Source of the DNA: an uncultured Acidobacteriota bacterium
GTDB taxonomy: Bacteria > Acidobacteriota > Vicinamibacteria > Fen-336
Length of the DNA: 64,000 bases
Reading direction: 5' to 3'
Assembly (NCBI GenBank): GCA_964442185.1
Contig: CAYTWT010000293.1
Coordinates: 17,902 to 81,901 of the forward strand
Made by a program: the position numbers and the translations under genes. The notes beneath the pieces are model-generated. The model saw only the letters and a program-made list of their open reading frames with translations, ran no database searches and had not been told where the DNA came from. This document shows, piece by piece, positions 1-64,000 of this stretch (position 1 is the stretch's first letter; every line of letters starts with the position of its first letter).

Positions 1-395
1 CCGGAGCTGATGAAGATCGAGCGCTACAGCCACGTCACGCACCTGGTGAGTTCCGTCGTCGGGGAGCTGGCGCCCGGCAGGGACGCCCTGGACGCGGTGG
101 TCGCGACGTTCCCTGCGGGAACGCTCTCGGGCGCGCCGAAGATCCGCGCGATGGAGATCATCGACGCGCTCGAGCCTGCGCGCCGCGGCTTGTATGGCGG
201 GGCCTTGGGCTACGTGGATCTCCGGGGGAACCTCGACTTCTGCATCACAATCCGCACGGTCGTGATCGAGGCCGGCCGGGCCACCTTCCAGGCCGGGGCT
301 GGGATCGTGGCGGATTCCGATCCTTTGAGCGAGCAGCTCGAGACAGAGGCCAAGGCCGGCGCGATGCTCGAGGCCCTGCGCGTGGCGGGAGAGCT

Positions 396-399
<4 letters not shown>
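1..399 (+). CDS. trpE: Anthranilate synthase component I, C-terminal fragment (gene starts upstream of window)
   Basis: ORF frame continues from position 1; C-terminal TrpE motifs [15 protein letters not shown]...LYGGALGY; overlaps trpG start (GTGA). Confidence 0.88.
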
Positions 400-994
<595 letters not shown>

Positions 995-998
<4 letters not shown>

Positions 999-1993
999 GG
1001 GAGCATCTGGCGCGCGTCCTGGCTGGAGAACGGCTCGGCGAAGCCGAGGCGGGTGAGGCCATGGCCACGATCATGGACGGCGCGGCGACGCCGGCCCAGA
1101 TCGGCGCGCTGCTGGCGGCGCTTGCCGTGCGCGGTGAGACCGAAGACGAGGTCGTAGGTTTTGCGCGCGTCATGCGAGCGCGGGCCACCAAGCTCCGCTC
1201 CCGGGGCGCCATCGACACGTGTGGCACCGGCGGCGATGGCGCGGGCACTTTCAACATCTCGACGCTGGCCTCGTTCGTCGTCGCCGCCTGCGGCGTGAGT
1301 GTCGCCAAACACGGCAACCGCTCCTCGGGTGGGCAGTGCGGGAGCGCCGATCTGCTCGAGGCGCTCGGGCTGCGGCTGGATCCCGGCCCGGAAACGGTCC
1401 AGCGCTCGCTCGACGAAGCCGGCTGGGCCTTTCTCTTTGCACCCGCCTTCCATGCCTCGACGCGCCACGCCGTGGGCCCGCGCAAGGAGTTGGGCGTGCG
1501 CACGGCGTTCAACCTGCTTGGTCCGCTCACGAACCCAGCCTTCCCTGAAGCCCAGATCGTCGGCGTGCCCAGGCCAGAGCTGGTCGTTTTCGTGTCGCGC
1601 TGCCTACGCCGGCTCGGCCTGAAGCGAGCCTGGGTGGTGCACGGCTCGGGCCTCGACGAGATCGGGCTCAGCGGGGAGACCCACGTAGTCGCCTTCGACG
1701 AGAGCGGCGATCGAGCCTTCACGATTCGCCCCGAAGAGGCTGGCCTGTCGCTGGCGCCGACGGAGGCGCTGCGTGGCGGCGACGCGGGCCAGAATGCCCG
1801 CTTGGCGCGGGCCATCCTCGAGGGAGAGGGCGGTCCAAGGCGCGACGTCGTGCTGCTCAACGCTGCGGCGGCCCTTTGCCTCGTCGGCCGGGGGGAGGAT
1901 CTGAGGAGCGGTGTTGCGCTCGCGGCGGCCGCCATCGACGACGGCCGGGCGCTTCGACTTCTGGAGCAGGTCAAGGAGATCGCTAGCACATGA
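995..1993 (+). CDS. trpD: Anthranilate phosphoribosyltransferase
   Basis: Start at in-frame ATG (MREHLARVL) overlapping trpG stop (ATGA); [20 protein letters not shown] motifs. Confidence 0.9.
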
Positions 1994-2793
1994 CCTCCGT
2001 CAGCGTGCTTGGCGAGATCGTGGCGCGGGCCCGGGCCCGCGTGCACGAGCAGCGGCGTGAGCTGCCGCTCGATCGGATTCTCTCGATGTCGCCTACGCCG
2101 GGCGGCCGCCGGGGCTTTCGCGCCAGCTTGGTGCGCCCCGATCGCATCAACGTGATCGCGGAGTTCAAGCGTCGCTCGCCCTCGAGCGGCCTGATCCGCG
2201 CCGATCTGCATCACGTGCGCGTAGCCCAGGCGTACGAGATCGCTGGCGCCGCGGCGCTATCCGTCCTCACTGAGGAAGAATACTTCGGCGGCTGCCTGGA
2301 CGACCTGCAAGAGTCCCGGGCTGCGACGCTTCTGCCCACGCTGCGGAAGGACTTTTTGGTCGACCCCTACCAGATCTGGGAATCCTGGATCGCAGGGACC
2401 GACGCCGCGCTCGTGATCGTGGCGGCGCTCTCGGATGCCGAGCTGAAGGCGCTGCTGGTCACGGCCGAGCAGGCCTCGATCGAGGCGCTCGTCGAGGTGC
2501 ACGACGAAACAGAGCTGGCGCGGGCCCTCCACGCCGGCGCCACCATCGTGGGAGTCAACAACCGCGACCTGCGCACCATGCAGGTCTCGCTTCAGACATC
2601 GCTGGATCTGGCCCCGCGCATCCCCGATGAGGTGGTCGCAATCTCGGAGAGTGGCATCCATGCGCCCGAGGACGTGCGCCGCCTGCGCGAGGCGGGCTAC
2701 GACGCAGTCCTGGTCGGCGAGCACCTGATGCGGGCGCCCGATCCCGGCGCCGCACTCGAGGCGCTGATCGCAGGGGCCTCGCAGGGCGCATGA
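1990..2793 (+). CDS. trpC: Indole-3-glycerol phosphate synthase
   Basis: NVIAEFKRRSPSSG, IGVNNRDL motifs; 4-bp overlaps both neighbours. Confidence 0.9.
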   Translation: MTSVSVLGEIVARARARVHEQRRELPLDRILSMSPTPGGRRGFRASLVRPDRINVIAEFKRRSPSSGLIRADLHHVRVAQAYEIAGAAALSVLTEEEYFGGCLDDLQESRAATLLPTLRKDFLVDPYQIWESWIAGTDAALVIVAALSDAELKALLVTAEQASIEALVEVHDETELARALHAGATIVGVNNRDLRTMQVSLQTSLDLAPRIPDEVVAISESGIHAPEDVRRLREAGYDAVLVGEHLMRAPDPGAALEALIAGASQGA

Positions 2794-3425
2794 GCCGACG
2801 CCGGCTGTTCGTGAAGATCTGCGGGATCACCACGAGCCAAGATGCGCAGCTGGCAGCGGAAGCCGGAGCCGACGCCATCGGCTTCGTGTTCTGGCCCGGC
2901 AGCCCGCGCTTCGTCGAGATCGACGCTGCGCGCGCGATCGGTGAGAAGCTGCCGGCGAGCGTGGTGCGCGTCGGCGTCTTCGTCGGCGCGAGCGGCGAAC
3001 AGATGCAGCGCACGGCGGACGCAGCGCGTCTCGATCTCCTCCAGCTTCACGGCGACGAACAGCCTGGTGCACTGCCGGCGCTGTGTCGCCCGGCCTGGAA
3101 GGTGCTGCGCGTCGGATCCGAGCTGGCACCGCACGAGATCCGGCGTTGGGCCGGGCGCGTCTCGGGGATCCTGCTCGATACGCGCTCCACGTCGGCGCCC
3201 GGGGGCACCGGCGAAAGCTTCGATTGGTCGCTGGCACGGATGGCGCGCGAGCATGCCGGCTTTCTGATGTTGGCCGGAGGCCTGCGCGCCGACAACGTGA
3301 GAGGCGCGATCGATGTCGTCCAACCCGACGGCGTCGATGTGTCGAGCGGCGTCGAGGCGAGCCCGGGCCGAAAGGACGCGGCAAAGGTGCGGGCGTTCGT
3401 GGCCGCGGCGCGGGCGACGGCATGA
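2790..3425 (+). CDS. trpF: Phosphoribosylanthranilate isomerase
   Basis: LFVKICGIT...[12 protein letters not shown] signature. Confidence 0.88.
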
Positions 3426-4597
3426 GCGTCGTGCCGGACGACAAGGGCCGCTTCGGACCCTACGGTGGACGCTACGTGCCCGAGACGCTTGTCGAACCAC
3501 TCGTCGAGCTGGAAGCCGCCTACGCCGAGGCCCGGCGCGACGTCGCGTTCCGGAAGGAACTTCAGGAGCGGCTGCGCGATTTCGTAGGGCGGCCGACACC
3601 GCTCACGTTCGCCGAGCGTCTCTCAACTCGCCTTGGCTGCCGCGTCTACCTCAAGCGCGAGGACCTGTGCCACACGGGGGCCCACAAGATCAACAACGCG
3701 CTCGGCCAGGGCCTGCTCGTGAAGCGCATGGGCAAGACGCGCGTGGTGGCCGAGACCGGGGCCGGTCAGCACGGCGTCGCGACCGCGACGGTCTGTGCGC
3801 TGCTCGGCCTCGAGTGTGTCGTCTACATGGGCACCGAGGACATGGCGCGCCAGGCGCCGAATGTCCAGCGCATGCGGCTGCTCGGCGCTGAGGTGCGCGG
3901 CGTCGACTCGGGCACGCGGACGCTCAAGGACGCGATCAACGAGGCCATGCGGGACTGGGTCACGAACGTGCGGACGACCCACTACCTGCTGGGCTCGGCC
4001 CTGGGCGCCCACCCATACCCGATGATGGTGCGCGACTTCCAAGCCGTGATCGGCGAGGAAGCGCGCATGCAGGTGCTCGGCCAGGCCGGCACGCTGCCCG
4101 ACCTGTTGGTCGCCTGCGTGGGCGGCGGTTCGAACGCGATCGGCCTCTTCACCGCCTTCCTCGACGACCCGGTCGCCATGTTCGGGGTCGAGGCCGGCGG
4201 CCGCTCGAGCAAGCCCGGCGATCATGCGGCCCGCTTCCTCGCCGTCGGCGCCGGCGTCGGCGTGCTTCACGGAACGCGCACGTACCTCCTGCAGGACGCG
4301 GCCGGCAACGTGCTGCCGACGCACTCGGTCTCGGCCGGTCTCGACTACCCGGCCGTCGGCCCCGAGCACGCGATGCTCCACGATCAGGGCCGCGTCACCT
4401 ACGACAGCGCGTCCGACGACGAGGCGCTGGCCGCGTTCCACCTGCTGAGCGAGATCGAGGGCATCGTTCCGGCGCTGGAGTCGTCCCACGCCATTGCATG
4501 GCTGGTGCGCTCGGCGTCGTCGTTCCCTGGCCAGCTGGCAATCCTCAACTTGAGCGGACGCGGCGACAAGGACCTGGGCATAGTCGAGGGCCGATGA
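3422..4597 (+). CDS. trpB: Tryptophan synthase beta chain
   Basis: Start at ATG ([23 protein letters not shown]) overlapping trpF stop; [12 protein letters not shown]-lysine motif. The long upstream extension in the ORF track is out-of-operon artefact. Confidence 0.92.
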
Positions 4598-5370
4598 CGC
4601 GCATTGGCCGGAGGTTCGACGCGCTCCAACGCGATGGCAAGAAAGCCTTCGTCGGCTTCGTGACCGCCGGGGACGTATCCCTCGACCACACGGTGGACGT
4701 GGCGCTCGCTATCGAAGCCGGCGGCTGCGACATTCTCGAGCTCGGCGTGCCGTTTTCGGATCCGCTCGCCGATGGGCCGGTGATCCAGCGTGCCAGCGAG
4801 CGGGCCCTCCGCCAGGGCACGACCCTGGCCGGCGTCCTCGATGCCGTGCGGCGGATCCGCAGGACAAGTGACTTGCCACTCGTTCTCTTCAGCTACCTGA
4901 ACCCGCTGCTGCGCTACGGCCTGGAGCGGCTCGCCCATGAGGCGGCCGACAGCGGCGTGGACGGTGTGCTGGTCACGGACCTGCCGCCCGAGGAAGCGAA
5001 CGGATGGCTGGACACGGCCCGGAGCGCGAGCCTCGACAGCGTGTTCCTGGCATCGCCGACTAGTCCGGATGCACGCCTCACGCTCGTGGCCGGCGCGTCG
5101 AGCGGTTTCATCTATGCTGTGAGCCGCACGGGCGTTACGGGCGAGCGCGACACGATCTCGGAGGAGGCGCGCCCGCTGGTCGAACGCCTGAAGGCGCTGA
5201 CCGCCGACCCGGTGGTATTGGGCTTCGGCCTTTCGACGCCGGAACAAGTCGGTGCCGCCGCAGCGGTTGCGGACGGCGTCGTGGTCGGCAGCGCCCTCGT
5301 CCGTTTCCTCGAAGAGCATCCGGAGGGCGACGTCGCTGAGAGGGTGAGATGGCTGAAGAGCGGGATCTGA
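4594..5370 (+). CDS. trpA: Tryptophan synthase alpha chain
   Basis: Start ATG (MTRIGRRFD) overlapping trpB stop (ATGA); FVTAGDVS...[17 protein letters not shown] motif. Confidence 0.9.
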
Positions 5371-5684
5371 GGGCGGGCCCGCTTCGAGTGGAAGCAGCGG
5401 TGGCCGAGTGGCGCCAGCGCATCGACCAGATCGATACGCAGCTCATGGGCCTGCTGAACAGCCGGTCCGCCTGCGCGGTCGAGATCGGCCGGGTCAAGCG
5501 GGCCCTGGGCCTGCCGATCTACTCGCCGGAGCGGGAAGCGGAGATCCTCGAACGCGTCATGCGCGAAAACCCCGGCCCGCTCGACGCGCTCGCCGTGCGC
5601 CGGGTTTTCGAGCGCATCATCGACGAGAGCCGCCGTTTGGAGCGGCTCGCTGGCCAAGACGCCCACGAGCCGCAGGAACCCTAG
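5349..5684 (+). CDS. Chorismate mutase (AroQ class)
   Basis: RQRIDQIDTQLMGLLNSR...EREAEILERV AroQ helix-bundle signature; 22-nt out-of-frame overlap with trpA end. Confidence 0.8.
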   Translation: MAEERDLRAGPLRVEAAVAEWRQRIDQIDTQLMGLLNSRSACAVEIGRVKRALGLPIYSPEREAEILERVMRENPGPLDALAVRRVFERIIDESRRLERLAGQDAHEPQEP

Positions 5685-5699
5685 TCAGGAGCAGGCGCA

Positions 5700-6740
5700 A
5701 TGGTCATCGTGATGGAGAAGGCCGCCAGCGAGGAACAGGTCCAGAAGGTCATCGAGTCGCTCGTCGCGGCGGGCTACGACGTGCACCGCTCGACTGGAGT
5801 CAGCCACACGGTCCTCGGCGCGGTGGGCACGCCTAGCCGCGTCGTCGACCCGAGCTCGCTCGAGATGTTGCCGGGGGTTCGCGAGGTCGTGAAGATCTCG
5901 GAGCCCTACAAGCTAGTGGGGCGCACCTTCAAGCGCGAAGATACAGTCGTGAACGTGTCGGGTACCCTGTTGGGCGGCCGCGAGGTGGTCGTGATGGCCG
6001 GGCCCTGCTCCGTCGAGTCGCGCGAGCAAGTGGGGAGGGTCGCGAAGGCGGTCCAGTCCGCGGGCGCACGTGTCTTGCGCGGCGGCGCCTTCAAGCCGCG
6101 AACCTCGCCCTACGCGTTTCAGGGTCACGGCGAGCAAGCCCTGCTCTGGATGCGCGAGGCGGCCGACGCGAACGGCCTCACGGTGATCAGCGAAGTGATG
6201 GACCCTCGCGCGCTCGAGATGATGTTGCGCTACGTCGACTGTCTCCAGGTCGGGGCGCGCAACATGCAGAACTTCGACCTGCTGAAGGAGCTGGGTAGAG
6301 TGCGCCGGCCCGTGCTGCTGAAGCGCGGCCTCTCGGCCACGATCGAGGAGTGGCTGCTGTCGGCCGAGTACATGCTTGCCGGCGGCAACCTGCAGATCAT
6401 TCTCTGTGAGCGCGGGATCAGGACTTTCGAGAGCGCCACGCGCAACACCCTCGACATCTCGGCGATCCCGGTGGTCAAGAAGCGAAGCCATCTGCCGATC
6501 GTCGTCGACCCGAGCCATGGAACCGGCCGGCGCGATATGGTGATCCCGATGGCCCGGGCGGCAATCGCCGCGGGCGCCGATGGCCTGCTGATCGAGGTCC
6601 ACAACGATCCCGACCGGGCGCTTTCCGACGGCGCCCAGAGTCTCTATCCTGAGCAGTTCGAGGCGCTGATGGGGGAGCTGCGCGTGATCGCGCCGGTGCT
6701 CGGCCGGAGCCTGCCACTGGCACGCGCTCTCACATCGTGA
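5700..6740 (+). CDS. 3-deoxy-7-phosphoheptulonate (DAHP) synthase, type I-beta with N-terminal ferredoxin-like regulatory domain
   Basis: N-terminal ~70 aa regulatory domain then NVSGTLLGG...VVMAGPCSVES...KPRTSPY catalytic core as in Thermotoga/Bacillus DAHPS. Confidence 0.85.
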   Translation: MVIVMEKAASEEQVQKVIESLVAAGYDVHRSTGVSHTVLGAVGTPSRVVDPSSLEMLPGVREVVKISEPYKLVGRTFKREDTVVNVSGTLLGGREVVVMAGPCSVESREQVGRVAKAVQSAGARVLRGGAFKPRTSPYAFQGHGEQALLWMREAADANGLTVISEVMDPRALEMMLRYVDCLQVGARNMQNFDLLKELGRVRRPVLLKRGLSATIEEWLLSAEYMLAGGNLQIILCERGIRTFESATRNTLDISAIPVVKKRSHLPIVVDPSHGTGRRDMVIPMARAAIAAGADGLLIEVHNDPDRALSDGAQSLYPEQFEALMGELRVIAPVLGRSLPLARALTS

Positions 6741-7507
6741 GCGAGGCCGCCATAGTCGTAGAGGGCCTCACCAAGGTCTTCAAGGAAAAGACCGCGGTCG
6801 ATCGCCTCTCGTTTCGGGTGGCACGCGGGTGCTTCTTCGGTTTTCTCGGACCCAACGGCGCGGGCAAGAGCACGACGATCAAGATGCTCACCGGCCTGCT
6901 GCGGCCGACCTCGGGAGACGCCGTCATCGAGGGCCTTCGGCTCTCGCAGAACCTGCTCGGCGTGAAAGGCCTGATCGGCGTCCTGCCCGAGGAGCTACCG
7001 CTCTACGAGCGCCTCACGGGCGAGGAGTATCTGCACTTCGCCGGCCGCATGTACGGGCTGGGCCGGGCCGAGGTTCGGCGGCGGAGCGAGGAACTGCTGG
7101 AGTTTCTGTCGCTCGAGGGCGATCGCCGCAAGCTGCTCCTTGACTACTCGCAGGGCATGAAGAAGAAGGCAGCCCTGGCCGCGGCCCTCATCCACAATCC
7201 GCGGGTGCTCTTCCTCGACGAGCCCTTGAATGGCATCGATCCGATCTCGGGCCGCGTGGTGACTGACCTGCTCCGGCGCATGGCCCAGAAGGGCGTCACG
7301 CTGTTCTTCACCACCCACGCCCTCGACGTCGCCGAGCGGCTGTGCGACGAGGTGGCTGTAATCGACCACGGGCGGATCGTGGCCCAGGGGACGCTCGATG
7401 AGATCCGAGCGCAGCGCCAGGTCGAGGGTGGCGCCAGCCTCGAAGACGTGTTTCTGAAGCTGGTGGCGGCTGACGTGCGGAGGGATGACCTCTCGTGGCT
7501 CGGCTGA
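6737..7507 (+). CDS. ABC transporter ATP-binding protein (ABC-2 / exporter type)
   Basis: Walker A GPNGAGKST, ABC signature and Walker B FLDEP; start overlaps DAHPS stop. Confidence 0.85.
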   Translation: MSEAAIVVEGLTKVFKEKTAVDRLSFRVARGCFFGFLGPNGAGKSTTIKMLTGLLRPTSGDAVIEGLRLSQNLLGVKGLIGVLPEELPLYERLTGEEYLHFAGRMYGLGRAEVRRRSEELLEFLSLEGDRRKLLLDYSQGMKKKAALAAALIHNPRVLFLDEPLNGIDPISGRVVTDLLRRMAQKGVTLFFTTHALDVAERLCDEVAVIDHGRIVAQGTLDEIRAQRQVEGGASLEDVFLKLVAADVRRDDLSWLG

Positions 7508-9096
7508 TCGCCCTGGTGCTGCTGCGCTTCAGGATGGACGTCCGGGCCATCCTTGGCGCCCGCGAGCGGATTTTCGGCTTGATGTTGCTGGTCCCGGGCC
7601 TGCTGTTCTTCTCGGCGCTCTGCTGTTTCGTGGCGCTCTTCGGTGTGCGCGCGTTGGAAGTAGCGCAGCCCGAGGCGCTCGTCCCGGTGCTTTCGGCGGC
7701 CGCCTCGGTCATCGGTCTATTGTGGTGTCTCTCCCCGCTGCTCGCCGGCGTTGCCTTCACGGAAAGCCACGACATGACGCGGCTGCTCCATTTTCCGATC
7801 CCGCTCTCGACGCTTGTGGCCTCGTCGCTCGTCGCCAATCTCGCGCAGCCCGCCGTCCTCGCTGAGCTCCCGATGCTGCTGTGCCTTGCGCTGGCCACGG
7901 CGGGCCTCTCCGTCCGGCTACCCTTCGCCTTCGCGGGCGTCACGCTGAGCTTTCTCGCGATCCTGGCGCTGGCGCAGGTGAGCGGCCTCGTGATCCACGC
8001 CCTCTCGCGGAACCGACGGCTCCACGACATCGCGCTATCCTTCGGGATCGTATTCGGATTCGCCCTGAGTCTCGCGCCGCTCTTACTTCTGACACGCGGC
8101 CTGCCGGCACTCGGGGGAGTGCTTGGGTTTGTGGTGCGAACCGACCTCTTCGCGCTCAGCCCGTTTGGCTGGGGGGTGAGGGCCGCAGTGTACGCCGGCC
8201 GCGGCCAGCTGGCCGCCTGTGCAGGTTTCTCGCTCCTCGGCGTGTTCGCGATCGCCGCTGCGATGGGCGCCTCGACGCATCTCATCCATCGTATCTATCG
8301 CGGCGACGTCAGTCTCGAGGCCGGAACGCGCTCGGCGGGTGCCTCGCGCATGATCTTCGGCGGGCCTATCGGAGCGCTGCTCGAGAAGGACGTGCGTTCG
8401 GCCTGGCGCGATCCGGCCCTGAAGACGCTGCTGCTGATCGGTTTCAGCGGGCCGCTCTTCTTCCTATTCGTGATCACCCAGGCGCCTCTGGACTGGCATT
8501 CCGGGCGTCCGCTCCTGTTCCTGGCGATGCTCGTCGGGATCTCCAGCTTCGGCGCCAACGCGCTCGGCTTCGAGCGCCGTGGCATCGGCCTGCTGCTGAG
8601 CTTCCCGGTGCCACGCGAGAAAGTGCTCGTGGCCAAGAACCTCTCGGCGACCCTGTTCCGGCTGCCGAGCTTCGTAACGCTCACGATCGCGACGCTGGCT
8701 CTTGCCTCGCCCGTGCTTCTGCCGGCAGTCCTGACAGTGGCGGTGGTGACGATGCTGCAGGCCGCGGCCGTAGACAACTACCTTTCCATCCTCTTTCCCG
8801 TGGCCATTCCGGAGCCGGGCAAGAACCCGTACGGCGGGACCGCGGGCGGTGGCCGTGGCCTGGCGGCATCGGTGATGGCGATGCTGACGCTCGGCATAGC
8901 CCTCCTGCTCACCGCGCCGTTTGCGTTCCTGGCCTGGCTGCCGCTGCTCCTGCGGCAGCCGAGCCTCTGGTTCGTGACGCTGCCGCTGGCGCTGGCCGGC
9001 GCGGCTGCCGTTTATGCCATGCTGGTAGTGGGCGCCGCGCGTCTGTTCTCGCGCCGCGAACCAGAGCTGCTCGAACGGATTCTGGGCGAGTCGTGA
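7495..9096 (+). CDS. ABC transporter permease, polytopic (about 12 predicted TM segments)
   Basis: Highly hydrophobic 533-aa ORF translationally coupled to ATPase (13-nt overlap) and to tyrA. Confidence 0.7.
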   Translation: MARLIALVLLRFRMDVRAILGARERIFGLMLLVPGLLFFSALCCFVALFGVRALEVAQPEALVPVLSAAASVIGLLWCLSPLLAGVAFTESHDMTRLLHFPIPLSTLVASSLVANLAQPAVLAELPMLLCLALATAGLSVRLPFAFAGVTLSFLAILALAQVSGLVIHALSRNRRLHDIALSFGIVFGFALSLAPLLLLTRGLPALGGVLGFVVRTDLFALSPFGWGVRAAVYAGRGQLAACAGFSLLGVFAIAAAMGASTHLIHRIYRGDVSLEAGTRSAGASRMIFGGPIGALLEKDVRSAWRDPALKTLLLIGFSGPLFFLFVITQAPLDWHSGRPLLFLAMLVGISSFGANALGFERRGIGLLLSFPVPREKVLVAKNLSATLFRLPSFVTLTIATLALASPVLLPAVLTVAVVTMLQAAAVDNYLSILFPVAIPEPGKNPYGGTAGGGRGLAASVMAMLTLGIALLLTAPFAFLAWLPLLLRQPSLWFVTLPLALAGAAAVYAMLVVGAARLFSRREPELLERILGES

Positions 9097-9845
9097 AGGT
9101 TGCGATCGTGGGTCTGGGTCTGATCGGCGGCTCGCTGGCGCGCGCCCTCGCGAGGCAGGGTGTGCGCGTCATCGGCGTCGATCGGCCGGCCGTGTGCCGC
9201 GCGGCGCGGAAGGTGCGGGCGATCGCCTCGGTGGCATCCCTCGCGACCGCGGCGCAAGAAGCGGACGTCTTGGTACTCGCGGCCTCTCCGAGCGCCAACC
9301 TGCGGCTGCTGGGGCAGCTCGCGCGCTTCGCGGCGGGGCCTCTCGTCATCACCGACGTCAGCAGCGTAAAGAGCCCCATCGTCCGCGAGGCGCTGCGCTT
9401 GAAGCTGCGGCGCTTCGTCGGAGGCCACCCGATGGCCGGCAGCGAGCACTCCGGGTTCGCGGCGTCCGCGGCCGGGCTATTCCAGCGCCGCCCGTGGATC
9501 CTGACGCCCGCCGCCGATCCGCGTGCAACTCGCAGCGTGAGCGCGCTCGTGCGTCGCGTCGGAGCGCGCCCGGTCCAACTCGGGGCCGCCGACCACGACC
9601 GGCTCGTCGCGCTGATCTCGCACGTGCCGCAGATCGTGTCCTGGGCGCTGTTCGAGACGGCCGCCGCCGATCGGGTGGTGAGGGGCCGTCTCCACCTCGC
9701 CGGCCCGGGCTTCCTGGACATGACGCGGCTGGCGCGTAGCCCGCGCGCGCTCTGGAAGGAGATTCTCGGGAGCAACGCTCGTGAGGTGAGGCGAGGGCTG
9801 TCGGCACTCCGGCGGGCCCTTTCCCGTGACGGAGTTTGGGGCTAA
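9093..9845 (+). CDS. tyrA: Prephenate/arogenate dehydrogenase
   Basis: GTG start overlapping permease stop (GTGA); VAIVGLGLIGGSLA NAD Rossmann, FVGGHPMAGSE catalytic motif. Confidence 0.8.
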   Translation: MKVAIVGLGLIGGSLARALARQGVRVIGVDRPAVCRAARKVRAIASVASLATAAQEADVLVLAASPSANLRLLGQLARFAAGPLVITDVSSVKSPIVREALRLKLRRFVGGHPMAGSEHSGFAASAAGLFQRRPWILTPAADPRATRSVSALVRRVGARPVQLGAADHDRLVALISHVPQIVSWALFETAAADRVVRGRLHLAGPGFLDMTRLARSPRALWKEILGSNAREVRRGLSALRRALSRDGVWG

Positions 9846-9884
9846 GCTGCGCGCCTCGGGGCAGGCGTTGTGAGGAGACACGCC

Positions 9885-10430
9885 ATGAGCATCAGAAAAG
9901 TCCTTACAGGAGTGGTGCTGCTCGCGCTGGTGGGCGCAGCGCAGCCGGGCGCACAGGAGATGCCGAAGCCGGGGCCGGAACACGCGGTCCTCAAGCAGGA
10001 CGCTGGGACCTGGGACGCCACGGTCGAGGCCTGGATGGCGCCGAACACGCCGCCTTCCATTTCGAAGGGGGTCAGCGAGAGCCGGGTTCTCGGAGGCTTC
10101 TGGCTGATCGAAGACTTCAAAGCCGAGTTCATGGGACTACCCTTCGAGGGCCACGGGACCACGGGCTACGACGCCGCAAAAAAGAGGTACGTCGGGACCT
10201 GGGTGGACTCGATGTCGCCCGGCCTCAACACCTCGGAGAGCACCTGGGACCCGGAGGCGAAGACGATGTCCGGTTACAACGAAGGACCCGGCCCCGACGG
10301 CAAGCCGGCCAGGAGCCGCGGTGTCACGCATTGGCCGGATGCGGACACCAAGGTCTTCAGCATGTACCAGCCCACCCCGGACGGCAAGGAGTTCCTGATG
10401 ATGCGCATCACTTACAAGCGGCGTAAGTAG
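9885..10430 (+). CDS. Secreted DUF1579-family protein
   Basis: AGGAGA SD + ATG; signal peptide MSIRKVLTGVVLLALVGAAQPGA; DUF1579-like composition. Confidence 0.7.
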   Translation: MSIRKVLTGVVLLALVGAAQPGAQEMPKPGPEHAVLKQDAGTWDATVEAWMAPNTPPSISKGVSESRVLGGFWLIEDFKAEFMGLPFEGHGTTGYDAAKKRYVGTWVDSMSPGLNTSESTWDPEAKTMSGYNEGPGPDGKPARSRGVTHWPDADTKVFSMYQPTPDGKEFLMMRITYKRRK

Positions 10431-10496
10431 GCCAGGCCGACAACCGGTTGCGGGCCGGTCTGGGTCGTAGCGGTCCGAGGGGCAGGGGGGAGGTCG

Positions 10497-11861
10497 ATGT
10501 TGAACAAGCTGATGAGGGACGCGGCGGAAGCCGTCCGAGACATCCCCGACGGCGCCTCGATCATGGTGTCGGGCTTCGGCCTGTGCGGGATTCCCGAGAA
10601 CCTGCTCACGGCGCTGCGCCAGCACGGGGCCCGGAACCTCACGATGATCAGCAACAACGCCGGCACGAACGACTTCGGGATCACGATCCTGCTGCAGAAC
10701 AAGCAGGTGCGCAAGATGATCTCGACCTACGTCGGCGAGAACAAGGTCTTCGAGAAGATGGCCCTGGCGGGCGAGATCGAGGTCGAGCTGAGCCCGCAAG
10801 GCACCTTCGCCGAGCGCATGCGCGCGGGTGGCGCCGGCGTTCCGGCGTTCTTCACACCCACCGGCTACGGCACGCTCATCGCCGAGGGCAAGGAGGTGCG
10901 CTGGTTCGGCGGCAGGCCCCACATCCTGGAAACGGGCCTCCGCGCCGACTATGCCTTCGTCAAGGCATGGAAAGGCGATCAGGCGGGCAACCTCCTGTTC
11001 CGCCGCACCACCCGCAACTTCGCGCCGGTGATGGCGATGGCGGCGAGGTGCACGATCGCCGAGGTGGAGCAGGTCGTGCCGGCGGGCGGCATCGATCCCG
11101 ATTCGGTGACGACGCCGGGGATATTCGTGCAACGCGTGTTCCAGGGCAAGAACTACGAGAAGCGCATCGAGAAGCGCACGCTGCTCGGTGGCGGCGGGGT
11201 CGAGATCGATCCCAGGCGCGAGCGCATCGTGAGGCGCGCCGCGAAGGAGATGAAGGACGGCTTCTACGTGAACCTGGGCATCGGCATGCCGACACTCGCG
11301 GCCAACTATCTCCCGGAGGGCGTTAAGGTCGTGCTTCACTCCGAGAATGGCATGCTGGGTGTGGGGCCGTATCCGGCGCCGGGCCAGGAGGACCCCGACC
11401 TGATCAACGCCGGCAAGGAAACCGTCACCGAGTTGCCTGGCGCGTCGTACTTCTCGAGCGCCGACTCCTTCGCGATGGTGCGTGGCGGCCACGTCGACCT
11501 CACGATTCTGGGCGCGCTCCAGGTCGACAAGGCGGGCAATCTCGCCAACTGGATGATCCCGGGCAAGATGGTCAAGGGGATGGGCGGGGCCATGGATCTG
11601 GTCTCGGGTGCGAAGCGCGTCGTCGTGACGATGGAACATTCTGCAAAGGACGGCTCGCCCAAGATCCTCGACTACTGCACCCTGCCCCTGACCGGCCAGC
11701 GCTGCGTCAACGTCATCGTCACCGAGATGGCGGTGATCGAGGTCGTGAAAGAGGGTCTGCTGCTCAAGGAAATCGCCCCCGACACGAACCTAGAGGCCGT
11801 GAAGAAGGTCACTGGAGCCGTGCTGATCGTCGACCCGGCCTTGAAGAGCATGGAGTTCTAG
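10497..11861 (+). CDS. 3-oxoacid CoA-transferase, fused subunit A + subunit B (ScoA/ScoB-like)
   Basis: N-half matches CoA-transferase A ([13 protein letters not shown] region), C-half matches subunit B (ending ...LIVDPALK) in one 454-aa ORF. Confidence 0.85.
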
Positions 11862-11884
11862 GCTTCCTTCCCAGAGAGCCGGGA

Positions 11885-11911
11885 TTGACAAGTCCGGCTG
11901 TCTTTTACTAT
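11885..11911 (+). promoter_or_regulatory. Candidate sigma-70 promoter for rho (TTGACA-N15-TACTAT) followed by ~80-nt leader with GAGCGAG/CTCGCTC hairpin
   Basis: Consensus -35 hexamer in AT-richer intergenic region 130 bp upstream of rho ATG. Confidence 0.35.
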
Positions 11912-11991
11912 CGTCGTGCCTATCCGGTCCAAGTGAGCGAGAGAAAGACCTTCCTCGCTCTCCTTCATTTCGCCGCTCCCGCGAGATCCTC

Positions 11992-13506
<1,515 letters not shown>

Positions 13507-13540
13507 TGCTCGCCCGCCTTGCCGACACGCTCGCCGGGAC

Positions 13541-13975
13541 TCAGGGGTCCTGTACGTCCGTGCGATCGCCGGCGCCGGGCCGGACGGTGATCTGTACGTT
13601 CTGCGTCGCGAAGGGCTTGCCGGTGCGGCGCAGCGTCACCTTGACGTTGTAGGTGGAAGCCCGGCCGTAGGTGTGGTTGGCCGTGAAGCGACGCTCGATC
13701 TTGGTGGTTCCGGGCTCGAACGGAACACAGTCGCCTTCCTGCACGCTCTTGCCCCCGTCGTCCCATTCCCACGTGAGCTCGGGACAGTAGAAGTCCTCGA
13801 TGTCGTCGCCGCCAGCCAGCTCCGCCGTGAACAGCACGCTGACGGGCGAGAAGGAGAAGCGCGGGGTCCCGCGCAGGGCCAAGCTCGGCTTCTTGCCCTT
13901 GGCGTCCTCCGCCGCGCTGCCGGGGCCGGCGGCGAGAGCAAGCAGGACGGGGAAGGCCACGGCACGGACATGCAT
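13541..13975 (-). CDS. Secreted hypothetical protein, PKD/Ig-like beta-sandwich
   Basis: Signal peptide MHVRAVAFPVLLALAAGPGSAAE; two Cys; no catalytic motif recognised. Confidence 0.5.
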   Translation of the reverse strand: MHVRAVAFPVLLALAAGPGSAAEDAKGKKPSLALRGTPRFSFSPVSVLFTAELAGGDDIEDFYCPELTWEWDDGGKSVQEGDCVPFEPGTTKIERRFTANHTYGRASTYNVKVTLRRTGKPFATQNVQITVRPGAGDRTDVQDP

Positions 13976-14047
13976 CGGAAACTCCTCGGAAGCCCCCTTC
14001 CAATTTTCATTCTAGTCTCAAACGCCCCCGCCATAGAATGCGGGGTC

Positions 14048-14761
14048 ATGTCCGAGCCAAGGCTCCTGCGCCTCGCACCCAGCGCCTCCCTCAAGGAGAA
14101 GCGTCTGACCGCGCTCCTTGCAGGACGAGCCGCCGATGATCCCGCACTCGCCGAGGTCGTCGAAGACGCGCAGCTTCTCGGCAGCCTGGAGCTTGCCGGC
14201 CTCGCGGCGAGTTGGGGCGAGGTCCGGGCCTCACGCCGGGGCGAGGCGGCGCCGGTGGGAATCGCGGCTCTGCGCAGCGCCAACGTCGCCGTGGCACGCG
14301 ACAGCCCGCTCACGGTAGAAGCGCTCCTGGCGTGGCATGGCAGCGCCACCGGCAGCAGGGCTGGCTTTCGCACGACCGAAAGGTCCCGGGACGTCGGCCC
14401 TCCGCCAGCGCCGGCTTTGTTCGTCAAGAGCCGCCTGGCGATCGCCGAGCAGTGGCTCGGGAGCGCCAGCGCCCACGAGTTGAAGCCGGTCGAAGCCGCG
14501 GCCCTGGCGCTGGCACGGATCGTGGAAATCGCGCCATTCGCCGACGGCAACGGCCGCGTCTCTCGCCTCGCCGCTGCGCACTTGCTGCGCCGCGGAGGCG
14601 CCAGGCCGCCGATTCTCGTGGGCGGGGATCGGCCGCGGCTCGAGGCCGCACTTGCGTCGGCCTTCCGGCTCGACATGAGCCCGCTCGTGGCGCTCCTCGA
14701 TGAAGCCTCGGAACGGGCCCTCGACGTGATGATCCAGAGTCTCGAAGGGCGCGGCTACTAG
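14048..14761 (+). CDS. Fic/DOC-family protein with degenerate Fic motif (APFADGNGR instead of HPFx[DE]GNGR)
   Basis: Fic motif region IVEIAPFADGNGRVSRLAAAHLL; start ATG 72 bp from divergent secreted gene. Confidence 0.7.
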   Translation: MSEPRLLRLAPSASLKEKRLTALLAGRAADDPALAEVVEDAQLLGSLELAGLAASWGEVRASRRGEAAPVGIAALRSANVAVARDSPLTVEALLAWHGSATGSRAGFRTTERSRDVGPPPAPALFVKSRLAIAEQWLGSASAHELKPVEAAALALARIVEIAPFADGNGRVSRLAAAHLLRRGGARPPILVGGDRPRLEAALASAFRLDMSPLVALLDEASERALDVMIQSLEGRGY

Positions 14762-15729
14762 AGCAGGGCACCCAGGAAGTCGACGGCCCGCTCGCCGGCC
14801 CAGAAGGAACCGGGCGCCCCGCATGGAGCCACGAAGCCAACGTGGCCACCGGTCTTGAGCATCTCACGCGTGAGCAGGCCCGACGCCGGCAGTGGCCAGC
14901 GCGATACCGAAGCGGCCGGGATCATCGGGTCGTCCTGCGCCATGAGAATCAGTGCGGGTCGTCCGATCGCGCCAAGGTGTGGCCCAGCGCTCGAGCGAGC
15001 GTAGTAATCCGCCGCGTCTCGGTAGCCGCCATAGGGCGCCGTGATGGCTTCGTCGTAGCCGCGCACACTCGTGAGGCCCTGCTCGCGGCCGGCTTCGTAC
15101 AGGTCGGGTCGCGCCGCCTGGCGCTCGCGATAGGCGCGTCGCAGGTTGCGCATGAAGTAGAGCTGGTAGAGAACGTTGCCCGGCGCATCGAGCGCGGTCG
15201 CGCAGGCGTCGAGATCCAGCGGCGGCGACACGCCGACGACGCCGACGAGGCCGGCCGGCAGCTGGTCGCCGCTCCGGCCGAGCGCCAGCAGGACGAGGTT
15301 CGCGCCGAGCGAGAAACCCACCACGGCCAGGCGCGGCGTCAAATCGGCCAGCGCGTCCAGCACGGCCACCAGGTCCGAGTCGAGGCCGGCATTGTAGAGA
15401 ACTGCCGAGAAACCCATCCCGTCGCCAGCGCCGCGCATGTTCATGCGCACCACGTGCCAGCCTCTCGACCAGGCCAAAGCGCCCGTGGCCAAACCATACG
15501 TGGCGCTGTCCCAGCCGCCCAGCCCGTGGATCAGGACGAGCGCCGGCCGCGATTTGCGTGGCCCCGGCTGCCAGCTCGCGCGGAGCAGGAGACGAATCCC
15601 CCTGCCCGCCTCCACGATCACGTCCTCAGTGGGGTGCCGCCACTCGAGGTGGCGCCTTGACCAATAGCCGAGCAGCGTCTGGCGGTGACCGCCGGACGTG
15701 AAGAGGCGGGGCCTGAAAGGCCTCAACAA
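14758..15729 (-). CDS. Alpha/beta hydrolase, YheT/abhydrolase-type
   Basis: N-terminal FRPRLFTSGGHRQTLLG (YheT-family start), HG motif LVLIHGLGG, nucleophile elbow GFSLGAN; start assigned to TTG next to ADH stop (uncertain +/- few codons). Confidence 0.7.
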   Translation of the reverse strand: MLRPFRPRLFTSGGHRQTLLGYWSRRHLEWRHPTEDVIVEAGRGIRLLLRASWQPGPRKSRPALVLIHGLGGWDSATYGLATGALAWSRGWHVVRMNMRGAGDGMGFSAVLYNAGLDSDLVAVLDALADLTPRLAVVGFSLGANLVLLALGRSGDQLPAGLVGVVGVSPPLDLDACATALDAPGNVLYQLYFMRNLRRAYRERQAARPDLYEAGREQGLTSVRGYDEAITAPYGGYRDAADYYARSSAGPHLGAIGRPALILMAQDDPMIPAASVSRWPLPASGLLTREMLKTGGHVGFVAPCGAPGSFWAGERAVDFLGALL

Positions 15730-16751
15730 CGCAGGACGAGCTTTCCGAAGTGCTGCGAGGCCTCCATCATCTCGTGAGCGCGCCGCGCCTCCGCGAGGGG
15801 CAGCACGGCGTGGATCGCCGGTTTCAGCTTGCCGGCGAAGAGCAGCTCCGCCGCTTCGAGCAGCTCCGCTTTGCTGCCCATGTACGAGCCCATCAGCGTG
15901 AGCTGCTTGGAGAACAGGTAGCGGAGCTCGGTCGCGCCGTTCGGCCCCGTCGTCGCGCCGCACGTCACCAGCCGGCCCCGATGGGCGAGAGCCTGGATCG
16001 AGCGTTCCCACGTCGCTTGCCCGACATGTTCGATCACCACCTCCACGCCCTTCTTGTTCGTGAGGCGCCGGACTTCGGCGAGCACGTCGCCCTGGTGATG
16101 GTCGATCACCTCGTCGGCGCCCAGGCTCCGCGCCAGTTTCAGCTTCGGACCGGTGCCGGCAGTAGCGATCACGCGCGCGCCCCAGTGCTTCGCGACCTGG
16201 ATCGCCGCCATGCCGACACCGCTACCGGCGGCCCAGACGAGCACGTCCTCGCCCGGCCTCACACGGGCGCGGGTCACGAGCATGCGCCACGCGGTGAGGA
16301 ACACGAGCGGAAAGGCCGCGGCCGCTTCGAAGCTGATGTTGCCTGGGAGCGGGATCACGTTTGCGAGCGGGCAGCGCACCAGTTCCGCGTAGCCGCCGTG
16401 GAGCTGGGCGCCGAGGATCCGGTAGTGGCGACAGGCGCTGTCCTCGCCGGAAAGGCAGGCGCGACATCGACCGCAGGAGGTGCCGGGCGAAAGCATGACA
16501 CGCTGGCCGATGGCCAGGCCCTCGCAGGCGCTGCCGAGTGCTTCGACCTCCCCGGCGATGTCGTTGCCGAGGATGTGCGGGAGGGGGATCGGCCGCCCAG
16601 GCAGGCCGCGCCGCGTCCACAGGTCGAGATGGTTGAGTGCGCACGTGCGCACGCGAACCAGGACCTCGCCGGGCGCCGCGACGGGATCGGGGGAGTCCTC
16701 GTAGCGCAGGACTTCCGGTCCGCCGTGCTCGTGCATCACCACCGCCTTCAT
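15723..16751 (-). CDS. Zinc-dependent alcohol dehydrogenase / MDR-family oxidoreductase
   Basis: MKAVVMHEHGGPEVL..., GxGxxG Rossmann AAGSGVGMAAIQ; MDR fold. Confidence 0.85.
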   Translation of the reverse strand: MKAVVMHEHGGPEVLRYEDSPDPVAAPGEVLVRVRTCALNHLDLWTRRGLPGRPIPLPHILGNDIAGEVEALGSACEGLAIGQRVMLSPGTSCGRCRACLSGEDSACRHYRILGAQLHGGYAELVRCPLANVIPLPGNISFEAAAAFPLVFLTAWRMLVTRARVRPGEDVLVWAAGSGVGMAAIQVAKHWGARVIATAGTGPKLKLARSLGADEVIDHHQGDVLAEVRRLTNKKGVEVVIEHVGQATWERSIQALAHRGRLVTCGATTGPNGATELRYLFSKQLTLMGSYMGSKAELLEAAELLFAGKLKPAIHAVLPLAEARRAHEMMEASQHFGKLVLRC

Positions 16752-16805
16752 GACCTTTCCTCCGGCCTATAATCGCCGCTGCTCGAGAGGCGCTGAGAGC
16801 CCGAA

Positions 16806-17456
16806 ATGATACAGGCGTTTCATGTTTACAAGCAGTACGACCGGGACTCCATAGCACTCTCGGACATCACGCTGCATGTCGAAAAGGGCGAGTTCTGCTT
16901 TCTCACGGGCCCCTCGGGCGCCGGGAAGACGACCTTCCTCAAGTTGGTGTTCCGCGAGGAGCTGCCTACCCAGGGCCAGATCCTCGTGGGCGGGCGCAAC
17001 GTCACCGCGATTCCCGATGTGCAGATCCCCGAGCTGCGGCGCTCCATCGGCGTCGTGTTCCAGGACTTCAAGCTGCTCAAGCGGAAAACCATCCTGGAGA
17101 ACGTCGCCTTCGTGCTGCGGATCCTCGCGGTGCCGCACAAGGAGCAAAAGCGGCGCGCCTTCGCGGCGCTCAAGGCCGTGGGCCTTCACCACAAGATGCA
17201 CGCCTACCCGATGCAGCTCTCAGGCGGTGAGCAGCAGCGTGTGGCGATCGCCAGGGCCTTGATCAACGAGCCGATGCTGCTGCTGGCGGACGAGCCCACG
17301 GGCAACCTCGACCCCGAGATGGCCCAGGAGATCATGACCCTCTTCCAGGAGGTCAACGCGCGCGGCACGACGGTGCTCGTTGCCACCCACGATCGCGAGA
17401 TGATCCAGCGCATGGGTAAGCGCGTGATCACGATAGAGCGGGGGCGCGTGAGTTAG
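16806..17456 (+). CDS. ftsE: Cell-division ABC ATPase FtsE
   Basis: MIQAFHVYKQY..GPSGAGKTT..LSGGEQQRVAIARAL..LLADEPTGNLD; FtsE-specific N-terminus. Confidence 0.88.
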   Translation: MIQAFHVYKQYDRDSIALSDITLHVEKGEFCFLTGPSGAGKTTFLKLVFREELPTQGQILVGGRNVTAIPDVQIPELRRSIGVVFQDFKLLKRKTILENVAFVLRILAVPHKEQKRRAFAALKAVGLHHKMHAYPMQLSGGEQQRVAIARALINEPMLLLADEPTGNLDPEMAQEIMTLFQEVNARGTTVLVATHDREMIQRMGKRVITIERGRVS

Positions 17457-17605
17457 GCGTTCGACAGGGCACGCTCCGCGCTGTGATGAAACAGCGCAGG
17501 AATTGCGATCGGCCCCAAGGGCCGCGCGAAGGCCTTGCCGCCCTGGCCTCGCAAGCGGATTGCGTGCCGGCATCTTGATTGCATCAAACTCGAAAGGGGT
17601 TCCCC

Positions 17606-18367
17606 ATGGCGCTGGGATCGGGAGGCATGAGCCGGGCGCGGCGTGGCGCCCTTTTCGGCGCCTTCTGGTCGGCGGGTGCGCCTATCGGCTTGCTGTTGGT
17701 GCGCGGCCTCGCCGCGGGCACGCTTGATGCAGCCTTCGTCATGGCTGACCTGCGGGCCGAGGCTTGGAGCTACGCCTACGTTGCCGCGTCTACGGCTGTT
17801 GCCTTCACGCTGCTCGGATTCATCTTGGGCCGCCAGGCCGACCAGTTCTTCGAGGCCTCGACCAGCGACCCACTCACCGGACTGCGCAACCGGCGGGCGC
17901 TGCGCGAGTCTCTGGTGAGAGAATGGGCCAGGGCCCGGCGCTACCAAACACCCTTGTCGGTTCTCGCCATCGACCTCGACGGGCTGAAGGTCATCAACGA
18001 CAGCCTGGGCCACAGGGCCGGCGACGCGGCCATCGACTGCGCTGCCCAGGCGCTCGTCCGAAATTCGCGCCAGGCGGACACGGCGGCCCGCTGGGGAGGC
18101 GACGAGTTCCTCCTGCTAGCGCCAGAGACCGACCGGGCCGAGGCTCTGCGCCTCGGCGAGCGGGTTCGCGCCGTGTGCACCGAGCAGGCGCAGAGCGGCA
18201 TCGGGCGTCGGCTCACGCTCTCGATCGGCGTCGCCACGCGAACACCCGGCTCGTGTTCGGAAGCCACCGAATTGGAAGCCACCGAAGAAGAGCTGCTGCG
18301 TGCCGCCGATCAGGCGCTCTACCAGGCCAAGCGCGCCGGTGGCAACTGCGTCACGGCGGCCGAGTGA
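17606..18367 (+). CDS. Membrane-anchored GGDEF diguanylate cyclase
   Basis: N-terminal 3 TM segments, then RNRRAL...AIDLDGLKVINDSLGH...RWGGDEFLLL GGDEF active site; AAAGGGG SD 6 nt upstream of ATG. Confidence 0.8.
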   Translation: MALGSGGMSRARRGALFGAFWSAGAPIGLLLVRGLAAGTLDAAFVMADLRAEAWSYAYVAASTAVAFTLLGFILGRQADQFFEASTSDPLTGLRNRRALRESLVREWARARRYQTPLSVLAIDLDGLKVINDSLGHRAGDAAIDCAAQALVRNSRQADTAARWGGDEFLLLAPETDRAEALRLGERVRAVCTEQAQSGIGRRLTLSIGVATRTPGSCSEATELEATEEELLRAADQALYQAKRAGGNCVTAAE

Positions 18368-18402
18368 AGGCTTGGCCCTTGGGTATGTGAGGTGCGCGGC
18401 GC

Positions 18403-19017
18403 TCAGGCGCCAAGCATGGCGCTGACACGGGCGACAACCGCCTCGAGCGCGACGGCATTCTCGGCGCCTTCGGGCACAATCAGGTCCGCATAACGCTTGC
18501 TGGGCTCGACGAACTCGAGATGCATCGGACGCACCGAGGACAGATACTGCCGCTCGACGGACTCGAACGAACGGCCGCGATCCTTGATGTCGCGGCGCAG
18601 ACGCCGCAGGATCCGCACGTCGGCGTCGGTGTCGATGAAGAGCTTGATATCCATCAGCCGACGCAGCGGCTCTTCGGCCAGGATCAGGATGCCCTCTAGC
18701 AAGATCACGGGTCGTGGCAGCAGGGGATCGCTCAGGACTCGCCGCGAATACATGGCGTGGTCATAGCTCAACTGCGGCGCCGGCCGACCGGCCTTGAGGT
18801 CGCGCAGGTCCTGCACCAGCAGTGTCGTGTCGAAGGCGTCGGGATGATCGTAGTTGATCGCCGCCCGCGCGGCGGCGTCCAGGTTGCTACCGTCCTTGTA
18901 GTAGGAGTCCTGCGCAATCGTCACGCAGCGCTCGCGGTCAAAGCGCGAAGCGACTTTCTCTGCAAAGGAGGTCTTGCCGGAGCCAGTCCCGCCTGCGATC
19001 CCGATCAGAACGCCCAC
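18403..19017 (-). CDS. udk: Uridine kinase
   Basis: GIAGGTGSGKTS P-loop, DSYYK, LLEGILIL motifs. Confidence 0.9.
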   Translation of the reverse strand: MGVLIGIAGGTGSGKTSFAEKVASRFDRERCVTIAQDSYYKDGSNLDAAARAAINYDHPDAFDTTLLVQDLRDLKAGRPAPQLSYDHAMYSRRVLSDPLLPRPVILLEGILILAEEPLRRLMDIKLFIDTDADVRILRRLRRDIKDRGRSFESVERQYLSSVRPMHLEFVEPSKRYADLIVPEGAENAVALEAVVARVSAMLGA

Positions 19018-19022
19018 TGGCG

Positions 19023-19038
19023 CTGGATTATAATCCAG
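19023..19038. promoter_or_regulatory. Perfect 16-bp palindrome CTGGATTATAATCCAG containing a consensus -10 (TATAAT) in the 26-bp udk/ftsX divergent spacer
   Basis: Self-complementary AT-rich element in a ~70% GC genome, 5-10 bp from both start codons. Confidence 0.4.
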
Positions 19039-19043
19039 GGCGC

Positions 19044-19937
19044 ATGCTGCTCCTGCGGGCCCTCGCGTACTTCGTGGAGGAGGCGTTCACCAGCCTCTGG
19101 CGGAGCCGGCTCATCAACGCGCTTTCGATCGGCACCATCGGTGTCAGCCTGTTCGTGCTCGGCGCGTTCCTGACCGTGGCGAGCAACCTGAATGCGGTCG
19201 TCACGCGCTGGACGCAGAAGGTGCAGGTGACGTTCTACCTCGAAGACGGCCTCGAGCCACGGATTCGCGAGATGTTTGAAAGCCGGCTCAAGGACGATCC
19301 CGCCGTGGAGAGCCTGGCGAGCGTGAGCCGGCAGGCGGCTCTGGATCGGTTTAGAGCGCTGTTCCGCGATCTGCGCGCCTTGCCCGACGACCTCGGCGAG
19401 AACCCGTTCCCGGAATCGCTCGAGGTGACAGTCAAGGCGGGGCACCAGTCGCCCGAGGAGATCGGCCGCTTCGTGGCCGCTTTCGGAGGGGCGGCCGGCG
19501 TCGAGGAGGTGCAGTACGACCTGCTGTGGATCGAGCGACTCGCAACGGTGGTGCGTTTGGTGCGTGGCCTGGGCGGCGTGCTCGGCGGGATCCTCGCCCT
19601 CGCCAGCATCTTCACGATCTCGAATGTGATCCGCCTGACTGTCTATGCTCGCCAGGACGAACTCGACATCATGCGCCTGGTGGGCGCGACGCGGGCCTAC
19701 GTGCGCGGGCCGTTCATCGTCGAAGGCATGCTGCAGGGAGGGCTCGGCGGCCTCGTGGCGGTGGGCCTGCTCTGGGGCGCACTGCGCTTCGTCTCGCGCG
19801 ACGTGCTGGCCGCCTCGGAGTTGCTGGGCCGCGCTGCGGTCTTCCTGCCCGGGGAATTGAGCGTCGCGATCGTGCTGGGTGGGATGACGGTCGGGCTGGT
19901 CGGAAGCCTCGTGAGCCTTGGCCGCAGCCAGGTGTAG
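19044..19937 (+). CDS. ftsX: Cell-division permease-like protein FtsX
   Basis: FtsX-family N-terminus, periplasmic loop, 4 TM; RLV conserved region IRLTVYARQDELDIMRLVGAT. Confidence 0.85.
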   Translation: MLLLRALAYFVEEAFTSLWRSRLINALSIGTIGVSLFVLGAFLTVASNLNAVVTRWTQKVQVTFYLEDGLEPRIREMFESRLKDDPAVESLASVSRQAALDRFRALFRDLRALPDDLGENPFPESLEVTVKAGHQSPEEIGRFVAAFGGAAGVEEVQYDLLWIERLATVVRLVRGLGGVLGGILALASIFTISNVIRLTVYARQDELDIMRLVGATRAYVRGPFIVEGMLQGGLGGLVAVGLLWGALRFVSRDVLAASELLGRAAVFLPGELSVAIVLGGMTVGLVGSLVSLGRSQV

Positions 19938-19945
19938 GGCCGTCT

Positions 19946-20707
19946 CTAGAAGGTGTAGGTTCGGCCCTGCACCATGACGTGCAGGTTACGGATCTTCAGC
20001 GCTTTCAGCTCGCGCTTGATCACAGCCAGGTGCTTGGGCTTGCAGCCGTAAATGTAGACCGGCACGTCCCGCTTGAGCTTCTTTAGTTCGAGCTCCAGCA
20101 TCCAAGGCGTCAGGTGGCCGGAGACCTTGGCCAGTTCCCTCAGTTCGTTGGGGAAGGAACACTCCGTGATCACGCCCTTCAGGCGCTTGGTGTTGTTGGT
20201 GATCTCCCAGAAGCGATGCGTTGGCCCCGTGTCGCTCGAGAAGGCGAGCGCGCCCTTCTTGTCCTCGAGGATGTAGCCCGCGGTCGGCACGCTATGCGAG
20301 ACGTGGACCGCGCGAATCCTGAGGCCGTTCACGACGAAGGGCTCCTCGGGCTGGACCTCGACGAGCTTCAAGACCGGGGTCATGTCGTTGGGGAGGCAGG
20401 TAAAGTCGGGCCAGGTGTGATTGTTGAAGAGATGATTCCGCATCGACGCGACGACCTCGGGGATCGCGTAGATGCGTAGCGCGAAACCAGGTGCCGTGAA
20501 GTTGTTGTCGATCAGAAACGGGAGGGTGCAGGTGTGATCCAGGTGCGAGTGCGAGATGAGGATGTCCTTGACGCGCTCCTGCTCACGCAGTGACAGCGCG
20601 TTCGAGACCCAGCCGGCGTCGAGAGCAAGCGTGTCGTTCACGAGGAACGACGTCATGCCGTGGCCCGGGATGTTGCCCCCGTAGCACCCAAGAGCTCTGA
20701 GCTTCAT
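19946..20707 (-). CDS. Class II 3',5'-cyclic-nucleotide phosphodiesterase (metallo-beta-lactamase fold)
   Basis: HxHLDH signature ISHSHLDHTC; ~58% GC versus ~70% flank. Confidence 0.7.
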   Translation of the reverse strand: MKLRALGCYGGNIPGHGMTSFLVNDTLALDAGWVSNALSLREQERVKDILISHSHLDHTCTLPFLIDNNFTAPGFALRIYAIPEVVASMRNHLFNNHTWPDFTCLPNDMTPVLKLVEVQPEEPFVVNGLRIRAVHVSHSVPTAGYILEDKKGALAFSSDTGPTHRFWEITNNTKRLKGVITECSFPNELRELAKVSGHLTPWMLELELKKLKRDVPVYIYGCKPKHLAVIKRELKALKIRNLHVMVQGRTYTF

Positions 20708-20934
20708 GCGCGCCTAGGGCTCACAGCCCTGCCGCCGCGAGGCCTCGTCTTCCATGCTGTTACGTCCCAAGTCTCTCATCTTTCGGCGGTTACTGGGCAG
20801 TAGCTCAGGGACGGTAGCACGCGCTCTCGGGAAGTGTCAAGTGTACGGCGCACTGCGCCACGCCGCGCTGGGCACGGCTCATACAATGGTTGGTATGTTG
20901 CTGCGTAAGATCCCCGAGGGATTGTACTTTTCCC

Positions 20935-20964
20935 TTGACACGCCAAAGGGCCGATCCGTAAACT
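20935..20964 (+). promoter_or_regulatory. Candidate sigma-70 promoter TTGACA-N18-TAAACT
   Basis: Consensus -35 hexamer, TAnnnT -10, in 507-bp lower-GC intergenic region. Confidence 0.35.
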
Positions 20965-20971
20965 CGACGCA

Positions 20972-21200
20972 CGCGAGAAAGGAGGTGGTCCAGTGGACAG
21001 TAGCAAACCCCGCGAGGTGGCTGACGCCTAGGTCATAAGCCGAGCGAATCCATCCTGAATCGCTTCAACTGGATGCCTCCAAGCCGGGTCGCAGGATCGG
21101 TCCCGCGAAATCGGAAAGAGGCCCGCTAGGCCGTAGCCGACCTGGCGAATCCCAACAGCGCACCGGGCCCTGGGGAGTTGGTGTACTCTCCAGGGTTTTC
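20972..21200 (+). ncRNA. Candidate ~230-nt small transcript (sRNA or small-protein mRNA) bounded by promoter and intrinsic terminator; contains SD AAAGGAGGTG + GTG-initiated 12-codon ORF (20993..21031)
   Basis: Promoter at 20935-20964, perfect SD at 20978-20987, 12-codon ORF, terminator hairpin at 21168-21199. Confidence 0.3.
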
Positions 21201-21210
21201 GTGTTTCTGG
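21168..21210 (+). terminator. Rho-independent terminator: CCCTGGGGAG-loop-CTCTCCAGGG followed by TTTTCGTGTTTC
   Basis: GC stem plus U-tract on + strand only (A-tract precedes on - strand, so not the OPT terminator). Confidence 0.45.
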
Positions 21211-21214
21211 CAGC

Positions 21215-23362
21215 CTACTTCGCGCTGTCGAGCGGCTTGCGCGCGAAGTGGTAGAGGGAGAAAGCGAGCGCCGCGAAAGCGAGGATCCCGACCAGTGCGC
21301 TATCGTGGATGGCAGGCAGGGCCGCGCCTAGATCGATCGCTGCCTTGGGCAGCCATTCCCACTTCTCGGCGAGCTTGACGACGATCCCGAGCAGACCCAC
21401 GATGCCGCCCGCGGCGATGAGGCCGCTGGCATAGAGAGCGCCCGGGCTCGCCTCGTCGTCGTGCTTCTTCTCCTGGCCGCGCTCCACGAGCCAGCGCACG
21501 AGCCCACCGCAGAAGATCGCCGCGGTCGTGCCGATGGACAGGTAGGAGCCGACGGCGAAGCTCAGCGAGCGGATCCCGAGCAACTCGACGCCGATCACGA
21601 GAAAGACGCCAAGGAACACGAGTCCCCACGGCAGCCGTCGGTCGAGGATGCCGCGGATCACGACCGACATGAGGCGCGCCTGCGGCGCCGGAGCCTCCTG
21701 GCTGCCGATGCCCTGCACCCATTGAATCTCGATGCGCCCGGTCGCGGGATTGAACAGATAGGTTCCCTCGGGGATGGTCGGCGAACCGAGCACGTTGAGC
21801 AGCTTGTAGCTGTGCCCTTCGTAGCTGTAGGACTCCTCCAGGACGCTCACGCCCTCGGGAAGCTGCGCGGCGTCTACGGCGATGTCGGCTGGGACGTATT
21901 TCTCGAGCCCCTTGTTGACCGCGAGCAGCGTCACGCCGATCACGAACGAGGACGCGAGCACGCCCAGGAAGAGGCCTAGCTGCTGCGCTGACGGCGTGGC
22001 GCCCACCAGGTAGCCCGTTTTCAGGTCTTGCGAGGTGTTGCCGGCGTTGGCGGCGGCGATGCACACCGTGCCGCCGATCATCAGGGCGAGCGCGCCGTAG
22101 GCGCCGCTCGTCCAGCCTTGCAACAGGAAGAGCCCGCACGTCGCCATCAGGGTAGCGATCGCCATCCCTGAGATCGGGTTCGAGGAGGTGCCGATCAGCC
22201 CGACGAGCCGCGAGGACACGGTGACGAACAGGAAGCCGAAGATCACGATCAGGATGGACGCCAGCAGGTTGTGCAACGCGCTCGTGTGTGCCCCGGGCAC
22301 CGGCTTGAACGTGAGCAGCAGCCACATCGCGACGACGATCGCGGCGGAGCCTGCCAGCACGACGGTCATCGGCAAATCGCGCGCCGTGCGACCCACGCTC
22401 GGCGCCGCCTGGGGCGAGCGACTCTTGCGCAGGTCGGCCGCGCCGGCCTTGAGCGCGGCGATGATGGTGGGTAGCGTGCGCGCCAGCGTGATGAGCCCGG
22501 CGGCCGCCACCGCGCCGGCGCCGATGTAGCGGATGTAGAAGTTCCACATCTCGCTCGAGGTCATGTCCGCGATTGGCTTGACGCTCGGGTAGATCGGCGT
22601 CGGCACCATGCTGCCGAAGAACTTGATCGTGGGCATCATCACGAGCCAGGAGAAGACGCCGCCCGAGAAGATCACGCCGGCGATCTTCGGCCCGATGATG
22701 TAGCCGACGCCCAGGTACTCCGAGGTGGTCGCCGCGCGCAGCGACGCTCCCGGCAGCCACTTCGGGTCGTAGGTGGGGATCGGATTCAGCACCGCCAGCG
22801 CGTTCTCGTTCTGGAACACCGTGTACAGACTGCCCAGGCCGAGGCCGTAGAAGACCCGGCTCGCGAATGAGCCGCCCTTCTCGCCCGCGATCAACACGTC
22901 GGCGCAAGCGGTGCCCTCGGGATAGAGCAGGTTGCCGTGCTCCTTGACGATCAGTTGGCGCCGCAGCGGGATCATAAACAGTACGCCCAGGATGCCGCCG
23001 ATCATGGCGAGCAGCAGGATGCGCGTGTACTCGAGCGGGAAGCCCAGGAAGATCAGCGCCGGCAGCGTGAAGATGACCCCGCCCGCCACCGACTCGCCCG
23101 CGGAGCCCGTGGTCTGGACCAGGTTGTTCTCGAGGATGCTGGCCTTGCCGAGGGCCCGCAGCAAGCTGATCGAGAGCACGGCGATCGGGATCGAGGCCGC
23201 GACCGTCAGGCCCGCACGCAGGCCCACGTAGACCGTCACGGCGCCAAAGACGATACCGAACAGCATCCCGAGAATGACAGCCCGGGGCGTGAACTCGGGC
23301 ACGTTCGCCGTGTCGGCGATGTAGGGCTTGAACTCGGCGGCCTGGGGTTTCTCTTCAGCCAT
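21215..23362 (-). CDS. OPT-family oligopeptide transporter
   Basis: 715 aa, ~16 TM, OPT-family conserved segments. Confidence 0.85.
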   Translation of the reverse strand: MAEEKPQAAEFKPYIADTANVPEFTPRAVILGMLFGIVFGAVTVYVGLRAGLTVAASIPIAVLSISLLRALGKASILENNLVQTTGSAGESVAGGVIFTLPALIFLGFPLEYTRILLLAMIGGILGVLFMIPLRRQLIVKEHGNLLYPEGTACADVLIAGEKGGSFASRVFYGLGLGSLYTVFQNENALAVLNPIPTYDPKWLPGASLRAATTSEYLGVGYIIGPKIAGVIFSGGVFSWLVMMPTIKFFGSMVPTPIYPSVKPIADMTSSEMWNFYIRYIGAGAVAAAGLITLARTLPTIIAALKAGAADLRKSRSPQAAPSVGRTARDLPMTVVLAGSAAIVVAMWLLLTFKPVPGAHTSALHNLLASILIVIFGFLFVTVSSRLVGLIGTSSNPISGMAIATLMATCGLFLLQGWTSGAYGALALMIGGTVCIAAANAGNTSQDLKTGYLVGATPSAQQLGLFLGVLASSFVIGVTLLAVNKGLEKYVPADIAVDAAQLPEGVSVLEESYSYEGHSYKLLNVLGSPTIPEGTYLFNPATGRIEIQWVQGIGSQEAPAPQARLMSVVIRGILDRRLPWGLVFLGVFLVIGVELLGIRSLSFAVGSYLSIGTTAAIFCGGLVRWLVERGQEKKHDDEASPGALYASGLIAAGGIVGLLGIVVKLAEKWEWLPKAAIDLGAALPAIHDSALVGILAFAALAFSLYHFARKPLDSAK

Positions 23363-23411
23363 CCTCTGCTCCTCTCACGCCTGTTTGGAAGTATGGGATT
23401 ATACTCGGCCC

Positions 23412-24602
23412 ATGGTGCGGCGGCGGGCATCAGGCCTGCTCCTGATGGCATTCTTTGTAGCCGTCGCGGTCTTTCCCCAGGAACGCGCCTCGCGCTACGA
23501 GATGCAGTACGGGGAGCCGGTCGAAGTGTCGATCTCCGATCTTGCCCAAAACCCCTCTTCCTACGAGAACCGCTCGGTGCGGACGCGCGGACGGCTCGAA
23601 CTCGAGGCCTCGGGATCGTTCCACACGTATGCGATCCGCAACAACTTCGGCGACAAGGTTCGCGTGGCGCCGGTCTCCGAGGTCGCTGCGGCATGGGACT
23701 CCGAGGTCCTGACCATGATCGGCCGCGATCTCGACGTCACCGGCGTGTTCCTCAGGGCCACGTCGCAGCAACTCTCGAGCGCGGGGTCGGGTGGCACCGG
23801 CACCATCCAGTTCTGGACGTTCCTGGGCGAGGCGCCCGAGATCAAGGACGACGCGAAGGTGCCGGTTGCCACTCTCGAGCAGCTCGCCACGAACCCGGCT
23901 CGTTTCGAGGGGCGCCAGCTCAAGGTGATCGGCCAGTTTCGCGGCCGCAATCTCTTCGGCGATCTCCCGCCCAGCACGCAAACGAGCCGCGCCGACTGGG
24001 TCGTGAAGGACGACGTCTACGCACTCTGGATCACCGGCCGCAAACCCAAGGGTGAGGGCTTCGAGCTCGACCCCGGCCTCAAGCGCGACACCGGCAAGTG
24101 GCTGGAGGTGACCGGCCGCGTCGACGTACGCCGCGGCTTCGCCTACCTGACGGCGCAGCGCGTCGCCCTCAGCCTGCCGCCGACCCCCACGGCTCGAGTC
24201 GAGCCGCCCACGCCTCCGCCTGAGCGCCCGAAGCTGCCGCCGATGGTGATCTTCGCCCTGCCGCTCGACGGCGAGAGCGACGTGCCGGGCGAGGCGCGTT
24301 TCGCCGTCCAGTTCAGCAAGGACATGGATGAGGACAGCTTGAAGGGACGCGTCGTGCTGCGCTACGCCGGCCGGCCGCAACCGGGCGACCGCGACCTCGA
24401 CGGCGTCGTGATGCGCTACGACGGTGGCCGCCGCGCGCTCATCATCGACCCTGGCGATGTGCTTCGCCCTGGGCGCCAGGTCGAACTCCTGCTGCTGCCA
24501 GGGATCGTCGACTCAGACGGTGTGCCGCTGGCTCCGCGCCAGGGCCCGCTCCCGGAAGGCGCCACGGTCGTCGACGCTCTGCACTGGCGAATCAGGCTCT
24601 GA
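23412..24602 (+). CDS. Secreted/membrane-anchored hypothetical protein with C-terminal Ig-like/big domain
   Basis: Start at ATG MVRRRASGLLLMAFFVAVAVF (signal anchor); Pro-rich linker PPTPTARVEPPTPPPERPKLPP. Confidence 0.5.
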   Translation: MVRRRASGLLLMAFFVAVAVFPQERASRYEMQYGEPVEVSISDLAQNPSSYENRSVRTRGRLELEASGSFHTYAIRNNFGDKVRVAPVSEVAAAWDSEVLTMIGRDLDVTGVFLRATSQQLSSAGSGGTGTIQFWTFLGEAPEIKDDAKVPVATLEQLATNPARFEGRQLKVIGQFRGRNLFGDLPPSTQTSRADWVVKDDVYALWITGRKPKGEGFELDPGLKRDTGKWLEVTGRVDVRRGFAYLTAQRVALSLPPTPTARVEPPTPPPERPKLPPMVIFALPLDGESDVPGEARFAVQFSKDMDEDSLKGRVVLRYAGRPQPGDRDLDGVVMRYDGGRRALIIDPGDVLRPGRQVELLLLPGIVDSDGVPLAPRQGPLPEGATVVDALHWRIRL

Positions 24603-24664
24603 TCCGACGCCTTGCGACGCCGATGCGCACGCCGCGGCAGCGCTCCTGACAGCCGCGTCGGCAG

Positions 24665-25189
24665 CTATTTCAGCAATTCGCGGAGTTTCCCGGGTAGGGC
24701 TTTCGACTTTTCGAGGACGGCAGCGGCCATCGCCTTGCGGCGCTCCCCTACGCGGGCGCGCAGCCGCGCATCGCCCATCGCGAGCAGTGTCACGGCGAGA
24801 TGGCCGGCGTTGGCGGCGCCCATCGCGCCGACGCCGACGGTCGCGACCGGGATGCCCGTTGGCATCTGCACGGTCGAGAGCAGCGCGTCCACGCCCGCAA
24901 GCGACGAGCCCGCGAGCGGCACGCCGATGACCGGCAGCAGCGTGTGGGCTGCGACGACGCCGGCCAGATGCGCCGAGCCTCCCGCTCCGGCGATCACGAG
25001 CTTGAATCCGCGCCGCTCGGCCTCGCGCGCGAAACGCGTGGCCTGCTCGGGGCTGCGGTGGGCCGAGAGCACGCGGATGTCGTAGCCGAGGCGGTAGCTC
25101 TCGAGCACCTTCACGCACTCAGCCATCGCGGGCAGATCGCTGTCGCTGCCCATCAGTATCGCGATGGGCGGAGTCCCACGCCGGAGCAT
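24665..25189 (-). CDS. purE: N5-carboxyaminoimidazole ribonucleotide mutase
   Basis: [14 protein letters not shown]...[14 protein letters not shown] PurE signature. Confidence 0.9.
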
Positions 25190-25193
25190 CGCG

Positions 25194-26483
25194 CTACTTG
25201 GCTTGTAGTCGCGCGAGCGCGCGGCGGCCGATGTCCTTGCGGTAGTGCATGCCTGCGAAGGATACCTTGGCGACGCCCTCGTACGCCCGCTGGATCGCGC
25301 CTTCCAGGTTGGCGCCCAGTGCAGTGATCCCGAGCACGCGCCCGCCGACGGTGATCGTCTTCCCTTCCTTGGTCGCGGTTGCCGCGTGGAAGGCGAACAC
25401 GTCGCTCTGGCCCTTCAGCGAGTCGAGCCCGGAGATGGCCTGGCCAGCCTCGGAGTTGTCGGGATAGCCCTTGCTCGAGATCACGACACAGACCGACGGC
25501 TCCTTGGCCCACTCGATCTTGGCGTCCCTCAGCTGCCCGTCGGCGATGCCCTTCAGCACCGGCACGATGTCGGAGCGCATCCGGGCCAGGATCGCCTGCG
25601 TCTCCGGGTCGCCGAAGCGCGCGTTGAACTCGAGCGTCTTGGGACCCTGCTCCGTCATCATGATCCCGGCGTACAGCACGCCCTGGTAGCGGCGGTTCTC
25701 GGCAGCCATGCCGGCGATCGTGGGCAGGATGACCTCCTGCATGATCTGTTTGTGGCCGTCGAGCGTCAGCGTGGTCGCGGGCGAGACGGCGCCCATGCCT
25801 CCGGTGTTCGGGCCTTCGTCGTTTTCGAGCAGGCGCTTGTGGTCCTGCGCGGACATCAGCGGCAGCGCTCGGGCGCCGTCCGAGAAGACGAGGAACGAAA
25901 CCTCTTCGCCCGTCAGGAACTCCTCGATCACGAGCTTGGATCCGGCCGAACCGAATTTCTTGTCGGTCATCATGAGATTGATGACCGCCTTGGCTTCCTT
26001 CGCGTCTTTCGCGAGCACCGTTCCCTTGCCCGAGGCGAGGCCATCGGCCTTCAGCACGATCGGGAAGCCGAACGGCGCCTCCTTGACGACAGCAAGCGCC
26101 TCGTCGACGGTCGTGCAGATGCGGTAGCTCGGAGACGGGACCTTGTGGCGCTGCATGAACTCGCGGGCAAACGCCTTCGAGCCTTCGAGCTCGGCTGCGG
26201 CGCGGCTCGGACAGAAGATCGACAGCCCGCGCCGCGAGAACTCGTCGGCGATGCCGAGAACCATCGGAAGCTCGGGGCCGACGACGGTCAGATCGGCCTT
26301 GATCGTCTGCGCGAAGTCGGCCACCTCCACGATGTTGGAGGTGTCAATCGGGACGCAATCGGCCAGTTCGGCGATCCCGGCATTCCCGGGGGCGCAGTAC
26401 ACCTCGGTGACGAGGGGGCTCTGGCGGATCTTCCAGGCGAGGGCATGCTCACGGCCCCCGTTCCCGACGACCAAGACTCTCAC
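25194..26483 (-). CDS. purD: Phosphoribosylamine--glycine ligase
   Basis: MRVLVVGNGGREHALAWK... ATP-grasp; 4-bp gap to purE. Confidence 0.92.
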   Translation of the reverse strand: MRVLVVGNGGREHALAWKIRQSPLVTEVYCAPGNAGIAELADCVPIDTSNIVEVADFAQTIKADLTVVGPELPMVLGIADEFSRRGLSIFCPSRAAAELEGSKAFAREFMQRHKVPSPSYRICTTVDEALAVVKEAPFGFPIVLKADGLASGKGTVLAKDAKEAKAVINLMMTDKKFGSAGSKLVIEEFLTGEEVSFLVFSDGARALPLMSAQDHKRLLENDEGPNTGGMGAVSPATTLTLDGHKQIMQEVILPTIAGMAAENRRYQGVLYAGIMMTEQGPKTLEFNARFGDPETQAILARMRSDIVPVLKGIADGQLRDAKIEWAKEPSVCVVISSKGYPDNSEAGQAISGLDSLKGQSDVFAFHAATATKEGKTITVGGRVLGITALGANLEGAIQRAYEGVAKVSFAGMHYRKDIGRRALARLQAK

Positions 26484-26520
26484 GCTGGAGTTTCTCCGGT
26501 CAAAAAGACTGCTAAAGCTC

Positions 26521-27366
26521 TCATGAGTGGGACTTTCCTGTCAAGGAGAGCACCCTGGCGTAGACCTCGCGGGCAGGCAAGCCCAGGGCCCGGGCCACTT
26601 CCTTGACGGCTTCCCGACGGGTCTTTCCGCCTTCGACGAGGCGGGAGAACAGGGCCTCGGCAGATTCCTGGGGACCGGACGCTTTGGACGCTCCCGCCAA
26701 CACCAGGACGATCTCGCCTTTGACCGTTTGGCGGCTCGAAAGGCCCGCGCGGAGCGTCGAAAGCCGCCCGCGCAGGTGTTCCTCGTGCAGCTTTGTCAAC
26801 TCGCGGCCCAGGAACGCCTCGCGATCGCCGAAGGCCGCCTGCAGATCGGCCAGAGTCGCGAGAATACGCACCGGAGATTCGTAGAACACCAGCGTCTCAC
26901 GAGCGCTCGTGAACTCCGCGATCGCCTTCTGGCGCGCGCTGGCCTTGGCCGGGAGGAAGCCCACGAAGAGAAAGCGGTCCGTGGGGAGGCCCGCGACCGA
27001 AAGCGCGGCCACGGCCGCGCTGGCGCCTGGCACAGGTAGCACGCACAGGCCGGCGGCCCGCGCTTCCCGCACGAGCCGGAAGCCGGGGTCGGAGATGCCG
27101 GGCGTGCCGGCGTCCGAAACCAAGGCCACGTCATGGCCCAGGCGCAGCTCCGCCAGGATCTGCTCGCCCTTCCAGCGCTCGTTGTGCTCGAAGTAGGAGG
27201 TGGTCCTCGTCAAGATCCCATGCGCTCTCAACAGCTTGGCCGTCCGCCGAGTGTCTTCGCAGGCGATCAGGCTGGCATCGCGCAGCACCCGCAAGGCGCG
27301 CAGCGTCACGTCCTCGAGGTTGCCAAGGGGCGTCGCGACGACGTACAACCGGCCAGAAACCTCCAT
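26521..27366 (-). CDS. rsmI: 16S rRNA (cytidine1402-2'-O)-methyltransferase RsmI
   Basis: Start at internal ATG (MEVSGRLYVVATPLGNLEDVT); tetrapyrrole-methylase fold motifs. Confidence 0.85.
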   Translation of the reverse strand: MEVSGRLYVVATPLGNLEDVTLRALRVLRDASLIACEDTRRTAKLLRAHGILTRTTSYFEHNERWKGEQILAELRLGHDVALVSDAGTPGISDPGFRLVREARAAGLCVLPVPGASAAVAALSVAGLPTDRFLFVGFLPAKASARQKAIAEFTSARETLVFYESPVRILATLADLQAAFGDREAFLGRELTKLHEEHLRGRLSTLRAGLSSRQTVKGEIVLVLAGASKASGPQESAEALFSRLVEGGKTRREAVKEVARALGLPAREVYARVLSLTGKSHS

Positions 27367-27396
27367 GCCCGCCCGATCATAAGCCGAGGAGCTGGT

Positions 27397-27425
27397 TTGA
27401 CACCCCTCCGGGCCTCGTCTAGCAT
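27397..27425 (+). promoter_or_regulatory. Candidate sigma-70 promoter for rpsU: TTGACA-N17-TAGCAT
   Basis: Consensus -35 and good -10, 78 bp upstream of rpsU start, in rsmI/rpsU divergent region. Confidence 0.4.
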
Positions 27426-27502
27426 CACGAAAGCCTTGGGAGCGTTGCGGCCAGCGGCTCCCGGAGAGGCCCAATCCACGAGAGTCAGGGGGTGTATCCG
27501 TT

Positions 27503-27700
27503 TTGGCCGAGATCAAGATCCAAGATGGCGAGTCGATCGAGAATGCCCTCCGCCGCTTCAAGCGCAAAGTTCAGCAAGAAGACATCATCAAGGACATCAA
27601 GAAGCACACCTTCTACCTGAAGCCCGGCGACAAGAAACGGGCCAAGCAGGCCCTCGCCCGCAAGCGAAACCGCAAGAAACTTCGTCGCGAAGTCGAGTAA
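27503..27700 (+). CDS. rpsU: 30S ribosomal protein S21 (TTG start)
   Basis: MAEIKIQDGESIENALRRFKRKVQQEDI...KRAKQALARKRNRKK. Confidence 0.85.
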   Translation: MAEIKIQDGESIENALRRFKRKVQQEDIIKDIKKHTFYLKPGDKKRAKQALARKRNRKKLRREVE

Positions 27701-27777
27701 GCAGCCAAGAACCACCCCCCGGGGCGCTTTGGCAAGCCCCGGGGCGTTTACGCCCTTGTTCCCCGGAGGGCCCGAGC

Positions 27778-28083
27778 TTGGAATACCGCGACAAAACGCT
27801 CACCTGCGTCGATTGCGAGAAGCCATTCGTGTGGATCGCGAGCGAGCAGCTCTTCTACGCCGACCGTGGCTTCAAGAACGAGCCGAAGCGGTGCCGCGAG
27901 TGCAAGTCGAAGAAGTTTGCGGGAGCGGGCGGCCGCGCGCGAATCTCGACCGCCGCCGTGTGTTCGCAATGTGGAAAGCAGACGACCGTGCCCTTCGAGC
28001 CCAAGCACGGGCGCCCGGTGTTCTGCGAGGACTGCTTCAAGCAGCGCCGTCAGAGCCTCGGTCCCGTGCGTCGCGCGCGATAG
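27778..28083 (+). CDS. Small zinc-ribbon protein (two CxxC pairs)
   Basis: TCVDCEKPF...CRECKSKK...CSQCGKQ...CEDCF; TTG start inferred; 3' end overlaps convergent pta by ~47 bp. Confidence 0.5.
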
Positions 28084-29101
28084 CGCCTAAGGGCCGACGC
28101 TGCAGACTTCTTGCCTGCACGGCAGTGACGGCGATCGCGTCGACGATGTCGTCGATGGAACAGCCGCGCGACAGGTCGTTCGCCGGCTTCGCGAGGCCCT
28201 GGAGAATCGGGCCGATAGCCTTCGCTCCTGCGAGCCGCTCGACCAGCTTGTAGCCGATGTTGCCAGAGTCGAGGTCCGGGAAGACGAGGACGTTGGCTTG
28301 GCCCGCGACCGCGCTACCCGGGGCCTTGCTCTCGCCGACGGCGGGTACGAGCGCCGCGTCGAGTTGAAGCTCGCCGTCGCACACGAGAAGGCTCGATCGC
28401 TCGCGCGCCATCCGAGCCGCCTCGCGGACCTTGCGCGAACGCGCGTGCTCTGCGCTACCGTGCGTCGAGAACGACAAGAACGCGAGGCGCGGCGTCTGCC
28501 GCAGGAACAGGCGGGCACTTTCGGCCGCGAGCAAACCGATCTCGGCGAGCTCCGACGCCGTCGGCTCGGGGTTGACACCGCAATCGGCGAACACCAGCAG
28601 GCCTTCGTCCCCGAACTCAGCCCTTGGCGTCGCCATCAGCATGAAGGACGAGACCCGTTCCACTCCGGCGCGCGGGCCGATGCCACGCAACGCCGCACGC
28701 AGAGTCGCGGCTGTCGTGCTCCGCGCGCCCGCTACGAAGCCGTCGTATCGACCCGCCGCCACCTGGAGCGCACCCCACAGCAGGGGGTCAGAGAGGTGAC
28801 GGCGTGCCTCCTCGCCGACGACACCGCGGTGCCGCACGCGGGCCTCGTAGACGCCCAGGGCCGCTTCGAAGGCCGGTCCGGCCGAGGGAACCGCCTCCTG
28901 GGTGATGCCGGCGAGATCGACCGAAGCCTCGCGCGCCACTGCGTCCAACGCCGCTGGGTCGCCGAGCAGGGTGACGCGGGCAATGCCCTCAGCAGTCGCC
29001 TTGGCGGCGGCCCGCAGTGTGCGGGGCTCACTGCCCTCAGGCAATACGATCGAGGCGGAGACCTCGCGGGCGCGGGCGCGGAGCCGATCCACGAAACCCA
29101 T
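28037..29101 (-). CDS. pta: Phosphate acetyltransferase
   Basis: Start at [14 protein letters not shown]; Pta/PTA_PTB motifs ...[31 protein letters not shown]. Upstream ~490 codons of the track ORF are artefact. Confidence 0.85.
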
Positions 29102-29206
29102 CGCCGCGGACGCTAACACAAGTTGGGGACGCTTTCGTTGACACGCGGCGAGCCGCTGTGATAGCGTTTCCGCCTCGTAACTACCTGAAGCTGTGGGGGA
29201 ACGCCA

Positions 29207-29542
29207 ATGAAAATCGTCGAGCGCCAGGTCGAGGATGTGGTGATCTTGGATCTTCATGGGAAGATCCTGATCGGCGAAGGAGACGACGCGCTCCGCGACG
29301 CCGTCACCCGGGTCGTCGACAGCGGAAAGACGAAGATCCTCCTGAATCTGGAGGATGTGCCCTACGTGGATTCGGCCGGCCTGGGCGAGATCGTGCGGTG
29401 TTACACCACAGTCAGCCGCAAGAACGGCAAGCTCAAGCTGATCAACCTCACGAAGAAGATCAAGGACCTGCTGTCGATCACCAAGCTGCTCACGGTCTTT
29501 GAAACCTACGAGTCGGAATCCGAGGCGATCAAGAGCTTCTAG
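29207..29542 (+). CDS. STAS-domain anti-sigma-factor antagonist (SpoIIAA/RsbV-like), orphan
   Basis: Classic STAS layout with conserved phosphorylatable Ser region DSAGLGEI; ~57% GC. Confidence 0.8.
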
Positions 29543-29611
29543 CAAGGGCACTTCGGCCCGTCCGGGCGGCCCTGGTTCGCGCCACGCGGCCTTAGGGAGC
29601 CGCTCCTTTCC

Positions 29612-30508
29612 ATGAAACCGCTTCTCGTCTCCCTCCGGCCGCACCAGTGGACGAAGAACCTCCTGGTCTTCGCTCCGCTGGCGCTGTCCAAGCATCTTTT
29701 CGAGCCGGAGCCGTTCCTGCGCGCGCTCGTCGCCTTTACCCTGTTCTGCGGGCTCTCGGGCGCTGTGTACCTCGTCAACGATGTCGTCGACGTCGAGCGC
29801 GACCGGCTGCATCCGAGAAAGCGGCTGCGGCCCGTGGCGAGCGGTGTGCTCTCCGCGCGGACGGCTTGCACCTTCGCGGGCCTGATTGGGCTTTCGTGCC
29901 TCGGCGCTTCGTTTGCGCTGGGTCCGGCCTTCGGCCTCTCGGCCCTGGCCTATCTGCTGCTGAACCTCGCCTACTCGTTGAAACTCAAGGAGATCGTGAT
30001 CGTGGACGCACTCGCGCTCGCACTCGGTTTCGTGGTGCGAGCGGTCGCGGGCGCCGTGGCGATCGGCGTCGTCTTCAGCGCTTGGCTGCTGATCTGCACC
30101 ATCCTGCTGGCCCTGTTCCTGACCTTTTGCAAGCGACGGCACGAGCTGACCTTGCTCACCGATGCGGCCTCCGAGCATCGCAAGAGCCTCGGGGAGTACA
30201 GCCCGTATCTGCTCGACCAGATGATCGCCGTCGTAACCGCGTCGTGCCTGATGGCGTACGCCTCGTACACGACCGCACCGGAGACGATCGAGAAGTTCCA
30301 GACCGACCGCCTGCCCTGGACCATTCCTTTCGTGCTCTACGGCATCTTCCGTTATCTTTATCTCGTGCACCGGCGGGAGCTGGGCGGCAGCCCGACGGAC
30401 ATCCTCCTGACCGATCTGCCGCTCATCCTCGACGTGGTCCTGTGGGCCCTTGCGATCGTGGTGATCGTGTACACGGCCCAGGGCGCGCCGATGCCGCTGG
30501 GGCGCTGA
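29612..30508 (+). CDS. UbiA-family polyprenyl-phosphate phosphoribosyltransferase (DPPR-synthase / Rv3806c / NoeC-like)
   Basis: N-terminus [15 protein letters not shown] and first Asp-rich motif [23 protein letters not shown] resemble decaprenyl-phosphate phosphoribosyltransferases rather than UbiA/MenA; 8-9 TM. Confidence 0.7.
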
Positions 30509-30509
30509 C

Positions 30510-31058
30510 ATGAGCTTCGAGATCCAGTCGAAAGACGTCGACGTCGAGGCCATCATGCGCGCGATCCGCAAGCGCATTGACGAAAAAAGGCAAGGCCTCT
30601 ACAGCGACGAAGAGATCCGGGAGATCGCCGAGCATCGGCTGGATGCCGTGCTCGACGCGCACGACTTCAATCCCGACTTCATCAAGGACTTCCGTGCGCA
30701 GGCGGCTCGCTGGAACTTCCGCTTCGGGCAAGGCACCGTATACGAGTCGAGCCGCGGGGCGGTGGGCCGGGTCCTGGAGACGATCCGGCGGCTCCTGAAG
30801 CCGATCCAGAAGCTGTTCTGGAACCCGAACCCGATGATTGCGGCGCTCTCCCGCCAGTCGGATCTGAACTCGTACTACGTCCACCTGCTCCACAACCTGG
30901 CAGTCGAGATCACCAAGCTGAACCTCGAGGTGCAGGATCTGCGCAACCGCTGCTTGGAGCTGCAGGGCCGCCTCGAGTTCCAGGTGCGACGCGAGAAGAC
31001 GCTCGAGGGGATGGTCGTCTACCGGGACGACGCGCCGGACGGGCGCCGCACCGAGTAG
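30510..31058 (+). CDS. Conserved hypothetical protein, C-terminal coiled coil, no TM
   Basis: Tight coupling (1-bp gap upstream, 0-bp downstream) inside glycan operon; no recognisable catalytic motif. Confidence 0.5.
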
Positions 31059-32246
31059 GTGAGGCTCGCGTTCGTGGTCCAGCGCTATGGCCTGGAGATC
31101 GCTGGCGGGGCCGAGTACCACTGTCGGCTCATCGCCGAGCACCTCTCGCGGCATGCGAAGGTCGAGGTGTTCACGACCTGCGCCGCCGACTACGTGACGT
31201 GGGCCAACCACTATCCCGAAGGCACCGAGGTCCTGAACGGACTGCCCGTGCACCGCTTCCGGGTCCAGCGCGAGCGCGATACCGTTCGCTTCGCGCGCGC
31301 GAGCCGTGAAGTATTCGAGAGCCCCCGGGGCGAACGCGAGGAGCTCGCGTGGCTCGAAGAGGAGGGGCCGTTCTCGCCCCGGCTCGTGAAGCAGGTGGAA
31401 CGGCGCCGCGCCGACTTCGACAGCTGGGTGTTCTTCTCGTACCGCTACTACACGACCTTCCACGGCCTCAGGGCCGCCCGCGATCGCGCGCTGCTCGTGC
31501 CGACGGCTGAGGACGACGGGGTTTACAAGCTGTCCATCTTTCGGCCACTGTTCCGGATGCCGCGTGCCATTGTCTGGAACAGCGTCGAGGAGAAGACGAT
31601 GATCGAGGCGGTTGCGGCGAACAGCGATGTGCCCGGGGACGTAGTAGGTGTCGGCTCCGCGCTCCCTGCGAGTCTCGATGGCCACGCGTTCCGTTCCGCC
31701 CACGGCGTCGATGGGCCGTTCGTGCTCTATGTCGGCCGGATCGACGAGAACAAGGGCTGCCGCGAGTTGTTCGGGTTCTTTCGGCGCTACCGCGAGGAAA
31801 CCGGCTCGCGCCTGCGCCTGATCCTCATCGGCAAGCCCATCTTGTCGATCCCCGACGATCCCGGCATCGTGCCGCTCGGTTTCCTGCCCGACGCCGAGAA
31901 GTGGAACGCCCTTGCCGCGTGCGAGGCGTTGGTCATGCCCTCGCGCTACGAGAGCCTGTCGATGGTGACGCTCGAGGCGTGGTGGGCCGGCCGGCCGGTG
32001 CTCGCGAACGCGAAGTGCAGCGTGCTGCGAGGCCAGTGCCAACGGTCGAACGCGGGTCTATACTACGCCGGCTACGACGAGTTTCGCGAAGCGCTCGCCG
32101 TGCTCGAGTCCGAGGCGGGCTTGCGCCAGACGCTGGGAGCGAATGGCCGGCGCTATTTCGAACAGAACTATGCCTGGGACGTGATCGAGCGGAAGTATTT
32201 GGCGCTCTTTGCCCAGGCCGGTCGAAGCGCGGGCCAAGGAGCGTAG
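31059..32246 (+). CDS. GT4-family glycosyltransferase (type A paralogue)
   Basis: GT-B fold; N-terminal VVQRYGLEIAGGAEYH and C-terminal E-x7-E region; GTG start abutting previous stop. Confidence 0.8.
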   Translation: MRLAFVVQRYGLEIAGGAEYHCRLIAEHLSRHAKVEVFTTCAADYVTWANHYPEGTEVLNGLPVHRFRVQRERDTVRFARASREVFESPRGEREELAWLEEEGPFSPRLVKQVERRRADFDSWVFFSYRYYTTFHGLRAARDRALLVPTAEDDGVYKLSIFRPLFRMPRAIVWNSVEEKTMIEAVAANSDVPGDVVGVGSALPASLDGHAFRSAHGVDGPFVLYVGRIDENKGCRELFGFFRRYREETGSRLRLILIGKPILSIPDDPGIVPLGFLPDAEKWNALAACEALVMPSRYESLSMVTLEAWWAGRPVLANAKCSVLRGQCQRSNAGLYYAGYDEFREALAVLESEAGLRQTLGANGRRYFEQNYAWDVIERKYLALFAQAGRSAGQGA

Positions 32247-32249
32247 CGT

Positions 32250-33323
32250 GTGATCCGGCGCGTCCCGCAGCTGCTGGCCGCGCTGTCCTACGGCGATGCG
32301 ATCGGCAACGAGGCCCTCGCCATTCAGCGTCACTTGCGTGCGGCCGGTTACGAATCTGACATCTTCGCCGAGCGCGTGCACCCGCGGATGGCGCGCCTGG
32401 CGCGGCCGCTTCACGAGTACCGCGAGGTCTCGTCGCCGGAAACCGTCTGTCTGTTCCATTTCTCGATCGGCAGTGCGGCAGGGCGGATGGCCTTCCACGC
32501 CCCCGATCGGCTCGTCGCCATCTACCACAACATCACGCCCGCCGAGTTCTTCCTGGGCTTCCAGCCGCACCTCGCGGGTCTGTGCTATCACGGGCGGCGG
32601 GAGCTCGCGGCATTTGCTCCGCGCACCGCGCTGGGCCTGGGCGACAGCGAGTTCAACCGGCGCGAGTTGCAGGCTGCCGGGTACCGCCGGACTGAGGTGT
32701 TGCCGATTGTTCTCGATCTCGAACGCTATCGTCAGCCCGCCTCGCCGGTCGTGCGCGGCCTCTACAGCGACGGCCGGAAGAATCTGCTATTCGTCGGCCG
32801 AATCATCCCCAACAAAAAGATCGAGGACCTGCTCCGCGTCTTTGCGATCTATCAACGCTATCTCGAGCCTCGCAGTCGCCTGCTGCTGGTCGGCGAGTCT
32901 CGTGGCTTCGAGCGCTACCAGCGCCGCTTGCGCGAAAGGGCGGCGGCGCTCCGGCTCGACAACGTGGTCTTCGCCGGCCACGTCGACGACGACGACCTGC
33001 GAGCCTACTATTCCGTGGCCGACGTCTTCTTGTGCCTGTCGGAACACGAGGGCTTCTGCGTGCCGCTCGTCGAGGCCATGAACTTCGGCGTGCCTGTCGT
33101 GGCGTTCGACGCAGGGGCCGTGGCTGAGACACTGCGCGGCGGCGGTGTGCTCCTGAAAGAGAAGCAACCGGAGGTCGTGGCGGAGCTGGTCCACCGGGTC
33201 CTGACCGACGCAGCGTTGCGCTCCGCCGTGATGGGCACGCAAGAACGAGCGCTGGCCGAGGTCCGGGCGACCGATTTCGGCGCCCTCCTGCGCGAGCGCC
33301 TCGCGCCGGCCCTGGTCTCATGA
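32250..33323 (+). CDS. GT4-family glycosyltransferase (type B paralogue 1)
   Basis: GT4 C-terminal motif CLSEHEGFCVPLVEAM; GTG start 3 bp after previous stop. Confidence 0.8.
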   Translation: MIRRVPQLLAALSYGDAIGNEALAIQRHLRAAGYESDIFAERVHPRMARLARPLHEYREVSSPETVCLFHFSIGSAAGRMAFHAPDRLVAIYHNITPAEFFLGFQPHLAGLCYHGRRELAAFAPRTALGLGDSEFNRRELQAAGYRRTEVLPIVLDLERYRQPASPVVRGLYSDGRKNLLFVGRIIPNKKIEDLLRVFAIYQRYLEPRSRLLLVGESRGFERYQRRLRERAAALRLDNVVFAGHVDDDDLRAYYSVADVFLCLSEHEGFCVPLVEAMNFGVPVVAFDAGAVAETLRGGGVLLKEKQPEVVAELVHRVLTDAALRSAVMGTQERALAEVRATDFGALLRERLAPALVS

Positions 33324-34402
33324 GCGCCTCTCGCCGGGCGGTCCATCAGCTCCTGGGGGCGCTCCACGCCGGCGACGCCGTGGGGCACGAAGCCCTCGTG
33401 ATCCGCGACACGCTGCGTGGCGCCGGGCATGTTTCAGAGATCTTCGCGGGCTTCATCGACCCGGAGCTCACGGCCGAGGCGCGGCCCCTTTCCGGCTACG
33501 CGGCGGTCTCGGGACCCGAAAGCGTCTGCCTGTTTCACTTCGCGCCGGAGAGCCCCGCCGCGCGGCTCGCGCTGGCCGTGCCCGATCGACTGGCGCTCGT
33601 GTTCCACAACATGACCCCGGCGGCGTTCCTGGCGCGCTTCGATGCCGGCCTGGCGCGCGCTCACATCCTGGGTCTGGGGCAGCTGCGCGCGTTCGCCTCG
33701 CGCGCGCGCCTGGCGCTGGCTCACAGCGATTTCAGTCGTCGTGACCTCGTGAGGGCGGGCTTCGCGGAGCGTGCGCGGGTGGTGCCCTTCGCCGTGGACC
33801 TTCGCGAGAAGCGACCGGCGGCTGCGCCCGTACTCCGCACGCTGTTCGCCGACGGGCACAGGAACCTGCTGTTCGTGGGCCGCATCGCTCCGAACAAGCG
33901 GATCGAGGACCTGTTGCGTGTGTTTGCCGCCTACCGGCGCCTGGCAGGCAAGCGCAGCCGCCTGCTGCTCGTCGGCGACACCACTGGCTTCCCCCGGTAC
34001 GTGCAGAGCCTGCACGCGCTGACCCGAGAGCTGCGCCTCGACGACGTCGTGTTCAGCGGTCACGCGAACGAAGCCGAGCTTCAGGCGTACTACTCCGTGG
34101 CAGCAGCCTTCGTGTGCCTCTCCGAGCATGAAGGCTTCGGCGTGCCCTTGCTCGAAGCCATGCTCTGGGACGTGCCGGTGCTGGCCTTCGACGCGGCGGC
34201 GGTGGCCGAGACGATGCGGGGTGGCGGTGTGCTGCTCCGGGACAAGCGTCCGGCGCTTGTCGCCGAGCTTCTGAACGAGATCCTGAGTCGGCCGGCTCTG
34301 CGCGAAGCCGTGCTCACGACGCAGCGGCGCGCGCTGGCGCAGTGGCGGGCGATCGACTTTGGCGCGCGGCTGCTCGCAGAGCTTCGACCACTGGTGGCGT
34401 GA
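33320..34402 (+). CDS. GT4-family glycosyltransferase (type B paralogue 2)
   Basis: CLSEHEGFGVPLLEAM; ATGA overlap with upstream gene. Confidence 0.8.
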   Translation: MSASRRAVHQLLGALHAGDAVGHEALVIRDTLRGAGHVSEIFAGFIDPELTAEARPLSGYAAVSGPESVCLFHFAPESPAARLALAVPDRLALVFHNMTPAAFLARFDAGLARAHILGLGQLRAFASRARLALAHSDFSRRDLVRAGFAERARVVPFAVDLREKRPAAAPVLRTLFADGHRNLLFVGRIAPNKRIEDLLRVFAAYRRLAGKRSRLLLVGDTTGFPRYVQSLHALTRELRLDDVVFSGHANEAELQAYYSVAAAFVCLSEHEGFGVPLLEAMLWDVPVLAFDAAAVAETMRGGGVLLRDKRPALVAELLNEILSRPALREAVLTTQRRALAQWRAIDFGARLLAELRPLVA

Positions 34403-35502
34403 TGGCGCGCCCCAGCCGCGTCGATCAGTGGGTCCCCGCCCTCCACCGCGGCGACGCGATCGGAGACTCGACGCTGCTGATGCGCGACGCGTTCCGCTCC
34501 TGGGGCCTAGCGGCCGAGGTGTACACGCTCGACGTCGACGACGAAGTTGCCTCCCAGGCCAGGCGCTTCTCGGCCTGGAAGGCGGGCGGCCCGGACGATG
34601 TGGTGATCCTCCACTATGCTCTGCCCTCGCGCCTGAGCGGGGCGTTCCGCGAGTTGCGCTGCCGGCGCGTGCTGCTGCACCACAACATCACGCCGCCAGC
34701 GTTCTATGCGCCGTACGACCCGGAGCTGGCAGGGATCTGTGCGCTGGGGCAAGCGGAAGTCCGCAGCCTCACTGCTCACGCAGAACTGGCGCTGGGCGAC
34801 AGCGAGTGGACCCGTCAGGAGCTCGAACGGATGGGCTTCGCGCGCACCGGCGTGCTGCCGATCCTGCTCGATTTTGAGCGCTACGCGGAAGCCCCCGGGG
34901 CCGTTCTGTCGCGGGCGCTGGGCGACGAACGGGTCAATCTTCTGTTTGTCGGCCGTGTCGCTCCGAACAAGCGCCACGAAGACTTGATCCGCGTCGCATC
35001 CTATTGGAAGCGCTTCATCGCATCGGACGTGCGCCTGCTGCTCGTGGGCAAGCGGCCGCGCCGCGAGACTGGCAATGGCCTGCCGCTGCGCAAGCACTAT
35101 CTCGACGCGCTCCAGTCGTTCCACTACGAGGAAGGCCTGGACGCGACGGAAGTGGTCTTCACGGGCCACGTACCCCACGACGACCTGCTCGCCTGCTACT
35201 CGCGCTCCCGCGTGTTCCTTTCGATGAGCGAACACGAGGGCTTCGGCGTGCCGCTCGTCGAGGCGATGCTGATGAACGTGCCAGTGCTGGCATTTCGCGC
35301 AAGCGCCGTGGGCGACACGCTCGGCGACGCGGGTTTGCAGTTTGGCGAGAAGTGCTTTGCCGAGGTCGCGGAGCTCTGCCATCAGCTTGCGACAGACGAG
35401 TCGTTGCGCGCGAGCGTTCTCGCGGGGCAGCGCCGCCGCCTGGAGGCGTTCGCGCCCGCCGCCGTTGAGGCGACGCTGCGGCGCCACCTGGAGTCGCTGT
35501 GA
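34402..35502 (+). CDS. GT4-family glycosyltransferase (type B paralogue 3)
   Basis: Start ATG overlapping previous TGA (TGATG); SMSEHEGFGVPLVEAM. Confidence 0.8.
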   Translation: MARPSRVDQWVPALHRGDAIGDSTLLMRDAFRSWGLAAEVYTLDVDDEVASQARRFSAWKAGGPDDVVILHYALPSRLSGAFRELRCRRVLLHHNITPPAFYAPYDPELAGICALGQAEVRSLTAHAELALGDSEWTRQELERMGFARTGVLPILLDFERYAEAPGAVLSRALGDERVNLLFVGRVAPNKRHEDLIRVASYWKRFIASDVRLLLVGKRPRRETGNGLPLRKHYLDALQSFHYEEGLDATEVVFTGHVPHDDLLACYSRSRVFLSMSEHEGFGVPLVEAMLMNVPVLAFRASAVGDTLGDAGLQFGEKCFAEVAELCHQLATDESLRASVLAGQRRRLEAFAPAAVEATLRRHLESL

Positions 35503-36701
35503 GCCGCAAGCCGCGGGTCGCGATCGTCATCCAGCGCTACGGAGCGGAGATCGCAGGGGGCTCCGAGTCCCTGGCTCGGGCGGTCGCCGAACGCCTGACG
35601 AGCGATCACGAGGTGACCGTGCTGACGACGTGCGCGCGCGACTACGTGAGCTGGAAGAACGAGCTGCCGGAGGGAGCACAGGGCGAGAACGGCGTCGAGG
35701 TCCTGCGTTTTCCCGTCGAGCAAGAGCGCGATCTGGCGTCGTTCAACCGCATCTCCGAGAGGCTATACGCCGGCGCACGCACTGAGACCGAGGAACTCGA
35801 CTGGCTCCGAAAACAGGGACCCGACGTGCCACGACTCGTCCAGCGCCTCGAAGCGGATCGTGATCGTTACGATGCTGTGTTCTTCTTCACGTACTTGTAC
35901 TTCCCGACGTACTGGGGCTTGCGGGCGGCGGCGGAGCGCTCGATTCTGGTTCCCACCGCTCACGACGAGCCACCGCTGGGGTTTTCGATCTATCGTCGCG
36001 TCTTCGAGGCTCCGCGGGCCTTCGTGTTCTGCTCTTCCCCGGAACGGGAGCTGGTCCGCCGGCGTTTCGAGATTGGCGCGCGACCCGAGGAGGTGGCGGG
36101 GATCGGCGTCGAGGTTCCCGCGGCTGCCGATGTCGAGGGCTTCCGTATCCGCCACGAGGTCCGCGGCCCTTACGCGCTTTACGCCGGCCGCATCGATGCT
36201 GGCAAGGGTTGCGATGAGATGCTCGAATTCTTCGGCCGTTACCGTGCGAGCGTCCGTGGGGGCGTGCAGCTGCTCTTGATCGGGCGACTCGCCATGCCCG
36301 AGCCCCGCGTTCCGGGCGTGCGCTACCTCGGCTACTTGGGCGAGGCGGAGAAGTTCGCGGCGCTGGCTGGGGCGAGCGCCGTCGTCTGCCCCAGCTCCCT
36401 CGAAAGCCTGTCGATCGTCCTGCTCGAGGCAATGGCCTACGGCACTCCGGTTCTTGCAACCGCGCGCTCGGCCGTGCTCGAGGACCATTGCCAGCGCTCG
36501 AACGCGGGGTTGTTCTATCGGGACGCGCCCGAGTTCGTGGAGGCGCTCGACCTCCTGGCCACGCAGCGCGACCTGGCGCGGGCGCTCGGCGAGAACGGGC
36601 GACGCTACGTGACCGAAGGCTATCGTTGGGACGTGGTGATGGAAAAGTACCGCCGGGCGATCGCCGCGGTGCGCACGGCTCCATACCCGCCGAGCTTCTA
36701 A
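35499..36701 (+). CDS. GT4-family glycosyltransferase (type A paralogue 2)
   Basis: N-terminus VIQRYGAEIAGGSESL paralogous to 31059..32246; GTGA overlap. Confidence 0.8.
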   Translation: MSRKPRVAIVIQRYGAEIAGGSESLARAVAERLTSDHEVTVLTTCARDYVSWKNELPEGAQGENGVEVLRFPVEQERDLASFNRISERLYAGARTETEELDWLRKQGPDVPRLVQRLEADRDRYDAVFFFTYLYFPTYWGLRAAAERSILVPTAHDEPPLGFSIYRRVFEAPRAFVFCSSPERELVRRRFEIGARPEEVAGIGVEVPAAADVEGFRIRHEVRGPYALYAGRIDAGKGCDEMLEFFGRYRASVRGGVQLLLIGRLAMPEPRVPGVRYLGYLGEAEKFAALAGASAVVCPSSLESLSIVLLEAMAYGTPVLATARSAVLEDHCQRSNAGLFYRDAPEFVEALDLLATQRDLARALGENGRRYVTEGYRWDVVMEKYRRAIAAVRTAPYPPSF

Positions 36702-37534
36702 CGCAAGGTCCTCAACAGCTCGAGCAACGCCTCGGTCGTCGGGGCGCCCTTGAGGATCGAGGCCGCCCGTGCAATCTGGTTGACGGCTTCCTCGATCGCT
36801 TCGGCGCCAGCCCCTTTTTCGATCTCGCCCTTTGCCCTGGCGTAGTGCTTGTTCACGACGCTCTCGCCCACGGAGCCGAGCAGATTGTTGCAGGCATCGC
36901 GCACTGTGAGCAGCTTCGCGAGCAGTTCGCCGCTCGCGGGGCCCCCGGCGGCCAGCCTGCCCGCGGCCCCCGGCTTTGCGGCGGTCCCGGCGAGAACGGT
37001 TTCCCGCAGCCGGATCAGCCCGGTGGCGATCAGGCCGTAGAGGATCTTGGCGGCGTCGAACACGGAAAGGCCGCTCGCCAGCGCGATCTGCTTGATCGAG
37101 CGCGTGGCATCGATCTTCGACAGGACCAACCACTCGCTCGTGTTCAGGTTGATCTGGCCCTCTCGCGTTTCCTGCACTACGAACTCCGGCACCAGTTCGG
37201 TCGAAGGGATCTTCTTGGAGAGCACCCGCCACTCGTCGAGCCGCCGCGCCGCCTCCATGAGCAGGTTGGTGTTGCTCTTGGAGATGGTGCGTAGCTCCGT
37301 CGAGATGCCGGGCTCGAACTTGAAGTCACCCCGGCTCCAGATCGCGAGCGCATAGACCGCTTCCTCACCCGTGGCGTCTTCGAGCTGGGCATGGACGATC
37401 TTCCCGTCGTTCAGGTAGATCTGGCCCTTGAGCGCGCCGTCGGTGAGGTGGAACAGGCCCGTTTTCCCACTGACGCTTATGAGCTGGATGATGTCCGGTA
37501 GATGAAGTTCCGCGAGCGAGCCCTGGAAGGCCAT
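36698..37534 (-). CDS. DUF4388-domain protein
   Basis: N-terminal GSLAELHLPDIIQLISVSGKTGLFHL...GKIVHA DUF4388 signature; last gene of HK-RR operon. Confidence 0.75.
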   Translation of the reverse strand: MAFQGSLAELHLPDIIQLISVSGKTGLFHLTDGALKGQIYLNDGKIVHAQLEDATGEEAVYALAIWSRGDFKFEPGISTELRTISKSNTNLLMEAARRLDEWRVLSKKIPSTELVPEFVVQETREGQINLNTSEWLVLSKIDATRSIKQIALASGLSVFDAAKILYGLIATGLIRLRETVLAGTAAKPGAAGRLAAGGPASGELLAKLLTVRDACNNLLGSVGESVVNKHYARAKGEIEKGAGAEAIEEAVNQIARAASILKGAPTTEALLELLRTLR

Positions 37535-37613
37535 ATCAGAAGGCTCTAAACCTCAGAATTGTCTGCCAATTAGAAGAGGCGAGGTTATCAAGGCGCAAAG
37601 GCGCCTGTCAAGA

Positions 37614-39068
37614 TCAGGCCGGCGTTGGCTTGGCCTGGCTCAGTTCCACTTCACGGCTTGCGGGGTGGCCGCTGCGCCTCTCGCGCTCGCGGGGAATCGC
37701 GATGTTGTGACGCTTGATCATCTCGTTCAGAGTCGTGGGCTTCAGGCCCAGGAGCCGGGCGGCTTCCTTCTGCACGCCGCGGGTCGACTCCAGGGTCGAC
37801 TCGATCAGACGCCGCTCGAAGCTCGCGATCACGTCCTTGAAGCTGATGCCCTCGGGCGGCACAGTCAGGTGCGGCACGTGGAAAACCGGGGCGCTACGCA
37901 CGTGGTCGGGGATGATGTCGCGCTCGATTTGCATGTCGGTGGTGAGCACGACGCCACGCTCGATCACGTTTTCGAGCTCGCGCACGTTGCCCGGCCAGTC
38001 GTAGTCCATCAGCACCTGAAGCGCTCCGGGTGCGACACCCGTCACGGTCTTGCCGTTCTCGCCCGCATACTTGTCGACGAAGTGCATGGCGAGGGCCGGG
38101 ATATCCTCTTTGCGCTGGCGCAGTGGCGGGAGCTGGATCGCGATGACGTTCAGGCGGTAGTAGAGATCCTCGCGAAAACGGCCCTCTTCCACAGCGCGGC
38201 GCAGGTCGATGTTGGTCGCGGCCACGATCCGCACGTCGACCTTGACCGTCTCGACGCCACCGAGGCGCATGAACTCACGCTCCTGCATCACGCGTAGCAG
38301 CTTGGCCTGGGTCTCGAGCGGGATGTTGCCGATTTCGTCGAAGAAGAGCGTGCCCTTGTCCGCCAGCTCGAAGAGGCCCTTCTTTGCGTACACCGCGCCG
38401 GTGAAGGCGCCCTTCACGTGGCCGAAGAGGTTGGACTCGAGCAACTCATGGGGAAGGCTTCCGGAGTTGACCACGATGAAGGGCCGTTCAGCACGCGGGC
38501 TGTTGGCGTGGATAGCCTTGGCCACCAACTCCTTGCCGGTGCCGCTTTCGCCGACCACCAGGATCGTCGAGCGCGAGGGAGCCGCCTGCGAGATCAGACC
38601 AAAGACCTGCTGCATCCGCTGGCTCTTCCCGATGATCTCGGTAAAACGCGCCTGGTCGCGCAAAGCGGTGCGCAGTTGGCGGTTCTCGTCCTGCAGATGC
38701 CGCTGCTTGAGCGCGTTCCGCAGGATGTGCAATACCTCTTCGTGCTTGAAGGGCTTCGTGACGTAGTCGAAGGCGCCCTTCTTCATGGCGGTGATCGCGG
38801 TCTCGACGGAGGCATAGGCGGTGATCATCAGCACGACGAGATCGGGATCCACGCGCTTCAGCTCCTCGAGCACCTCGAGGCCGCCAAGCTCCGGCAGCAT
38901 CACGTCCACGATGGCCGCGTCGAAGCCGGCCTTGCGGGCGAGTGAGAGGCCTTCGACCCCAGTCTCGGCCAGCGTCACCCGGTAGCCCGACTGGGTCAGC
39001 AGTGTCGTGAGCACGTCGCGCATCACCTCTTCGTCGTCGACGACGAGGATGGATTCGCCCTTGCTCAC
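37614..39068 (-). CDS. Sigma-54-dependent response regulator (NtrC family: REC + AAA+ + HTH)
   Basis: REC Asp (IVDVMLPE), GESGTGKE Walker A, GAFTGA sigma-54 contact motif, C-terminal Fis-type HTH. Confidence 0.9.
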   Translation of the reverse strand: MSKGESILVVDDEEVMRDVLTTLLTQSGYRVTLAETGVEGLSLARKAGFDAAIVDVMLPELGGLEVLEELKRVDPDLVVLMITAYASVETAITAMKKGAFDYVTKPFKHEEVLHILRNALKQRHLQDENRQLRTALRDQARFTEIIGKSQRMQQVFGLISQAAPSRSTILVVGESGTGKELVAKAIHANSPRAERPFIVVNSGSLPHELLESNLFGHVKGAFTGAVYAKKGLFELADKGTLFFDEIGNIPLETQAKLLRVMQEREFMRLGGVETVKVDVRIVAATNIDLRRAVEEGRFREDLYYRLNVIAIQLPPLRQRKEDIPALAMHFVDKYAGENGKTVTGVAPGALQVLMDYDWPGNVRELENVIERGVVLTTDMQIERDIIPDHVRSAPVFHVPHLTVPPEGISFKDVIASFERRLIESTLESTRGVQKEAARLLGLKPTTLNEMIKRHNIAIPRERERRSGHPASREVELSQAKPTPA

Positions 39069-41893
39069 CGTTGGGCGGCCTCGGCTACGAGGGCAGCCGG
39101 AAGTGCGACCTGGAACGTCGTGCCCGTGCCCGGCGCCGACTCCACGAAGATCGCGCCACCGTGCTCCTGGACGATGCCGTAGGAAACCGAGAGGCCGAGG
39201 CCGGTTCCGCGCCCGATGCCCTTGGTCGTGAAGAACGGGTCGTAGATGCGCTTGACGTCCTCACGCTTGATGCCGTGACCGGTGTCGCGCACCTCCACGA
39301 TCACCGTGTCGTCGTCGTCGGCGCGCGTCGCGATCGTGAGCCAGCCGCCCTTGGGCATGGCATCGCGGGCGTTCAGAATCAGGTTGAAGAACACCTGCTG
39401 AATGCGGTTCTCGTTGCCACGAATCGCAGGCAGGTCCTCGGCCATCTCCCGCACCACGCGGATGCGCGCCTTGTCCAGCTGGTGCTCGAGCAGCGACAAC
39501 ACCTCGAGCAGCGTCTTGTTCACGTCGAGGATTTCGAACTCGGAGCTCGAGGAGCGCGCGAAGTTCAAGAGGTTGTTGATGATCCTGGCCGCGCGGAAAG
39601 TCTGCTTCTCGATCTTATCGAGGAGCGGGAAGCGCAGGTCTTCGGGTTGCACCTGTTCTTTCAGCATCTGGGTGTAGGACGAGATGCCGGTGAGCGGGGT
39701 GTTCACCTCGTGGGCGACACCCGCCGCGAGCAGGCCGATCGAGGCCATCTTCTCCGAGTGCTGCAGCTGTTCTTCGAGGCGCACCCGCCCCGTGACGTCC
39801 TCGAGGATCAGCACCGTTCCGTGGCGCTCGCCCGAGACGACCTCGAAGGGCGCGATCGAGACGTTCACCATCAGGCTCCGGCCGTCGGCTGCCGGTAGGT
39901 GCAGCTTGTAAATGTGCGCGATCTCCTCGTGATCCTCGAGCACCAGGCTCCCGCGCAGCGCTTCGAGAAACGCGGCCGGGAAGATCTCGTCCAGGGTGCG
40001 TCCAAGTACCTCCCCGCGCTTCCGGCCGTAGAGCGATTCCATCGCCTTGTTCCAGCGCGCCACGGCGCCGTCGAGGTCGAGGACCAGGATCCCCGAGTCC
40101 ATGCTTTCGAGGATGTTCTGGTTGTATTCCGTGAGACGCTGCAACTCCTCGGCCTTCTCGCGCAGGCTCTTGTAGAGCCGGCCATTCATGAACGCCGTGG
40201 CGGCCTGACCGGCGAGGGCCTGGAGGACGTCGACCTCCTCACTGTTCAGCGTATCGAAGCCGTCCTTGCGGCCGATACCCAGTACCGCGATCACCTCGCC
40301 CTTCACCCGGCAAGGGAAGTAGTAGACGAAATCGAGCGGCCCGGCTTCGGGGAACGACTCGCCCGTGGCCTCGGCGTTCACGGGCTCGCCATGCGCAAGA
40401 CGCCGCAGCAGCGCGCCCCCGCGCGGCAGCCGTACGGTCTCGTTTTCCGGTGCGCAACCGCGCGACTCGAAAATCGAGAACGAGCCGTCGGCCTCCGGCA
40501 GGAAGGCGGCCACCGACGAGACGCGCAGCGCGGTGCCGACGCCTTCGAGCAGCCGAGCGGTCATCGAGTGCAGATCCAGGTCGGAGTTGAGGTCTTGCGA
40601 GAGGCGCAGCAGGGCCCGGCGTGGGCTCTCCCGCTCGCGGTAGAGCAGCTTGTCGATTACGTCCTGGATGCGGCTCTTGACGGGCGGGAAGAGCAACACC
40701 ACGACCAGCGTCGAGAGAATCGCGATGACGGTGACGTGGGGCTCCTCGTCGCCCGTGACGAACGAACCGAGCAGGCCGACGACCAGCAGGCAGATGCCGA
40801 CGATCGCGGCCGTGGCGAGGACGTAGACGAGCGAGCGTCGGAAGATCAGTTCGACGTCCATCAGCCGGTGTTTCACGACCGCGTAGGCGAGCGACAACGG
40901 GATGAGCGCCAGCGGGATGTAGCCAGCCAGCTCCATCGCAAAGCGCGGCTCACGCCCCAGCGCGAAGGGGATCGCGTAGAACAGGAAGAACGGGAGCACC
41001 CCGGCGCCGGTGCCCCACACCAGCCACTTCATCTGCTTGCGCGCCGTAAGGGAGCGGGTCTTGCGGTAGGAATCAAGCAGGATGCCGAAGGAGACCGCGA
41101 ACAGGAAGCCGAAGTAGAATGGCTTGCTGCGATCGATCGCCGCGGTGATCCGCCACAGCACCTCGCCCCCGGGCGTCGTCACGAACAGCACCTGGCTCGC
41201 GACGGCGGCGCCCGCCAAGGCCAGCGCGGGCATGTACGCGGCGGGCACGAGCCAGGCGCGGGACGAGGGCAGCCGCCTTTCCGGGAACGAGATGCAGAAA
41301 TGCAGGAAAACGACTGGCAGCAACAGGATCGCCAGGTGGTCGGTCCACAGCAGCGTCCAGTCGGCAAGGTTGAGCCGCCCCGTGTAGGACGTTGAGTACA
41401 TCAGGAAGAACAGCAGGCAGATCGCGTAGAAGTGGAGCGCCGCGCGGTCGGGCGGCCGGCGCAGCATCACGATCGTGCCGACGATCAAGCTGAAGAAGCC
41501 GACCAGCGAGAGATAGTAGAAGAGCGTTACGTTGCCCTTGCTGAGCGGCTTCACCGTGACTTCGAGCGAGCGACGCTCGTCGGCGCGCAGCAGCGAGTAC
41601 TGGACGTGGTCCCCGGCGGCGCGCCGCGCCAACCGCGCCTGGACCTGCGTTTGGGCGAGCACCTCGTCGCCATCGAGTGCTAGGAGCACGTCGCCGACCC
41701 GCACTCCGGAGAGGGCAGCGGGTCCACCGGATGCCACGCGAGCGGCGACAACGCCGGCGGCCCCGTTCTTCCAGAACACACCGTCGTCGAGCAGCGTCCA
41801 GGTCGCTTTCAGGAAGATGTTGTAGACCCCGAGGCTGGTGAGCAGCAGTGCCACCGCAAGAACAGCGAAGTTGCGGACCCGGGACCCCTTCAT
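39065..41893 (-). CDS. Sensor histidine kinase: N-terminal TM + periplasmic PDZ + ~8-TM block + GAF + PAS + HisKA + HATPase_c
   Basis: Start at ATG MKGSRVRNFAVLAV; PDZ-like GVRVGDVLLALDGDEV; H-box HEVNTPL; N, G1, G2 boxes; overlaps RR start by 4 bp. Confidence 0.85.
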   Translation of the reverse strand: MKGSRVRNFAVLAVALLLTSLGVYNIFLKATWTLLDDGVFWKNGAAGVVAARVASGGPAALSGVRVGDVLLALDGDEVLAQTQVQARLARRAAGDHVQYSLLRADERRSLEVTVKPLSKGNVTLFYYLSLVGFFSLIVGTIVMLRRPPDRAALHFYAICLLFFLMYSTSYTGRLNLADWTLLWTDHLAILLLPVVFLHFCISFPERRLPSSRAWLVPAAYMPALALAGAAVASQVLFVTTPGGEVLWRITAAIDRSKPFYFGFLFAVSFGILLDSYRKTRSLTARKQMKWLVWGTGAGVLPFFLFYAIPFALGREPRFAMELAGYIPLALIPLSLAYAVVKHRLMDVELIFRRSLVYVLATAAIVGICLLVVGLLGSFVTGDEEPHVTVIAILSTLVVVLLFPPVKSRIQDVIDKLLYRERESPRRALLRLSQDLNSDLDLHSMTARLLEGVGTALRVSSVAAFLPEADGSFSIFESRGCAPENETVRLPRGGALLRRLAHGEPVNAEATGESFPEAGPLDFVYYFPCRVKGEVIAVLGIGRKDGFDTLNSEEVDVLQALAGQAATAFMNGRLYKSLREKAEELQRLTEYNQNILESMDSGILVLDLDGAVARWNKAMESLYGRKRGEVLGRTLDEIFPAAFLEALRGSLVLEDHEEIAHIYKLHLPAADGRSLMVNVSIAPFEVVSGERHGTVLILEDVTGRVRLEEQLQHSEKMASIGLLAAGVAHEVNTPLTGISSYTQMLKEQVQPEDLRFPLLDKIEKQTFRAARIINNLLNFARSSSSEFEILDVNKTLLEVLSLLEHQLDKARIRVVREMAEDLPAIRGNENRIQQVFFNLILNARDAMPKGGWLTIATRADDDDTVIVEVRDTGHGIKREDVKRIYDPFFTTKGIGRGTGLGLSVSYGIVQEHGGAIFVESAPGTGTTFQVALPAALVAEAAQR

Positions 41894-42054
41894 GCGCTTA
41901 GACTGAATCCACCCGGCTGCAATCGGCATGCCGCAATCGAGGCGGACTCGCACGCGTAAGGCGCTGATATCACACAGACTTCCCCCCTCATTCGGGGCTG
42001 CGAATCCGGATTCACGGAATCGAAGTTCATTGCGTTGGAGTGCCAGTCCGATCA

Positions 42055-42083
42055 AGAAAAAAGCGAGGCCCGCGGCGCCTCGC
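42055..42083 (-). terminator. Rho-independent terminator downstream of outer-membrane protein gene (stem GCGAGGC/GCCTCGC, then UUUUUUCUU on - strand)
   Basis: 7-bp GC stem + U-tract read on minus strand, 48 nt after the stop at 42131. Confidence 0.4.
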
Positions 42084-42130
42084 TGCTTCCTCTTCGGCCG
42101 GCTCGCTCTGCGAACGGGCCTCCTTTGCCC

Positions 42131-43864
42131 TTAGAAGCGAACCGAGATCCCTCCCATCAGGCGCGTCGGCGGGTTCAGGACAGCCATTTCGTCTAGCATG
42201 CCCCCCTCCGCCGTTTCGTAGAACAGGTTCCTCACGGCGACCAGCAGGTCCCAGTCGGCTCGCGTCAGATCGCCCAGAAAGGGAAGTCCCTGGCTGAGTT
42301 GCACGTCGAACCGCGTGTTACGGCTTGTCTCCGCTTCGCCGGCCTCAGGCCGGATGAAGTTCAGGCGGTAGAAGGCGACAAGGCGGGTGTCGGTTGGTTC
42401 GACGAATGTCTCCACGCGAGCCGTCAGGTCGTGGAAGCGGCCGTCTGCGATCGCCAGCGGCGCGGCCTCGAAAGCGACGCCCGGCCCTGCCAGGTCGCGA
42501 TGAAGTCGCCCGAACGAGTAGGCGACCGAGCCGCGAATCACCCGGCCGACACCGTGCCCGAGGTCGATCGTGACACCCTGCGTGGCCATGGCGCCACGGT
42601 TGTCGATGCGCAGGCTTTGCGACGTTTCCGAGCCACCGAAGGTGTTGACCAGCTGGTCGGTCGTCGATTCACGGAACGCCCGCAGACCGATACGGCCGGC
42701 GCCGAAGCGCTGATCGACACCCATCGCGTATCGCACCAGGTGCTCGGGCGCCAAGCTGCCTTCGAGATCGGCATACACGATCGCCGGCGCCACGGACAGT
42801 GTCGAGAGCGTCAGGAGGTCGCCGCCCGGAACGATGCTGCGTTCCTCGGCCGAGGCCAGGAGGGTCGTGGTGGCACCGGCCTCGAACTCGAGAGCCAGCA
42901 GCGGATCGATGTGGTTCTGGTCGCCGGTCACGAAACCCACGTAGGAGTGCCGCGCACCAATCGTAGCCGTGACCTGGTCGCTCATCGTCCAGCGGTCTTC
43001 GACGAACAGTGCGCCGATCGTTCCCGCCTGGAGCCGCACTTCGGGTTCGAGGCCGTTCATGGGACGCACGAAGCGCGTTCCGTAGCCTGCGCCGGTTCGG
43101 ATCTGGTGGCCGCCACCCGGCTCCAGCAGGAACTCTGCAGCCATGCGCCAAGTCGTGTCCTCGCTCTCCGCCACGAGCCCGCCCAGCGTGAAGCTCGCGG
43201 AATCCCCGAGCTTGCCTTGGAGGCGCAACACGCCGGTACCGGAGAGCAGGTTTCCCGCCGCGGTGTCGTCGCCCTGGGCACCGAGGCTGTGCGCGTTTGC
43301 GACCACCTCCATGGACCCACCGAGTTCCGGCAGCCAGGGCGAAGCGCCCCGTTCGGTTTCGGACGATACGGCATCGCGTGGCGCCACTACCGCGCCCCTG
43401 TCCTCGAGCACCGAGCGCGTCTTGTGCCGCAGCAGCCACGTCCATTCGCGCGCATTGTCCGCGCCTTCCTTCTCGCTCAGCTCGCCGAAGCCCGGCAGGC
43501 TGAGCGACAGGATCGCGCCCTGATTGGGGAACACGGTGACGCGCTGTGCTTGGGCCTGCTTCAGGCCCCGGCCCACTGCGCGCACGGTGTACGAGCCGGC
43601 CGGAAGCGACGGCAACATGAAGTGCCCAGCCTCGTCGGAGAAGGCTATCAGTCCCCCGCCACGCATGCCCTTCGCGAAGAACGAAACCAAGGCGCCCGAG
43701 ACGGGCGTGCCGCGGCTGTCCTCGACCCAGCCGATGACACTCCCCGCTGCCGATTCTTCGGCGTCGGCCGGGCACAGGGGAAGGGCCAAGAGCAGAAGTG
43801 TGGTGCTCCCGACGGCGGCCAGAGTCGATCGGATCTTTCTCACGGGTTCCAAAGGATCGCCCAC
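42131..43864 (-). CDS. Outer-membrane beta-barrel protein with N-terminal carboxypeptidase-regulatory-like (CarbopepD_reg) domain
   Basis: Signal peptide; GSVIGWVEDSRGTPVSGALVSF...DEAGHFMLPSLPAGSYTV; ends in aromatic F (beta-barrel C-term). Confidence 0.7.
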   Translation of the reverse strand: MGDPLEPVRKIRSTLAAVGSTTLLLLALPLCPADAEESAAGSVIGWVEDSRGTPVSGALVSFFAKGMRGGGLIAFSDEAGHFMLPSLPAGSYTVRAVGRGLKQAQAQRVTVFPNQGAILSLSLPGFGELSEKEGADNAREWTWLLRHKTRSVLEDRGAVVAPRDAVSSETERGASPWLPELGGSMEVVANAHSLGAQGDDTAAGNLLSGTGVLRLQGKLGDSASFTLGGLVAESEDTTWRMAAEFLLEPGGGHQIRTGAGYGTRFVRPMNGLEPEVRLQAGTIGALFVEDRWTMSDQVTATIGARHSYVGFVTGDQNHIDPLLALEFEAGATTTLLASAEERSIVPGGDLLTLSTLSVAPAIVYADLEGSLAPEHLVRYAMGVDQRFGAGRIGLRAFRESTTDQLVNTFGGSETSQSLRIDNRGAMATQGVTIDLGHGVGRVIRGSVAYSFGRLHRDLAGPGVAFEAAPLAIADGRFHDLTARVETFVEPTDTRLVAFYRLNFIRPEAGEAETSRNTRFDVQLSQGLPFLGDLTRADWDLLVAVRNLFYETAEGGMLDEMAVLNPPTRLMGGISVRF

Positions 43865-43990
43865 GTACCCTGCGAAGACCCACGCTAGCAGCGGGCGAGG
43901 GGGCTGTCAACCCGGTTTTCGGCCCCTCCGGGAGAGGCCTTACGCTATGCTAGGCGTCGCTCGGAAGGCTCTCGCTTCAGAAGGCAAGCC

Positions 43991-44623
43991 ATGACTCGAA
44001 TCTTCGACGTCACCGTTCCGCTTTCCTCCACGGTCCCCACCTTCCCGGGGGACCCGCGTTTCCACATGGAGTTCACCCACAAGATCGAGGACGGTCAGCC
44101 TTACAACGTCGCCCGGATCACCATGGGGGCGCACTCGGGCACGCACGTGGACGCGCCTTATCATTTTCTCCCCGATGGGGCGACGGTGGAACAACTTCCC
44201 CTGGAAATCCTGATGGGGAAGGCGCGCGTGGTGGAGATCTCCGCCCGCGAGAAGATCGAGCGCTCCGACCTCGAGGCCCTGGACTTGCGCGATGACCTGC
44301 GGGTGCTGCTCAAGACCCGCATGTCCGGCCAACTTCGCCTGGCCCATTTCCAGGAGGACTTCGTGTACTTGACCCCGGACGCCGCGACCTACCTGGTGCA
44401 GGCCGGGATCAAGCTGGTGGGGATCGACTACCTTTCGGTCGAGCAGTTCGGCAGCCACGACTTTCCCTCCCATCACGCGCTGCTGGGCGCTGGGGTCGTG
44501 GTCATCGAGGGGCTCGACCTGTCGCAGGTGGAACCTGGGGAATACGAGATGGCGTGCCTGCCATTGCTCATCGCGGGAGCCGATGGCTCACCGGCGAGGG
44601 TCGTTCTCAGGACCCGGCCGTGA
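43991..44623 (+). CDS. Cyclase-family protein (kynurenine formamidase/KynB-like)
   Basis: HxGTHxDxPxH motif GAHSGTHVDAPYHF. Confidence 0.75.
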   Translation: MTRIFDVTVPLSSTVPTFPGDPRFHMEFTHKIEDGQPYNVARITMGAHSGTHVDAPYHFLPDGATVEQLPLEILMGKARVVEISAREKIERSDLEALDLRDDLRVLLKTRMSGQLRLAHFQEDFVYLTPDAATYLVQAGIKLVGIDYLSVEQFGSHDFPSHHALLGAGVVVIEGLDLSQVEPGEYEMACLPLLIAGADGSPARVVLRTRP

Positions 44624-45267
44624 GCCACGCGCTCGCGGCTGCCGTCGAGGAATCGAAGGCCTTCGCCGTGATCCGTACCGACACGGCTGCGCAGGCGATC
44701 GACGCCGGTCGCGCCTGCGTGCGCGGGGGGCTACGGCTGCTGGAGATCACGCTGACGGTCAAGAACGCTCTCGACGCCGTGATTGCGCTCGGCGCCGAGA
44801 CTGGCGCCATCGTGGGAGTGGGCTCCGTCACCGAGCGCGAGCAGGTGCGCGCCGCGGCCAGAGCCGGCGCCCGCTTCGCGGTGTCGCCGCACTTCGACGC
44901 CGATCTGCTCGCCGAGGCGCGCGGCCACGGGCTCATGGTCTCGATGGGCGGCGTCACGGCGAGCGAGGCGATGACCTGTCACAAAGCCGGCGTCGACGTG
45001 ACCAAGATCTTTCCGGCCACGATTTTCGGGCCCGCTTACTTGAAGGCGCTGCGCGAGCCGCTTCCGTTCCTGCGACTGATGCCGACCGGCGGCGTCGACG
45101 AACAGAACCTGACGGCCTGGCTCGACGCTGGCGCGACAGCGGTGGGCCTCGGCGGCAGCCTCGTCGATCGGAAAAGCGCGGCGGCAGGGGACTTCCAGCC
45201 GATCGAAGACCGGGCCCGGCGCATCGCGAAGGCGATCGGGGAATGGCGGTCGCGGCGGGGGCGTTAG
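44620..45267 (+). CDS. eda: KDPG / 4-hydroxy-2-oxoglutarate aldolase
   Basis: GTG start overlapping cyclase stop; Eda fold with Schiff-base Lys region GVDVTKIFPA. Confidence 0.8.
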   Translation: MSHALAAAVEESKAFAVIRTDTAAQAIDAGRACVRGGLRLLEITLTVKNALDAVIALGAETGAIVGVGSVTEREQVRAAARAGARFAVSPHFDADLLAEARGHGLMVSMGGVTASEAMTCHKAGVDVTKIFPATIFGPAYLKALREPLPFLRLMPTGGVDEQNLTAWLDAGATAVGLGGSLVDRKSAAAGDFQPIEDRARRIAKAIGEWRSRRGR

Positions 45268-45274
45268 TCCGACC

Positions 45275-46519
45275 GTGAACGTCCTCCTGCTGCGGGACGT
45301 GGTAGCGGTGCTCCTCGCGGGGGGAGCGGGAGAGCGCCTCTACCCGCTTACGCGCGATCGCGCCAAGCCCGCGGTCTCCTTCGGTGGCGCTTATCGGATC
45401 ATCGACTTTACGCTCTCGAACTGCATCAACTCCGGCCTGCGCAAGATCTTCATCGTGACCCAGTACAAGTCGCAGAGTCTCAACCGCCACATCCGCCTGG
45501 GCTGGAGCGTCGTGAACACCGAGCTCGGCGAGTTCGTCGAGATCCTGCCGCCCCAGAAGCGAACCGGCGAGAACTGGTACCTCGGCACTGCCGACGCGGC
45601 GTACCAGAATCTTTATTCGCTGGGCCGTGAGCAGCCGCGCTGGGTGATCGTGCTGTCGGGCGATCACATCTACAAGATGGACTACGGCAAGATGCTCGAC
45701 GTGCACATCGCGCGCGGCGCGACGCTCACGGTCGGTGCGATCGAGGTGCCCGTGGCCGACTCGCGCCGCTTCGGTATCCTCGAGGTCGACGACGACAGCC
45801 GCGTCACCGGCTTCCAGGAGAAGCCGGACGAGGCGACCCCCACGCCCTGGAACGCCGGTTGCGCGCTCGGCTCGATGGGCATCTACATCTTCGACTTCGA
45901 GGCGCTCGAGCGCGAACTGCTGCGCGACTCCGAGGAACCCTCCAGCCACGACTTCGGCAGGGACATCATTCCGAACCTGGTGCGGTGCGGCGAGCGCGTC
46001 TACGCCCACCTGTTCTGGGACGAGAACAAGAAGGAATCGCAATACTGGCGCGACGTCGGCACGCTCGACGCGTACTTCGACGCCTCCATGGACCTGATCC
46101 AGGTCGACCCCGTCTTCAACCTGTACGACCCCGACTGGCCGATGCGCACCTACCAGCCGCAGTTCCCGCCGGCGAAGTTCGTCTTCAACCAGGAAGGCCG
46201 GCGCGGCGAGGCCACCGAATCGATCGTGTCTCTGGGCTGCATCGTCTCGGGCAGCCGGGTACAGCGCTCGATCCTCGCGCCCAACGTGCGGGTGCATTCG
46301 TTCTGCGACATCCAGGACTCGATCCTGATGCCGAACGCAATCGTGCATCGCAACGCCCGGATCCGCCGCGCGATCCTCGATCGCGACGTCGAGATCCCGG
46401 CGGGCGCCGTGATCGGCTACCATCCCGCGGAGGATCGCCGGCGCCACACGGTCACGGAGAACGGCGTGGTAGTCGTGACCCCCGGCGAAGAGTGCTTTGT
46501 AGAGAACACGGGGGGGTAA
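45275..46519 (+). CDS. glgC: Glucose-1-phosphate adenylyltransferase
   Basis: LAGGAGERLYPLTRDRAKPAV...left-handed beta-helix C-term. Confidence 0.9.
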   Translation: MNVLLLRDVVAVLLAGGAGERLYPLTRDRAKPAVSFGGAYRIIDFTLSNCINSGLRKIFIVTQYKSQSLNRHIRLGWSVVNTELGEFVEILPPQKRTGENWYLGTADAAYQNLYSLGREQPRWVIVLSGDHIYKMDYGKMLDVHIARGATLTVGAIEVPVADSRRFGILEVDDDSRVTGFQEKPDEATPTPWNAGCALGSMGIYIFDFEALERELLRDSEEPSSHDFGRDIIPNLVRCGERVYAHLFWDENKKESQYWRDVGTLDAYFDASMDLIQVDPVFNLYDPDWPMRTYQPQFPPAKFVFNQEGRRGEATESIVSLGCIVSGSRVQRSILAPNVRVHSFCDIQDSILMPNAIVHRNARIRRAILDRDVEIPAGAVIGYHPAEDRRRHTVTENGVVVVTPGEECFVENTGG

Positions 46520-46637
46520 CAATCCCGCCGCGCTCTTCGGGGCTGCCCCCCAGCCGCTCCGCGCCAGCGTAAATCTGGCGCTCCGCCGCCAGTGGACCCG
46601 AGCCAGTTGGCTCGCTGCTGATGCTTTCATCGGTTAG

Positions 46638-47954
<1,317 letters not shown>

Positions 47955-48023
47955 CCGCTGGCCGACGGCTCCGCCGTCCTCGCGACGCTTCTCGCCTATC
48001 TCGCCTTCGCGGCGCTCGCGATC

Positions 48024-49814
48024 GTGGGCCCCGGCGTCGCGCTGCAGCGCCTGCTGCGGCTGGCGACCGACGTGGCGCTGGTCGTCCCGATCGGCCTGAC
48101 CTTCTCCGCACTCTCGGCCTGGGCGGCATTCGCCTCAGGCCGGCACTGGCTGTTTCCGGCGCTGGTCCTTGCGGTGGACGCGACCCTGTTGCTGCCGCTC
48201 GGCCCGTGGCGGCGCTCCCCGGGCCCGTCGCTGCGGGGCGCGGCACCTGCCGCCCTGGCCATCGTCGGGGTGCTGGCTGTGACCCAGTACCCGCTGAACC
48301 GGATCGACGCGAACGGCGACTTCCTGCTGGACGACCTCGAGCGCATCGACACGGCGTTCCACGTAGCCGTCACCTGGGAGCTCACGAACTCGTGGCCGCC
48401 GCAGGTGCCGGGCCTCGCGGGCGTCCCGCTTCACTATCACCTCGGGCCGCATCTGATCCGGGCGGCGGCATGGCGCTGGGCGGGGATCACGCCCTACGAC
48501 GCGATGTATCGCTTCGACGTGACGCTCTGGGCGATCGGCCTGGTACTGGCCCTGCGCGCGGCGGCACGGGCGCTCGGTGGCGGTCGCTTCGCGCTCGCAC
48601 TCGCCGGCTTCAGTCCGCTGCTCGCGGATTTCTCGTTCGTCTTCGCCGGGCAGCCGAGCGCACGCTGGTGGCCCGAGTTGATGGGCGGAAACCTGCTGCT
48701 GTCCTTGATCTTCGCGAACTCCCTCGTCCCGGCGCTGGCCCTCACGCTGGGCGTGGTCGTCGCGCTCGGCCGCGCACGCGCGGGCGAGGGGCGCGGATGG
48801 CTGGTGCTGGCCGGGGTGCTCGCAGCCGCTGTCCCGTTCTTCAAGATCTTCCTGGCCGCACCGCTCGCCGCGGGGCTGCTGGTCGCGCTGGTGGTGTGCG
48901 GCAGCGCGGAGTCGCTACTGGCGGTCGCGGCGTCTTGTCTGGTCGCGACGGTCGCGCTCGTGCTCGGTTCCGGAACGCCGCTCGAGATCCTGCTCGACCC
49001 ATTGGCGCCCGTGGCTCACACGCGGCAACTGCTCGGCCTGCCGCCGCTCGAAGGCGCGCGGCTCGCAAGCTTTGCCGCGCCCTGGCTCGCCGCGGCTTTG
49101 GGCTTGCGTCTGCTGGCCTTGCCGGGCGCACTGCGCGCCCTCGGGTCGCGCTCGGTGGCCCTGGTCGTGCTGGGGACGATGGCGCTTGTCGGTTGGCCGA
49201 TCGCCCTGCTGCTCCGGCTCAGCGCGGACCGGGAGTTCAACGAGGCGGTCTACTTTACGGTTCAAAGCGGCGCGCTGCTCTGGCTCTTCGTGGCCCTGGC
49301 CCTCGAGCGTCTCGCGCTTTCGGGCATCCGGCCAGGGCTGCTGGTCGCGATCGCCGCGGCCCTCTCGCTGCCCGCCACGGCCGAACTGGTGATTCGCAAG
49401 GCGCTCTCGCCACCCGATGTCGTTCCCGCGCGAGTGCTCGAGGCGATGGCTGCCCTCGCCGGCGACTCTCGCCCGGGCGACGTCGTGCTGATGCGCCCCT
49501 ATTCGCGCTTTCCGCCACCGCCGGTCGTGTTCGTGCGGCGGCGCCTGCCGTACACGATCTACCTGCCGTACATGCGCCAGTTCGCTACGCCGGCGCTGTT
49601 GCACGCACGTTCGGAGCTGCTGCGCAGTTTTTTCCGAAGTAGCGACCCTACCGAGGCGGGCCGCCTTGCGGCTGAGCTTCACGCGCGCCACGTGTTCGTC
49701 CACGGGCCGCAGCCGATCGGCCCCGGAGCTCGCGCGATCCTCGATCCCATCTATTTGAAACAGGACACCGGGCTGTACCGGATTCGCTTCCCGAACTCGC
49801 CCGTACCGGAGTGA
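48024..49814 (+). CDS. Polytopic integral membrane protein (>=12 TM) with C-terminal soluble domain; possibly GT-C-like glycosyltransferase (speculative)
   Basis: GTG start in track; upstream in-frame hydrophobic codons back to eno stop suggest N-terminus may be longer. Confidence 0.5.
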   Translation: MGPGVALQRLLRLATDVALVVPIGLTFSALSAWAAFASGRHWLFPALVLAVDATLLLPLGPWRRSPGPSLRGAAPAALAIVGVLAVTQYPLNRIDANGDFLLDDLERIDTAFHVAVTWELTNSWPPQVPGLAGVPLHYHLGPHLIRAAAWRWAGITPYDAMYRFDVTLWAIGLVLALRAAARALGGGRFALALAGFSPLLADFSFVFAGQPSARWWPELMGGNLLLSLIFANSLVPALALTLGVVVALGRARAGEGRGWLVLAGVLAAAVPFFKIFLAAPLAAGLLVALVVCGSAESLLAVAASCLVATVALVLGSGTPLEILLDPLAPVAHTRQLLGLPPLEGARLASFAAPWLAAALGLRLLALPGALRALGSRSVALVVLGTMALVGWPIALLLRLSADREFNEAVYFTVQSGALLWLFVALALERLALSGIRPGLLVAIAAALSLPATAELVIRKALSPPDVVPARVLEAMAALAGDSRPGDVVLMRPYSRFPPPPVVFVRRRLPYTIYLPYMRQFATPALLHARSELLRSFFRSSDPTEAGRLAAELHARHVFVHGPQPIGPGARAILDPIYLKQDTGLYRIRFPNSPVPE

Positions 49815-49837
49815 GGGGGCCGGAATGGTAGCGGGCG

Positions 49838-50152
49838 CTACTCTTCTTCGCCGATCGAGATCTTGAGGGAGCGCAGGAACTTCTTGTCGAGCGGCGTCAT
49901 CCTGACGGGCGCGGGCTCGGCCTTCTCGACGCGGAAGTCGAAGGTCGAGACCTCGGCGGGTTCGCGAGTGCCGGTCTTGCTGAACCCGATCGTGGCCTCG
50001 AGGACGAGCGAGACCTCGAATCCCTCGGAGCGGATGCGGTTCAGACAAAAGGCGATCTGCGTCGATTCGGAAAGCGTGCGCTGGATCGTGGTGCCGAGGT
50101 CCTGCACCAGCCGTTTGACATCTTCGCCGTGTGTCGAATCCGTCTTCTCCAT
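49838..50152 (-). CDS. Small hypothetical protein (104 aa from [14 protein letters not shown])
   Basis: ~60% GC; preceded on - strand by TTGACA-N18-CATAAT and GGAAGG SD. Confidence 0.45.
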
Positions 50153-50229
50153 CAGCCTTCCATGAAAATTATGGGGAGCAGGCGTTTTCGCTGTCAAGCC
50201 CCGCGACTCATGTTACCGTTTCCGCCCGC

Positions 50230-51813
50230 ATGACACACGAGTTCCGTACGGCCTCCGGAGGGCCGCGCGAGCGCGTCTACCGGCCACAGGACCCTGCCCA
50301 CCTCGAACGCGAGGTGGGCGAGCCGGGCAGCTTCCCGTTCACTCGCGGGCTGCACGCCACGGGCTATCGGGGACGCCTTTGGACCATGCGGCAGTATGCC
50401 GGCTTCGGCACGGCCGCCGAATCAAACCGCCGCTACCGCTACCTTCTCGAGCACGGCACGACCGGCCTGTCAGTGGCCTTCGACCTGCCGACGCAGATCG
50501 GTTACGACTCCGACGACCCGCACGCCGCCGGCGAGGTCGGTCGCGTGGGCGTCGCGATCTGCAGCCTCGAGGACATGGAGACGCTGTTCGAGGGGATCCC
50601 GCTCGACAAGATTTCGACGTCGATGACGATCAACGCCACCGCAGCGATCGTGCTGGCGCTGTACATCGCCGTGGCGCAGCGCCGCGGTCTTCCCGAGGCC
50701 TCGCTCTCGGGCACCATCCAGAACGACATCCTGAAGGAGTACGTCGCGCGCGGCACGTACATCTACCCGCCCAGCCCGTCGCTACGCCTCGTGACCGACG
50801 TGTTCGCGTACTGCTCGGGGCGCGTGCCGAAATGGAACACGATCTCGATCTCCGGCTACCACATCCGCGAGGCCGGAGCGACGGCGCCGCAGGAGATCGC
50901 CTTCACCTTCGCGAACGCCCTCGAGTACGTGCGCGCTGCGCAGGCCGCCGGCCTCGATGCCACGCACTTCGGCGAGCGGATCTCCTTCTTCTTCGCCTGC
51001 CATTCCGACTTCATCGAGGAGGTGGCCAAGTTCCGTGCGGCGCGCCGGCTGTGGGCGAAGCTGATGCGCGAGCGCTTCGGAGTCGAGAACCCGAAGGCCC
51101 AGCAGCTGCGCTTTCACGTCCAGACGGGCGGCGTCACGCTGACCGTCCAGCAGCCTGACAACAACGTGGTCCGCGTTGCGTTGCAGGCCCTGGCGGCGGT
51201 GCTCGGCGGCTGCCAGAGCCTGCACACGAACGGCAAGGACGAGGCGCTCGCCCTGCCCACCGAGGCCGCAGCGCGGCTCGCGCTGCGCACGCAGCAGGTC
51301 ATTGCCTACGAGTCCGGCGTGGCCGACACGGTGGACCCGCTGGGCGGCAGCTTCGCCGTCGAAGCCCAGACCGACGCGCTCGAGGCCGAGGCGCTGCGGC
51401 TGCTAAACGGCATCGAGGAGCGCGGCGGCGCGCTACGCGCAATCGAGCGGGGCGAGATCCAGCGCGAGATCCAGGAGTCGGCCTACCGCTTCCAGAAGCA
51501 GGTCGAGTCCGGCGAGCGGGTGATCGTGGGCGTGAACCGCTTCGAGGACGCCGGCGAGACGCCACCGTTCGAGATCCTGCGCATCGATCCAGCACTCGAG
51601 CGCGAGCAGGTGCTTCGGCTGCGCGCGCTGCGCGGGCGGCGCGACCAGGCGGCCTGCCAGGGGGCGCTGGCGGCGCTCTCCGACCGGGCCCGCAGCGACG
51701 ACAACCTGATGCCCGCGATCATCGCGGCCGTATCTGTAGACGCCACGGTTGGCGAGATCGCCGGCGCGCTGCGCCAGGTGTTCGGGGAGCACCGCGAGAG
51801 GCTGGTGCTGTGA
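50230..51813 (+). CDS. Methylmalonyl-CoA-mutase-family catalytic (substrate-binding TIM-barrel) domain protein, no fused B12-binding domain
   Basis: Start [14 protein letters not shown]; MCM N-domain conserved blocks ...[11 protein letters not shown]..., HTNGKDEAL. Confidence 0.85.
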
Positions 51814-51818
51814 ATCTA

Positions 51819-51844
51819 GCGGGGGCGAAGTCCCTCGCCCCCGC
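51819..51844. terminator. Perfect 10-bp GC hairpin GCGGGGGCGA-AGTCCC-TCGCCCCCGC between convergent genes (candidate bidirectional terminator)
   Basis: Located 6 bp after MCM stop and 18 bp before DUF2911 stop. Confidence 0.4.
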
Positions 51845-51861
51845 GAGATTCAGGCTTTCGA

Positions 51862-52449
51862 CTATTTGGCTGCGGCGAGGTCGAGGGACCAGCTCTTGTC
51901 GCCCCACGCCATCGTCATCGTCGCACCGACGCCGGCGGGCGCCAGCTTGATCGTGAACAGCTCAGCCGCCGGGGTGGTCGTCCCGGCCTTCATCGCCGCT
52001 CGTGCCACTTCGTTTGCCAGGATGTTGGAATAGCCCTCTAGGTGCGGCCACGGCGCATTCGCGAGATTGGCCGGGGCCTTGTCCCAGAGCTTGATGAGCG
52101 CAATTCCCGGGTCGGTGTTGAGGACGAGCGACCAGTCGCCCTGCGCGGGTGCTTGCACGTAGACGGAGTACTTGCCGGCCGGCAGCTTCTTGCCGCCGAT
52201 CGTCACTGCGCCCTCGGACGTGAGTGTGGTGACCTGGTCGACGCCAGCGCGCCAGATGCGATCCTCTGGGAGCTGGGCGATCAGGCTGTCGAGCGTACGG
52301 CCCTTGAGCGACGGCCGGCCATATTCGATCGACAGCTTCTTGCCGCCGACGCTCGCGGAAACGGTCTCGCGGGGCGCGGGTGCGTCTTGTGCGAAGGCCG
52401 CGGTGCTCAGTGCCAGAGCCGCGGCCATGGTTGCGAAACGAGTGCGCAT
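51862..52449 (-). CDS. Secreted DUF2911-family protein
   Basis: Signal peptide MRTRFATMAAALALSTAAFAQ; GGKKLPAGKYSVYV...WSLVLN DUF2911 pattern. Confidence 0.75.
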   Translation of the reverse strand: MRTRFATMAAALALSTAAFAQDAPAPRETVSASVGGKKLSIEYGRPSLKGRTLDSLIAQLPEDRIWRAGVDQVTTLTSEGAVTIGGKKLPAGKYSVYVQAPAQGDWSLVLNTDPGIALIKLWDKAPANLANAPWPHLEGYSNILANEVARAAMKAGTTTPAAELFTIKLAPAGVGATMTMAWGDKSWSLDLAAAK

Positions 52450-52483
52450 GGATCCACTACCTCCTTGGAAAACGAACGACCCC

Positions 52484-53953
52484 CTACGAATCGAGTGCCT
52501 TCTTGACCAACGTGTTCACGAGCCGCGGGTCTGCCTTCCCGCCCATTCTCCGCATTACCTGGCCCACGAACCAGCCAAGCGTGCTGGCCTTGCCGCCCTT
52601 GTAGACAGCCACCTGATCCGGACTCGCGGCCAACACCTCGGCGACCGTTGCCTCGATCGTTCCTGCGTCGGAGACTTGAAGCAACCCCTCGCGCTCCACG
52701 ATTGCCTGCGGACTCTCGCTGCTCTCCCAAGCGCGTTCGAAGACTCCCTTCGCGATCGTGCGGCTGATGCCGCCCGCATCGACCAGCCGGATCAACTCCG
52801 CGAGCTGGGCCGGCTTCAACGCGATATCCACAGCCGTGTGAGCGTCGGCCTTCAGTTTGCGCAGGACCTCGGTCATGACCCAGTTCGAGGCGGCCTTGGG
52901 GCTGCGGCTGTCTCTCGCGACGGCCTCGAAGTAGTCGGCCACCGAGCGGGACGCCGTCAGCACCCCCGCGTCGTACTCCGGGAGGCCGTACTCCGCCACG
53001 AAGCGGTGCCGCCTCGCCGCAGGCAGCTCGGGAAGCGACGCGCGCACTTCGGCCTGCCAGGCGCGGCTCACGACGAGCGGGGGTAGGTCCGGCTCCGGGA
53101 AGTAGCGGTAGTCGTGGGCCTCTTCCTTCGAACGCATCGAGACCGTCTCCCCGCGATCGGCGTTCCACAGCCGCGTCTCCTGGACGACGCGCGCGCCCGA
53201 GTCGACCACGGCTGCCTGCCTCGCGATCTCGTGCGCGATGGCGCGCTCAACGTTGCGAAACGAGTTCAGATTCTTGATCTCGGCCCGCGTGCCGAGCGCC
53301 TGGGCGCCCCGCGGACGGATCGAGACGTTGGCATCGCAGCGCAGCGAGCCCTCCTCCATGTTGCCGTCGGAAACCTCGGCGTAGACCAGGATCGAGCGGA
53401 GGGCCGCCAGATACTCGTGAGCCTCGGCAGGGCTGCGCAGCTCCGGGTCAGAGACAATCTCGATCAGCGGCACGCCGCTGCGGTTGAAGTCGACGCCGCT
53501 CTTCTCGTCGGACCACGCAAAGCCTTCGTGAAGCAGCTTGCCCGCGTCCTCCTCGATGTGGATGCGCTCGACGCGGATCGGGCGAGGCAAGTCGCCCGAG
53601 GCGATCTCGAGCTTGCCCCCGGTCGCGAGCGGCCGCTGGTACTGCGAGATCTGATAACCCTTCGGCAGGTCTGGGTAGAAATAGTTCTTGCGTTCGAAGA
53701 TCGAGGTCTCGTGGACGGTGCACTGCGTCGCAAGCGCCGCCCGCACCGCCAGCGTCACGGCGTGACGATTCAGGACCGGCAGGGCGCCTGGCAGGCCGAG
53801 ACACACCGGGCAGACATTGGCGTTGGGCACATGGCCGAAGCGGTTAAGACAGCCGCAGAACAGCTTGGTCTTCGTCAGGAGCTGGCAGTGGACTTCGAGC
53901 CCGATCACCGGCTCGTACTTCGCAAGGACATCCTCGCGGGCCGCGCTCGCCAT
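52484..53953 (-). CDS. gatB: Asp-tRNA(Asn)/Glu-tRNA(Gln) amidotransferase subunit B
   Basis: YEPVIGLEVHCQL...KLFCGC GatB N-terminus and full-length conservation. Confidence 0.92.
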   Translation of the reverse strand: MASAAREDVLAKYEPVIGLEVHCQLLTKTKLFCGCLNRFGHVPNANVCPVCLGLPGALPVLNRHAVTLAVRAALATQCTVHETSIFERKNYFYPDLPKGYQISQYQRPLATGGKLEIASGDLPRPIRVERIHIEEDAGKLLHEGFAWSDEKSGVDFNRSGVPLIEIVSDPELRSPAEAHEYLAALRSILVYAEVSDGNMEEGSLRCDANVSIRPRGAQALGTRAEIKNLNSFRNVERAIAHEIARQAAVVDSGARVVQETRLWNADRGETVSMRSKEEAHDYRYFPEPDLPPLVVSRAWQAEVRASLPELPAARRHRFVAEYGLPEYDAGVLTASRSVADYFEAVARDSRSPKAASNWVMTEVLRKLKADAHTAVDIALKPAQLAELIRLVDAGGISRTIAKGVFERAWESSESPQAIVEREGLLQVSDAGTIEATVAEVLAASPDQVAVYKGGKASTLGWFVGQVMRRMGGKADPRLVNTLVKKALDS

Positions 53954-54161
53954 GGGGACGCGATTCTAGCACTGGGGAGGCGTGCCTTGACCGCGCCGGG
54001 CGCGCCGCGTAACGTCGTGCCATGCGAGACTCGCCGCTCACGTACAGCCCGCTGAACCTGGCCACGGGGGCCGCACGCGCGCAGCCGACGCCGCTGGTCC
54101 TCGGCTTTTCGCAACCACACGGCGAAGCTGCCGCGAGCAGCTTCTTCGGGCGGATCCGCCA

Positions 54162-55274
54162 GTGAGTCTCGTCGCTCTCGCATTGCTCGGCGCCGTGACG
54201 GGCGCCGTCTTCGACGACGCCAACGCGAACGGCCGCCGCGAAGGGAACGAGCGCGGTCTTGCGAAGGTGGTCGTCACGGATGGCAAGGCGGTCGTGGCGA
54301 CCGATGCCGAGGGCCGCTATCGGCTCGAAGACGGCGGCGGCCTGGTGTTCGTCGTGCTGCCCGGCGATCGCCGGCCGGTGGGCGCGTGGTACGCGCCCCG
54401 CCGCGAGCGCGTCGACTTCGCGCTCGCGCCGAGTCCTCTGGGCGAGAGCTGGAGCTTCGCGCATCTGTCGGACACCCACGTCCAGCCGGAAAACGTTGCG
54501 CGCACGCAGCGCGCGCTGGCCCTGGCCGGCAGCCGCAGGGTGGATCTCGCGCTGGTGAGCGGCGACCTCGTGAAGGACTCGCTCCGCGTCGGCGAAGAGC
54601 GCGCCCGCTCGCTCTTCACGCTCTACACCTCCGAGCTGGCGAAGGCTCCGTTTCCAGTACACAGCGTGATGGGCAACCACGATGTCTTCGGCATCGAGCG
54701 CGACCAGAGCGGCGTCAGCGAAGCGAATCCTGCCTACGGCAAGGCGCTCTTCGAGGAGTTCCTCGGGCCCCGCTTCAGCGCTTTTAGCCGCGGCCGCCTG
54801 CACTTCATCGTGCTCGACAGCATCGGTGTCGAGGGCATGCGCTATTACGGCTTGCTCGACGCGGCACAGCTCGACTGGATCGCGCGCGAAGTCGCGCTAC
54901 TTCCGCTGGACACCCCGATCGTCACGGTCTCTCACATTCCGTTGCGCAACGGAGGCGTGTCGATCCTGAACGAGTTCACGGGGGAACGCTTCTCGGTGGC
55001 CGGCCTGGATGGCTTTCGCCACGTGGTGCGCAATGCCCCGGCCCTGGAGCGCGTCCTCACAGGCCGGCCCTGGACACTCGCGCTGCAAGGCCACTTCCAT
55101 GCGGCGGAACGCCTGCGCAACTGGGACGAGGGTGCGGCGCGCTATCACACGGCTCCGGCGGTGGATCACACGGCGTCGACGGAGCCGCGCTCCGGTCTGT
55201 TCGTCTACAAGGTCCAGGGCGCCGAGATCGACGACGGCGAGTTGCTCTGGCTGGATGGCGAAGCCGCGCATTGA
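54162..55274 (+). CDS. Calcineurin-like metallophosphoesterase with N-terminal Ig-like/CarbopepD_reg-like domain
   Basis: GTG start; FAHLSDTHV, GDLV, GNHD metallophosphatase motifs. Confidence 0.75.
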   Translation: MSLVALALLGAVTGAVFDDANANGRREGNERGLAKVVVTDGKAVVATDAEGRYRLEDGGGLVFVVLPGDRRPVGAWYAPRRERVDFALAPSPLGESWSFAHLSDTHVQPENVARTQRALALAGSRRVDLALVSGDLVKDSLRVGEERARSLFTLYTSELAKAPFPVHSVMGNHDVFGIERDQSGVSEANPAYGKALFEEFLGPRFSAFSRGRLHFIVLDSIGVEGMRYYGLLDAAQLDWIAREVALLPLDTPIVTVSHIPLRNGGVSILNEFTGERFSVAGLDGFRHVVRNAPALERVLTGRPWTLALQGHFHAAERLRNWDEGAARYHTAPAVDHTASTEPRSGLFVYKVQGAEIDDGELLWLDGEAAH

Positions 55275-55312
55275 AGCGAAACGTCGGGCGGCCCCTGGCC
55301 TAGAATGTCGTC

Positions 55313-55825
55313 ATGTTGCAAAAAGCCGACATTGCCCGGCTCTTCGAATACACGAGTTGGGCCAATCATCGCGTCCTGCGCGCGGTCGCGCTGCTCTCGG
55401 TCGAGGAATTCCGCCGTGACCTGGGCTCGAGCCATGGCGGGGTGCGCGGAACACTCGTCCACACGCTGGGCGCAGAGTGGATCTGGCTGGAGCGCTGGAA
55501 GGGCGTCTCGCCGACGCGCGGTTTCGACGAAGCCGAGTTCAAGGACGTGATCGCGATCCGCGACCGCTGGGTGACGATCGAGCAGCACCGCGCATCCTGG
55601 TTGCGTGGCCTCAAGAAGGACGACCCGTCCGATAAGATCCGCTACAAGAATCTTCAGGGCCAGGCGTTCGAGAGCCCGCTGTGGGCACTCGCCCAGCATG
55701 TCGCGAACCACTCGAGCTACCATCGCGGGCAGCTCATCACACTGCTGCGCCAGCTCGGCGCGAAGCCGGTCGTCACCGACATGGTGGTCTGGGACCGCGA
55801 GCGCGAAGCCAGGAAGGCAGGTTAG
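55313..55825 (+). CDS. DinB/YfiT-like (DinB_2) four-helix-bundle protein
   Basis: FEYTSWANHRVL...HxxxHRGQ motifs. Confidence 0.8.
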   Translation: MLQKADIARLFEYTSWANHRVLRAVALLSVEEFRRDLGSSHGGVRGTLVHTLGAEWIWLERWKGVSPTRGFDEAEFKDVIAIRDRWVTIEQHRASWLRGLKKDDPSDKIRYKNLQGQAFESPLWALAQHVANHSSYHRGQLITLLRQLGAKPVVTDMVVWDREREARKAG

Positions 55826-55847
55826 GGAGCTTGTAGACGGTGCCGCC

Positions 55848-56867
55848 ATGAACGTCATCGACCTGCGCTCGGATACCGTGACCAAGCCGACGCCCGCCAT
55901 GCGCAAGGCGATGGCCGAGGCCGAGGTCGGGGACGATCTTTACGGCGAGGATCCGACCGTCAATCGCCTTCAGGCGCAGGCGGCGCAACTCCTGGGCTTC
56001 GAGGCCGCGCTCTTCGTCCCGACGGGCACGATGGGGAACGAGATTGCGATCGCGCTGCTCACGACGCCCGGCCAGCTGGTGCTCGCCGACGAGCGCAGCC
56101 ACGTGATCGAGTACGAGCTCGCGGGTATGGCTGCGCACTCGGGCGTAATGCCGCGCGTCGTCCGCACGCAGGACGGGAAGCTGACGCCCGAACTGCTGCG
56201 CTCCGCACAGAAACCAGCGGCTCCCAATCGCTCCGCGATCGGGATGGTCGTTCTCGAGAACACCCACAACCTCGCGGGTGGCAGCGTCTCGAACGTCGCC
56301 GAGATGCAGGCGGCGATCGCGGTGGCCCACGAGCTCGGCTGGCGCGTCCACGTGGACGGCGCCCGCTTGTGGAACGCGGCCGTGGCCCTGGCTGTCGAGC
56401 CGAAGGCCCTCGTGTCCGGCGCGGACACGCTGATGGTGGCGCTGTCTAAGGGCCTGTGTTGCCCCGTGGGCTCGTTGCTGCTCGGCTCCGGAGAACTCGT
56501 GGCTAGCGCCCGTCGTCACCGGCAGCTCTTCGGCGGCGGCATGCGTCAGAGCGGCATCCTCGCGGCGGCGGGCCTGGTGGCCCTGGATACGCTGCTCCCG
56601 CGCCTGGCCGAGGATCATGCGCACGCGCGGCTTCTGACCGATGCCATGATGGGCCATGCCGGCGTTCGCGCTCTTCCGGCGCAGACCAACATCGCGGTTG
56701 CCACGCTCGAGGCCGGGAACGCCCCCGAGATCGCGGCGGCCCTCAAGGGTCGGGGCGTGCTCGGGAGCGCGATGGACCAGGTGACGCTGCGTCTGGTCAC
56801 GCATCGCGACGTGTCGCGCAGCGACTGCGAGCGCGCGGCGGAGATCCTCCGGGAGGTCCTGGCATGA
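55848..56867 (+). CDS. ltaE: Low-specificity L-threonine aldolase
   Basis: Start ATG MNVIDLRSDTVTKPT; PLP-Lys region ALSKGLCCPVGS. Confidence 0.85.
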   Translation: MNVIDLRSDTVTKPTPAMRKAMAEAEVGDDLYGEDPTVNRLQAQAAQLLGFEAALFVPTGTMGNEIAIALLTTPGQLVLADERSHVIEYELAGMAAHSGVMPRVVRTQDGKLTPELLRSAQKPAAPNRSAIGMVVLENTHNLAGGSVSNVAEMQAAIAVAHELGWRVHVDGARLWNAAVALAVEPKALVSGADTLMVALSKGLCCPVGSLLLGSGELVASARRHRQLFGGGMRQSGILAAAGLVALDTLLPRLAEDHAHARLLTDAMMGHAGVRALPAQTNIAVATLEAGNAPEIAAALKGRGVLGSAMDQVTLRLVTHRDVSRSDCERAAEILREVLA

Positions 56868-58609
56868 AACGTATGGTGGTTGTTGGTCTCGCCGCGATCT
56901 TCGATGCGGGCGCGGCGCGGGCGGCGGAGCCGGTTATCCTGCGCGATGTGGCCGTGCCGATGCGCGATGGCGTCGTGCTCCGAGCCGACGTGCTTCGGCC
57001 CCAGACCACGGGCCCGTTCGCCGTCCTCGTCTACCGCACGCCGTACGACAAGAAATCGTCGCAGGAAAGCTACACGACGTTCGCGCACGCGGTCGAGCGC
57101 GGCTACGCGGTGGTGATCCAGGACGTGCGCGGACGCTATGCCTCGGCCGGCGAGTATGCGGCCTATCGGCACGAGGGCCAGGACGGCTTCGACACGATCG
57201 AGTGGGCCGCGAAGCAGCCCTGGTCGAACGGCGACGTGGGAACTTTCGGGCTTTCGTATCCTGGCGCCGTGCAGTGGCTCGCCGCGATGGAGTCGCCGCC
57301 GCACCTCAAGGCGATGGCGCCGGCCATGACGTTCGCCACGCCGCGCAACTTTTTCCTCTCCGGCGGGGTGTTCGACCTCTCCTGGATCAGCTGGATCTGG
57401 AACAACATCGCGCCCGACACGCGTGTTCGCAAGAACCTGCCCGGCCCACGCACCGGTGAAGAGGCCGAGGCGGAATGGGTGAAGCGCCGCGACGACTTCC
57501 GCCGACGCCTGCCGCTGAATGCGCTCCACGAGCTGCGTGACACGGCGCCCTACTACTTCGAATGGATGGAGCATCCCGCGGCCGATCCGTGGTGGGACTG
57601 GGCCGAGCTGCGCGGCAAGTACTCCCGCGTCAAGGCTGCGGTGCTGAACCTCTCGGGCTGGCACGACGAGGCCTACGGTCCCGACGGCGCCATCACCAAC
57701 TTCCGTGGCTTGCTCGAGTCGCGCAAGGGCGAAGCCGATCCGCGAGCGCGGCTCGTGATGGGACCGTGGGTGCACGGCGTCGGGGCGACGAAGGCCGAGA
57801 AGGCGGGTGATCGAGCATTCGGTCCCGCGGCGGCGATCGACTACGACGAGACGCTGCTGCGCTTCATGGACCGTTACCTGCGCGGGATCGACAACGGACT
57901 CGACAAGGAGAAGCGGGCCCGTGTCTTCGTGATGGGCGAGAACGCCTGGCACGAAGGCGACGGCTGGCCGTTGGCGCCCACGCGCCGCCTCACGTTCTTT
58001 CTCTCGCGTGACGGAGCCGGTCCGGGCCGGCTCGTGACCGAGGCCCCGTCGGTTCACGGCGGCGCCACGTCATTCGTCTCGGACCCGGCGAATCCGGTCA
58101 CCGATCCGTTCGCGAACAGCGTGGGCGCTCACGACTACCGCGAGCTTCCGAAACGTGCCGATACCGCGAGCTTCGAGACAGAGCCCTTCGAGGCCGACGT
58201 CACCGTGATCGGCGCGATGCAGGCGGAGATCTGCATCTCCGCCGACGCGCCCGACACCGACTTGTGGGTCAAGGTCTACGACGTCGCGCCCGACGGCACC
58301 GCTTTCAACCTGATGAGCCCGGGCCTCGACGTGCAGCGCGCCAGCACACGCGACGGCAGCCTGACGCCGCGGCTCCTGAAGAAGGGCGAGGTCGTCGTGC
58401 TCGAGTTCGCCAATCTCTATACGGGCAACCGTTTCTTGAAAGGCCATCGGCTTCGCGTCGTCCTCACGCCCGAGTTCTTCCCGCACTTCTCGCGCAACCT
58501 GCACAGCGGCGAGCGCGAGACGACTTCGGCCGACATGCGCAAGGCCAGGATCACGATTCATCACGACTCGCGCCACCCGTCGCGCCTCGTGCTGCCGGTG
58601 CTCCCGTAG
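56864..58609 (+). CDS. Secreted CocE/NonD-family hydrolase (S15 X-Pro dipeptidyl-peptidase-like)
   Basis: Signal peptide; nucleophile GLSYPG; C-terminal beta-sandwich; ATGA overlap with ltaE. Confidence 0.8.
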   Translation: MKRMVVVGLAAIFDAGAARAAEPVILRDVAVPMRDGVVLRADVLRPQTTGPFAVLVYRTPYDKKSSQESYTTFAHAVERGYAVVIQDVRGRYASAGEYAAYRHEGQDGFDTIEWAAKQPWSNGDVGTFGLSYPGAVQWLAAMESPPHLKAMAPAMTFATPRNFFLSGGVFDLSWISWIWNNIAPDTRVRKNLPGPRTGEEAEAEWVKRRDDFRRRLPLNALHELRDTAPYYFEWMEHPAADPWWDWAELRGKYSRVKAAVLNLSGWHDEAYGPDGAITNFRGLLESRKGEADPRARLVMGPWVHGVGATKAEKAGDRAFGPAAAIDYDETLLRFMDRYLRGIDNGLDKEKRARVFVMGENAWHEGDGWPLAPTRRLTFFLSRDGAGPGRLVTEAPSVHGGATSFVSDPANPVTDPFANSVGAHDYRELPKRADTASFETEPFEADVTVIGAMQAEICISADAPDTDLWVKVYDVAPDGTAFNLMSPGLDVQRASTRDGSLTPRLLKKGEVVVLEFANLYTGNRFLKGHRLRVVLTPEFFPHFSRNLHSGERETTSADMRKARITIHHDSRHPSRLVLPVLP

Positions 58610-58613
58610 CCGC

Positions 58614-61418
58614 ATGACGCTTGTTCACCGGCTGCTGCTGCCCGTAGCGCTCGCCGCTCCAGCCGCGTGGGCGCAGGACGATCCCGAGGCCCGCCTCAAG
58701 GCGACGCTCTCGGCCGAGCGGATCGGCGAATTTCACGCCCGTCTGACGCGCGAGCCTCACGTCGCCGGCACGCCGGAGAGCCGGGGGGTCGCGGCTGAGA
58801 TCGAGCGGACGCTCGCGACGATGGGCTTGGCGACGGAGGTCCGCAGCTACGACGTATACCTGTCGTATCCGAAGCAGATCGCGGTCCGCCTGACCCGGCC
58901 CGAGAGGCGCGCGCTTTCCGTCACCGAGCCCGTGGACCCGCGCGATCCGGACACGGCGAACCCCAGGCTCACGCCGGGCTTCGTGGCCTATTCGGCGTCC
59001 GGTCACGTGACCGCTCCCGTCGTCTACGTGAACTACGGCCTGCCCGCCGACCACGAGGCGCTCGAGGCCAAGGGCGTCACCGTGCGCGGCGCCATCGCGC
59101 TCGCCCGCTACGGCAAGGTGCACCGCGCCGTGAAGGTGCACACGGCCGAGACGCGGGGCGCCGCGGGCATCCTGATCTACAGCGACCCCGCCGACGATGG
59201 CGCGGCGCAGGGCGAGGTCTGGCCGAAGGGACCGTGGCGCGCGCCGACGTTCCTGCAACGCGGCAACGCGAAGTACAGCTGGTTCTGGCACGGCGATCCG
59301 CTGACGCCCGGTGTCGCGGCGACCGCTGAGGCGAAGCGGCTCGACCCGAGGAGCGTCCCTACCCTTCCGAAGATTCCTGCGGCCGTGCTCTCCGCGGCTG
59401 CGGCGCAGGAGATCCTTTCGCGGCTGCGCGGCGGCGGCCCTGGTCCCGCGGTCGTCGAGATGGACGTCGCGATGACGAACGGCCTGCGGCCGATCTATGA
59501 CGTGATCGCGCGGATCGACGGCAAGGAAGAACCCGATCGCGAGGTGATCCTCGGCACGCACCATGACGCGTGGACCTTCGGCGGCGTCGATCCCGGCAGC
59601 GCGGCAGCGTCGGTCCTGGAACTGGCGCGCGCGTTTTCTGAGATGCGCAAGAGCGGCTGGCAGCCACGGCGCTCGATCGTGTTCGCATTCTGGGATGCGG
59701 AGGAGTACGGCCTGATCGGCTCCACAGAGTATGCCGAGGACCGCGGGGCCGAGCTACGTGAGCGCGCCGTCACGTACATCAACACCGACTACTACCTCGC
59801 GGGCCGGCTCGAAGCGGGTGGGACGGCGTCGCTGCGCGATCTGATGGACTCGGTCGCGGGTGAGAAGATCGAGCTAGCACCCCTCGGCAGCGGCGCCGAC
59901 TTCGTGCCGTTTCAGGATCACCTAGGCCTGCCGGCACTGTCGATCGAGTACGGGATCCCCGGGAGCTACGGCTCGTACCACTCAGCCTACGACACGCGGC
60001 AGTGGATGCAGAGATACGGCGACCCAGGCTGGGCCTACGGCGTGAAGCTCGCCGACACGCTCGGTCGCACGGTGTTGCGCCTGGCCTCGGCTCCGGTGCT
60101 GCCATTTCAGTTCACGCGCACGGCCGAGGCGCTCACCGGCTACCTCGATCAGCTCGAGGCAGTGAACCGTGCCGCGGGTTCCAGGCTCGCCGAGCTTGGC
60201 TTCGGATCCACGCGCGCGAAGCTCACGGCGCTGGCCGAAGCGGCCCGCGCTTTCGAGGCGTCGTCCTCGCGAGGCGCCAGCGTTACGTCGTCTGCGCTGC
60301 GCGAGATCAACGACCGCTTGCTGCGCGCCGAGACCGGCTTTGCTCGACCCGCGGGCGAGTCGTGGTACCGGCACGTGGTCTACGGCTGGGACATCTACTC
60401 GCTCTACAGCGGCGACACGCTGCCAACCCTGCGCGCCGCGATCGCAAAGGCGGACACGCCGGCGTTCGCCCGCGAACGCGAGCGGCTGGAGCAGGCGATC
60501 ACCGCTGCGACGAGCGAACTCACGGCCGCTACAGCCCTTGCGTCCGCGCAAACGAGCGAGCCTTGGTGCGACCAGTTGCCGCGGCCAGCCTACGCGTCGC
60601 TCGAGCGCGTGCCGGTTTCAGACGCCTGGTTCCAGGTCTACCGGGTGTCTGCTGGTGTCTTTGCGATCTACGAGCCGTACCAGTTCCAGGAGGTCATCTC
60701 GTATCTGATCGTGGGCTCCGAGCAGGCCATCTTGTTCGACACCGGTATGGGCATCGGCCGACTTCGCTCGGTAGTGAGCGATCTCACCAATCTTCCGCTC
60801 CGCGTCGTCAACTCCCACACGCACTTCGATCACGTGGGCGCAAACGCGGACTTCGACACGGTTCTCGCCATGGACACTGCCTTCACGCGCCAGAGCGCGG
60901 AAGGCCTGCCCCACGAAGCGGTGCGAGGCGAAGTCGCGGCGGAGGCGCTGTGTCGCGCGCTCCCGGAAGGCGTCACGGCCGAGTTGTATCGGAGCCGGCC
61001 TTTCAAGATCAGCGGACGCTTGAAGGATGGCGATGTGCTCGACCTCGGCGGCCGGAGTCTCGAGGTCCTGAGCGTGCCGGGCCACACGCCTGACGCCATC
61101 GCGCTACTGGACCGAGCCGGCGGCCTGCTGTGGACGGGAGATACGTTCTACCTAGGTCCGATCTGGCTGTTTGTCCCCGAGACCGACTTCGAGGCCTACG
61201 CGGCCTCCGTAGAGCGCCTTGCGAAGCTGGTCCCGGAGCTCCGGCTGCTCCTGCCGGCGCACAACACTCCGACGGCCGAGCCCCGTCGCCTCGAGCAACT
61301 GAAGGCAGCCGTCGCCGCGATCCGCGCGGGGACGGCGAAGTCGCACCCAGGGCCGGAGGATCGCGTCGAGTTCGAGTTCGACGGCTTCTCGATCTTGCTC
61401 AAGCCGGGCGCACGCTAA
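58614..61418 (+). CDS. Secreted PSMA/glutamate-carboxypeptidase-II-like M28 peptidase (PA + M28 + TFR-dimer domains) fused to a C-terminal metallo-beta-lactamase-fold domain
   Basis: Signal peptide MTLVHRLLLPVALAAPAAWA; M28 zinc ligands (HHDAW, DAEEYGLIGS); C-terminal ~290 aa with HTHFDHVG, GHTPD, TGDTF, PAHN MBL motifs in same uninterrupted frame. Confidence 0.8.
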   Translation: MTLVHRLLLPVALAAPAAWAQDDPEARLKATLSAERIGEFHARLTREPHVAGTPESRGVAAEIERTLATMGLATEVRSYDVYLSYPKQIAVRLTRPERRALSVTEPVDPRDPDTANPRLTPGFVAYSASGHVTAPVVYVNYGLPADHEALEAKGVTVRGAIALARYGKVHRAVKVHTAETRGAAGILIYSDPADDGAAQGEVWPKGPWRAPTFLQRGNAKYSWFWHGDPLTPGVAATAEAKRLDPRSVPTLPKIPAAVLSAAAAQEILSRLRGGGPGPAVVEMDVAMTNGLRPIYDVIARIDGKEEPDREVILGTHHDAWTFGGVDPGSAAASVLELARAFSEMRKSGWQPRRSIVFAFWDAEEYGLIGSTEYAEDRGAELRERAVTYINTDYYLAGRLEAGGTASLRDLMDSVAGEKIELAPLGSGADFVPFQDHLGLPALSIEYGIPGSYGSYHSAYDTRQWMQRYGDPGWAYGVKLADTLGRTVLRLASAPVLPFQFTRTAEALTGYLDQLEAVNRAAGSRLAELGFGSTRAKLTALAEAARAFEASSSRGASVTSSALREINDRLLRAETGFARPAGESWYRHVVYGWDIYSLYSGDTLPTLRAAIAKADTPAFARERERLEQAITAATSELTAATALASAQTSEPWCDQLPRPAYASLERVPVSDAWFQVYRVSAGVFAIYEPYQFQEVISYLIVGSEQAILFDTGMGIGRLRSVVSDLTNLPLRVVNSHTHFDHVGANADFDTVLAMDTAFTRQSAEGLPHEAVRGEVAAEALCRALPEGVTAELYRSRPFKISGRLKDGDVLDLGGRSLEVLSVPGHTPDAIALLDRAGGLLWTGDTFYLGPIWLFVPETDFEAYAASVERLAKLVPELRLLLPAHNTPTAEPRRLEQLKAAVAAIRAGTAKSHPGPEDRVEFEFDGFSILLKPGAR

Positions 61419-61452
61419 CGGCGGCGCCGGGCGCGATGCTATCGTCGGCCGA

Positions 61453-62892
61453 ATGAAGCGGGATCTCGGCGCGCTGACCGGGCGTGAGCACGACGTGCTC
61501 GTGATCGGCGGCGGCATTCACGGTGCCTTCGCGGCCTGGGACGCCGCGCAGCGCGGGCTTCTGACGGCACTGGTCGAGGCCGAGGACTTCGGCGCGGGCA
61601 CCTCCTGGAACAGCCTGAAGACGATTCACGGCGGCCTGCGCTACCTGCAGTCTCTCGACCTGCCGCGCATGCGCGAATCGATTCGTGAACGGCGGACGCT
61701 GCTGGCCATCGCGCCCGAGCTGGTGCGGCCGCTGGCCTTCGTGGTTCCGACCTACGGTCACGGAATCAAGGGCCGCGAAGCCTTGGCGCTCGCGCTTCGC
61801 ATCAACGACCTCGTGAGCGCCGATCGCAACGCCGGCCTAGCTCCAGCCCAGTGGCTCGCCCCGAGCCGGAGCCTGTCGCGGGACGAGTTCCTGCGCCTCG
61901 TGCCGGGAGCGTCGGCGGAGCGGCTGACCGGCGGGGGAATCTGGATCGATGCGCAGGTGGAGAGCAGCGAGCGGCTGGTCGTTGGCCTGCTGCACGCGGC
62001 GGCGGAGTGCGGCGCAGCACTCGCGAACCACGCGCGCGTCACGCGGGCGCTCCGCCGCGATGGTCGCATCGTTGGCGTTTCGGTGCTCGACGCCTTGGGC
62101 GGCGGCGCCCTCGAGGTTCGGGCGCGCCAGGTTCTGAACGCCGCTGGTCCGGGGATGGACGACGTGCTCGCCAGCCTGGGCGTGCGGCGCACGCCGGTGC
62201 CGCTGCTTCGCGCCTTGAACCTCGTCCTGAAGCGTTCCGTCGCCAAGGGTCACGCGATCGGCGCCTTGAGCTCAGGCCGCTATTTGTTCCTCGTCCCCTG
62301 GCGCGAGCGCGCGATGATCGGCACGGATTACGTGCCCGCCAGTGGAGCGAGCGATCCCGCCGAGGCACGCCGCTTTCTCGAAGAAGCCTCACGCGCGTTT
62401 CCCTGGGCGAAGCTCGGCATGGAGGACGTGGCGCTGGTCCATCGGGGCCGAGTGCCGGGCCTCGATGCGAAGCGCCTGGCGGTGCGCCACCTGCTGCTCG
62501 ACCACGCGGCCGAAGGCGCGCCGGGCCTGAGCTCCGTGCAGGGCGTCAAGTACACGACCGCTCGAGCCGTGGCCGAAGAGGCGATCGATCGGCTCTGCCA
62601 CAAGCTCGGTCAGGCGCGGCCCTCGCGCACGGCCGCGACACGACTCCTCCACGCGCGCGCTCTCGAAGGCGCCCTTCCGACGCGGGCCCTGCAGGCCGTT
62701 CGCGAGGAGATGGCGCTGACCCTCCCCGACGCTGTACTCCGGCGCCTCGATCTCGGGACCGCTGGCCCGGCCGCCGCGGCGGACGTCGAGATCGTGGCGC
62801 AGACGCTGGCCACGGAACAAGGCTGGGACCAGGCACGCGTCGAGGCCGAGAAGCAGGCGCTGACCGACGCCGTGGCGCGCACCGTGCTATGA
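61453..62892 (+). CDS. glpD: FAD-dependent glycerol-3-phosphate dehydrogenase
   Basis: DVLVIGGGIHGAFAAWDAAQRGL FAD Rossmann, GGLRYL motif. Confidence 0.85.
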   Translation: MKRDLGALTGREHDVLVIGGGIHGAFAAWDAAQRGLLTALVEAEDFGAGTSWNSLKTIHGGLRYLQSLDLPRMRESIRERRTLLAIAPELVRPLAFVVPTYGHGIKGREALALALRINDLVSADRNAGLAPAQWLAPSRSLSRDEFLRLVPGASAERLTGGGIWIDAQVESSERLVVGLLHAAAECGAALANHARVTRALRRDGRIVGVSVLDALGGGALEVRARQVLNAAGPGMDDVLASLGVRRTPVPLLRALNLVLKRSVAKGHAIGALSSGRYLFLVPWRERAMIGTDYVPASGASDPAEARRFLEEASRAFPWAKLGMEDVALVHRGRVPGLDAKRLAVRHLLLDHAAEGAPGLSSVQGVKYTTARAVAEEAIDRLCHKLGQARPSRTAATRLLHARALEGALPTRALQAVREEMALTLPDAVLRRLDLGTAGPAAAADVEIVAQTLATEQGWDQARVEAEKQALTDAVARTVL

Positions 62893-62925
62893 GCGCCCCG
62901 GGAAACTTGCTATCGTGAGCTTTGC

Positions 62926-64000
62926 ATGAGCCCCCGCGAGAAGGCCCGGCCCCAGCCGCTTCGCGAGGCACAGGACCGGACGATCCGCGCGCTCATGTCG
63001 CTGGTCGACGACCTGACGGTCGAGGTCGACGAAGAAGGCTTGCTCACCTCGACGCTCGAGCACGTGGTGCGGACGCTCGCTGTGACCGGGGGGCTCACGC
63101 TGCTGGCGGACTCGGAGCGCGTGCTCCGGGCGGCGGCCCAGTTCCGCGCGCCCAGCCACGACATGGCAGCGACCATGGAGCTGGCGCGGGCTTCGCTCGA
63201 TCGGGAGCGTCCGCTCGTGAAGGAAAGCGACGGCGGGGGCTGGCTCGCCGCCGCTCCGCTCATAACCAAGCAGCGCCAGCTCGGCGTGCTCACGATTCAC
63301 GACGCAACCGAAGACAGCATGGCCCCGGACCTGGAGCTGCTCGAGGCCCTGGGCAAGCAGATCGGCACGGGCCTCGACAATGCCCGGCTCTACGCCGAGC
63401 TGCGCGCGAGCACGACAAGGCTCGAGTTCCTGAACCGCATCTCCTCGGCGCTGACGGCGGGCATGGACCTGAAGACGGTCGTGCCGGCCTTCGCGAAAGA
63501 GATCGCGGCGCTGCAGGAATTCGACCGGCTGGCCTGCGGCTTCGTCAACGAGTCGGGGGACTACATCGAGATCACGGGCTATCCCGACGAGGCGACCTGG
63601 GGTCTGGGCAGCGTGCTGCCCGTGGTCGGCAGCGGGCCCGGCTCGGTCGTCCTCAACAACCGGGCGATCCTGCAGCACGACCTGCTCCACGAGCATCGCT
63701 TCATCGAAGACATGCGCCTGCTCGAGGAGGGGATCCGCTCCTACGTGATCCTGCCGCTCAACGCGCGTGGCCGCAGCATCGGCGTGCTGGCGCTCGGCTC
63801 CACGCGCGCGGAGGCGTACGGCGACGCGACGCTCGCGCACGTTCAGCCGCTCGCCGACTCGGTCGCGCTCGCCTTCGAGAACGTGCGGCTGTTCCAGAAG
63901 ACACGCGAGCTCTCGATCACCGACGAGGTGACGCCGCTCTACAACTTCCGTTTCTTCCACCAGATCCTCGATCGCGAGCTGAAGCTCGTGGACCGCTACA
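62926..64000 (+). CDS. GAF-GAF-GGDEF protein, 5' part (continues past window end)
   Basis: Open frame from ATG MSPREKARPQP to window end (not in ORF track because no stop); two GAF-like units then GGDEF-domain start TPLYNFRFFHQILDRELK. Confidence 0.65.
   Translation, partial: MSPREKARPQPLREAQDRTIRALMSLVDDLTVEVDEEGLLTSTLEHVVRTLAVTGGLTLLADSERVLRAAAQFRAPSHDMAATMELARASLDRERPLVKESDGGGWLAAAPLITKQRQLGVLTIHDATEDSMAPDLELLEALGKQIGTGLDNARLYAELRASTTRLEFLNRISSALTAGMDLKTVVPAFAKEIAALQEFDRLACGFVNESGDYIEITGYPDEATWGLGSVLPVVGSGPGSVVLNNRAILQHDLLHEHRFIEDMRLLEEGIRSYVILPLNARGRSIGVLALGSTRAEAYGDATLAHVQPLADSVALAFENVRLFQKTRELSITDEVTPLYNFRFFHQILDRELKLVDRY

Follow-up and report, generated by a model that had tools for sequence, protein, structure and literature searches.

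Vicinamibacteria ftsE and ftsX flank an antisense udk gene and a predicted bidirectional udk/ftsX promoter

The genes for the two subunits of the FtsEX cell division complex stand apart in the 64,000-nucleotide stretch of DNA from an uncultured Acidobacteriota bacterium analyzed here (the window), and they probably do so in an order that is typical of the class Vicinamibacteria. According to this reading, an old udk gene lies between them, udk and ftsX share a bidirectional promoter, and a GGDEF diguanylate cyclase gene was added later as a separate event. In bacteria, ftsE and ftsX are usually adjacent and co-transcribed. Here, they are parted by an interval of 1587 bp comprising two genes, the GGDEF gene on the same strand, with its own SD-like site, and udk on the opposite strand; the preliminary description had recognized this layout and named the gene families correctly. 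A literature search for unlinked ftsE and ftsX genes returned nothing usable, the Borrelia paper that it found describing adjacent genes.

Both ftsE and ftsX are intact and lie on the same strand, as had been described, and their products match the corresponding profiles. The ftsE gene (16806-17456, plus strand) encodes the ATPase of the complex, a protein of 216 aa that passes the FtsE equivalog model TIGR02673 (298.3 bits; cut-off 264.85). A LolD-type ABC ATPase was considered as an alternative identity and rejected, the LolD model giving 189.8 bits against a cut-off of 307.75, which speaks against the earlier doubt over whether this ORF might encode some other ABC ATPase. The identity of ftsE to its orthologues is 84-96% in most Vicinamibacteria loci, 72% in L049 and 62% in the Thermoanaerobaculia locus L047, and its dN/dS against the close metagenomic relative L051 is 0.026. 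These orthologues adjoin ftsX directly in L025, L031 and L047 and are syntenic with it in 41 other loci. The ftsX gene (19044-19937, plus strand) encodes the membrane subunit, a protein of 297 aa with an extracytoplasmic domain (PF18075, FtsX_ECD; 49.1 against a cut-off of 23.5, aa 60-156) followed by a C-terminal permease domain (PF02687, FtsX; 41.3 against a cut-off of 25.5, aa 179-292). Its score against TIGR00439 (FtsX_Gneg) is 253.9 bits, 1 bit short of the cut-off of 255. No second ftsEX pair was found among the predicted genes of the window, most other ORFs being judged by their first residues only; the only other ABC ATPase (6737-7507) was scanned together with its partner, which carries no FtsX domain.

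Using ftsX, we recovered 50 related Acidobacteriota loci, the genome scan, which depends on peptide patterns, yielding one locus per genome assembly, and we assigned their taxa from the record titles. Both ftsE and ftsX are seen in 44 of these loci, and 41 of the 44 show the order ftsE> <udk ftsX>. In the window, udk (18403-19017, minus strand) has a GTG start and encodes a uridine kinase of 204 aa, which passes both NF004018 (253.3 bits; cut-off 180) and TIGR00235 (223 bits; cut-off 220.3). We placed the loci on a simple neighbor-joining tree built from two proteins, which is unbootstrapped and carries no support values. On this tree, udk is present in the first-branching clade (L036, L038 and L039). 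It is absent from the Thermoanaerobaculia outgroup L047 and from two Vicinamibacteria loci, L025 and L031, where ftsE and ftsX are adjacent. The udk-less L025 branches from within loci that carry udk, so that its loss of the gene would be secondary. This suggests that udk already lay between the two division genes in the ancestor of Vicinamibacteria and was lost at least once afterwards.

The start codons of udk and ftsX lie about 25 bp apart, the spacer in the window being 26 bp long. Each ORF begins at the first start codon past its upstream stop, and the spacer can therefore not be enlarged by choosing other starts; it measures 23-30 bp in 32 of the 46 pairs measured. It contains a perfect 16-bp palindrome, CTGGATTATAATCCAG (19023-19038, both strands), whose conserved core, GGATTATAATCC (19025-19036), can be read as TATAAT on each strand. 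The two hexamers (19029-19034 on the plus strand and 19032-19027 on the minus strand) overlap by 4 bp and lie 9 nt from their respective start codons, forming the shared element ATTATAAT (19027-19034). The divergent genes are thus separated by a short symmetric sequence in which -10 hexamers of opposite strands overlap.

This element is conserved well beyond the window. We compared 51 sequences, namely the window, 49 genome loci and L051, and found ATTATAAT in 39 of them; all of its 40 occurrences in 593 kb of related loci lie immediately before ftsX, in the udk/ftsX spacer or beside it. The position matrix of the spacer element reads GGATTATAATC(C). The TATAAT before ftsX, perfect in the window, is conserved in 44 of the 51 sequences and is located 6-14 nt from the ftsX start in 34 of these 44, while the distance from the opposite -10 to the udk start is 6-9 nt in 40 of the 46 pairs. 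In L025 and L031, which have no udk, just the ftsX-facing half, CTATAATC, is kept, as expected of two -10 elements and not of a palindromic operator.

We infer from this comparison that udk and ftsX both use the palindrome as a bidirectional -10 element and that their mRNAs would carry little or no leader. Start sites are predicted at ~19041 (plus strand) and ~19020 (minus strand), the usual 7-nt distance being the sole guide to their placement. The earlier proposal that ftsX has a promoter of its own is supported by these data, the TATAAT 9 nt before its ATG being retained even where udk is missing. The ground given for that proposal, that the antisense udk blocks read-through, is uncertain; transcription may well pass across an antisense gene. 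E. coli is known to have bidirectional promoters in which both directions use one symmetric -10 (PMC12825309), and an SD sequence is used by only 41% of Vicinamibacteria genes (PMC10783764). Inspection of the sequence 16-18 bp upstream revealed nothing convincing as a -35 element in either the ftsX or the udk direction. On a leaderless transcript, the GTG start of udk in the window would be expected to perform less well than AUG.

The ftsE gene is preceded by a candidate -10 of its own, a TATAAT at 16768-16773 (plus strand), 32 nt before its ATG, and most related loci share the motif GCTATAATCG/C at ~20-30 nt before this gene, which is consistent with a promoter at this site. The 64-kb window contains four copies of TATAAT, all of them preceding genes. 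In the window and the related loci together, 39 of the 44 non-palindromic copies are located at most 120 nt upstream of an ORF. The half-motif TATAATC(C/G) precedes both ftsE and an OPT transporter gene, in neither case with a dyad. A consensus promoter scan of positions 16000-21500, which requires a -35, returned nothing resembling a promoter between ftsE and ftsX. The conserved -10 elements emerged only from the comparative analysis.

The GGDEF gene has a different history. It is the sole gene in an insert of ~961 bp (17452-18412) at the convergent ftsE/udk junction, an insert that L051 shares and in whose place the sister locus L002 has 24 bp; blastn places the break-points at window position 17451, corresponding to L002 position 6347, and at 18413, corresponding to 6372. 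Direct and inverted repeats flanking the insert amount to short, chance-level matches, and no terminal inverted repeats, target-site duplication, transposase or integrase gene were found at it. No c-di-GMP riboswitch or other RNA family was detected at gathering thresholds when the whole window was scanned with Rfam. With the same neighbors, the gene occurs only here and in L051, that is, in 2 of 43 ftsE-udk-ftsX places with both of these counted, and it is absent from all 41 others, L002 included. Elsewhere, the ftsE/udk junction is occupied by an SLT+LysM transglycosylase gene, an SDR gene, or genes for an FAD oxidoreductase and an ECF sigma factor, and in further lineages by cydAB with MazF or by unknown genes. 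Homologues of the GGDEF protein (31-52% identity) are encoded at 89 other places, none of them next to ftsE, udk or ftsX, and a metagenome scan for further ftsE loci with the GGDEF gene returned only such homologues in different surroundings. Read from these comparisons, the GGDEF gene entered a variable slot recently, in the common ancestor of this genome and L051. The preliminary description had treated the GGDEF gene and udk as a single arrangement, to be judged either conserved in the lineage or inserted. Comparison of the interval among relatives gives a divided answer, with udk conserved across the class and the GGDEF gene an insertion, and the idea of one insertion gives way to two events of very different ages.

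The GGDEF gene (17606-18367, plus strand) encodes a protein of 253 aa. Its ATG at 17606 follows an SD-like AAAGGGG at a distance of 7 nt; an alternative start at 17627, a candidate that is conserved in L051, would give 246 aa. The product matches PF00990 (139 bits) and TIGR00254 (143.5 bits) and aligns over the whole domain with WspR and the GGDEF structure 5euh, with PleD also matched. Its motifs DxD..K..ND..GH, RWGGDEF and K..G.N are intact, and RWGGDEF, DLDGLKVINDSLGH and YQAKRAGGN align with WspR and 5euh. The translation also shows an RxxD I-site five residues upstream of GGDEF (RQAD-TAARW-GGDEF). GGDEF is the only domain matched, with no sensor domain, and the N-terminal ~80 aa comprise hydrophobic segments at aa 14-47 (mean Kyte-Doolittle peak 1.7) and aa 55-75 (peak 1.8), so that anchoring in the membrane is plausible. 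The protein is probably an active diguanylate cyclase, and its gene is under purifying selection, with a dN/dS of 0.23 against L051.

We then compared this protein with characterized and metagenomic relatives. The only well-known precedent for a diguanylate cyclase acting on division is the E. coli division inhibitor YfiN/DgcN (PMC4992967). The two would be alike as inner-membrane GGDEF enzymes, although the window protein has neither a periplasmic sensor nor a HAMP module and keeps the RxxD I-site, which YfiN reportedly lacks (PMC10127611). YfiN/DgcN was rejected as its identity on these grounds and on a score of 107.3 bits against NF007423 (cut-off 325); SiaD was likewise rejected, with a score far below the cut-off. 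The same architecture is found in the two-helix-anchored GGDEF proteins P0003-P0120 of soil and sediment metagenomes, which are ~240 aa long, 45-55% identical and in some cases labelled Vicinamibacterales or Acidobacteria. The four members whose neighbors were read lie beside multiheme cytochrome, hydrogenase-maturation or globin genes.

The promoter evidence could be read in two other ways. One long transcript might run from ftsE through the antisense udk gene into ftsX, in an excludon-like manner, so that ftsE and ftsX would be largely co-expressed and udk expression lowered. The stop codons of ftsE and udk do lie 0-30 bp apart or overlap in most loci (CTAG in L019), leaving no room for a terminator, and a terminator scan found none between ftsE and ftsX in the window. 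However, the ~600 nt of untranslated antisense RNA in such a transcript would be a likely target for Rho, whose gene is present in the window (11992-13506). In several lineages ftsE and udk are separated by 0.6-5 kb of other genes, the 2.6-6.3 kb visible upstream in L009 and L014 contain no ftsE, and the consensus -10 is conserved right before ftsX even where ftsE and ftsX are adjacent; co-expression along this route is improbable. Nor does it seem likely that GGATTATAATCC serves mainly as the operator of a dimeric transcription factor co-regulating udk and ftsX. The perfect 12-bp dyad with its GG/CC flanks, found in 24 of the 51 sequences, is unique to the udk/ftsX site in the 593 kb, and promoters of this two-way kind can harbor the binding site of a regulator, as with SoxR, a MerR-family protein (PMC12825309). 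Yet these flanks are simply each strand's own base or bases just downstream of TATAAT, viewed from the opposite strand, which makes the symmetry of the dyad automatic. The half-motif also stands before the ftsE and OPT transporter genes where there is no dyad, the udk-less loci have lost the dyad and retained the ftsX-facing TATAATC, and the distance to both start codons suits a -10 followed by a transcription start. An operator and two overlapping -10 hexamers are in any case mutually compatible.

The preliminary description had further raised the possibility that the GGDEF gene, as a c-di-GMP synthase gene inside the division locus, provides an input to the divisome or to hydrolase activation, a view that its distribution does not support. 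In a specific form of this idea, the enzyme would be produced along with FtsE, be tied to FtsEX and, through local c-di-GMP or binding to the complex, adjust septal cell-wall hydrolysis or halt division. The gene does lie on the same strand as ftsE, 149-170 bp downstream, with no terminator-like site between them, and its probably membrane-anchored product has intact catalytic motifs preserved by selection in two genomes. On the other hand, the gene is missing from the sister locus, the same slot is filled by unrelated genes in other lineages, none of the 89 homologue places adjoins a gene of this group, and the product is no orthologue of YfiN/DgcN. A literature search found no paper linking FtsEX with a diguanylate cyclase. 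As a recent passenger in a variable slot, the GGDEF gene makes a c-di-GMP link to division very unlikely. It could be co-transcribed with ftsE and may have a local function, but most likely it is a general source of c-di-GMP with no dedicated link to FtsEX.

The arrangement that we favor would have arisen as follows. Early in the class, udk would have come to lie antisense between ftsE and ftsX, which would form separate transcription units, each with a consensus -10 of the TATAATC form. The core GGATTATAATCC would supply one TATAAT per strand to a compact udk/ftsX bidirectional promoter, with transcription beginning at the two start codons or a few nucleotides before them. The upstream promoter region of udk would then lie inside ftsX and vice versa, a mutual overlap that would help hold the pair together over evolution. 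The GGDEF gene would have entered the insertion-tolerant convergent ftsE/udk junction later and separately. A bolder proposal goes further, with the two FtsEX halves transcriptionally uncoupled and ftsX locked to udk by the symmetric leaderless promoter, linking septal remodelling with pyrimidine salvage and UDP-sugar supply, and with the GGDEF gene adding a c-di-GMP output to the ftsE unit in this genome. We regard this as a long shot; if it were true, expression of ftsX and udk would be mechanically linked, as RNA polymerase binds the shared element in one orientation at a time.

In E. coli, ftsE and ftsX belong to the ftsY-ftsE-ftsX operon, and FtsEX activates septal peptidoglycan hydrolases through EnvC. 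The window resembles this system in its single, intact, same-strand genes, an FtsE of equivalog rank and an FtsX with extracytoplasmic and permease domains. It differs in that the genes neither adjoin nor overlap, each appears to have its own consensus -10, and an antisense udk lies between them throughout the class, joined in this locus by the GGDEF gene. Neither an EnvC-like M23 gene nor ftsY was found among the neighbors scanned, at ~6.7-27.6 kb of the window. As in the bidirectional promoters described in E. coli by Warman, Grainger and colleagues, divergent genes flank a short AT-rich pseudo-palindrome with a -10 hexamer on both strands, and the distance of ~21 bp between the predicted start sites is close to the spacings of 18 and 23 bp reported as preferred (PMC12825309). 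In contrast to those promoters, both hexamers are perfect TATAAT with a 4-bp overlap, they are conserved across the class, and the predicted mRNAs are leaderless or nearly so.

The GGDEF gene is a caution for annotation by guilt of association, seemingly embedded in a division locus and actually a recent passenger. The perfect, conserved two-way -10, with its putatively leaderless outputs, would be an unusually clean case of a bidirectional promoter outside E. coli. Finally, FtsEX is usually seen as an operon-encoded pair, with co-transcription setting the ratio of its subunits. A class in which ftsE and ftsX would have separate promoters, apparently matched by similar -10 elements, suggests that co-transcription is not required.

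The genes named in the preliminary description, an intact ftsE, a GGDEF gene, udk and ftsX, were borne out at the coordinates claimed, both as open reading frames and as family identities, in a region of ~65-70% G+C. ftsE (16806-17456, + strand) matches the FtsE equivalog model TIGR02673 with 298.3 bits (cut-off 264.85) and the LolD model with 189.8 bits, well under the cut-off of 307.75, which rules out a generic ABC ATPase. udk (18403-19017, - strand) passes both curated uridine-kinase cut-offs. The ftsX product (19044-19937, + strand) scores 253.9 bits with TIGR00439, 1 bit short of the cut-off of 255, and its extracytoplasmic and FtsX permease domains are both over the Pfam thresholds. The GGDEF gene (+ strand) can start at the ATG at 17606, which is preceded by AAAGGGG, or at an alternative ATG at 17627, the start conserved in its closest relative, on the 4.6-kb metagenome contig L051. 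No second ftsEX pair is apparent within the 64-kb window. Taken singly, the components are typical of the known families they belong to, and the unusual part is their organisation. Just upstream of the locus lie rho (11992-13506) and a Fic-domain gene (13673-14761). Two further candidate ORFs, a hydrolase (14758-16011) and an oxidoreductase (15723-16751), overlap by ~290 bp, and the true start of the hydrolase is therefore probably later; its profile match begins at residue 99.

An FtsX scan with one genome per species yielded 50 related loci with FtsX identities of 44% to 94%. Apart from L044, a contig-end fragment labelled Candidatus Eisenbacteria, they carry Acidobacteriota labels, in most cases of the class Vicinamibacteria. 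Placing the window proteins on these loci by tblastn, we located both ftsE and ftsX in 44; of these, 41 have the order ftsE> <udk ftsX>. The GGDEF gene was in none of the 50. The arrangement with udk is thus lineage-conserved and its GGDEF part is an insertion. The wider conserved block usually comprises an alpha/beta-hydrolase, a quinone oxidoreductase (in a subset of loci only), ftsE, udk, ftsX, a class-II phosphodiesterase-like gene and an OPT transporter. In the window, the phosphodiesterase-like gene (19946-20707, - strand) encodes a metallo-beta-lactamase fold matching class-II cAMP phosphodiesterases (PF02112, 62.9 bits) and is convergent to ftsX across an 8-bp gap; it directly follows ftsX in most related loci.

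ftsE adjoins ftsX without udk in two Vicinamibacteria loci, L025 and L031, and in the Thermoanaerobaculia outgroup L047, in whose 253-bp ftsE-ftsX spacer the heptamer GATCGCA is repeated 8.4 times in tandem (6880-6938, 92% matches). In a neighbour-joining tree of concatenated FtsE and FtsX, rooted on L047 and computed without support values, the first-branching clade (L036, L038 and L039) carries udk, and L025 falls inside a udk-bearing clade. For these two reasons the udk interruption would appear to date back to the ancestor of the Vicinamibacteria sampled and to have been lost at least once since. In several lineages ftsE is displaced, with 0.6-5 kb of other genes separating it from udk, which fits ftsE and ftsX being independent transcription units; in L009 and L014 no ftsE was seen across 2.6-6.3 kb upstream. 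One locus, L048, contains an inverted duplication (1277-3080) that spans the 5' part of ftsX, the palindrome described below and part of udk, laid out as an ftsX fragment (+), an ftsX fragment (-), a udk fragment (+) and the remainder of ftsX. This may reflect an assembly artefact; otherwise it is a genuine inversion with its centre close to the putative promoter.

Since udk and ftsX both use the first start codon following an upstream stop, their divergent start codons are at most 26 bp apart. The spacer between them, the most telling part of the locus, contains a perfect palindrome, CTGGATTATAATCCAG (19023-19038), in which TATAAT can be read in both directions, at 19029-19034 (+) and 19032-19027 (-), 9 nt from the start codons of ftsX and udk respectively. 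The hexamer is present only four times in the window (~2.4 expected); besides these two, one copy precedes ftsE by 32 nt and one precedes the OPT oligopeptide transporter gene (21215-23362, - strand) by 35 nt. The OPT copy (23398-23403, - strand; AGTATAATCC) shares the form TATAATCC with the ftsX and udk elements. The spacer measures 23-30 bp in 32 of 46 udk-ftsX pairs. Among 51 sequences (the window, 49 genome loci and L051), ATTATAAT is found in 39 and the full GGATTATAATCC in 24, and all 40 occurrences of ATTATAAT in 593 kb of related loci lie in or beside the udk/ftsX spacer, just upstream of ftsX. A position matrix gave GGATTATAATC(C) amid variable G+C-rich flanks.

In 40 of 46 pairs the - strand hexamer ends 6-9 nt short of the udk start; in 34 of 44 sequences the + strand hexamer ends 6-14 nt short of the ftsX ATG. 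The bases in between are C-rich and not SD-like; an SD sequence is reported for only 41% of Vicinamibacteria genes (PMC10783764). Because transcription normally starts ~7 nt past the -10 (PMC12825309), these short distances predict leaderless or near-leaderless mRNAs for both udk and ftsX. E. coli has established examples of bidirectional promoters that share one symmetric -10, with start sites preferentially spaced by 18, 10 or 23 bp (PMC12825309); for udk/ftsX the predicted spacing is ~21 bp.

We favour reading the palindrome as two overlapping -10 elements. Its 12-bp dyad could equally suit a dimeric regulator, and such a site would be compatible with a -10 function; that the palindrome is an operator only, however, is improbable in view of three observations that argue for the -10 reading. 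TATAATC(C/G), half of the motif, is also found without the dyad upstream of ftsE and the OPT gene. In the udk-less L025 and L031 the dyad is gone, yet CTATAATC persists 7-11 nt upstream of the ftsX ATG. In L011, a ~1.55-kb insertion lies inside the palindrome with GGATTATA at both junctions, so that udk and ftsX would each retain a -10. The inserted DNA, bounded by junctions at 4176-4183 and 5722-5733, is of lower G+C and holds one 176-aa ORF, and the GGATTATA pair looks like an 8-bp target duplication.

A promoter-like, conserved -10 also appears to belong to ftsE itself: GCTATAATCG/C is found ~20-30 nt upstream of its ATG in most loci, represented in the window by the TATAAT at 16768-16773 (+ strand). 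With conserved -10-like elements before both ftsX/udk and ftsE, the independent transcription of ftsX proposed in the preliminary description is supported, though by these elements and not by an antisense gene simply being there, as had been argued. Read-through from ftsE into the antisense udk could be envisaged, as the two stop codons are 0-30 bp apart or overlapping in most relatives and leave no room for a terminator; we regard it as unlikely. In the window, a hairpin without a T-run (GCGCTGT-GATGAA-ACAGCGC, 17478-17497) lies 22 nt past the ftsE stop, in a ~45-nt stretch missing from L051, possibly serving as a weak terminator or a stabiliser in the gap before the GGDEF gene.

The GGDEF insertion, a recent event distinct from the arrival of udk, occupies 17452-18412 (~961 bp), in place of 24 bp in L002, the window's sister on the tree (FtsE 96%, FtsX 88%), which has udk and lacks the GGDEF gene. 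The insert showed neither inverted repeats nor target duplications, and it carries no mobility gene. The exact protein is known from one other short assembly only. L051 encodes an 88%-identical protein in an identical setting, running from the hydrolase through the oxidoreductase, ftsE, GGDEF and udk into the beginning of ftsX. Comparing the window with L051 gave dN/dS ratios of 0.23 (GGDEF gene), 0.18 (oxidoreductase), 0.19 (udk) and 0.026 (ftsE); the GGDEF gene is under purifying selection and is a working gene as opposed to debris. In the same comparison udk has a dS of 0.52, about twice that of the oxidoreductase, ftsE and GGDEF genes (0.24-0.28), and its identity to L002 (89%) exceeds that to L051 (86%), the reverse of what the genes on its left show. 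Together these hint at recombination with a break-point close to the GGDEF/udk boundary.

The GGDEF domain aligns end to end with WspR and the solved domain 5euh, and PleD was matched too. With the RWGGDEF motif, the DxD...K..ND..GH segment and the RQAD I-site intact, it looks catalytically active. The N-terminal ~80 residues form two hydrophobic segments, making membrane anchoring plausible, and profile and hydropathy analysis revealed no recognisable sensor domain there. A perfect 13-nt repeat, GGAAGCCACCGAA, occurs twice in frame, 15 nt apart (18259-18286); it encodes EATELEATE and adds five residues in a loop, missing from the L051 orthologue. E. coli YfiN/DgcN offers a precedent for a cyclase acting on division (PMC4992967), but it differs in domain architecture, and orthology was rejected (107 bits, cut-off 325).

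In other Vicinamibacteria, the junction where ftsE and udk converge holds different genes: a short-chain dehydrogenase (L028, L045), an FAD oxidoreductase with an ECF sigma factor (L036, L038), a cytochrome bd oxidase, MazF toxin and beta-propeller protein (L012), or an unknown protein (L029, L043, L050). In L037 (4841-6364) and L040 (4895-6358), an SLT+LysM lytic transglycosylase follows ftsE directly in the same orientation; this cell-wall hydrolase is a more plausible functional partner of FtsEX than the GGDEF gene. The next-closest GGDEF homologues, of equal size and architecture, are ~50% identical; in the four contexts read, the neighbours were multihaem cytochromes in two cases, hydrogenase-maturation genes in another and a globin gene in the last. 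None of 80 further homologue loci from a metagenome scan (31-52% identity) had ftsE, udk or ftsX nearby. The simplest reading of these comparisons is a permissive slot in which the GGDEF gene would be one of many passengers. The c-di-GMP input to division raised in the preliminary description is not supported, given the gene's absence from the 50 related loci, the variable slot and homologues residing elsewhere, and a dedicated link to FtsEX is very unlikely.

The cyclase inside the division locus, the exciting-looking feature, is therefore best explained as a recent passenger insertion. As judged from sequence comparison, the locus exemplifies a class in which ftsE and ftsX are split into transcription units of their own, with ftsX paired with udk through a perfect, conserved, putatively two-way -10. 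The FtsEX locus and the bidirectional promoter are known kinds; the novelty would lie in the organisation that combines them.

Follow-up and report, generated by a model that had tools for sequence, protein, structure and literature searches.

Within the window, the whole 64,000-nt stretch of DNA that was analysed, a gene for a class-II-type cyclic-nucleotide phosphodiesterase (PDE) of the metallo-beta-lactamase (MBL) fold lies between ftsX and an OPT oligopeptide transporter gene. The spacer between the PDE and OPT genes contains two conserved, back-to-back promoters and a predicted small mRNA (Table 1). A sequence-only reading of this stretch had delimited the ORF and the gap and named both flanking genes, and the ORF list and Pfam bear it out on each of these points. 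ftsX and the PDE gene are convergent, with their stop codons 8 bp apart. ftsX is a conserved boundary of the locus, being next to the PDE gene in almost every one of 48 related loci; in a synteny comparison, the OPT gene is found upstream of the spacer in approximately half of the related loci. A longer N-terminus for the PDE was ruled out because there is an in-frame stop codon upstream.

Table 1. Features of the PDE locus and its flanks (positions in the window; a dash in the strand column denotes the reverse strand)
Feature	Position	Strand	Details
ftsX	19044-19937	+	Pfam FtsX_ECD and FtsX
Class-II-type (MBL-fold) PDE gene	19946-20707	-	253-aa ORF
Spacer	20708-21214		507 bp, between PDE and OPT genes
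PDE 5' leader	20708-20810	-	conserved motif ATGAGAGACTTGG at 20779-20767
Predicted PDE promoter	20811-20840	-	-35 TTGACA 20840-20835, 18-nt gap to TACCGT; extended -10 TGCTACCGT 20819-20811
Predicted small-RNA promoter	20935-20964	+	TTGACA, 18 nt, TAAACT
Predicted small mRNA/sRNA, extended-Shine-Dalgarno kind (rre-like/Ms_IGR-5-like)	20971-~21206	+	~235 nt, divergent from PDE
Helix P1	20972-21014	+	CGCG 20972-20975 pairs with CGCG 21011-21014
Extended Shine-Dalgarno	20976-20993	+	AGAAAGGAGGUGGUCCAG; 18 contiguous pairs with canonical 16S 3' end
Small ORF	20993-21031	+	GUG...UAG, 12 codons (MDSSKPREVADA)
Second Shine-Dalgarno-like motif (SD2)	21014-21020	+	GAGGUGG, inside small ORF
Long-range helix P2	21016-21164	+	5' strand GGUGGCUGACGCCUAGGUC 21016-21034; 3' strand GACCUGGCGAAUCCCAACAGCGCACC 21139-21164
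Predicted intrinsic terminator	21165-21206	+	14-bp hairpin then UUUUCGUGUUU (terminator scan)
OPT oligopeptide transporter gene	21215-23362	-	Pfam PF03169, 302.7 bits

The PDE protein matches Pfam PF02112 in two stretches with a score of 62.9 bits (gathering score 23.7, E=3.7e-17), the better stretch aligning residues 43-135 to profile positions 80-175 of 340, and it also passes the threshold of PF12706 (58.7 bits vs 27). The ISHSHLDH string noted in the sequence-only reading is found at residues 51-58. The metal-binding motifs consist of D30, S52-H53-S-H55-L-D57-H58, H138, D159 and H198; H53, H55, L56, D57 and H58 are invariant among 33 homologues, as are D30, H138, D159 and H198, and the full binuclear ligand set is present. 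A PDB sequence search gave yeast PDE1 (4ojv) as the sole significant match (E=1e-6). When an AF2 model (pLDDT 82.3, pTM 0.85) was searched with Foldseek, 4ojv, 6kns and 1y44 were matched with a probability of 1.0; the best folds were those of YhfI, PDE1 and RNase Z, with YhfI (6kns) as the top structural match (E=4e-15), and Apyc1 was matched as well. The family match, the 4ojv match and the predicted fold thus agree with the earlier assignment to a class-II-type PDE on an MBL fold. The description of this enzyme as rarely annotated in this kind of bacterium is not supported: it is lineage-wide, with 771 clusters at 90% identity, and orthologues carry the names "3',5'-cyclic-nucleotide phosphodiesterase" (NCBI) and "cAMP phosphodiesterase" (JGI).

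Typical class-II (PF02112) enzymes include yeast Pde1, Vibrio fischeri CpdP, which carries a signal peptide, and Dictyostelium PdsA; Myxococcus xanthus PdeE, reportedly first described by Kimura et al. in 2011, is also counted among them. The window PDE shares with this set (Pde1 4OJV, CpdP, PdsA, PdeE) a score above the gathering threshold and the exact HxHLDH motif, and with Pde1 the MBL fold (TMq 0.77). However, it is much shorter than Pde1 (253 aa vs 369 aa, with 340 positions in the Pfam profile) and only ~19% identical to it, and it lacks the signal peptide of CpdP. The PDE is a cytoplasmic protein. From the longer PROSITE-type signature for the motif region, H-x-H-L-D-H-[LIVM]-x-[GS]-[LIVMA]-[LIVM](2)-x-S-[AP], the PDE sequence (HSHLDH-T-C-T-L-P-F-L-I-D) would depart at the first position past DH. 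The atypical class-II enzymes Rv1339 of M. tuberculosis and YhfI of B. subtilis are similar to the window PDE in size class (~245-275 aa) and in being cytoplasmic, the likeness to Rv1339 being one of description (size and motif) and not of sequence alignment. YhfI is from a different phylum and only 17-18% identical; its structure 6kns served as the template for modelling Rv1339 (PMC9293780). Typical enzymes are defined by HxHLDH and atypical enzymes by [T/S]HxHxDH (PMC9293780), and S52-H-S-H-L-D-H58 fits the second pattern also, in line with the PF12706 match. As PF02112 outscores PF12706, the protein is intermediate and not clearly atypical; it stands at the border between the typical (PF02112, HxHLDH) and atypical (Rv1339/YhfI-like) class-II enzymes. 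Its family predicts that it would convert 3',5'-cAMP and/or cGMP to the 5'-nucleotide by hydrolysis, thereby terminating cyclic-nucleotide signals.

It is possible, although we consider it unlikely, that the PDE is instead another small MBL-fold enzyme: RNase Z/BN-like, YhfI/Apyc1-like (acting on cCMP/cUMP or another cyclic nucleotide) or PhnP-like with 2',3'-cyclic activity. The structures 6kns, 1y44, 7u2r and 3g1p (PhnP) rank alongside PDE1, all with a TM of ~0.7, and cNMP phosphodiesterases could not be told apart from RNase Z, PhnP and Apyc1 by the Foldseek search. Among NCBIfam models, those for RNase Z and PhnP match best (~30-38 bits), many orthologues are named "ribonuclease BN" by JGI, and the PF12706 score is nearly equal to that of PF02112. 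Several results argue against this reading. First, no Pfam family scores higher than PF02112, whose threshold is far exceeded, the class-II HxHLDH motif is exact, and PDE1 is the only significant sequence match in the PDB. Second, the RNase Z and PhnP NCBIfam scores are approximately 8-fold under their cut-offs (for the RNase Z models, TIGR02651 38.1/292.95, NF000801 34.4/252 and NF002558 38.2/315 bits), and the protein, with 253 aa, falls short of the ~300 aa of the RNase Z models. Third, expression of the related Rv1339, an atypical class-II enzyme, reduces cAMP in M. smegmatis (PMC9293780). The Apyc1 anti-Pycsar nucleases and their host homologues (7U2R, 7U2S, 7T28) are likewise small MBL-fold cyclic-nucleotide hydrolases with a TM of ~0.7, but they are 15-18% identical to the window PDE, which reaches 30.9 of the 400 bits required by NCBIfam NF041851, has no phage homologue and is encoded by a core gene of the chromosome, next to conserved housekeeping genes. 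Of these readings, we consider the class-II-type assignment the likely one. A short PDE of this type is a core gene in an abundant, barely cultured soil lineage, and is thus a reasonable target for studies of cAMP/cGMP turnover in Acidobacteria.

The spacer had been called non-coding. This is correct in that it holds no long protein gene, but two promoters and a conserved RNA gene, the latter including an ORF of 12 codons, are present in it and were overlooked in that reading. ORFs of 94 aa (+ strand) and 76 aa (- strand) in the spacer were rejected because they run across both promoters and the RNA, and because the alignment shows no conservation of them. The PDE promoter was read by eye, as its second hexamer matches too poorly for a simple promoter scan to list it. 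The TG of its extended -10 falls within the 18-nt gap, and CTTGAC and TG.TA...T are invariant in 26 aligned loci (alignment A1). In the leader motif, "ACTT" is invariant in the same alignment and "ATGAG" is frequent, not universal. Here the motif is the start of an upstream ORF of 21 codons, the end of which is separated from the PDE ATG by 6 nt.

The small-RNA promoter is the single sigma-70-like site detected by scanning 19800-21400 (10/12 matches), and both of its hexamers are invariant in 26 loci. Near its 5' end, the RNA carries an extended Shine-Dalgarno (SD) that forms 18 contiguous pairs, including one G·U, with the canonical 16S end ...CUGGAUCACCUCCUUUCU-3'; the duplex was scored against this canonical end (PMC5711450), the host 16S lying outside the window and the fetched loci. 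The GUG start codon opens with the last G of the extended SD, G20993. The extended SD is invariant in 28 aligned sequences save for one G-to-C change in L011 (GGUGCUCC). The small ORF is intact in all 28 of these, at 12-19 codons, and no indel between start and stop disrupts the frame: the spacings are 26, 29, 35 and 38 nt, together with one of 27 nt that is offset by a shifted UUG start. The ends of the peptide (MDS..., ...REVADA) are conserved in Vicinamibacteria and the middle is not. In SD2, which is invariant in the 28 sequences, AGGUG begins 14 nt before the stop, so that the motif is 6 nt away from the last sense codon; the stop is relocated in L016, yet AGGUG is again at -14 of the new stop. 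The extended SD, together with most of the small ORF, lies inside helix P1. The 5' strand of P2 takes in SD2 and the UAG stop, and this helix closes a variable central domain of ~100 nt that is missing from L011 and L044. In total, ~170 nt of structured, covarying RNA lie 3' of the small-ORF stop, and the terminator ends 9 nt from the OPT stop codon on the opposite strand.

Conservation and covariation of this RNA are evident at several levels. With nhmmer, homologues were found in 28 of 49 species loci in addition to the window (E-values 1e-13 to 1e-62), with a conserved block across 26 aligned spacers; in 21 of the 49 loci, the RNA was not found within ±5 kb of the PDE gene. In the consensus structure, 97.8% of cells are paired, compared with 33-48% when the partners are slid, there are 6 compensatory pairs, and 0 of 500 shuffles were equally good; the MFE z-score is -2.6. 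P1 shows a compensatory GC-to-AU change in L008 and L009, and in the wider family it occurs as 11 distinct, fully complementary 4-bp haplotypes (paired fraction 0.834 vs 0.569±0.026 with shuffled partners). P2 is part of the RNAalifold consensus: in helices 4-6, pairing reaches 95-100% and the inner GGUC/GACC pairs show compensatory changes, although the P2 pairs are mostly invariant within Vicinamibacteria and are therefore weakly informative. Covariation is also seen in the terminator stem, where both bases have changed in 3 of the pairs. Among 120 independent metagenome loci chosen by the first SD alone, 69 have an SD2-stop spacing of 13-14 nt. A family-wide search for a P2-type helix between SD2 and the 3' strand, scored as the best ungapped 10-nt complement, was not discriminating (8.75 pairs vs 8.49 in swapped controls), so that outside Vicinamibacteria this helix is represented by examples read by eye. 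These are GGUGGCUGCG/CGCAGCCACC in L088, GGUGGCUACG/CGUAGCCACC in L112, GGUGGCUGG/CCAGACCACC in L080 and GGUGAUCGG/CCGAAUCACC in L098.

No Rfam family matched the window at gathering thresholds, and ARAGORN detected no tRNA or tmRNA in it; the spacer RNA is thus outside the catalogued families at curated thresholds. One close counterpart is Ms_IGR-5 (RF02471), an actinobacterial sRNA reportedly first described by Li et al. in 2013. This model gives a sub-threshold, full-length match at 20971-21204 (21.9 bits vs 45), covering model positions 1-184 with identical ends; L011 scores 24.6 bits and bona fide metagenome members 55-169 bits. The shared blocks are GGAAGGAGGUGGUCC, GAGGUGGCUG, GCUAG, GGCGAAUYCC...CACC and the terminator. 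Eight of the 69 metagenome loci with the shared architecture are bona fide Ms_IGR-5 RNAs, and these have a P1 helix and a 12-codon ORF ending E-V-x-x-x-stop, as the window RNA does. P1 around an extended SD, the short ORF with this ending, SD2, the GGCGAAUYCC...CACC 3' strand and the terminator were all found when the window and Vicinamibacteria sequences were compared with L088, L112, L081, L145, L062, L111 and L128. By the Rfam criterion, a score under the gathering threshold of 45 means that the window RNA is not a member. It also differs in coming from Acidobacteriota, in having a central insert of ~108 nt as opposed to ~35 and in having a start codon that abuts the extended SD. The Rfam Ms_IGR-5 model spans just part of the family. 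In mycobacteria, Ms_IGR-5 homologues have ribosome-protected reads (PMC4974804).

The window RNA also resembles rreB and rreR of alpha-proteobacteria (Hahn et al. 2016, PMC5711450), the likeness being in the design described in that paper. In both, a short transcript stands alone, with an RpoD-type promoter and a terminator to itself (by prediction in the window RNA); 16-18 nt are complementary to the 16S 3' end (to the canonical one in the window RNA), and the final nucleotide of this stretch opens a GUG start; the small ORF has roughly a dozen codons; and a hairpin is predicted to take in the downstream part of the extended SD. In the window RNA, the GUG lies at the end of the complementarity, and a sigma-70 promoter and terminator of its own are predicted. 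At ~235 nt it is longer than the 165 nt of the rre RNAs because of its variable central domain, its duplex includes one G·U, and its ORF has 12 codons and not 14-18. rreB binds 30S subunits and is weakly translated, synthetic RreB and RreR peptides are unstructured, and growth was unchanged by overexpression of rreB mRNA or by a construct expected to overproduce RreB (PMC5711450). The 5' consensus of the Caulobacter sRNA CC2171 (RF01867), GAAAGGAGGUGAUCCAGUG, is nearly identical to 20977-20995, but the score is only 13-16 bits against a gathering threshold of 75 and the likeness is limited to the 5' end. CC2171 is probably the Caulobacterales rre homologue.

Binding of the small RNA to 30S subunits, its translation and its physiological role are proposed here by analogy. 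The 5' end would pair with the 16S 3' tail over 18 bp, running into the GUG start, and, as for rreB, the RNA may dock tightly on 30S subunits and be weakly translated. A ribosome at the stop codon would have SD2 at the ideal anti-SD spacing behind the P site, while without translation SD2 would be buried in the long-range helix beside the terminator. On this view, it is at the ribosome that the state and stability of the RNA would be decided. We tentatively suggest, with somewhat less than even confidence, that the spacer RNA, Ms_IGR-5, rre/CC2171 and unnamed subfamilies from high-GC soil metagenomes belong to one cross-phylum superfamily of ribosome-docking small mRNAs with an undescribed two-site design. 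In this design, an extended SD would lie within a covarying hairpin at the start codon and SD2 would lie 13-14 nt before the stop, otherwise sequestered by the 3' CACC strand near the terminator, so that one ribosome might be gripped by its anti-SD at both initiation and termination. Such a device, if real, could sense or buffer free 30S/70S ribosomes. Extended-SD small mRNAs have so far been described experimentally only in alpha-proteobacteria (rreB); the occurrence of this design in Acidobacteriota and in actinobacterial Ms_IGR-5 suggests a widespread class of ribosome-associated RNAs. Comparative constraints for experiments come from helix P1, from the distance between SD2 and the stop, and from the indels that preserve the frame.

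Two other readings of the spacer element were considered. The element might be a base-pairing sRNA, a cis leader or, on the - strand, a mimic of the 16S 3' end (CACUGGACCACCUCCUUUCU) that titrates SDs. Nucleotide conservation does exceed what coding would need, the middle of the peptide is unconserved, one metagenome subfamily has SD2 in another frame, and the 16S-tail-like sequence is present on the - strand. Nevertheless, we find these possibilities improbable: it is the + strand that carries the conserved promoter and the U-run of the terminator and that aligns to the Rfam model, and on this strand there is no downstream gene for a leader to serve; the ORF is intact in 28/28 sequences with every indel keeping the frame; the distance from SD2 to the stop is fixed across subfamilies; and both the 30S binding and weak translation of rreB (PMC5711450) and the ribosome protection of Ms_IGR-5 homologues (PMC4974804) point to an mRNA. 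Alternatively, the element might be a small-protein gene with a functional 12-aa peptide and incidental RNA features. The ORF is always kept and the peptide ends are conserved within Vicinamibacteria, but the conserved codons overlap RNA elements (the 16S complementarity, P1 and SD2/P2) and synonymous sites are conserved too. Between subfamilies the peptides are wholly different while the RNA motifs persist, the structured, covarying 3' RNA extends well past the stop, and synthetic RreB and RreR peptides are unstructured, while growth did not change with the rreB overexpression constructs (PMC5711450). We give this reading little credence, and treat the element as a small mRNA of the extended-SD kind.

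The base composition of the locus had been taken as a sign of horizontal acquisition. The GC dip is real and above noise, but the earlier figures exaggerate its size: the PDE gene is 60.9% GC (not 58%) and the spacer 61.3% (not 55%), against a window mean of 67.5% and local flanks of 64-71% (not ~70%). Of all 1269-bp stretches in the 64 kb, 19946-21214 is the GC minimum (0.04th percentile), and among 46 high-GC3 ORFs none has a total GC below that of the PDE ORF. GC3 (0.87 vs a window mean of 0.846±0.05) and Karlin codon bias (B=0.248, rank 27 of 42 genes) were window-typical. Only codon positions 1 and 2 are low (GC1 0.57, GC2 0.38), and the protein is poor in Ala, Gly, Pro and Arg (AGPR 23% vs 35%) and rich in Asn, Lys, Ile, Phe and Tyr (FIKNYM 26% vs 17%). 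The low GC of the gene is therefore due to amino-acid make-up and not to foreign codon usage. The same is seen in relatives: in 44 related loci, the PDE differs from its neighbours by -0.004±0.020 in GC3 and by -0.072 in GC1+2, and in all 48 species loci its GC is below that of the flanks, by 5-8 points in nearly all.

The gene order is also shared. The ftsX-udk-ftsE synteny with the PDE gene is found in nearly all of 48 Vicinamibacteria/Acidobacteriota species genomes, and PDE identity correlates with that of neighbouring genes (rho 0.5-0.7). Relatives of the PDE outside the lineage are at most 46% identical, no phage homologues were found, and plasmid matches have only 25-30% identity. At the locus, there are no mobility genes or integrases and no flanking repeats beyond short, imperfect chance repeats. 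That the PDE gene and spacer are a horizontally acquired low-GC island set between ftsX and the OPT gene is thus very improbable, since, although the stretch is the lowest in GC of its length in the window, its GC3 and codon bias match the window, its dip (in GC1+2 only) and neighbours recur in 44-48 species genomes, PDE identity co-varies with that of adjacent housekeeping genes, the nearest relatives outside the lineage are distant, and tRNAs, integrases, flanking repeats, phage homologues and close plasmid homologues are all absent. A recent transfer of the PDE gene and spacer is refuted. A transfer in the deep past, into the ancestor of the class, is compatible with these data; an ancient transfer leaves no compositional trace, however, and is therefore not what the GC dip shows. 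A dip that arises from amino-acid composition is no evidence of horizontal transfer, tempting as that inference was. Based on these results, we consider it likely that the stretch is normal, vertically inherited Vicinamibacteria (Acidobacteriota) chromosome with two divergent units, the PDE gene and the ~235-nt small mRNA.

A functional link between these two units was considered and rejected, as a PDE homologue is near only 2 of the 120 metagenome loci, both of them Vicinamibacteria-type. Bona fide Ms_IGR-5 loci have other neighbouring genes, and we thus regard the position of the RNA next to the PDE gene as lineage-specific synteny and not a family-wide functional link. For Ms_IGR-5, the context differs in that a class IV aminotransferase gene is the neighbour in 3 of 6 loci.

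The slot occupied by the phosphodiesterase (PDE) gene is as the sequence-only reading had placed it: a class-II-type, metallo-beta-lactamase (MBL)-fold ORF of 253 aa and a gap of 507 bp lie between ftsX (Pfam FtsX_ECD and FtsX) and an OPT transporter gene (PF03169). The GC dip reported there is real, with no other 1269-bp stretch of the window lower in GC than this one (19946-21214) and no lower total GC than that of the PDE ORF among 46 candidate genes, but its size had been exaggerated: GC is 60.9% in the gene and 61.3% in the gap, compared to 67.5% on average for the window and 64-71% in the local flanks. GC3 of the gene (0.87) is slightly above the window mean (0.846) and its Karlin codon bias relative to all other genes (0.248, rank 27 of 42) is unremarkable, while GC1 (0.57) and GC2 (0.38) are each approximately two standard deviations low. 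The encoded protein contains 23% Ala+Gly+Pro+Arg (35% elsewhere) and 26% Phe+Ile+Lys+Asn+Tyr+Met (17% elsewhere). The GC deficit of the gene is thus a matter of amino-acid composition and not of foreign codon usage, and the lower GC of the spacer is normal for promoters and an RNA gene in a high-GC genome. GC over 762 bp also falls below 62% in three other stretches, 11251-12013, 29026-29788 and 36976-38013.

In a scan of one genome per species, the PDE gene was identified in 49 genomes. All except one are close relatives (62-94% identity) and, apart from two doubtfully labelled genomes, these 48 are Vicinamibacteria/Acidobacteriota MAGs; the remaining match, from a Bacteroidota genome, shows 24% identity. 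The gene is tail-to-tail with ftsX, followed by udk and ftsE, in nearly all related loci, and OPT is upstream in about half. PDE GC is below that of the flanks in every locus (by 5-8 points in nearly all), and the difference between PDE and its neighbours in 44 loci is -0.004±0.020 for GC3 and -0.072±0.021 for GC1+2. PDE identity to the window sequence tracks that of FtsX, Udk and FtsE (Spearman 0.53, 0.69 and 0.49, respectively). No tRNA is present in the window, no meaningful repeats were found flanking 19946-21214 and no phage homologue was found; plasmid homologues are only 25-30% identical. Horizontal acquisition had been suggested from the compositional shift; a recent event of this kind is refuted by this host-like GC3 and codon bias, the retained synteny, the neighbour-correlated identity and the absence of mobility signatures: the PDE gene is a vertically inherited core gene of the lineage. 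Nor is it rarely annotated, as such proteins are routinely named "3',5'-cyclic-nucleotide phosphodiesterase" (NCBI) or "cAMP phosphodiesterase" (JGI). As originally posed, the finding is largely ordinary: the compositional dip is real but modest, its cause is trivial, and the core gene concerned is conserved and already annotated.

The two doubtfully labelled genomes, "uncultured beta proteobacterium" (L026) and "uncultured Spirochaetota bacterium" (L031), carry a Vicinamibacteria-type PDE (71-73% identity) in loci of approximately 70% GC that share the ftsX-udk-ftsE synteny of the window; mistakes in binning or naming probably explain these labels. At E≤1e-30, the PDE has 419 matching proteins in a library of 1.84 billion representatives. 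Full-length relatives outside its own 50% cluster are 34-46% identical, with those named belonging to Nitrospirae, Methylomirabilis and Bdellovibrionota.

The stop codons of ftsX and PDE are convergent and only 8 bp apart (19935-19948), with no terminator between them; 3' overlap of the two transcripts is probable. A uridine kinase gene (udk) on the opposite strand separates ftsE from ftsX in the window (16806-19937) and in essentially all Vicinamibacteria loci (L001-L049). Only 26 bp lie between the start codons of udk (19017) and ftsX (19044), leaving almost no room for divergent promoters. Between ftsE and udk, the window carries a GGDEF diguanylate cyclase gene (17579-18367, + strand; PF00990, 139 bits) with a codon bias in the upper tail (0.307). 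A tblastn search of the 49 related loci found no counterpart in any of them, and in many of these ftsE and udk are separated by only approximately 80 bp. The GGDEF gene has the appearance of an insertion specific to this lineage, and recent acquisition is more plausible for it than for the PDE gene.

Assignment of the PDE to the class-II family was confirmed (PDEase_II, PF02112: 62.9 bits, gathering score 23.7). The protein also matches Lactamase_B_2 (PF12706, 58.7 bits), and NCBIfam returns weak matches to RNase Z, PhnP and "cyclic nucleotide-degrading phosphodiesterase", 8- to 13-fold under their cut-offs. Yeast PDE1 (4ojv, E=1e-6) is its sole significant sequence match among solved structures. 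The AlphaFold model (pLDDT 82, pTM 0.85) is about equally similar to B. subtilis YhfI, yeast PDE1, RNase Z, Apyc1 and PhnP (TM ~0.7-0.77). Five MBL metal-binding motifs (D30; H53-x-H55-x-D57-H58; H138; D159; H198) are invariant among 33 homologues. Typical class-II enzymes belong to PF02112 and carry the motif HxHLDH, while atypical enzymes, represented by Rv1339 (modelled on YhfI), belong to PF12706 and carry [T/S]HxHxDH (Thomson et al., PMC9293780). Because the S-H-S-H-L-D-H of the window protein fits both motifs and its size fits the atypical group, it is placed at the border of the two. No signal peptide was found, the N-terminus being the first beta strand of the fold. Going by its family, the enzyme most likely uses a binuclear metal centre to hydrolyse 3',5'-cAMP and/or cGMP.

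The description of the 507-bp spacer as non-coding stands only in part, as the spacer is not empty: it is fully accounted for by the PDE leader, two back-to-back promoters approximately 95 bp apart and a conserved RNA gene. Alignment of 26 loci identified a block of approximately 290 bp with ~75% nucleotide identity and long invariant runs. Its distance from the PDE start is constant, also in loci where another neighbour takes the place of OPT. Features of the spacer are listed below.

Features of the PDE gene, the spacer and the small RNA (window positions)
Feature	Position	Strand	Description
PDE ORF	19946-20707	-	253 aa
Spacer	20708-21214		507 bp, PDE to OPT
PDE promoter	20840-20811	-	TTGACA, 18 nt, TACCGT within TGCTACCGT; invariant
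Small-RNA promoter	20935-20964	+	TTGACA-18 nt-TAAACT; only sigma-70-like site in 1.6 kb
Small RNA	20971 to ~21206	+	~235 nt; bounded by predicted promoter and terminator
Extended Shine-Dalgarno (SD)	20976-20993	+	AGAAAGGAGGUGGUCCAG
Small ORF	UAG at 21029-21031	+	GUG start; 12 codons; MDSSKPREVADA
P1			4-bp helix bracketing SD and most of the small ORF (consensus structure)
P2			long-range helix, GGU.GCUG.CGCU..GGUC with GACC.GGCG...CAGC...ACC; 3' strand just before terminator
Intrinsic terminator	21165-21198	+	14-bp stem, then T-run

The PDE leader contains a conserved motif, ATGAGnnACTTGG, that in the window opens a 21-codon upstream ORF (20714-20779, - strand) stopping 6 nt short of the PDE ATG; the corresponding stop in L005 overlaps the PDE start codon (ATGA). 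As the upstream ATG is absent in L015, L024 and L038, the motif may serve for binding of a protein or an RNA instead.

Using nhmmer, the small RNA was found once in the window and upstream of PDE in 28 of 49 species loci, and nowhere else in those loci. In 21 loci of more distant Vicinamibacteria (L019, L025-L043 and L047), the PDE-ftsX-udk-ftsE block is kept and the RNA is undetected within 5 kb. The extended SD pairs over 18 nt (one G·U) with the canonical 16S 3' end, from which the host's own tail may differ, and its last G is the first base of the GUG codon. The 16S 3'-end variants considered for the lineage were GGAUCACC and GGACCACC; if Vicinamibacteria share the latter, the G·U could be a Watson-Crick pair. 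One metagenome scan match (L167:6045 region, - strand) is the true 3' end of a 16S rRNA gene, from an organism of 40% GC, and reads ...GGAUGGACCACCUCCUUUCU, so 16S tails with GGACCACC do exist.

None of the 28 aligned sequences disrupts the small ORF, which has 12-19 codons. The distance from the SD to an invariant GAGGUGGCUG is 26, 29, 35 or 38 nt, all in one common frame; in L011 alone it is 27 nt, and there a UUG start displaced by one base makes up for the difference. The consensus structure consists of P1, P2, a variable central domain, which L011 and L044 lack, and the terminator. Of its cells, 97.8% are paired, a figure that drops to 33-48% with slid partners. Compensatory changes occur at six pairs, none of 500 shuffles matched the observed values and the single-sequence MFE z-score is -2.6. 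The 5' strand of P2 includes the stop codon and a second SD-like motif, GAGGUGG (SD2). In the Vicinamibacteria relative L016 (4565-4791, - strand), where the usual UAG is mutated and the ORF extends to 19 codons, the next in-frame stop again has GGAGGUG (AGGUG) at -14, a variant consistent with selection on the spacing between motif and stop.

The top Rfam match of the small RNA is the actinobacterial family Ms_IGR-5 (RF02471), at 21.9 bits (24.6 bits for the L011 RNA) and below the gathering score of 45; the window RNA aligns to model positions 1-184, ending exactly as inferred here. Ms_IGR-5 is a validated transcript in Streptomyces, and its homologues are ribosome-protected in mycobacterial Ribo-seq. 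The 5' end of the window RNA is also similar to CC2171 of Caulobacter. The RNA is of the same design as rreB (Hahn et al. 2016, PMC5711450), a stand-alone mRNA of 165 nt in which 17 nt are complementary to the 16S 3' end, the last of them being the G that begins the GUG start codon of a 14-codon ORF. It is reported that rreB binds the 30S subunit, is weakly translated, has start-codon-dependent stability, is of unknown function and has analogues in alpha-proteobacteria only (PMC5711450). The window RNA appears to be a new sub-threshold member of this extended-SD small-mRNA kind (rre/Ms_IGR-5-like).

A metagenome scan with GRAAGGAGGTGGTCC returned at least 120 loci. Among the 120 matches listed, 69 have a start codon a few bases from the motif, a 9-25-codon ORF and a stop 13-14 nt after a second AGGU[GA]; neither the start codon nor this spacing was part of the query. 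The four bases preceding each SD motif form P1, with at least 11 fully complementary haplotypes among the listed loci (including CGCG/CGCG, CCAG/CUGG, CACA/UGUG, CACG/CGUG, CGGG/CCCG and CCGG/CCGG) and a paired fraction of 0.834 (0.569±0.026 with shuffled partners). Of 19 loci tested, eight are bona fide Ms_IGR-5 (55-169 bits), while other subfamilies, like the window RNA, are under threshold. Peptide ends vary by subfamily (…EVADA, …EVAGR, …SGGTSG) and the RNA motifs are kept, which indicates that what is constrained is the RNA and the way it interacts with the ribosome. In a subfamily with P1 CCGC/GUGG or CCAC/GUGG (L054, L059, L074, L085, L102, L107, L109, L115, L131, L133, L134, L139, L142, L155 and L168), SD2 (GGAGGUA) is read in another frame, the peptide ends in ...SGGTSG and the stop is 13 nt past AGGU; here the RNA motif, and not the peptide, is conserved.

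SD2 is 6 nt from the last sense codon, which is an ideal SD-to-P-site distance. A terminating ribosome could re-engage its anti-SD at SD2, which P2 would sequester as long as the RNA is not translated. When P2 was tested automatically across the family, the result did not discriminate; several compensatory examples are convincing by eye. These comparative data hint at a broader family with a two-site ribosome-engaging design, which is worth testing.

A functional RNA-PDE module was considered and rejected, as most extended-SD loci are without PDE (nearby in only two, both Vicinamibacteria-type, among the metagenome matches listed) and Ms_IGR-5 has other neighbours; the RNA-PDE adjacency is thus taken as lineage synteny. 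Among six bona fide metagenomic Ms_IGR-5 loci checked for neighbours (L088, L112, L081, L145, L111 and L128), a class IV aminotransferase gene (PF01063) is located directly 5' of the RNA on the same strand in three, an adjacency that may be a conserved actinobacterial synteny.

Follow-up and report, generated by a model that had tools for sequence, protein, structure and literature searches.

A predicted small RNA gene with a 16S-complementary tract, a twelve-codon mini-ORF and a fold shared with relatives of the Ms_IGR-5 family

Small RNAs with 15-18 nt complementary to the tail of the 16S rRNA have been noticed three separate times, as Ms_IGR-5, as CC2171 and as rreB/rreR, and have been filed in each case as lineage-specific RNAs without a known function. 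The closest described system to the locus reported here is rreB/rreR. The RNA rreB is a discrete sRNA in Bradyrhizobium, a stand-alone RNA of 165 nt from Bradyrhizobiaceae (Hahn et al., RNA Biol 2017; PMC5711450), in which 17 nt are perfectly complementary to the 16S tail, the initial G of a GTG start codon among them, and an sORF of 14 codons follows. The full-length form co-sediments with 30S subunits, to which it binds tightly, and is weakly translated, with the long SD sequence and the GTG start each suppressing translation (PMC5711450). Changing the start codon into a stop codon raises the stability of the RNA from about 10 to about 37 min, while a twenty-fold overproduction of the ribosome-binding RNA leaves growth unchanged, ribosomes far outnumbering the RNA according to the authors (PMC5711450). 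Analogues were found by the same authors in four alphaproteobacterial orders only, including rreR with 18 codons; for RreB and RreR, the peptide is conserved inside the respective clades, and the synthetic peptides are unstructured (PMC5711450).

Ms_IGR-5 has been found as a discrete sRNA in Streptomyces (PMC8079986, PMC8780764), and ribosome footprints have been reported on its homologues in two mycobacteria, M. abscessus and M. smegmatis (PMC4974804). Expression of CC2171 has been seen in Caulobacter and Methylorubrum, and in the latter it is a discrete sRNA. Literature searches returned nothing that links rreB/rreR or CC2171 to Ms_IGR-5 or to other phyla, and searches by motif and peptide strings found nothing relevant. 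A further point of comparison is offered by the STAB-SD 5' stabilisers of Gram-positive mRNAs such as cryIIIA, in which a strong SD-like 5' sequence binds the 30S subunit without a normal role in expression. These elements lie in the leaders of long mRNAs, and have neither a conserved mini-ORF with a fixed stop nor a conserved 3' domain.

The locus and its 16S-complementary tract

The locus lies at positions 20935-21210 of the window, that is, the whole 64-kb stretch of DNA that was analysed, and is predicted to be a real, free-standing gene for an RNA of about 235 nt, with a sigma-70-type promoter and an intrinsic terminator. Its observed and predicted features, from 5' to 3', are the following.

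20935..20940, + strand: -35 box TTGACA, invariant in the relatives L172, L181 and L220
20959..20964, + strand: -10 box TAAACT, invariant in the same three relatives
20972..20977, + strand: 5' strand of helix P1, CGCGAG, its register backed by covariation in 107 relatives
20976..20993, + strand: 18-nt tract AGAAAGGAGGTGGTCCAG, complement of the canonical 16S rRNA 3' tail
20988..20998, + strand: mini-hairpin P2 (GTCC, loop AGT, GGAC), with the GTG start at its tip
20993..21031, + strand: mini-ORF, GTG plus 11 codons plus TAG (V/M-DSSKPREVADA), with the stop TAG at 21029-21031
21009..21014, + strand: 3' strand of P1, CCCGCG, pairing with 20972-20977
21016..21023, + strand: 5' strand of the long-range helix P4, GGTGGCTG, inside the ORF and part of the conserved GAGGTGGC motif
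21026..21034, + strand: 5' strand of helix P3, GCCTAGGTC, containing the stop codon and pairing with 21139-21146 with one U bulged
21069..21080, + strand: predicted lineage-specific anti-SD CTGGATGCCTCC, from the minimum-free-energy fold and conserved in three relatives
21139..21146, + strand: 3' strand of P3, GACCTGGC; the Rfam alignment pairs GCCUAGG with CCUGGC
21144..21153, + strand: GGCGAATCCC, a conserved motif that bulges on the 3' side, between P3 and P4
21156..21164, + strand: 3' strand of P4 (CAGC, bulged G21160, CACC), from the family alignment and covariation
21165..21210, + strand: intrinsic terminator, a 14-pair stem and a T-run, with compensatory stem changes in relatives

The two promoter boxes are separated by an 18-nt spacer whose sequence varies among L172, L181 and L220, and they form the single sigma-70-like promoter match in 19500-23500, a region where shuffled sequences give a mean of 0.4. 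From the position of the -10 box, transcription is predicted to start at about 20969-20972; the alignment to the Rfam model of Ms_IGR-5 begins at 20971, and that to R1, a custom covariance model described below, at 20969. The terminator hairpin occupies 21165-21198 and is followed by TTTTCGTGTTTC up to 21210. Its stem shows compensatory changes between the window and its relatives (CCCTGGGGAG/CTCTCCAGGG versus CCCCGGAGGG/CCCTCCGGGG), which are seen with RNAalifold too, and the folding of the 243-nt RNA has a z-score of -2.0 against shuffles. On comparison of the window with its relatives, no larger overlapping ORF with conserved boundaries was found over the region. A 94-aa overlapping ORF at 20754-21038 was considered and rejected, since its boundaries vary in the relatives.

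The neighbouring genes are both encoded on the minus strand. Downstream lies a gene for an OPT transporter (21215-23362), which is convergent with the locus and has its 3' end at 21215, and upstream lies a gene for a class-II phosphodiesterase or MBL-fold protein (19946-20707), from which the locus is divergent.

Every feature of the layout that had been read from the letters alone was found again at its coordinates. The original prediction proposed a stand-alone gene for an sRNA or a micro-ORF, and the locus is indeed conserved, promoter and terminator included; the promoter boxes with their spacer, the SD core AAAGGAGGTG at 20978-20987, the GTG ORF that begins 5 nt later and the terminator are all in place. 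The -10 box and the SD, which had been put about 15 nt apart, are separated by 13 nt. The terminator had also been taken as oriented for the plus strand only, which is right as to the T-run, found on that side only, but incomplete as to the hairpin, which on the opposite strand also lies 17 nt beyond the stop codon of the OPT gene.

The most distinctive element of the RNA is the tract AGAAAGGAGGTGGTCCAG, an 18-nt complement, including one G-U pair, of the canonical 16S tail CUGGAUCACCUCCUUUCU, which is assumed here from the universal 3'-end primer sequence, the window itself containing no 16S gene. The last base of this tract, G20993, is at the same time the base that opens the GTG start codon. 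The 13-mer AAGGAGGTGRTCC has one exact occurrence in the 64 kb, versus 0.08 in shuffles; a site at 27194 with one mismatch was examined as a second copy and set aside as a chance match inside a coding region. Across the family, the complement of the 16S tail measures 15-18 nt, which is far stronger than ordinary SD sequences. The full extent of the 18-nt complementarity, the same design as that of rreB, had gone unrecognised in the original prediction.

In the lineage of the window, structure models indicate that CTGGATGCCTCC can sequester the 16S-complementary tract. This anti-SD is itself conserved in L172, L181 and L220, with variable flanks; RNAalifold predicts a 17-pair helix for it and, when run on this lineage, favours the SD-sequestered fold over P1/P4. 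Middle-domain anti-SD sequences are lineage-specific, occurring in Acidimicrobiia, Pseudonocardiaceae and the lineage of the window. A family-wide middle-domain anti-SD was rejected, with 14% of 91 elements beating 95% of their shuffles.

Distribution and shared fold of the relatives

The locus is present in a single copy in the 64-kb window, and an identical locus is found on two Logan metagenome contigs. Its metagenomic relatives L172, L181 and L220 were found with a 17-nt pattern, and their 5' domain is nearly identical to that of the window. When one genome per GTDB species was scanned for the two motifs (AAGGAGGTGRTCC, 15-45 nt, GAGGTGGC), at least 120 matches were obtained, and the resulting distribution is that of a sample. 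Most of the matches listed belong to Actinomycetota, and the others include Acidobacteriota (several orders), Planctomycetota, Spirochaetota (Leptospira), Desulfobacterota (Syntrophobacter), Alphaproteobacteria, Krumholzibacteriota (Krumholzibacteriia), Eisenbacteria and Sumerlaeota. One match, L089, lies inside a coding region and was discarded as a false positive. The nearest named relatives of the element, among the matches listed, are MAGs of Acidobacteriota and Eisenbacteria. Judged by these matches, the family occurs in at least nine bacterial phyla. The metagenome scan also recovered, among the matches listed, copies of the rreB type (VSYTKRCHLAGIAR) and of the rreR type (VSRVILERGVGT...) beside those of the type of the window, as well as copies of the CC2171 type (VSHC...WIL...), which score 84-89 bits on RF01867.

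The genes next to the element are much less constant. At about 110 loci among the matches listed, the downstream gene has the orientation of the element in 64 cases and the reverse orientation in 45, which is near random. Neighbouring ORFs were called after a GC3 filter, and at these loci none was shared across phyla, local synteny being seen within Actinobacteria only. An OPT gene adjoins the element in the lineage of the window and in four Blastocatellia MAGs, the window protein sharing only about 40% identity with those of Blastocatellia. In Bryobacterales/Terriglobia loci rpmE lies 3' of the element on the same strand, and in L033 (Seohaeicola) a gene for an ArfB-like protein with an RF-1 domain lies 3' of it.

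At gathering score, the Rfam scan found nothing anywhere in the 64-kb window, in agreement with the original prediction, which had been unable to match the RNA by eye to RNase P, tmRNA, SRP, 6S or a common riboswitch, and ARAGORN detected no tRNA or tmRNA in the window. The best sub-threshold Rfam match at the locus, in E-value mode, is RF02471, Ms_IGR-5, which aligns over its full model (1-184) with 21.9 bits and E=0.007, below the gathering score of 45 bits. On the same model, sampled loci score 175.8 bits (Mycobacterium) and 98.5 bits (Micromonospora), and two loci exceed the gathering score: L028, an Acidobacteria MAG of the subtype of the window, with 47.7 bits, and the metagenomic locus L163, with 53.5 bits. 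The custom covariance model R1, built from 87 relatives with the window excluded, recognises no locus in the 64 kb other than this one, which scores 31.5 bits (E about 1e-6). R1 misplaces the 3' strand of P4 because of a 130-nt insert in the window, and hence was not used for pair counts. The host of the window probably lies, to judge from the nearest named relatives of the element, outside the Actinobacteria, unlike the hosts of Ms_IGR-5. From the Rfam scores of the window, L028 and L163 together with the match to R1, the element is therefore assigned to the Ms_IGR-5 family, as a divergent member that scores below threshold, and the family is not confined to Actinobacteria.

The relation to CC2171 is seen mainly at the 5' end. 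The model RF01867 gives only 13 bits (E=2.5) on the window, against a gathering score of 75, and only the first 27 nt or so align. The locus L033, counted with the rreR type, combines the two-motif architecture with 40.9 bits (E=2.5e-7) on CC2171, and its sequence appears to link the group of the window with that of CC2171.

The fold shared by the family was derived from an alignment that is independent of structure, because its columns were set solely by distance from the two conserved motifs, and the 3' strand of P4 was located by a sequence-only HMM. The search pattern fixed both motifs, so their own conservation is not measurable from the matches. Helix P1 joins the segment 5' of the SD tract to the segment immediately 5' of GAGGUGGC, and P2 pairs GRUCC with GGAY, where R covaries with Y. 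Between them, the core GAAAGGAGGUG forms an 11-nt bulge in the family fold, and across the 117 distinct copies among the matches listed the AAAGGAGGUG core stands looped out between these two helices. P4 is a long-range helix, in which GGUGGCNNNN pairs with NNNNG(N)CACC directly 5' of the terminator, and the conserved GGCGAAUCC motif bulges from the opposite strand between P3 and P4. In the window, only a 4-bp hairpin is left of P2, RNAalifold offers an alternative partner at 21125-21131 for the 5' strand of P3, and the middle domain carries an insert of 108 nt, where the Ms_IGR-5 model has 35 nt, which holds the lineage-specific anti-SD.

P1, P2 and P4 are supported by covariation across the 117 distinct copies among the matches listed. 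For P1 and P2 together, 72.4% of the cells are paired in 107 relatives among the matches listed, versus at most 42.8% when the partners are slid, and for P4 the corresponding values are 89.8% and at most 58.5%. Cells with a change in both partners number 140 for P1 and P2, versus 64 in shuffles, and 51 for P4, versus 14.7, and in neither case do any of 500 shuffles reach the observed value; these controls make no correction for phylogeny. The pairs of P1 include CACG:CGUG, CCAGAG:CUCUGG, CGCG:CGCG and CACU:AGUG across the family, and a compensatory change from G:C to A:U is found in the relative L172, while those of P4 include CUGUC:GACAG, CUACG:CGUAG, CGAGC:GCUUG and CUUCC:GGAAG. The analyses that the original prediction had suggested, of conservation and of covariation in related genomes, thus both came out in favour of the locus: promoter, terminator and ORF are kept in the relatives, and the three helices covary among them. 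A tRNA-like or T-loop reading of the segment CGAAUCC...CACC, which resembles a T arm with an acceptor strand after it, was dropped, as the loop has 5-6 nt and a linker is present; the RNA moreover continues into the terminator, and neither Rfam nor ARAGORN supports this reading.

Translation of the mini-ORF and its possible roles

The tiny ORF that had been proposed from the sequence of the window is retained in all the relatives counted. Among the matches listed, a start codon is present 7-14 nt after GGAGG in 117 of 117 distinct copies (ATG in 49, TTG in 40, GTG in 19, CTG in 8 and ATC in one), the eight CTG starts all being found in Acidimicrobiia. In 112 of these 117 copies the stop codon begins at a distance of exactly 15 nt downstream of the G of GAGGUGGC, and over all 117 the stop is TAG in 87, TGA in 16 and TAA in 14. 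The ORF has 12 codons in 75 of the 117, with a range of 11-19. In every one of these copies the frame passes through the 3' strand of P2, the 3' strand of P1 and the 5' strand of P4; it ends, in the family fold, at a fixed position, at or beside the 5' strand of P3. Variation per nucleotide tracks the helices, without a three-base periodicity or any pattern of codon position. The residue preceding E-V-A varies (R, L, S, P, T or C) in step with the covariation of P1, and two lineages, L022 and L075, read the motif in a different frame, with a stop still nearby. In L172, L181 and L220 the ORF has 13 codons versus 12 in the window, a 3-nt indel that keeps the frame. Serine is found at codon 3 in 38 of the 65 twelve-codon copies among the matches listed, encoded by both TCY and AGY, and the use of both codon families hints at some selection on the peptide. 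Because the peptide changes wherever the helices covary, it is the act of translation, with its start and stop sites, that looks selected, and the peptide mostly not.

These data bear directly on the possibility that the locus is a micro-protein gene, with the 12-residue peptide as the functional product and the RNA merely as its mRNA. The universal retention of the ORF among the matches listed, despite varying start and stop codons, would be expected of such a gene, and so would the frame-preserving indel in the lineage of the window and the recurrent serine, as well as the conservation of the RreB and RreR peptides in their own clades (PMC5711450). However, the residue before E-V-A changes exactly where P1 covaries, the motif is read in another frame in two lineages, the length spreads from 11 to 19 codons and the variation follows helices, not codon position. 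In addition, the loci among the matches listed have no conserved neighbour genes that could modify or use a peptide, and synthetic RreB and RreR are unstructured, with overproduction of RreB having no effect on growth (PMC5711450). A functional micro-protein, one of the options of the original prediction, is therefore less likely, given the shifts of the peptide with the helices and the lack of periodicity, and is regarded as improbable. If the RNA did no more than titrate free 30S subunits, acting as a global ribosome sponge in the way that 6S RNA titrates RNA polymerase, the strength of its complementarity to the 16S tail and the presence of full-length rreB on the 30S subunit (PMC5711450) would be readily explained. 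Such a sponge would nevertheless need neither the conserved 3' domain, with P3, P4 and the GAAUCC bulge, nor a fixed stop, and growth was unchanged on twenty-fold overproduction of rreB, an RNA far outnumbered by ribosomes (PMC5711450), so that this reading is held to be slightly more improbable still.

The remaining rival is a cis-acting leader or attenuator, in which translation of the mini-ORF would control read-through of the terminator, here in antisense direction into the convergent OPT gene. An SD followed by a short ORF and a terminator is the classic layout of such devices, and some support could be seen in the OPT genes that adjoin the element in the lineage of the window and in four Blastocatellia MAGs, in the same-strand rpmE of Bryobacterales/Terriglobia and in the ArfB-like RF-1-domain gene of L033. 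Against it, the next gene in the window is convergent, the neighbours at the roughly 110 loci among the matches listed have near-random orientation (64 same versus 45 opposite) with no gene family common across phyla, and the related RNAs are discrete sRNAs in Streptomyces (PMC8079986, PMC8780764), in Methylorubrum (CC2171) and in Bradyrhizobium (rreB). The leader peptide for a downstream gene that had been considered originally is likewise disfavoured, as no co-oriented gene lies downstream and orientation is near random in the family. Attenuation is held to be the least probable of these three readings.

Among the alternatives left by the original prediction, a ribosome-engaged small RNA or small mRNA is thus the favoured one. 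By analogy with rreB, the locus would encode an RNA of about 235 nt, of the rre or Ms_IGR-5 type, that docks on the 30S subunit and is weakly translated, and whose conformation or lifetime is set by its engagement with ribosomes, a reading to which a probability of roughly 0.6 is given. The ribosome footprints on Ms_IGR-5 homologues (PMC4974804) lend it indirect support. In this mechanism, the RNA would dock very tightly on the 30S subunit through its 16S-complementary tract and, as in rreB, initiation would be inefficient and translation weak. Each translating ribosome would be expected to unzip P2, P1 and P4, and this unzipping would refold the RNA or expose it to decay, so that ribosome engagement would set both its conformation and its lifetime. 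The peptide would be mostly a by-product of constraints on the RNA. The GAGGUG of the second motif ends 6-7 nt 5' of the last sense codon, and may re-pair with the anti-SD of the terminating ribosome. In the lineage of the window, the conserved downstream anti-SD would make a second conformer available, one that sequesters the docking tract.

Relation to known systems

A broader reading has also been considered, in which the rre genes, CC2171 and Ms_IGR-5 all branch from a single ancient and near pan-bacterial RNA class with the 30S subunit as its ligand. Free 30S subunits would be captured by the looped-out complement of the 16S tail, and the mini-ORF would serve as a built-in release timer, comparable to the synthesis of pRNA that frees RNA polymerase from 6S RNA. 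Translation would open P1 and P4 and thereby expose the conserved GAAUCC/CACC 3' domain to a putative target. Were this the case, the RNA would report free initiation capacity to the cell; as a whole, this reading is speculative and rather unlikely.

Independently of it, the matches suggest that the Ms_IGR-5 type spans at least nine phyla with a common fold supported by covariation, a fold that would present the docking tract and thread the mini-ORF through the helices. A connection of the three separately named families is probable, and the data suggest that the structure and taxonomic scope of RF02471 in Rfam need revision. The wide distribution and the shared fold did not turn up in the literature searched, and an RNA of this kind may be seated on the ribosome in a sizeable fraction of soil and aquatic bacteria.

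As for Ms_IGR-5 itself, the window shares with it, in a full-length alignment, the order of the motifs (SD tract, GAGGUGGCUG, P3, GAAUYCC, CACC and terminator), the same ORF length of 12 codons and the same stop position, and the P1, P2 and P4 pairings hold in both groups, as does the second motif GAGGUGGC. The two differ in that P2 is truncated in the window and the insert is longer, as given above. The Rfam consensus for Ms_IGR-5 has P3 and the terminator, without P1, P2 and P4. The likeness to CC2171 comprises an almost identical 5' end, GAAAGGAGGUGAUCCAGUG, a mini-ORF, there of 22-25 codons, and a helix in the Rfam consensus that links the early ORF to a segment just 5' of the terminator. 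In contrast to the window, GAGGUGGC and the GAAUCC motif were not seen in the CC2171-type copies examined, and the long-range helix is built from another part of the ORF. STAB-SD elements share the strong SD-like sequence near the 5' end, whereas in the family of the window a mini-ORF whose stop is fixed and a 3' domain are conserved in addition.

With rreB and rreR, finally, the window shares the plan of a free-standing gene, of about 165 nt in their case, with a sigma-70-like promoter and a terminator, which are likewise predicted for the window. Three features taken to define the rre genes are found here: a complementarity to the 16S rRNA of at least 16 nt directly 5' of the sORF (18 nt in the window, on the canonical tail), a complement that ends on the base with which the GTG start begins, and what is predicted to be a small transcript that stands alone, with a promoter and a terminator of its own. 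In rreB and rreR the complement measures 16-17 nt and its last base is the G of GTG, the sORF has 14 or 18 codons compared with 12 in the window, and the genomic context is not conserved across orders. Unlike the SD of rreB, which pairs with an anti-SD within the ORF, the core in the window forms a bulge between P1 and P2; the window has, in addition, the second motif GAGGUGGC, which forms the long-range helix P4, and the rre peptides are dissimilar to its own. The analogy with rreB extends to the docking tract, not to the whole architecture.

Genes flanking the element and a repeated 12-mer

Two genes flank the sRNA gene (20935-21210, plus strand), both on the opposite strand:

19946-20707, minus strand: gene for an MBL-fold protein, divergent from the element, matching the class-II cAMP phosphodiesterase family (PF02112)
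21215-23362, minus strand: OPT oligopeptide transporter gene, adjoining the element and convergent with it

The precomputed matches of the MBL-fold protein also include the Anti-Pycsar Apyc1 family (PF23023), and the protein is possibly a cyclic-nucleotide-degrading enzyme. The convergent arrangement of the OPT gene and the element is found in the lineage of the window and likewise at L181, one of the loci with related elements recovered by the genome and metagenome pattern scans. In four metagenome-assembled genomes of Blastocatellia (L046, L047, L071, L096), an OPT gene lies about 400 nt 3' of the element, on the same strand, and the OPT proteins of the window and of Blastocatellia share only about 40% identity. 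The adjacency is either ancient, with a later inversion, or reflects a functional link.

The 12-mer TCATAAGCCGAG occurs twice in the window. One copy (21033-21044) is placed just 3' of the stop codon of the 12-codon mini-ORF, and the other (27377-27388) lies shortly 5' of a promoter-like site, TTGACA...TAGCAT, which precedes a gene whose product begins with VAEIKIQDGESIENALRRFKRK and which we take to encode ribosomal protein S21. The pair could be due to chance, or could represent a common protein-binding site.

Gene neighborhoods in other lineages

In part of the Actinomycetota (for instance L016, L023, L039, L041, L050, L063, L093, and L100), the element sits in a conserved gene neighborhood. 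Immediately 5' of it, on the opposite strand, is a gene for what we assume to be a Fur-family-like regulator, followed further out by a presumably YgfZ-like gene, while the 3' side often holds a gene whose protein carries the motif LSFLLGRWEGAGVGGYPTI.

Translation-related genes beside the element are limited to a few lineages. In three acidobacterial loci (L024, L035, and L105; Terriglobia/Bryobacterales), the gene rpmE, encoding ribosomal protein L31, is located 3' of the element and shares its orientation. In L033 (Seohaeicola), the element is followed by a gene for a 139-aa protein with an RF-1 domain and a GGQ motif, an ArfB-like ribosome rescue factor.

Variant reading frames and the Rfam family

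In the Acidimicrobiia copies L014, L020, L025, L040, L055, L076, L087, and L117, CTG is the sole in-frame start at the correct spacing. Either translation is initiated at CTG in these copies, or it has been lost with the frame and the stop codon still retained.

A distinct metagenomic type, abundant among the matches listed, reads GAG-AAGGAGGTGATCCA-GTG and holds an ORF of only six codons (VRYGLR), with a strong terminator almost directly after it. By sequence, this type looks like a minimal form of the docking-tract design.

Loci of the VRYGLR type
L127, L129, L134, L140, L155, L171, L176, L184
L187, L201, L221, L223, L226, L230, L238

In the consensus of the Rfam family RF02471 (Ms_IGR-5), as aligned on L051 (5810-6007), the SD tract GGUGGU is paired with GCUGCC, and AAUUCCCCGCAGUCACC is unpaired. 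Covariation instead favors the helices P1 and P2 and the long-range P4 over this pairing, and both the structure of RF02471 and its "Actinobacteria" label look outdated.

Follow-up and report, generated by a model that had tools for sequence, protein, structure and literature searches.

The genes described here lie in a Vicinamibacteria genome (Acidobacteriota), within a 64-kb stretch of DNA (64,000 nucleotides, hereafter the window). All eight ORFs of the original prediction are present where it placed them, from a STAS-domain gene through to the glycosyltransferase gene GT_E (Table 1). The tight packing that it described is also real. From UbiA to GT_E, the junctions are gaps of 0-3 bp or overlaps of 1-4 bp: UbiA and hyp182 are separated by 1 bp, hyp182 and GT_A abut (0 bp), GT_A and GT_B are 3 bp apart, and the remaining genes overlap at ATGA (GT_B/GT_C), GTGATG (GT_C/GT_D) and GTGA (GT_D/GT_E). 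Judged from this layout, the UbiA, hyp182 and GT4 genes are translationally coupled and form a real operon. The genes around it are housekeeping genes.

Table 1. Features of the operon and its convergent neighbours (positions within the window).
Feature	Position	Strand	Evidence
Conserved sigma-70-type promoter-like element	29138-29167	+	Upstream alignment of STAS genes
STAS-domain protein, anti-sigma-factor antagonist type, 111 aa; heads the cluster	29207-29542	+	Pfam STAS, TIGR00377
Predicted polyprenyl-phosphate 5-phosphoribosyltransferase (PPPRS/DPPRS type, UbiA superfamily), 298 aa	29612-30508	+	NF008977, PDB 8j8j
hyp182, 182 aa, soluble and helical/coiled-coil; undescribed family	30510-31058	+	Homologues, AlphaFold models
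GT_A, GT4-type glycosyltransferase, 395 aa; GT_E paralogue	31059-32246	+	Glycos_transf_1, EX7E
GT_B, GT4-type glycosyltransferase, 357 aa	32250-33323	+	Glycos_transf_1, EX7E
GT_C, GT4-type glycosyltransferase, 360 aa; lineage-specific GT_B copy	33320-34402	+	Glycos_transf_1, EX7E
GT_D, GT4-type glycosyltransferase	34399-35502 (start GTG 34399 or ATG 34402)	+	Glyco_trans_1_4, EX7E
GT_E, GT4-type glycosyltransferase, 400 aa; ends the cluster	35499-36701	+	Glycos_transf_1, Glyco_transf_4, EX7E
DUF4388/PatA_N protein, convergent neighbour	36698-37534	-	Pfam
NtrC-type sigma-54 activator, convergent neighbour	37614-39068	-	Pfam
PDZ-GAF-PAS histidine kinase, convergent neighbour	39065-42055	-	Pfam

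Proteins encoded by the operon

Profile, structure and residue comparisons place the UbiA protein among the Rv3806c-type polyprenyl-phosphate 5-phosphoribosyltransferases, in agreement with the earlier claim that it is of the DPPR-synthase type and not a 4-hydroxybenzoate or MenA prenyltransferase. The N-terminal and Asp-rich motifs quoted for it both occur in the translation. The protein scores 282.2 bits against NF008977 (cutoff 234) and 213.3 bits against NF008978 (cutoff 207), compared with 26-30 bits for UbiA/heme-o models and at most 45 bits for the 4-hydroxybenzoate, heme-o, chlorophyll and DGGGP models. It matches PDB 8j8j (Rv3806c) over its full length (residues 6-282, E = 3.7e-35, 35% identity). 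Rv3806c binds Mg, pyrophosphate and 5-phosphoribose through R22, K28, Y70, N73, D77, K87, R90, Q135, Y138, K143, Y157 and K208 (PMC10994848). Ten of these 12 residues are identical in the UbiA protein, and the other two are replaced conservatively (Q135 by N and Y157 by F). By analogy with Rv3806c, the enzyme would convert PRPP and polyprenyl phosphate to polyprenyl-P-ribose-5-P. It has at least eight hydrophobic segments and, by Pfam and NCBIfam, consists of the UbiA domain only, with no fused HAD phosphatase domain. The Y157-to-F change also occurs in some mycobacteria, and close homologues already bear the name decaprenyl-phosphate phosphoribosyltransferase at NCBI.

The next gene product, hyp182, has no match in Pfam, NCBIfam or PDB. 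It is a member of a large undescribed helical/coiled-coil family with more than 1100 close homologues, and a profile search collects 780 clusters at 50% identity. The AlphaFold models are all-helical and poor overall (pLDDT 55 and 64), although the helix at 107-168 is confident. Its residues follow a heptad pattern, and hyp182 lacks transmembrane segments. We infer that hyp182 is a non-catalytic scaffold, the two grounds for this being its lack of catalytic motifs and the low-confidence helical models. JGI names one relative PspA/IM30; this name was rejected, since Pfam searches with hyp182 and with ten of its relatives gave no hit. Family members adjoin glycan genes in every context sampled.

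All five glycosyltransferases are of the GT4 type, as had been proposed, an assignment that rests on Glycos_transf_1 or Glyco_trans_1_4 scores above the Pfam cutoff together with the EX7E motif. Glycos_transf_1 gives 56.1 bits for GT_A (EX7E at E298), 107 bits for GT_B (E267), 78.2 bits for GT_C (E271) and 61.6 bits for GT_E (E302, with a further 31.9 bits for Glyco_transf_4), and Glyco_trans_1_4 gives 71.3 bits for GT_D (E280). They include two pairs of paralogues, A/E and B/D: GT_A and GT_E share 47% identity, and GT_D is 42% identical to both GT_B and GT_C. GT_C is 56% identical to GT_B and is missing from most related loci, which have four GT4s; by these comparisons it is a lineage-specific extra copy of GT_B, and four GT4s are the norm. 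PDB matches of the enzymes include PimA, PimB and WbaZ. Matches to glycolipid synthases (GlcN-PG synthase, monoglucosyl-DAG synthase and IagA/BgsA) are weak and far below cutoffs.

Conservation and control of the operon

Conservation of the gene order had been set as a check, and the order STAS-UbiA-hyp-GT4 x4 indeed recurs, in about 120 loci. Hyp182 itself was the bait for collecting the loci, which come mostly from related Acidobacteriota, so their counts do not equal independent events. Among the loci that could be assessed, hyp is immediately preceded by UbiA in 76 of 82 and immediately followed by a GT4 gene in 73/74, and STAS stands upstream of it in 57/60. Distant loci keep the A-B-D-E order of the GT4s at 42-57% identity, with a GT_A orthologue at the same position and the positions of GT_B and GT_E likewise conserved. 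Across the clade, conservation of the cluster is comparable with that of PurD. On these gene-order comparisons, the operon is conserved across Acidobacteriota. Its flanks are syntenic across the same loci, with purD, purE and rsmI upstream and the NtrC and histidine kinase genes downstream.

One locus (L128) has none of the acidobacterial flanks and reads atpI-atpB-atpE-metalloenzyme-UbiA-hyp-GT4 x4. Its hyp is only 30% identical, its UbiA protein passes NF008977, and the gene directly upstream of UbiA encodes an alkaline-phosphatase-superfamily 'Metalloenzyme'. The recurrence of the order in this neighbourhood, together with the steady placement of UbiA before hyp and of GT4 after it, argues that UbiA, hyp and the GT4s form a functional unit. 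Hyp and the four GT4s are also found intact without UbiA in L041, L045/L046, L059 and L061, which implies that the GT4 line is not strictly dependent on an adjacent UbiA; the UbiA gene might sit elsewhere in these genomes. A 1.3-kb contig (L131) has just STAS-hyp, with no UbiA, and does not include the GT4 region. L045 and L128 share an atp/deoC context and differ by the metalloenzyme-UbiA pair, as if an accessory module had been gained or lost.

The STAS gene had been described as an orphan of lower GC content. The lower GC holds (57.1% versus 67.5% for the window), and because GC3 is 0.86 we attribute it to amino-acid content and not to foreign origin. The gene is no orphan but a conserved part of the cluster, which it opens, with 80-99% identity among related loci of its class and 59-68% in the wider clade. 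Its product scores 59.9 bits against Pfam STAS (cutoff 22.6) and 70.1 bits against TIGR00377, an anti-sigma-factor antagonist family (cutoff 53.45). It carries the sequence VDSAGLG (DSAG motif), with Ser56 at the phosphorylatable position of the DSxG motif. No partner-switching kinase of the RsbW/SpoIIAB type and no PP2C phosphatase is encoded among the scanned ORFs of the window.

Upstream of STAS, the predicted TTGACA is present (29138-29143) and is followed after an 18-nt spacer by TAGCGT (29162-29167), with a TG at 29159-29160. When the 130 nt 5' of STAS were aligned for the window and 35 Vicinamibacteria loci, TTGAC and GTG.TAGC.T were found to be kept in at least 80% of the 36 sequences. 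A generic consensus promoter scan did not pick up this element. The STAS-UbiA spacer, 3-201 bp across loci, contains no conserved promoter. Control of the operon by the neighbouring sigma-54 module had been suggested, but no -24/-12 match lies 5' of STAS or UbiA, and such matches across the window are at chance level. The operon is predicted to have a conserved sigma-70-type promoter rather than a sigma-54 site. The histidine kinase/NtrC pair does follow the last GT4 gene in Vicinamibacteria and the wider acidobacterial clade, but it is convergent, and its adjacency alone is weak evidence of regulation because purD and purE upstream are also conserved neighbours. As far as gene arrangement tells, the DUF4388, NtrC and histidine kinase genes are best taken as convergent neighbours of the operon.

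Partner genes and known systems

Pfam and NCBIfam scans covered almost every large ORF of the window. They found no DprE1/E2, PAP2, HAD phosphatase, MATE, GtrA, Wzx/Wzy or initiating phosphoglycosyltransferase in the 64-kb window, which bears out the claimed absence of DprE1/DprE2 and Wzx/Wzy; FAD_binding_4/ALO proteins or a matching short-chain reductase, as expected of a DprE1/DprE2-type epimerase pair, are likewise absent from it. The claim that the window has no ABC export partner holds in that no Wzm/Wzt lies near, but needs qualifying in that an ABC ATPase and an unassigned 11-TM protein are encoded elsewhere in it, at 6737-9096. No 5-phosphate phosphatase, flippase, GT-C or epimerase is recognisable in the window or within 10 kb in related loci, and neither the window nor the called genes of L042, L045 and L128 include a MATE or SMR/GtrA flippase.

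No described system matches the STAS-UbiA-hyp-GT4 operon. The decaprenyl-phospho-arabinose pathway of Mycobacterium tuberculosis, with Rv3806c, resembles it in the retained PRPP, Mg and 5-phosphate residues and in the predicted chemistry on PRPP and polyprenyl phosphate. Unlike that pathway, the operon lacks an Rv3807c-type phosphatase, DprE1/DprE2, an SMR flippase and recognisable Emb/Aft GT-C enzymes, in the window and in related loci; the partners here are soluble GT4s and the helical hyp182, and the host is a Gram-negative-type acidobacterium. Several soluble GT4s acting in series at the membrane are found in cytoplasmic lines for lipid-linked oligosaccharides, namely Escherichia coli O9a, with WbdA/B/C and the coiled-coil protein WbdD, and eukaryotic Alg2/Alg11, and in O9a the coiled-coil protein organises the GT4 enzymes. 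Hyp182 differs in that it carries neither a kinase nor a methyltransferase domain and shows no detectable resemblance to WbdD, and neither a WecA-type initiator nor a Wzm/Wzt exporter lies near the acidobacterial cluster.

Also comparable are the three-component systems for pentofuranose side chains, such as ORF15/ORF14/ORF12 of Citrobacter youngae (Kelly et al. 2024, PMC11127046). In characterised systems, relatives of the UbiA enzyme make lipid-linked donors for GT-C enzymes (Kelly et al., PMC11127046). The C. youngae locus and the pilin arabinosylation locus of Pseudomonas aeruginosa PA7 have, as here, a polyprenyl phosphoribose synthase from this family as part of a Gram-negative glycan system, and the loss of the synthase in some lineages is consistent with an accessory decoration. 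The acidobacterial synthase differs in having no fused HAD phosphatase domain and in not being clustered with a MATE/SMR flippase or a recognisable GT-C of the GT136 type. Moreover, the three-component systems are variable serotype determinants, whereas the acidobacterial cluster is conserved across the phylum. An O-antigen or EPS locus dependent on Wzx/Wzy or an ABC transporter was also considered and rejected, since such genes are not near and the order and orthologues are kept phylum-wide; the PurD-like conservation and housekeeping surroundings likewise argue against a variable locus of this kind.

Models for the pathway

Our preferred reading, with a probability of roughly 0.4, is that of a housekeeping-like acidobacterial operon for a defined and conserved envelope oligosaccharide or glycolipid, in which the UbiA enzyme would act as a lipid-linked pentose feeder. 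Transcription would start at the sigma-70-type promoter ahead of the STAS gene. The conserved hyp182 and four soluble, retaining-type GT4s (with GT_C as a fifth here) would form the core, each GT4 using a nucleotide sugar to add a single residue on the cytoplasmic side of the membrane, with hyp182 possibly serving as their scaffold. The UbiA enzyme would transfer ribose-5-phosphate from PRPP to polyprenyl phosphate, and the pentose lipid may be an accessory pentofuranose donor for the same glycoconjugate. After flipping, it could be used by a membrane GT-C encoded elsewhere, as in the pentofuranose systems.

The original prediction gave the UbiA product a different role, in which polyprenyl-P-ribose(-5-P) is extended on the cytoplasmic face by the four or five GT4s to a polyprenyl-monophosphate-linked, pentose-initiated oligosaccharide; in this model hyp182 would tether the GT4s to UbiA. 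This primer model is somewhat less likely, though it draws on much of the same evidence: the translational coupling and the 1-bp UbiA-hyp gap fit a primer role, UbiA-hyp-GT4 x4 stands in two unrelated neighbourhoods, the UbiA enzyme is the only user of polyprenyl phosphate in the cluster, and neither another initiating transferase nor donor-pathway partners lie near in about 120 loci. GT4 enzymes also often act on lipid-linked acceptors, as the PDB matches to PimA, PimB and WbaZ illustrate. It is the loci with intact hyp and GT4s but no adjacent UbiA that speak against a primer and fit an accessory role, as does the module-like difference between L045 and L128. A literature search gave no precedent for GT4 extension of polyprenyl-P-ribose, and we know of none. 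We think that the pentose lipid is most likely an accessory donor and less likely an obligatory GT4 primer.

It is improbable that the GT4s build a glycolipid head group or LPS-core-like oligosaccharide directly on diacylglycerol, phospholipid or lipid A, with the UbiA product a separate donor for periplasmic modification or unrelated. This route could do without a polyprenyl primer, a polymerase and a flippase of its own, and a fixed set of four GT4s without initiating transferase, polymerase or exporter, conserved at housekeeping level, is how it would be expected to look. The glycolipid-synthase matches, together with those to PimA/PimB, could be read in its favour, but all of them reflect generic donor-domain similarity. 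Nothing points to a particular acceptor, and the steady placement of UbiA directly before hyp is left unexplained. Less probable still is that the order merely reflects general acidobacterial synteny, with UbiA, STAS and the GT4s serving unrelated functions. The flanking purD, purE, rsmI, NtrC and histidine kinase genes are syntenic too, which means that an order kept across loci is no special property of the cluster; yet UbiA-hyp-GT4 x4 recurs beside ATP-synthase genes in a lineage without these flanks, the junctions are close-set, with gaps of 0-3 bp or overlaps of 1-4 bp, and hyp-family genes adjoin glycan genes in each of the contexts sampled.

A point against the preferred donor role is that the phosphatase, flippase, GT-C and epimerase, which cluster with the synthase in known systems, have no recognisable counterpart near the operon. 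A 12-TM protein with no significant family match, encoded at 48024-49814, 11 kb 3' of GT_E, contains a GT-C-like loop motif.

Gene layout and upstream region

The eight co-directional ORFs of the cluster lie where the original prediction had placed them, and from the UbiA gene onwards they are tightly packed, the successive junctions being gaps of 1, 0 and 3 bp and then the overlaps ATGA, GTGATG and GTGA. The STAS gene has the lower GC content remarked on at the outset (57.1%, against 67.5% for the window), and its high GC3 of 0.86 indicates that this reflects amino-acid content rather than foreign origin. Its product is a typical member of the anti-sigma-antagonist family with the conserved serine and is more strongly conserved than PurD; no partner kinase or phosphatase was found for it nearby. 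An antisense ORF at 28037-30577 is a high-GC artefact as a whole gene; only its 3' part is real, encoding a phosphate acetyltransferase.

Features of the cluster and its surroundings in the window
Feature	Position	Strand	Basis or remark
ABC-transporter ATPase	6737-7507	+	overlaps start of the 11-TM protein gene
533-aa protein, ~11 TM segments	7495-9096	+	no Pfam, NCBIfam or PDB match
Fic-domain protein	13673-14761
GGDEF diguanylate cyclase	17579-18367
Class-II phosphodiesterase-like metallo-beta-lactamase protein	19946-20707
Treble-clef zinc-finger (zf_Tbcl) long ORF	27133-28083	+	real gene probably ~27781-28083
Phosphate acetyltransferase gene	28037-29101	-	divergent from STAS
Sigma-70-type promoter-like motif	29138-29167	+	TTGACA (29138-29143), 18-nt spacer, TAGCGT preceded by TG
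STAS gene	29207-29542	+	Pfam, NCBIfam
UbiA gene	29612-30508	+	Pfam, NCBIfam
hyp182 gene, 182 aa	30510-31058	+	ORF; no Pfam/NCBIfam family
GT_A	31059-32246	+	GT4-type, Pfam/NCBIfam
GT_B	32250-33323	+	GT4-type, Pfam/NCBIfam
GT_C	33320-34402	+	GT4-type, Pfam/NCBIfam; extra copy of GT_B
GT_D	34399/34402-35502	+	GT4-type, Pfam/NCBIfam
GT_E	35499-36701	+	GT4-type, Pfam/NCBIfam
596-aa protein, ~12 TM segments	48024-49814	+	no Pfam, NCBIfam or PDB match

The TTGACA element that had been pointed out upstream of STAS is part of what looks, from its sequence, like an extended -10 sigma-70-type promoter. Within the 130 nt upstream of STAS, the motif is kept at the same position in the window and in 35 Vicinamibacteria loci (among L003-L040); a generic promoter and terminator scan returned nothing useful and missed it. 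The STAS-UbiA spacer ranges from 3 to 201 bp in related loci and contains no conserved promoter, and the spacer in the window folds no better than shuffled sequences (z = -0.22). In about ten loci (L021, L022, L025, L028-L031, L033, L035, L036), a GC-rich inverted repeat (GGCGGGCGGRCC ... GGYCCGCCCGC) directly follows the STAS stop codon; as a hairpin in this spacer it may attenuate transcription or stabilise the transcript. Sigma-54 control of the cluster, suggested by the module next door, was not supported: a -24/-12 element matches at 22 places in the window where chance predicts 21, and the stretches ahead of STAS and UbiA contain no match. No Rfam families or tRNAs were found in the window.

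A predicted lipid-pentose synthase, five GT4-type glycosyltransferases and a protein of an undescribed family

By sequence, the UbiA protein belongs to the Rv3806c-type polyprenyl-phosphate 5-phosphoribosyltransferases (PPPRS). It scores 282 bits against NCBIfam NF008977 (decaprenyl-phosphate phosphoribosyltransferase; cutoff 234) and at most 45 bits against every other UbiA-superfamily model, and the Mycobacterium tuberculosis Rv3806c structure (8j8j) aligns to its residues 6-282 (35% identity, E = 3.7e-35). The residues of Rv3806c that contact Mg, pyrophosphate, ribose and 5-phosphate have been enumerated, and its phosphoribose contacts are not common to true prenyltransferases (PMC10994848). 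Ten of the twelve contact residues are identical in the UbiA protein, and the two exceptions (Q135 to N and Y157 to F) are conservative. The UbiA protein contains eight or more hydrophobic segments, and its translation includes the peptide motifs from which the subfamily was first suggested. Model scores, structural match and contact residues together show that this assignment was correct; the model scores and the Rv3806c match place the protein outside the 4-hydroxybenzoate and menaquinone clades. Close homologues are named decaprenyl-phosphate phosphoribosyltransferase by NCBI and 4-hydroxybenzoate polyprenyltransferase by JGI.

The five glycosyltransferases (357-400 aa) are GT4-type enzymes, as anticipated, and all retain the EX7E motif. 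Enzymes of this type work with nucleotide sugars and are either soluble or peripheral. The five form two paralogue groups, A/E with 47% identity and B/C/D with 42-56%. A related locus typically carries four of them, GT_C being the additional copy in the window, and the constant order of the two paralogue pairs hints at a short defined structure rather than a polymer with variable repeats. NCBIfam and PDB searches for a donor or acceptor assignment returned generic donor-domain similarity only. GT_B, GT_C and GT_D exceed the Pfam 'GT4-conflict' cutoff, but a role in defence was rejected on account of their far higher scores on general GT4 models and of the conserved, housekeeping-like locus.

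Over 1100 close homologues are 74-91% identical to hyp182, the protein encoded between UbiA and the GT4s, and a profile search gathers 780 clusters at 50% identity. No Pfam or NCBIfam family describes hyp182, and searching the PDB by profile brought up no solved relative. AlphaFold models from two runs (24 and 71 sequences) are all-helical and poor overall (pLDDT 55 and 64), the only confident part being a long helix at residues 107-168 with a heptad pattern; Foldseek comparison with the PDB gave no match (best E = 6.3). The protein has no membrane segments and no obvious catalytic motif, and we infer that it is a scaffold or adaptor. In one locus (L130, 4978-8588), a paralogue of the family directly follows MBOAT and AlgX-type genes for polysaccharide O-acetylation, which ties the family to glycan modification more generally; hyp182 is a glycan-associated protein. 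L130 also encodes a PatA_N/DUF4388-TPR protein near the paralogue, and GT4s are absent there.

Many hyp182 relatives reach 250-500 aa, with the shared N-terminal domain of about 180 aa followed by a disordered Pro/Ala/Arg-rich tail that matches no Pfam domain; no sign of a suspected kinase or methyltransferase domain turned up in those of 300-500 aa. In five proteins from other Acidobacteriota (P0132, P0140, P0157, P0186, P0203), the tail comprises 100-300 aa of disordered Pro/Ala-rich sequence with runs such as RRRRRRGRR, and hyp182 in the window has no tail. The JGI names of two further relatives, 'phage shock protein A' and 'DNA repair exonuclease SbcCD ATPase subunit' (P0250, P0404), are probably coiled-coil artefacts, since no Pfam family matches.

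Conservation of the gene order

Of 39 related genome loci found via hyp182, 38 come from MAGs that bear the label Acidobacteriota/Acidobacteria or Vicinamibacteria; the remaining one, L041, is the most distant and carries only the label 'uncultured bacterium', and the closest shares about 90% protein identity. Their order is STAS-UbiA-hyp-GT_B-GT_D-GT_E, usually with GT_A, and with GT_C in the closest relatives only. Most loci that extend far enough have a convergent DUF4388-NtrC-histidine-kinase set after GT_E. A second scan covered 80 metagenome loci of a more distant clade (hyp about 40% identical), in which opposite-strand purD, often a small treble-clef zinc-finger gene, STAS, UbiA, hyp, GT_A, GT_B, GT_D and GT_E follow one another, sometimes with DUF362 between UbiA and hyp, and with convergent NtrC and kinase genes at the end.

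Gene order is thus strongly conserved: UbiA lies directly 5' of hyp in 76 of 82 assessable loci, a GT4 directly 3' of hyp in 73 of 74, and STAS upstream of hyp in 57 of 60, though these counts are not independent events, as the loci were found via hyp itself and are mutually related. The genes purD, purE and the regulators are also syntenic. Stronger evidence for a functional unit comes from L128, whose hyp is only 30% identical and whose order is atpI-atpB-atpE-metalloenzyme-UbiA-hyp-GT4 x4 with convergent deoC; its UbiA protein scores above the NF008977 cutoff. The recurrence of UbiA, hyp and four GT4s in two unrelated neighbourhoods argues that they function together. Across the phylum the cluster is about as conserved as purine-biosynthesis genes, and its product is therefore likely to be a basic component of the envelope and not an antigen specific to single strains.

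Several loci carry hyp and four GT4s and no adjacent UbiA. These include L041, L045/L046 (from a MAG labelled candidate division B38), which share the atp and deoC context of L128 minus the metalloenzyme-UbiA pair, and L059 and L061, in which hyp directly follows STAS. An adjacent UbiA is therefore not a strict requirement of the GT4 line. Two loci are less informative: L131, where hyp also directly follows STAS, ends (1.3-kb contig) before the GT4 region, and L080 contains UbiA fragments only.

We note some variation around the core. The zf_Tbcl gene usually lies just before STAS in related loci; in the window its long ORF overlaps rsmI, hence the shorter gene proposed in the table, and here and in the checked closest relatives (L001/L002) the opposite-strand phosphate acetyltransferase gene intervenes. 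The DUF362 protein occurs between UbiA and hyp in L042 (8762-9889), L086 and L124. The 'Metalloenzyme' upstream of UbiA in L128 (8128-10000) belongs to the alkaline-phosphatase superfamily, is phosphopentomutase/iPGM-like, and could be the missing 5-phosphate phosphatase.

Possible roles of the pentose lipid, and neighbouring genes

Relatives of the UbiA enzyme transfer ribose-5-phosphate from PRPP to polyprenyl phosphate on the cytoplasmic side of the membrane. In the characterised systems that Kelly et al. review (PMC11127046), the product is dephosphorylated, sometimes epimerised, flipped, and then used as a donor by a membrane glycosyltransferase of the GT-C class. The mycobacterial arabinan pathway has DprE1/E2, Rv3807c and GT-C enzymes, all of which the cluster locally lacks, and the phosphatase, flippase and GT-C of the three-component pentofuranose systems are likewise not within it. 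An ordinary O-antigen or EPS locus is variable and has an initiator and Wzx/Wzy or Wzm/Wzt, whereas this locus is conserved and has none of them; the missing DprE1/DprE2 and Wzx/Wzy partners had been noticed from the outset, and local tests found none. Literature searches found no description of this cluster or of pentofuranose glycans in Acidobacteria. The cluster combines a known type of lipid-pentose synthase with a fixed GT4 set and a family not described before, in an arrangement that is likewise undescribed and is conserved phylum-wide.

In the proposed mechanism, hyp and four GT4s would form a fixed assembly line on the cytoplasmic face that makes a defined oligosaccharide, into which the UbiA enzyme would feed a lipid-linked pentose. 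We favour the pentose lipid as donor for the same product (probability about 0.4), a reading with which every precedent agrees, as does the repeated loss of UbiA; however, the phosphatase, flippase and GT-C that usually lie in one cluster with the synthase are missing here. If the lipid is instead a primer that the GT4s extend, as first suggested, this would account for the tight coupling and explain why no other initiating enzyme is present. No precedent for such a primer is known, however, and this reading, which we rate as somewhat less likely, must accommodate the UbiA-less loci. The original interpretation is partly supported: its UbiA subfamily and five GT4s stand and the gene order is conserved, whereas sigma-54 control gained no support. 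As tentative as the primer reading is the fuller proposal that Acidobacteriota, together with at least one MAG that bears the label candidate division B38, may build an unknown class of lipid-linked oligosaccharide, in which polyprenyl monophosphate would bear ribose(-5-phosphate) as first sugar and four GT4s on a dedicated coiled-coil scaffold, the hyp182 family, would extend it, as a universal envelope component of the phylum. Direct glycosylation of a lipid or of an LPS-core-type acceptor, with the UbiA product peripheral, is improbable. Least probable is mere neighbourhood of functionally unrelated genes, against which the recurrence in L128 speaks.

Acidobacteriota rank with the most abundant bacteria of soils, and little is known about the chemistry of their envelope. 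The cluster places a PRPP-dependent lipid-pentose synthase, a type so far known from mycobacterial arabinan and side-chain decoration systems, in a new genetic setting of soluble GT4s and an undescribed family rather than GT-C and flippase. Should the pentose lipid be a primer, the product would represent a lipid-linked oligosaccharide of a kind new to bacteria. Should it be a donor, the locus still marks out a large uncharacterised protein family with a link to glycan assembly, and gives a concrete target from which an envelope glycan of Acidobacteriota could be dissected genetically for the first time.

A possible GT-C is encoded elsewhere in the window. The 12-TM protein has 331 homologues (those named are all 'hypothetical' and from Vicinamibacteria), and a loop motif in it, DDLERIDTAFHVAVTWEL..WPPQVPG, is similar to the acidic motifs in the first loop of GT-C enzymes; profile matches to the AglB C-terminal domain are non-significant (E ~0.3). 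The rest of the window is housekeeping: tryptophan/aromatic biosynthesis, rho, udk, ftsEX, purD/purE, rsmI, pta, eno, glgC, methylmalonyl-CoA mutase and gatB. Upstream of the cluster, the genes for the Fic-domain, GGDEF and metallo-beta-lactamase proteins lie among these, and the ABC ATPase and 11-TM protein, encoded some 20 kb away from it, form an unassigned transporter pair.
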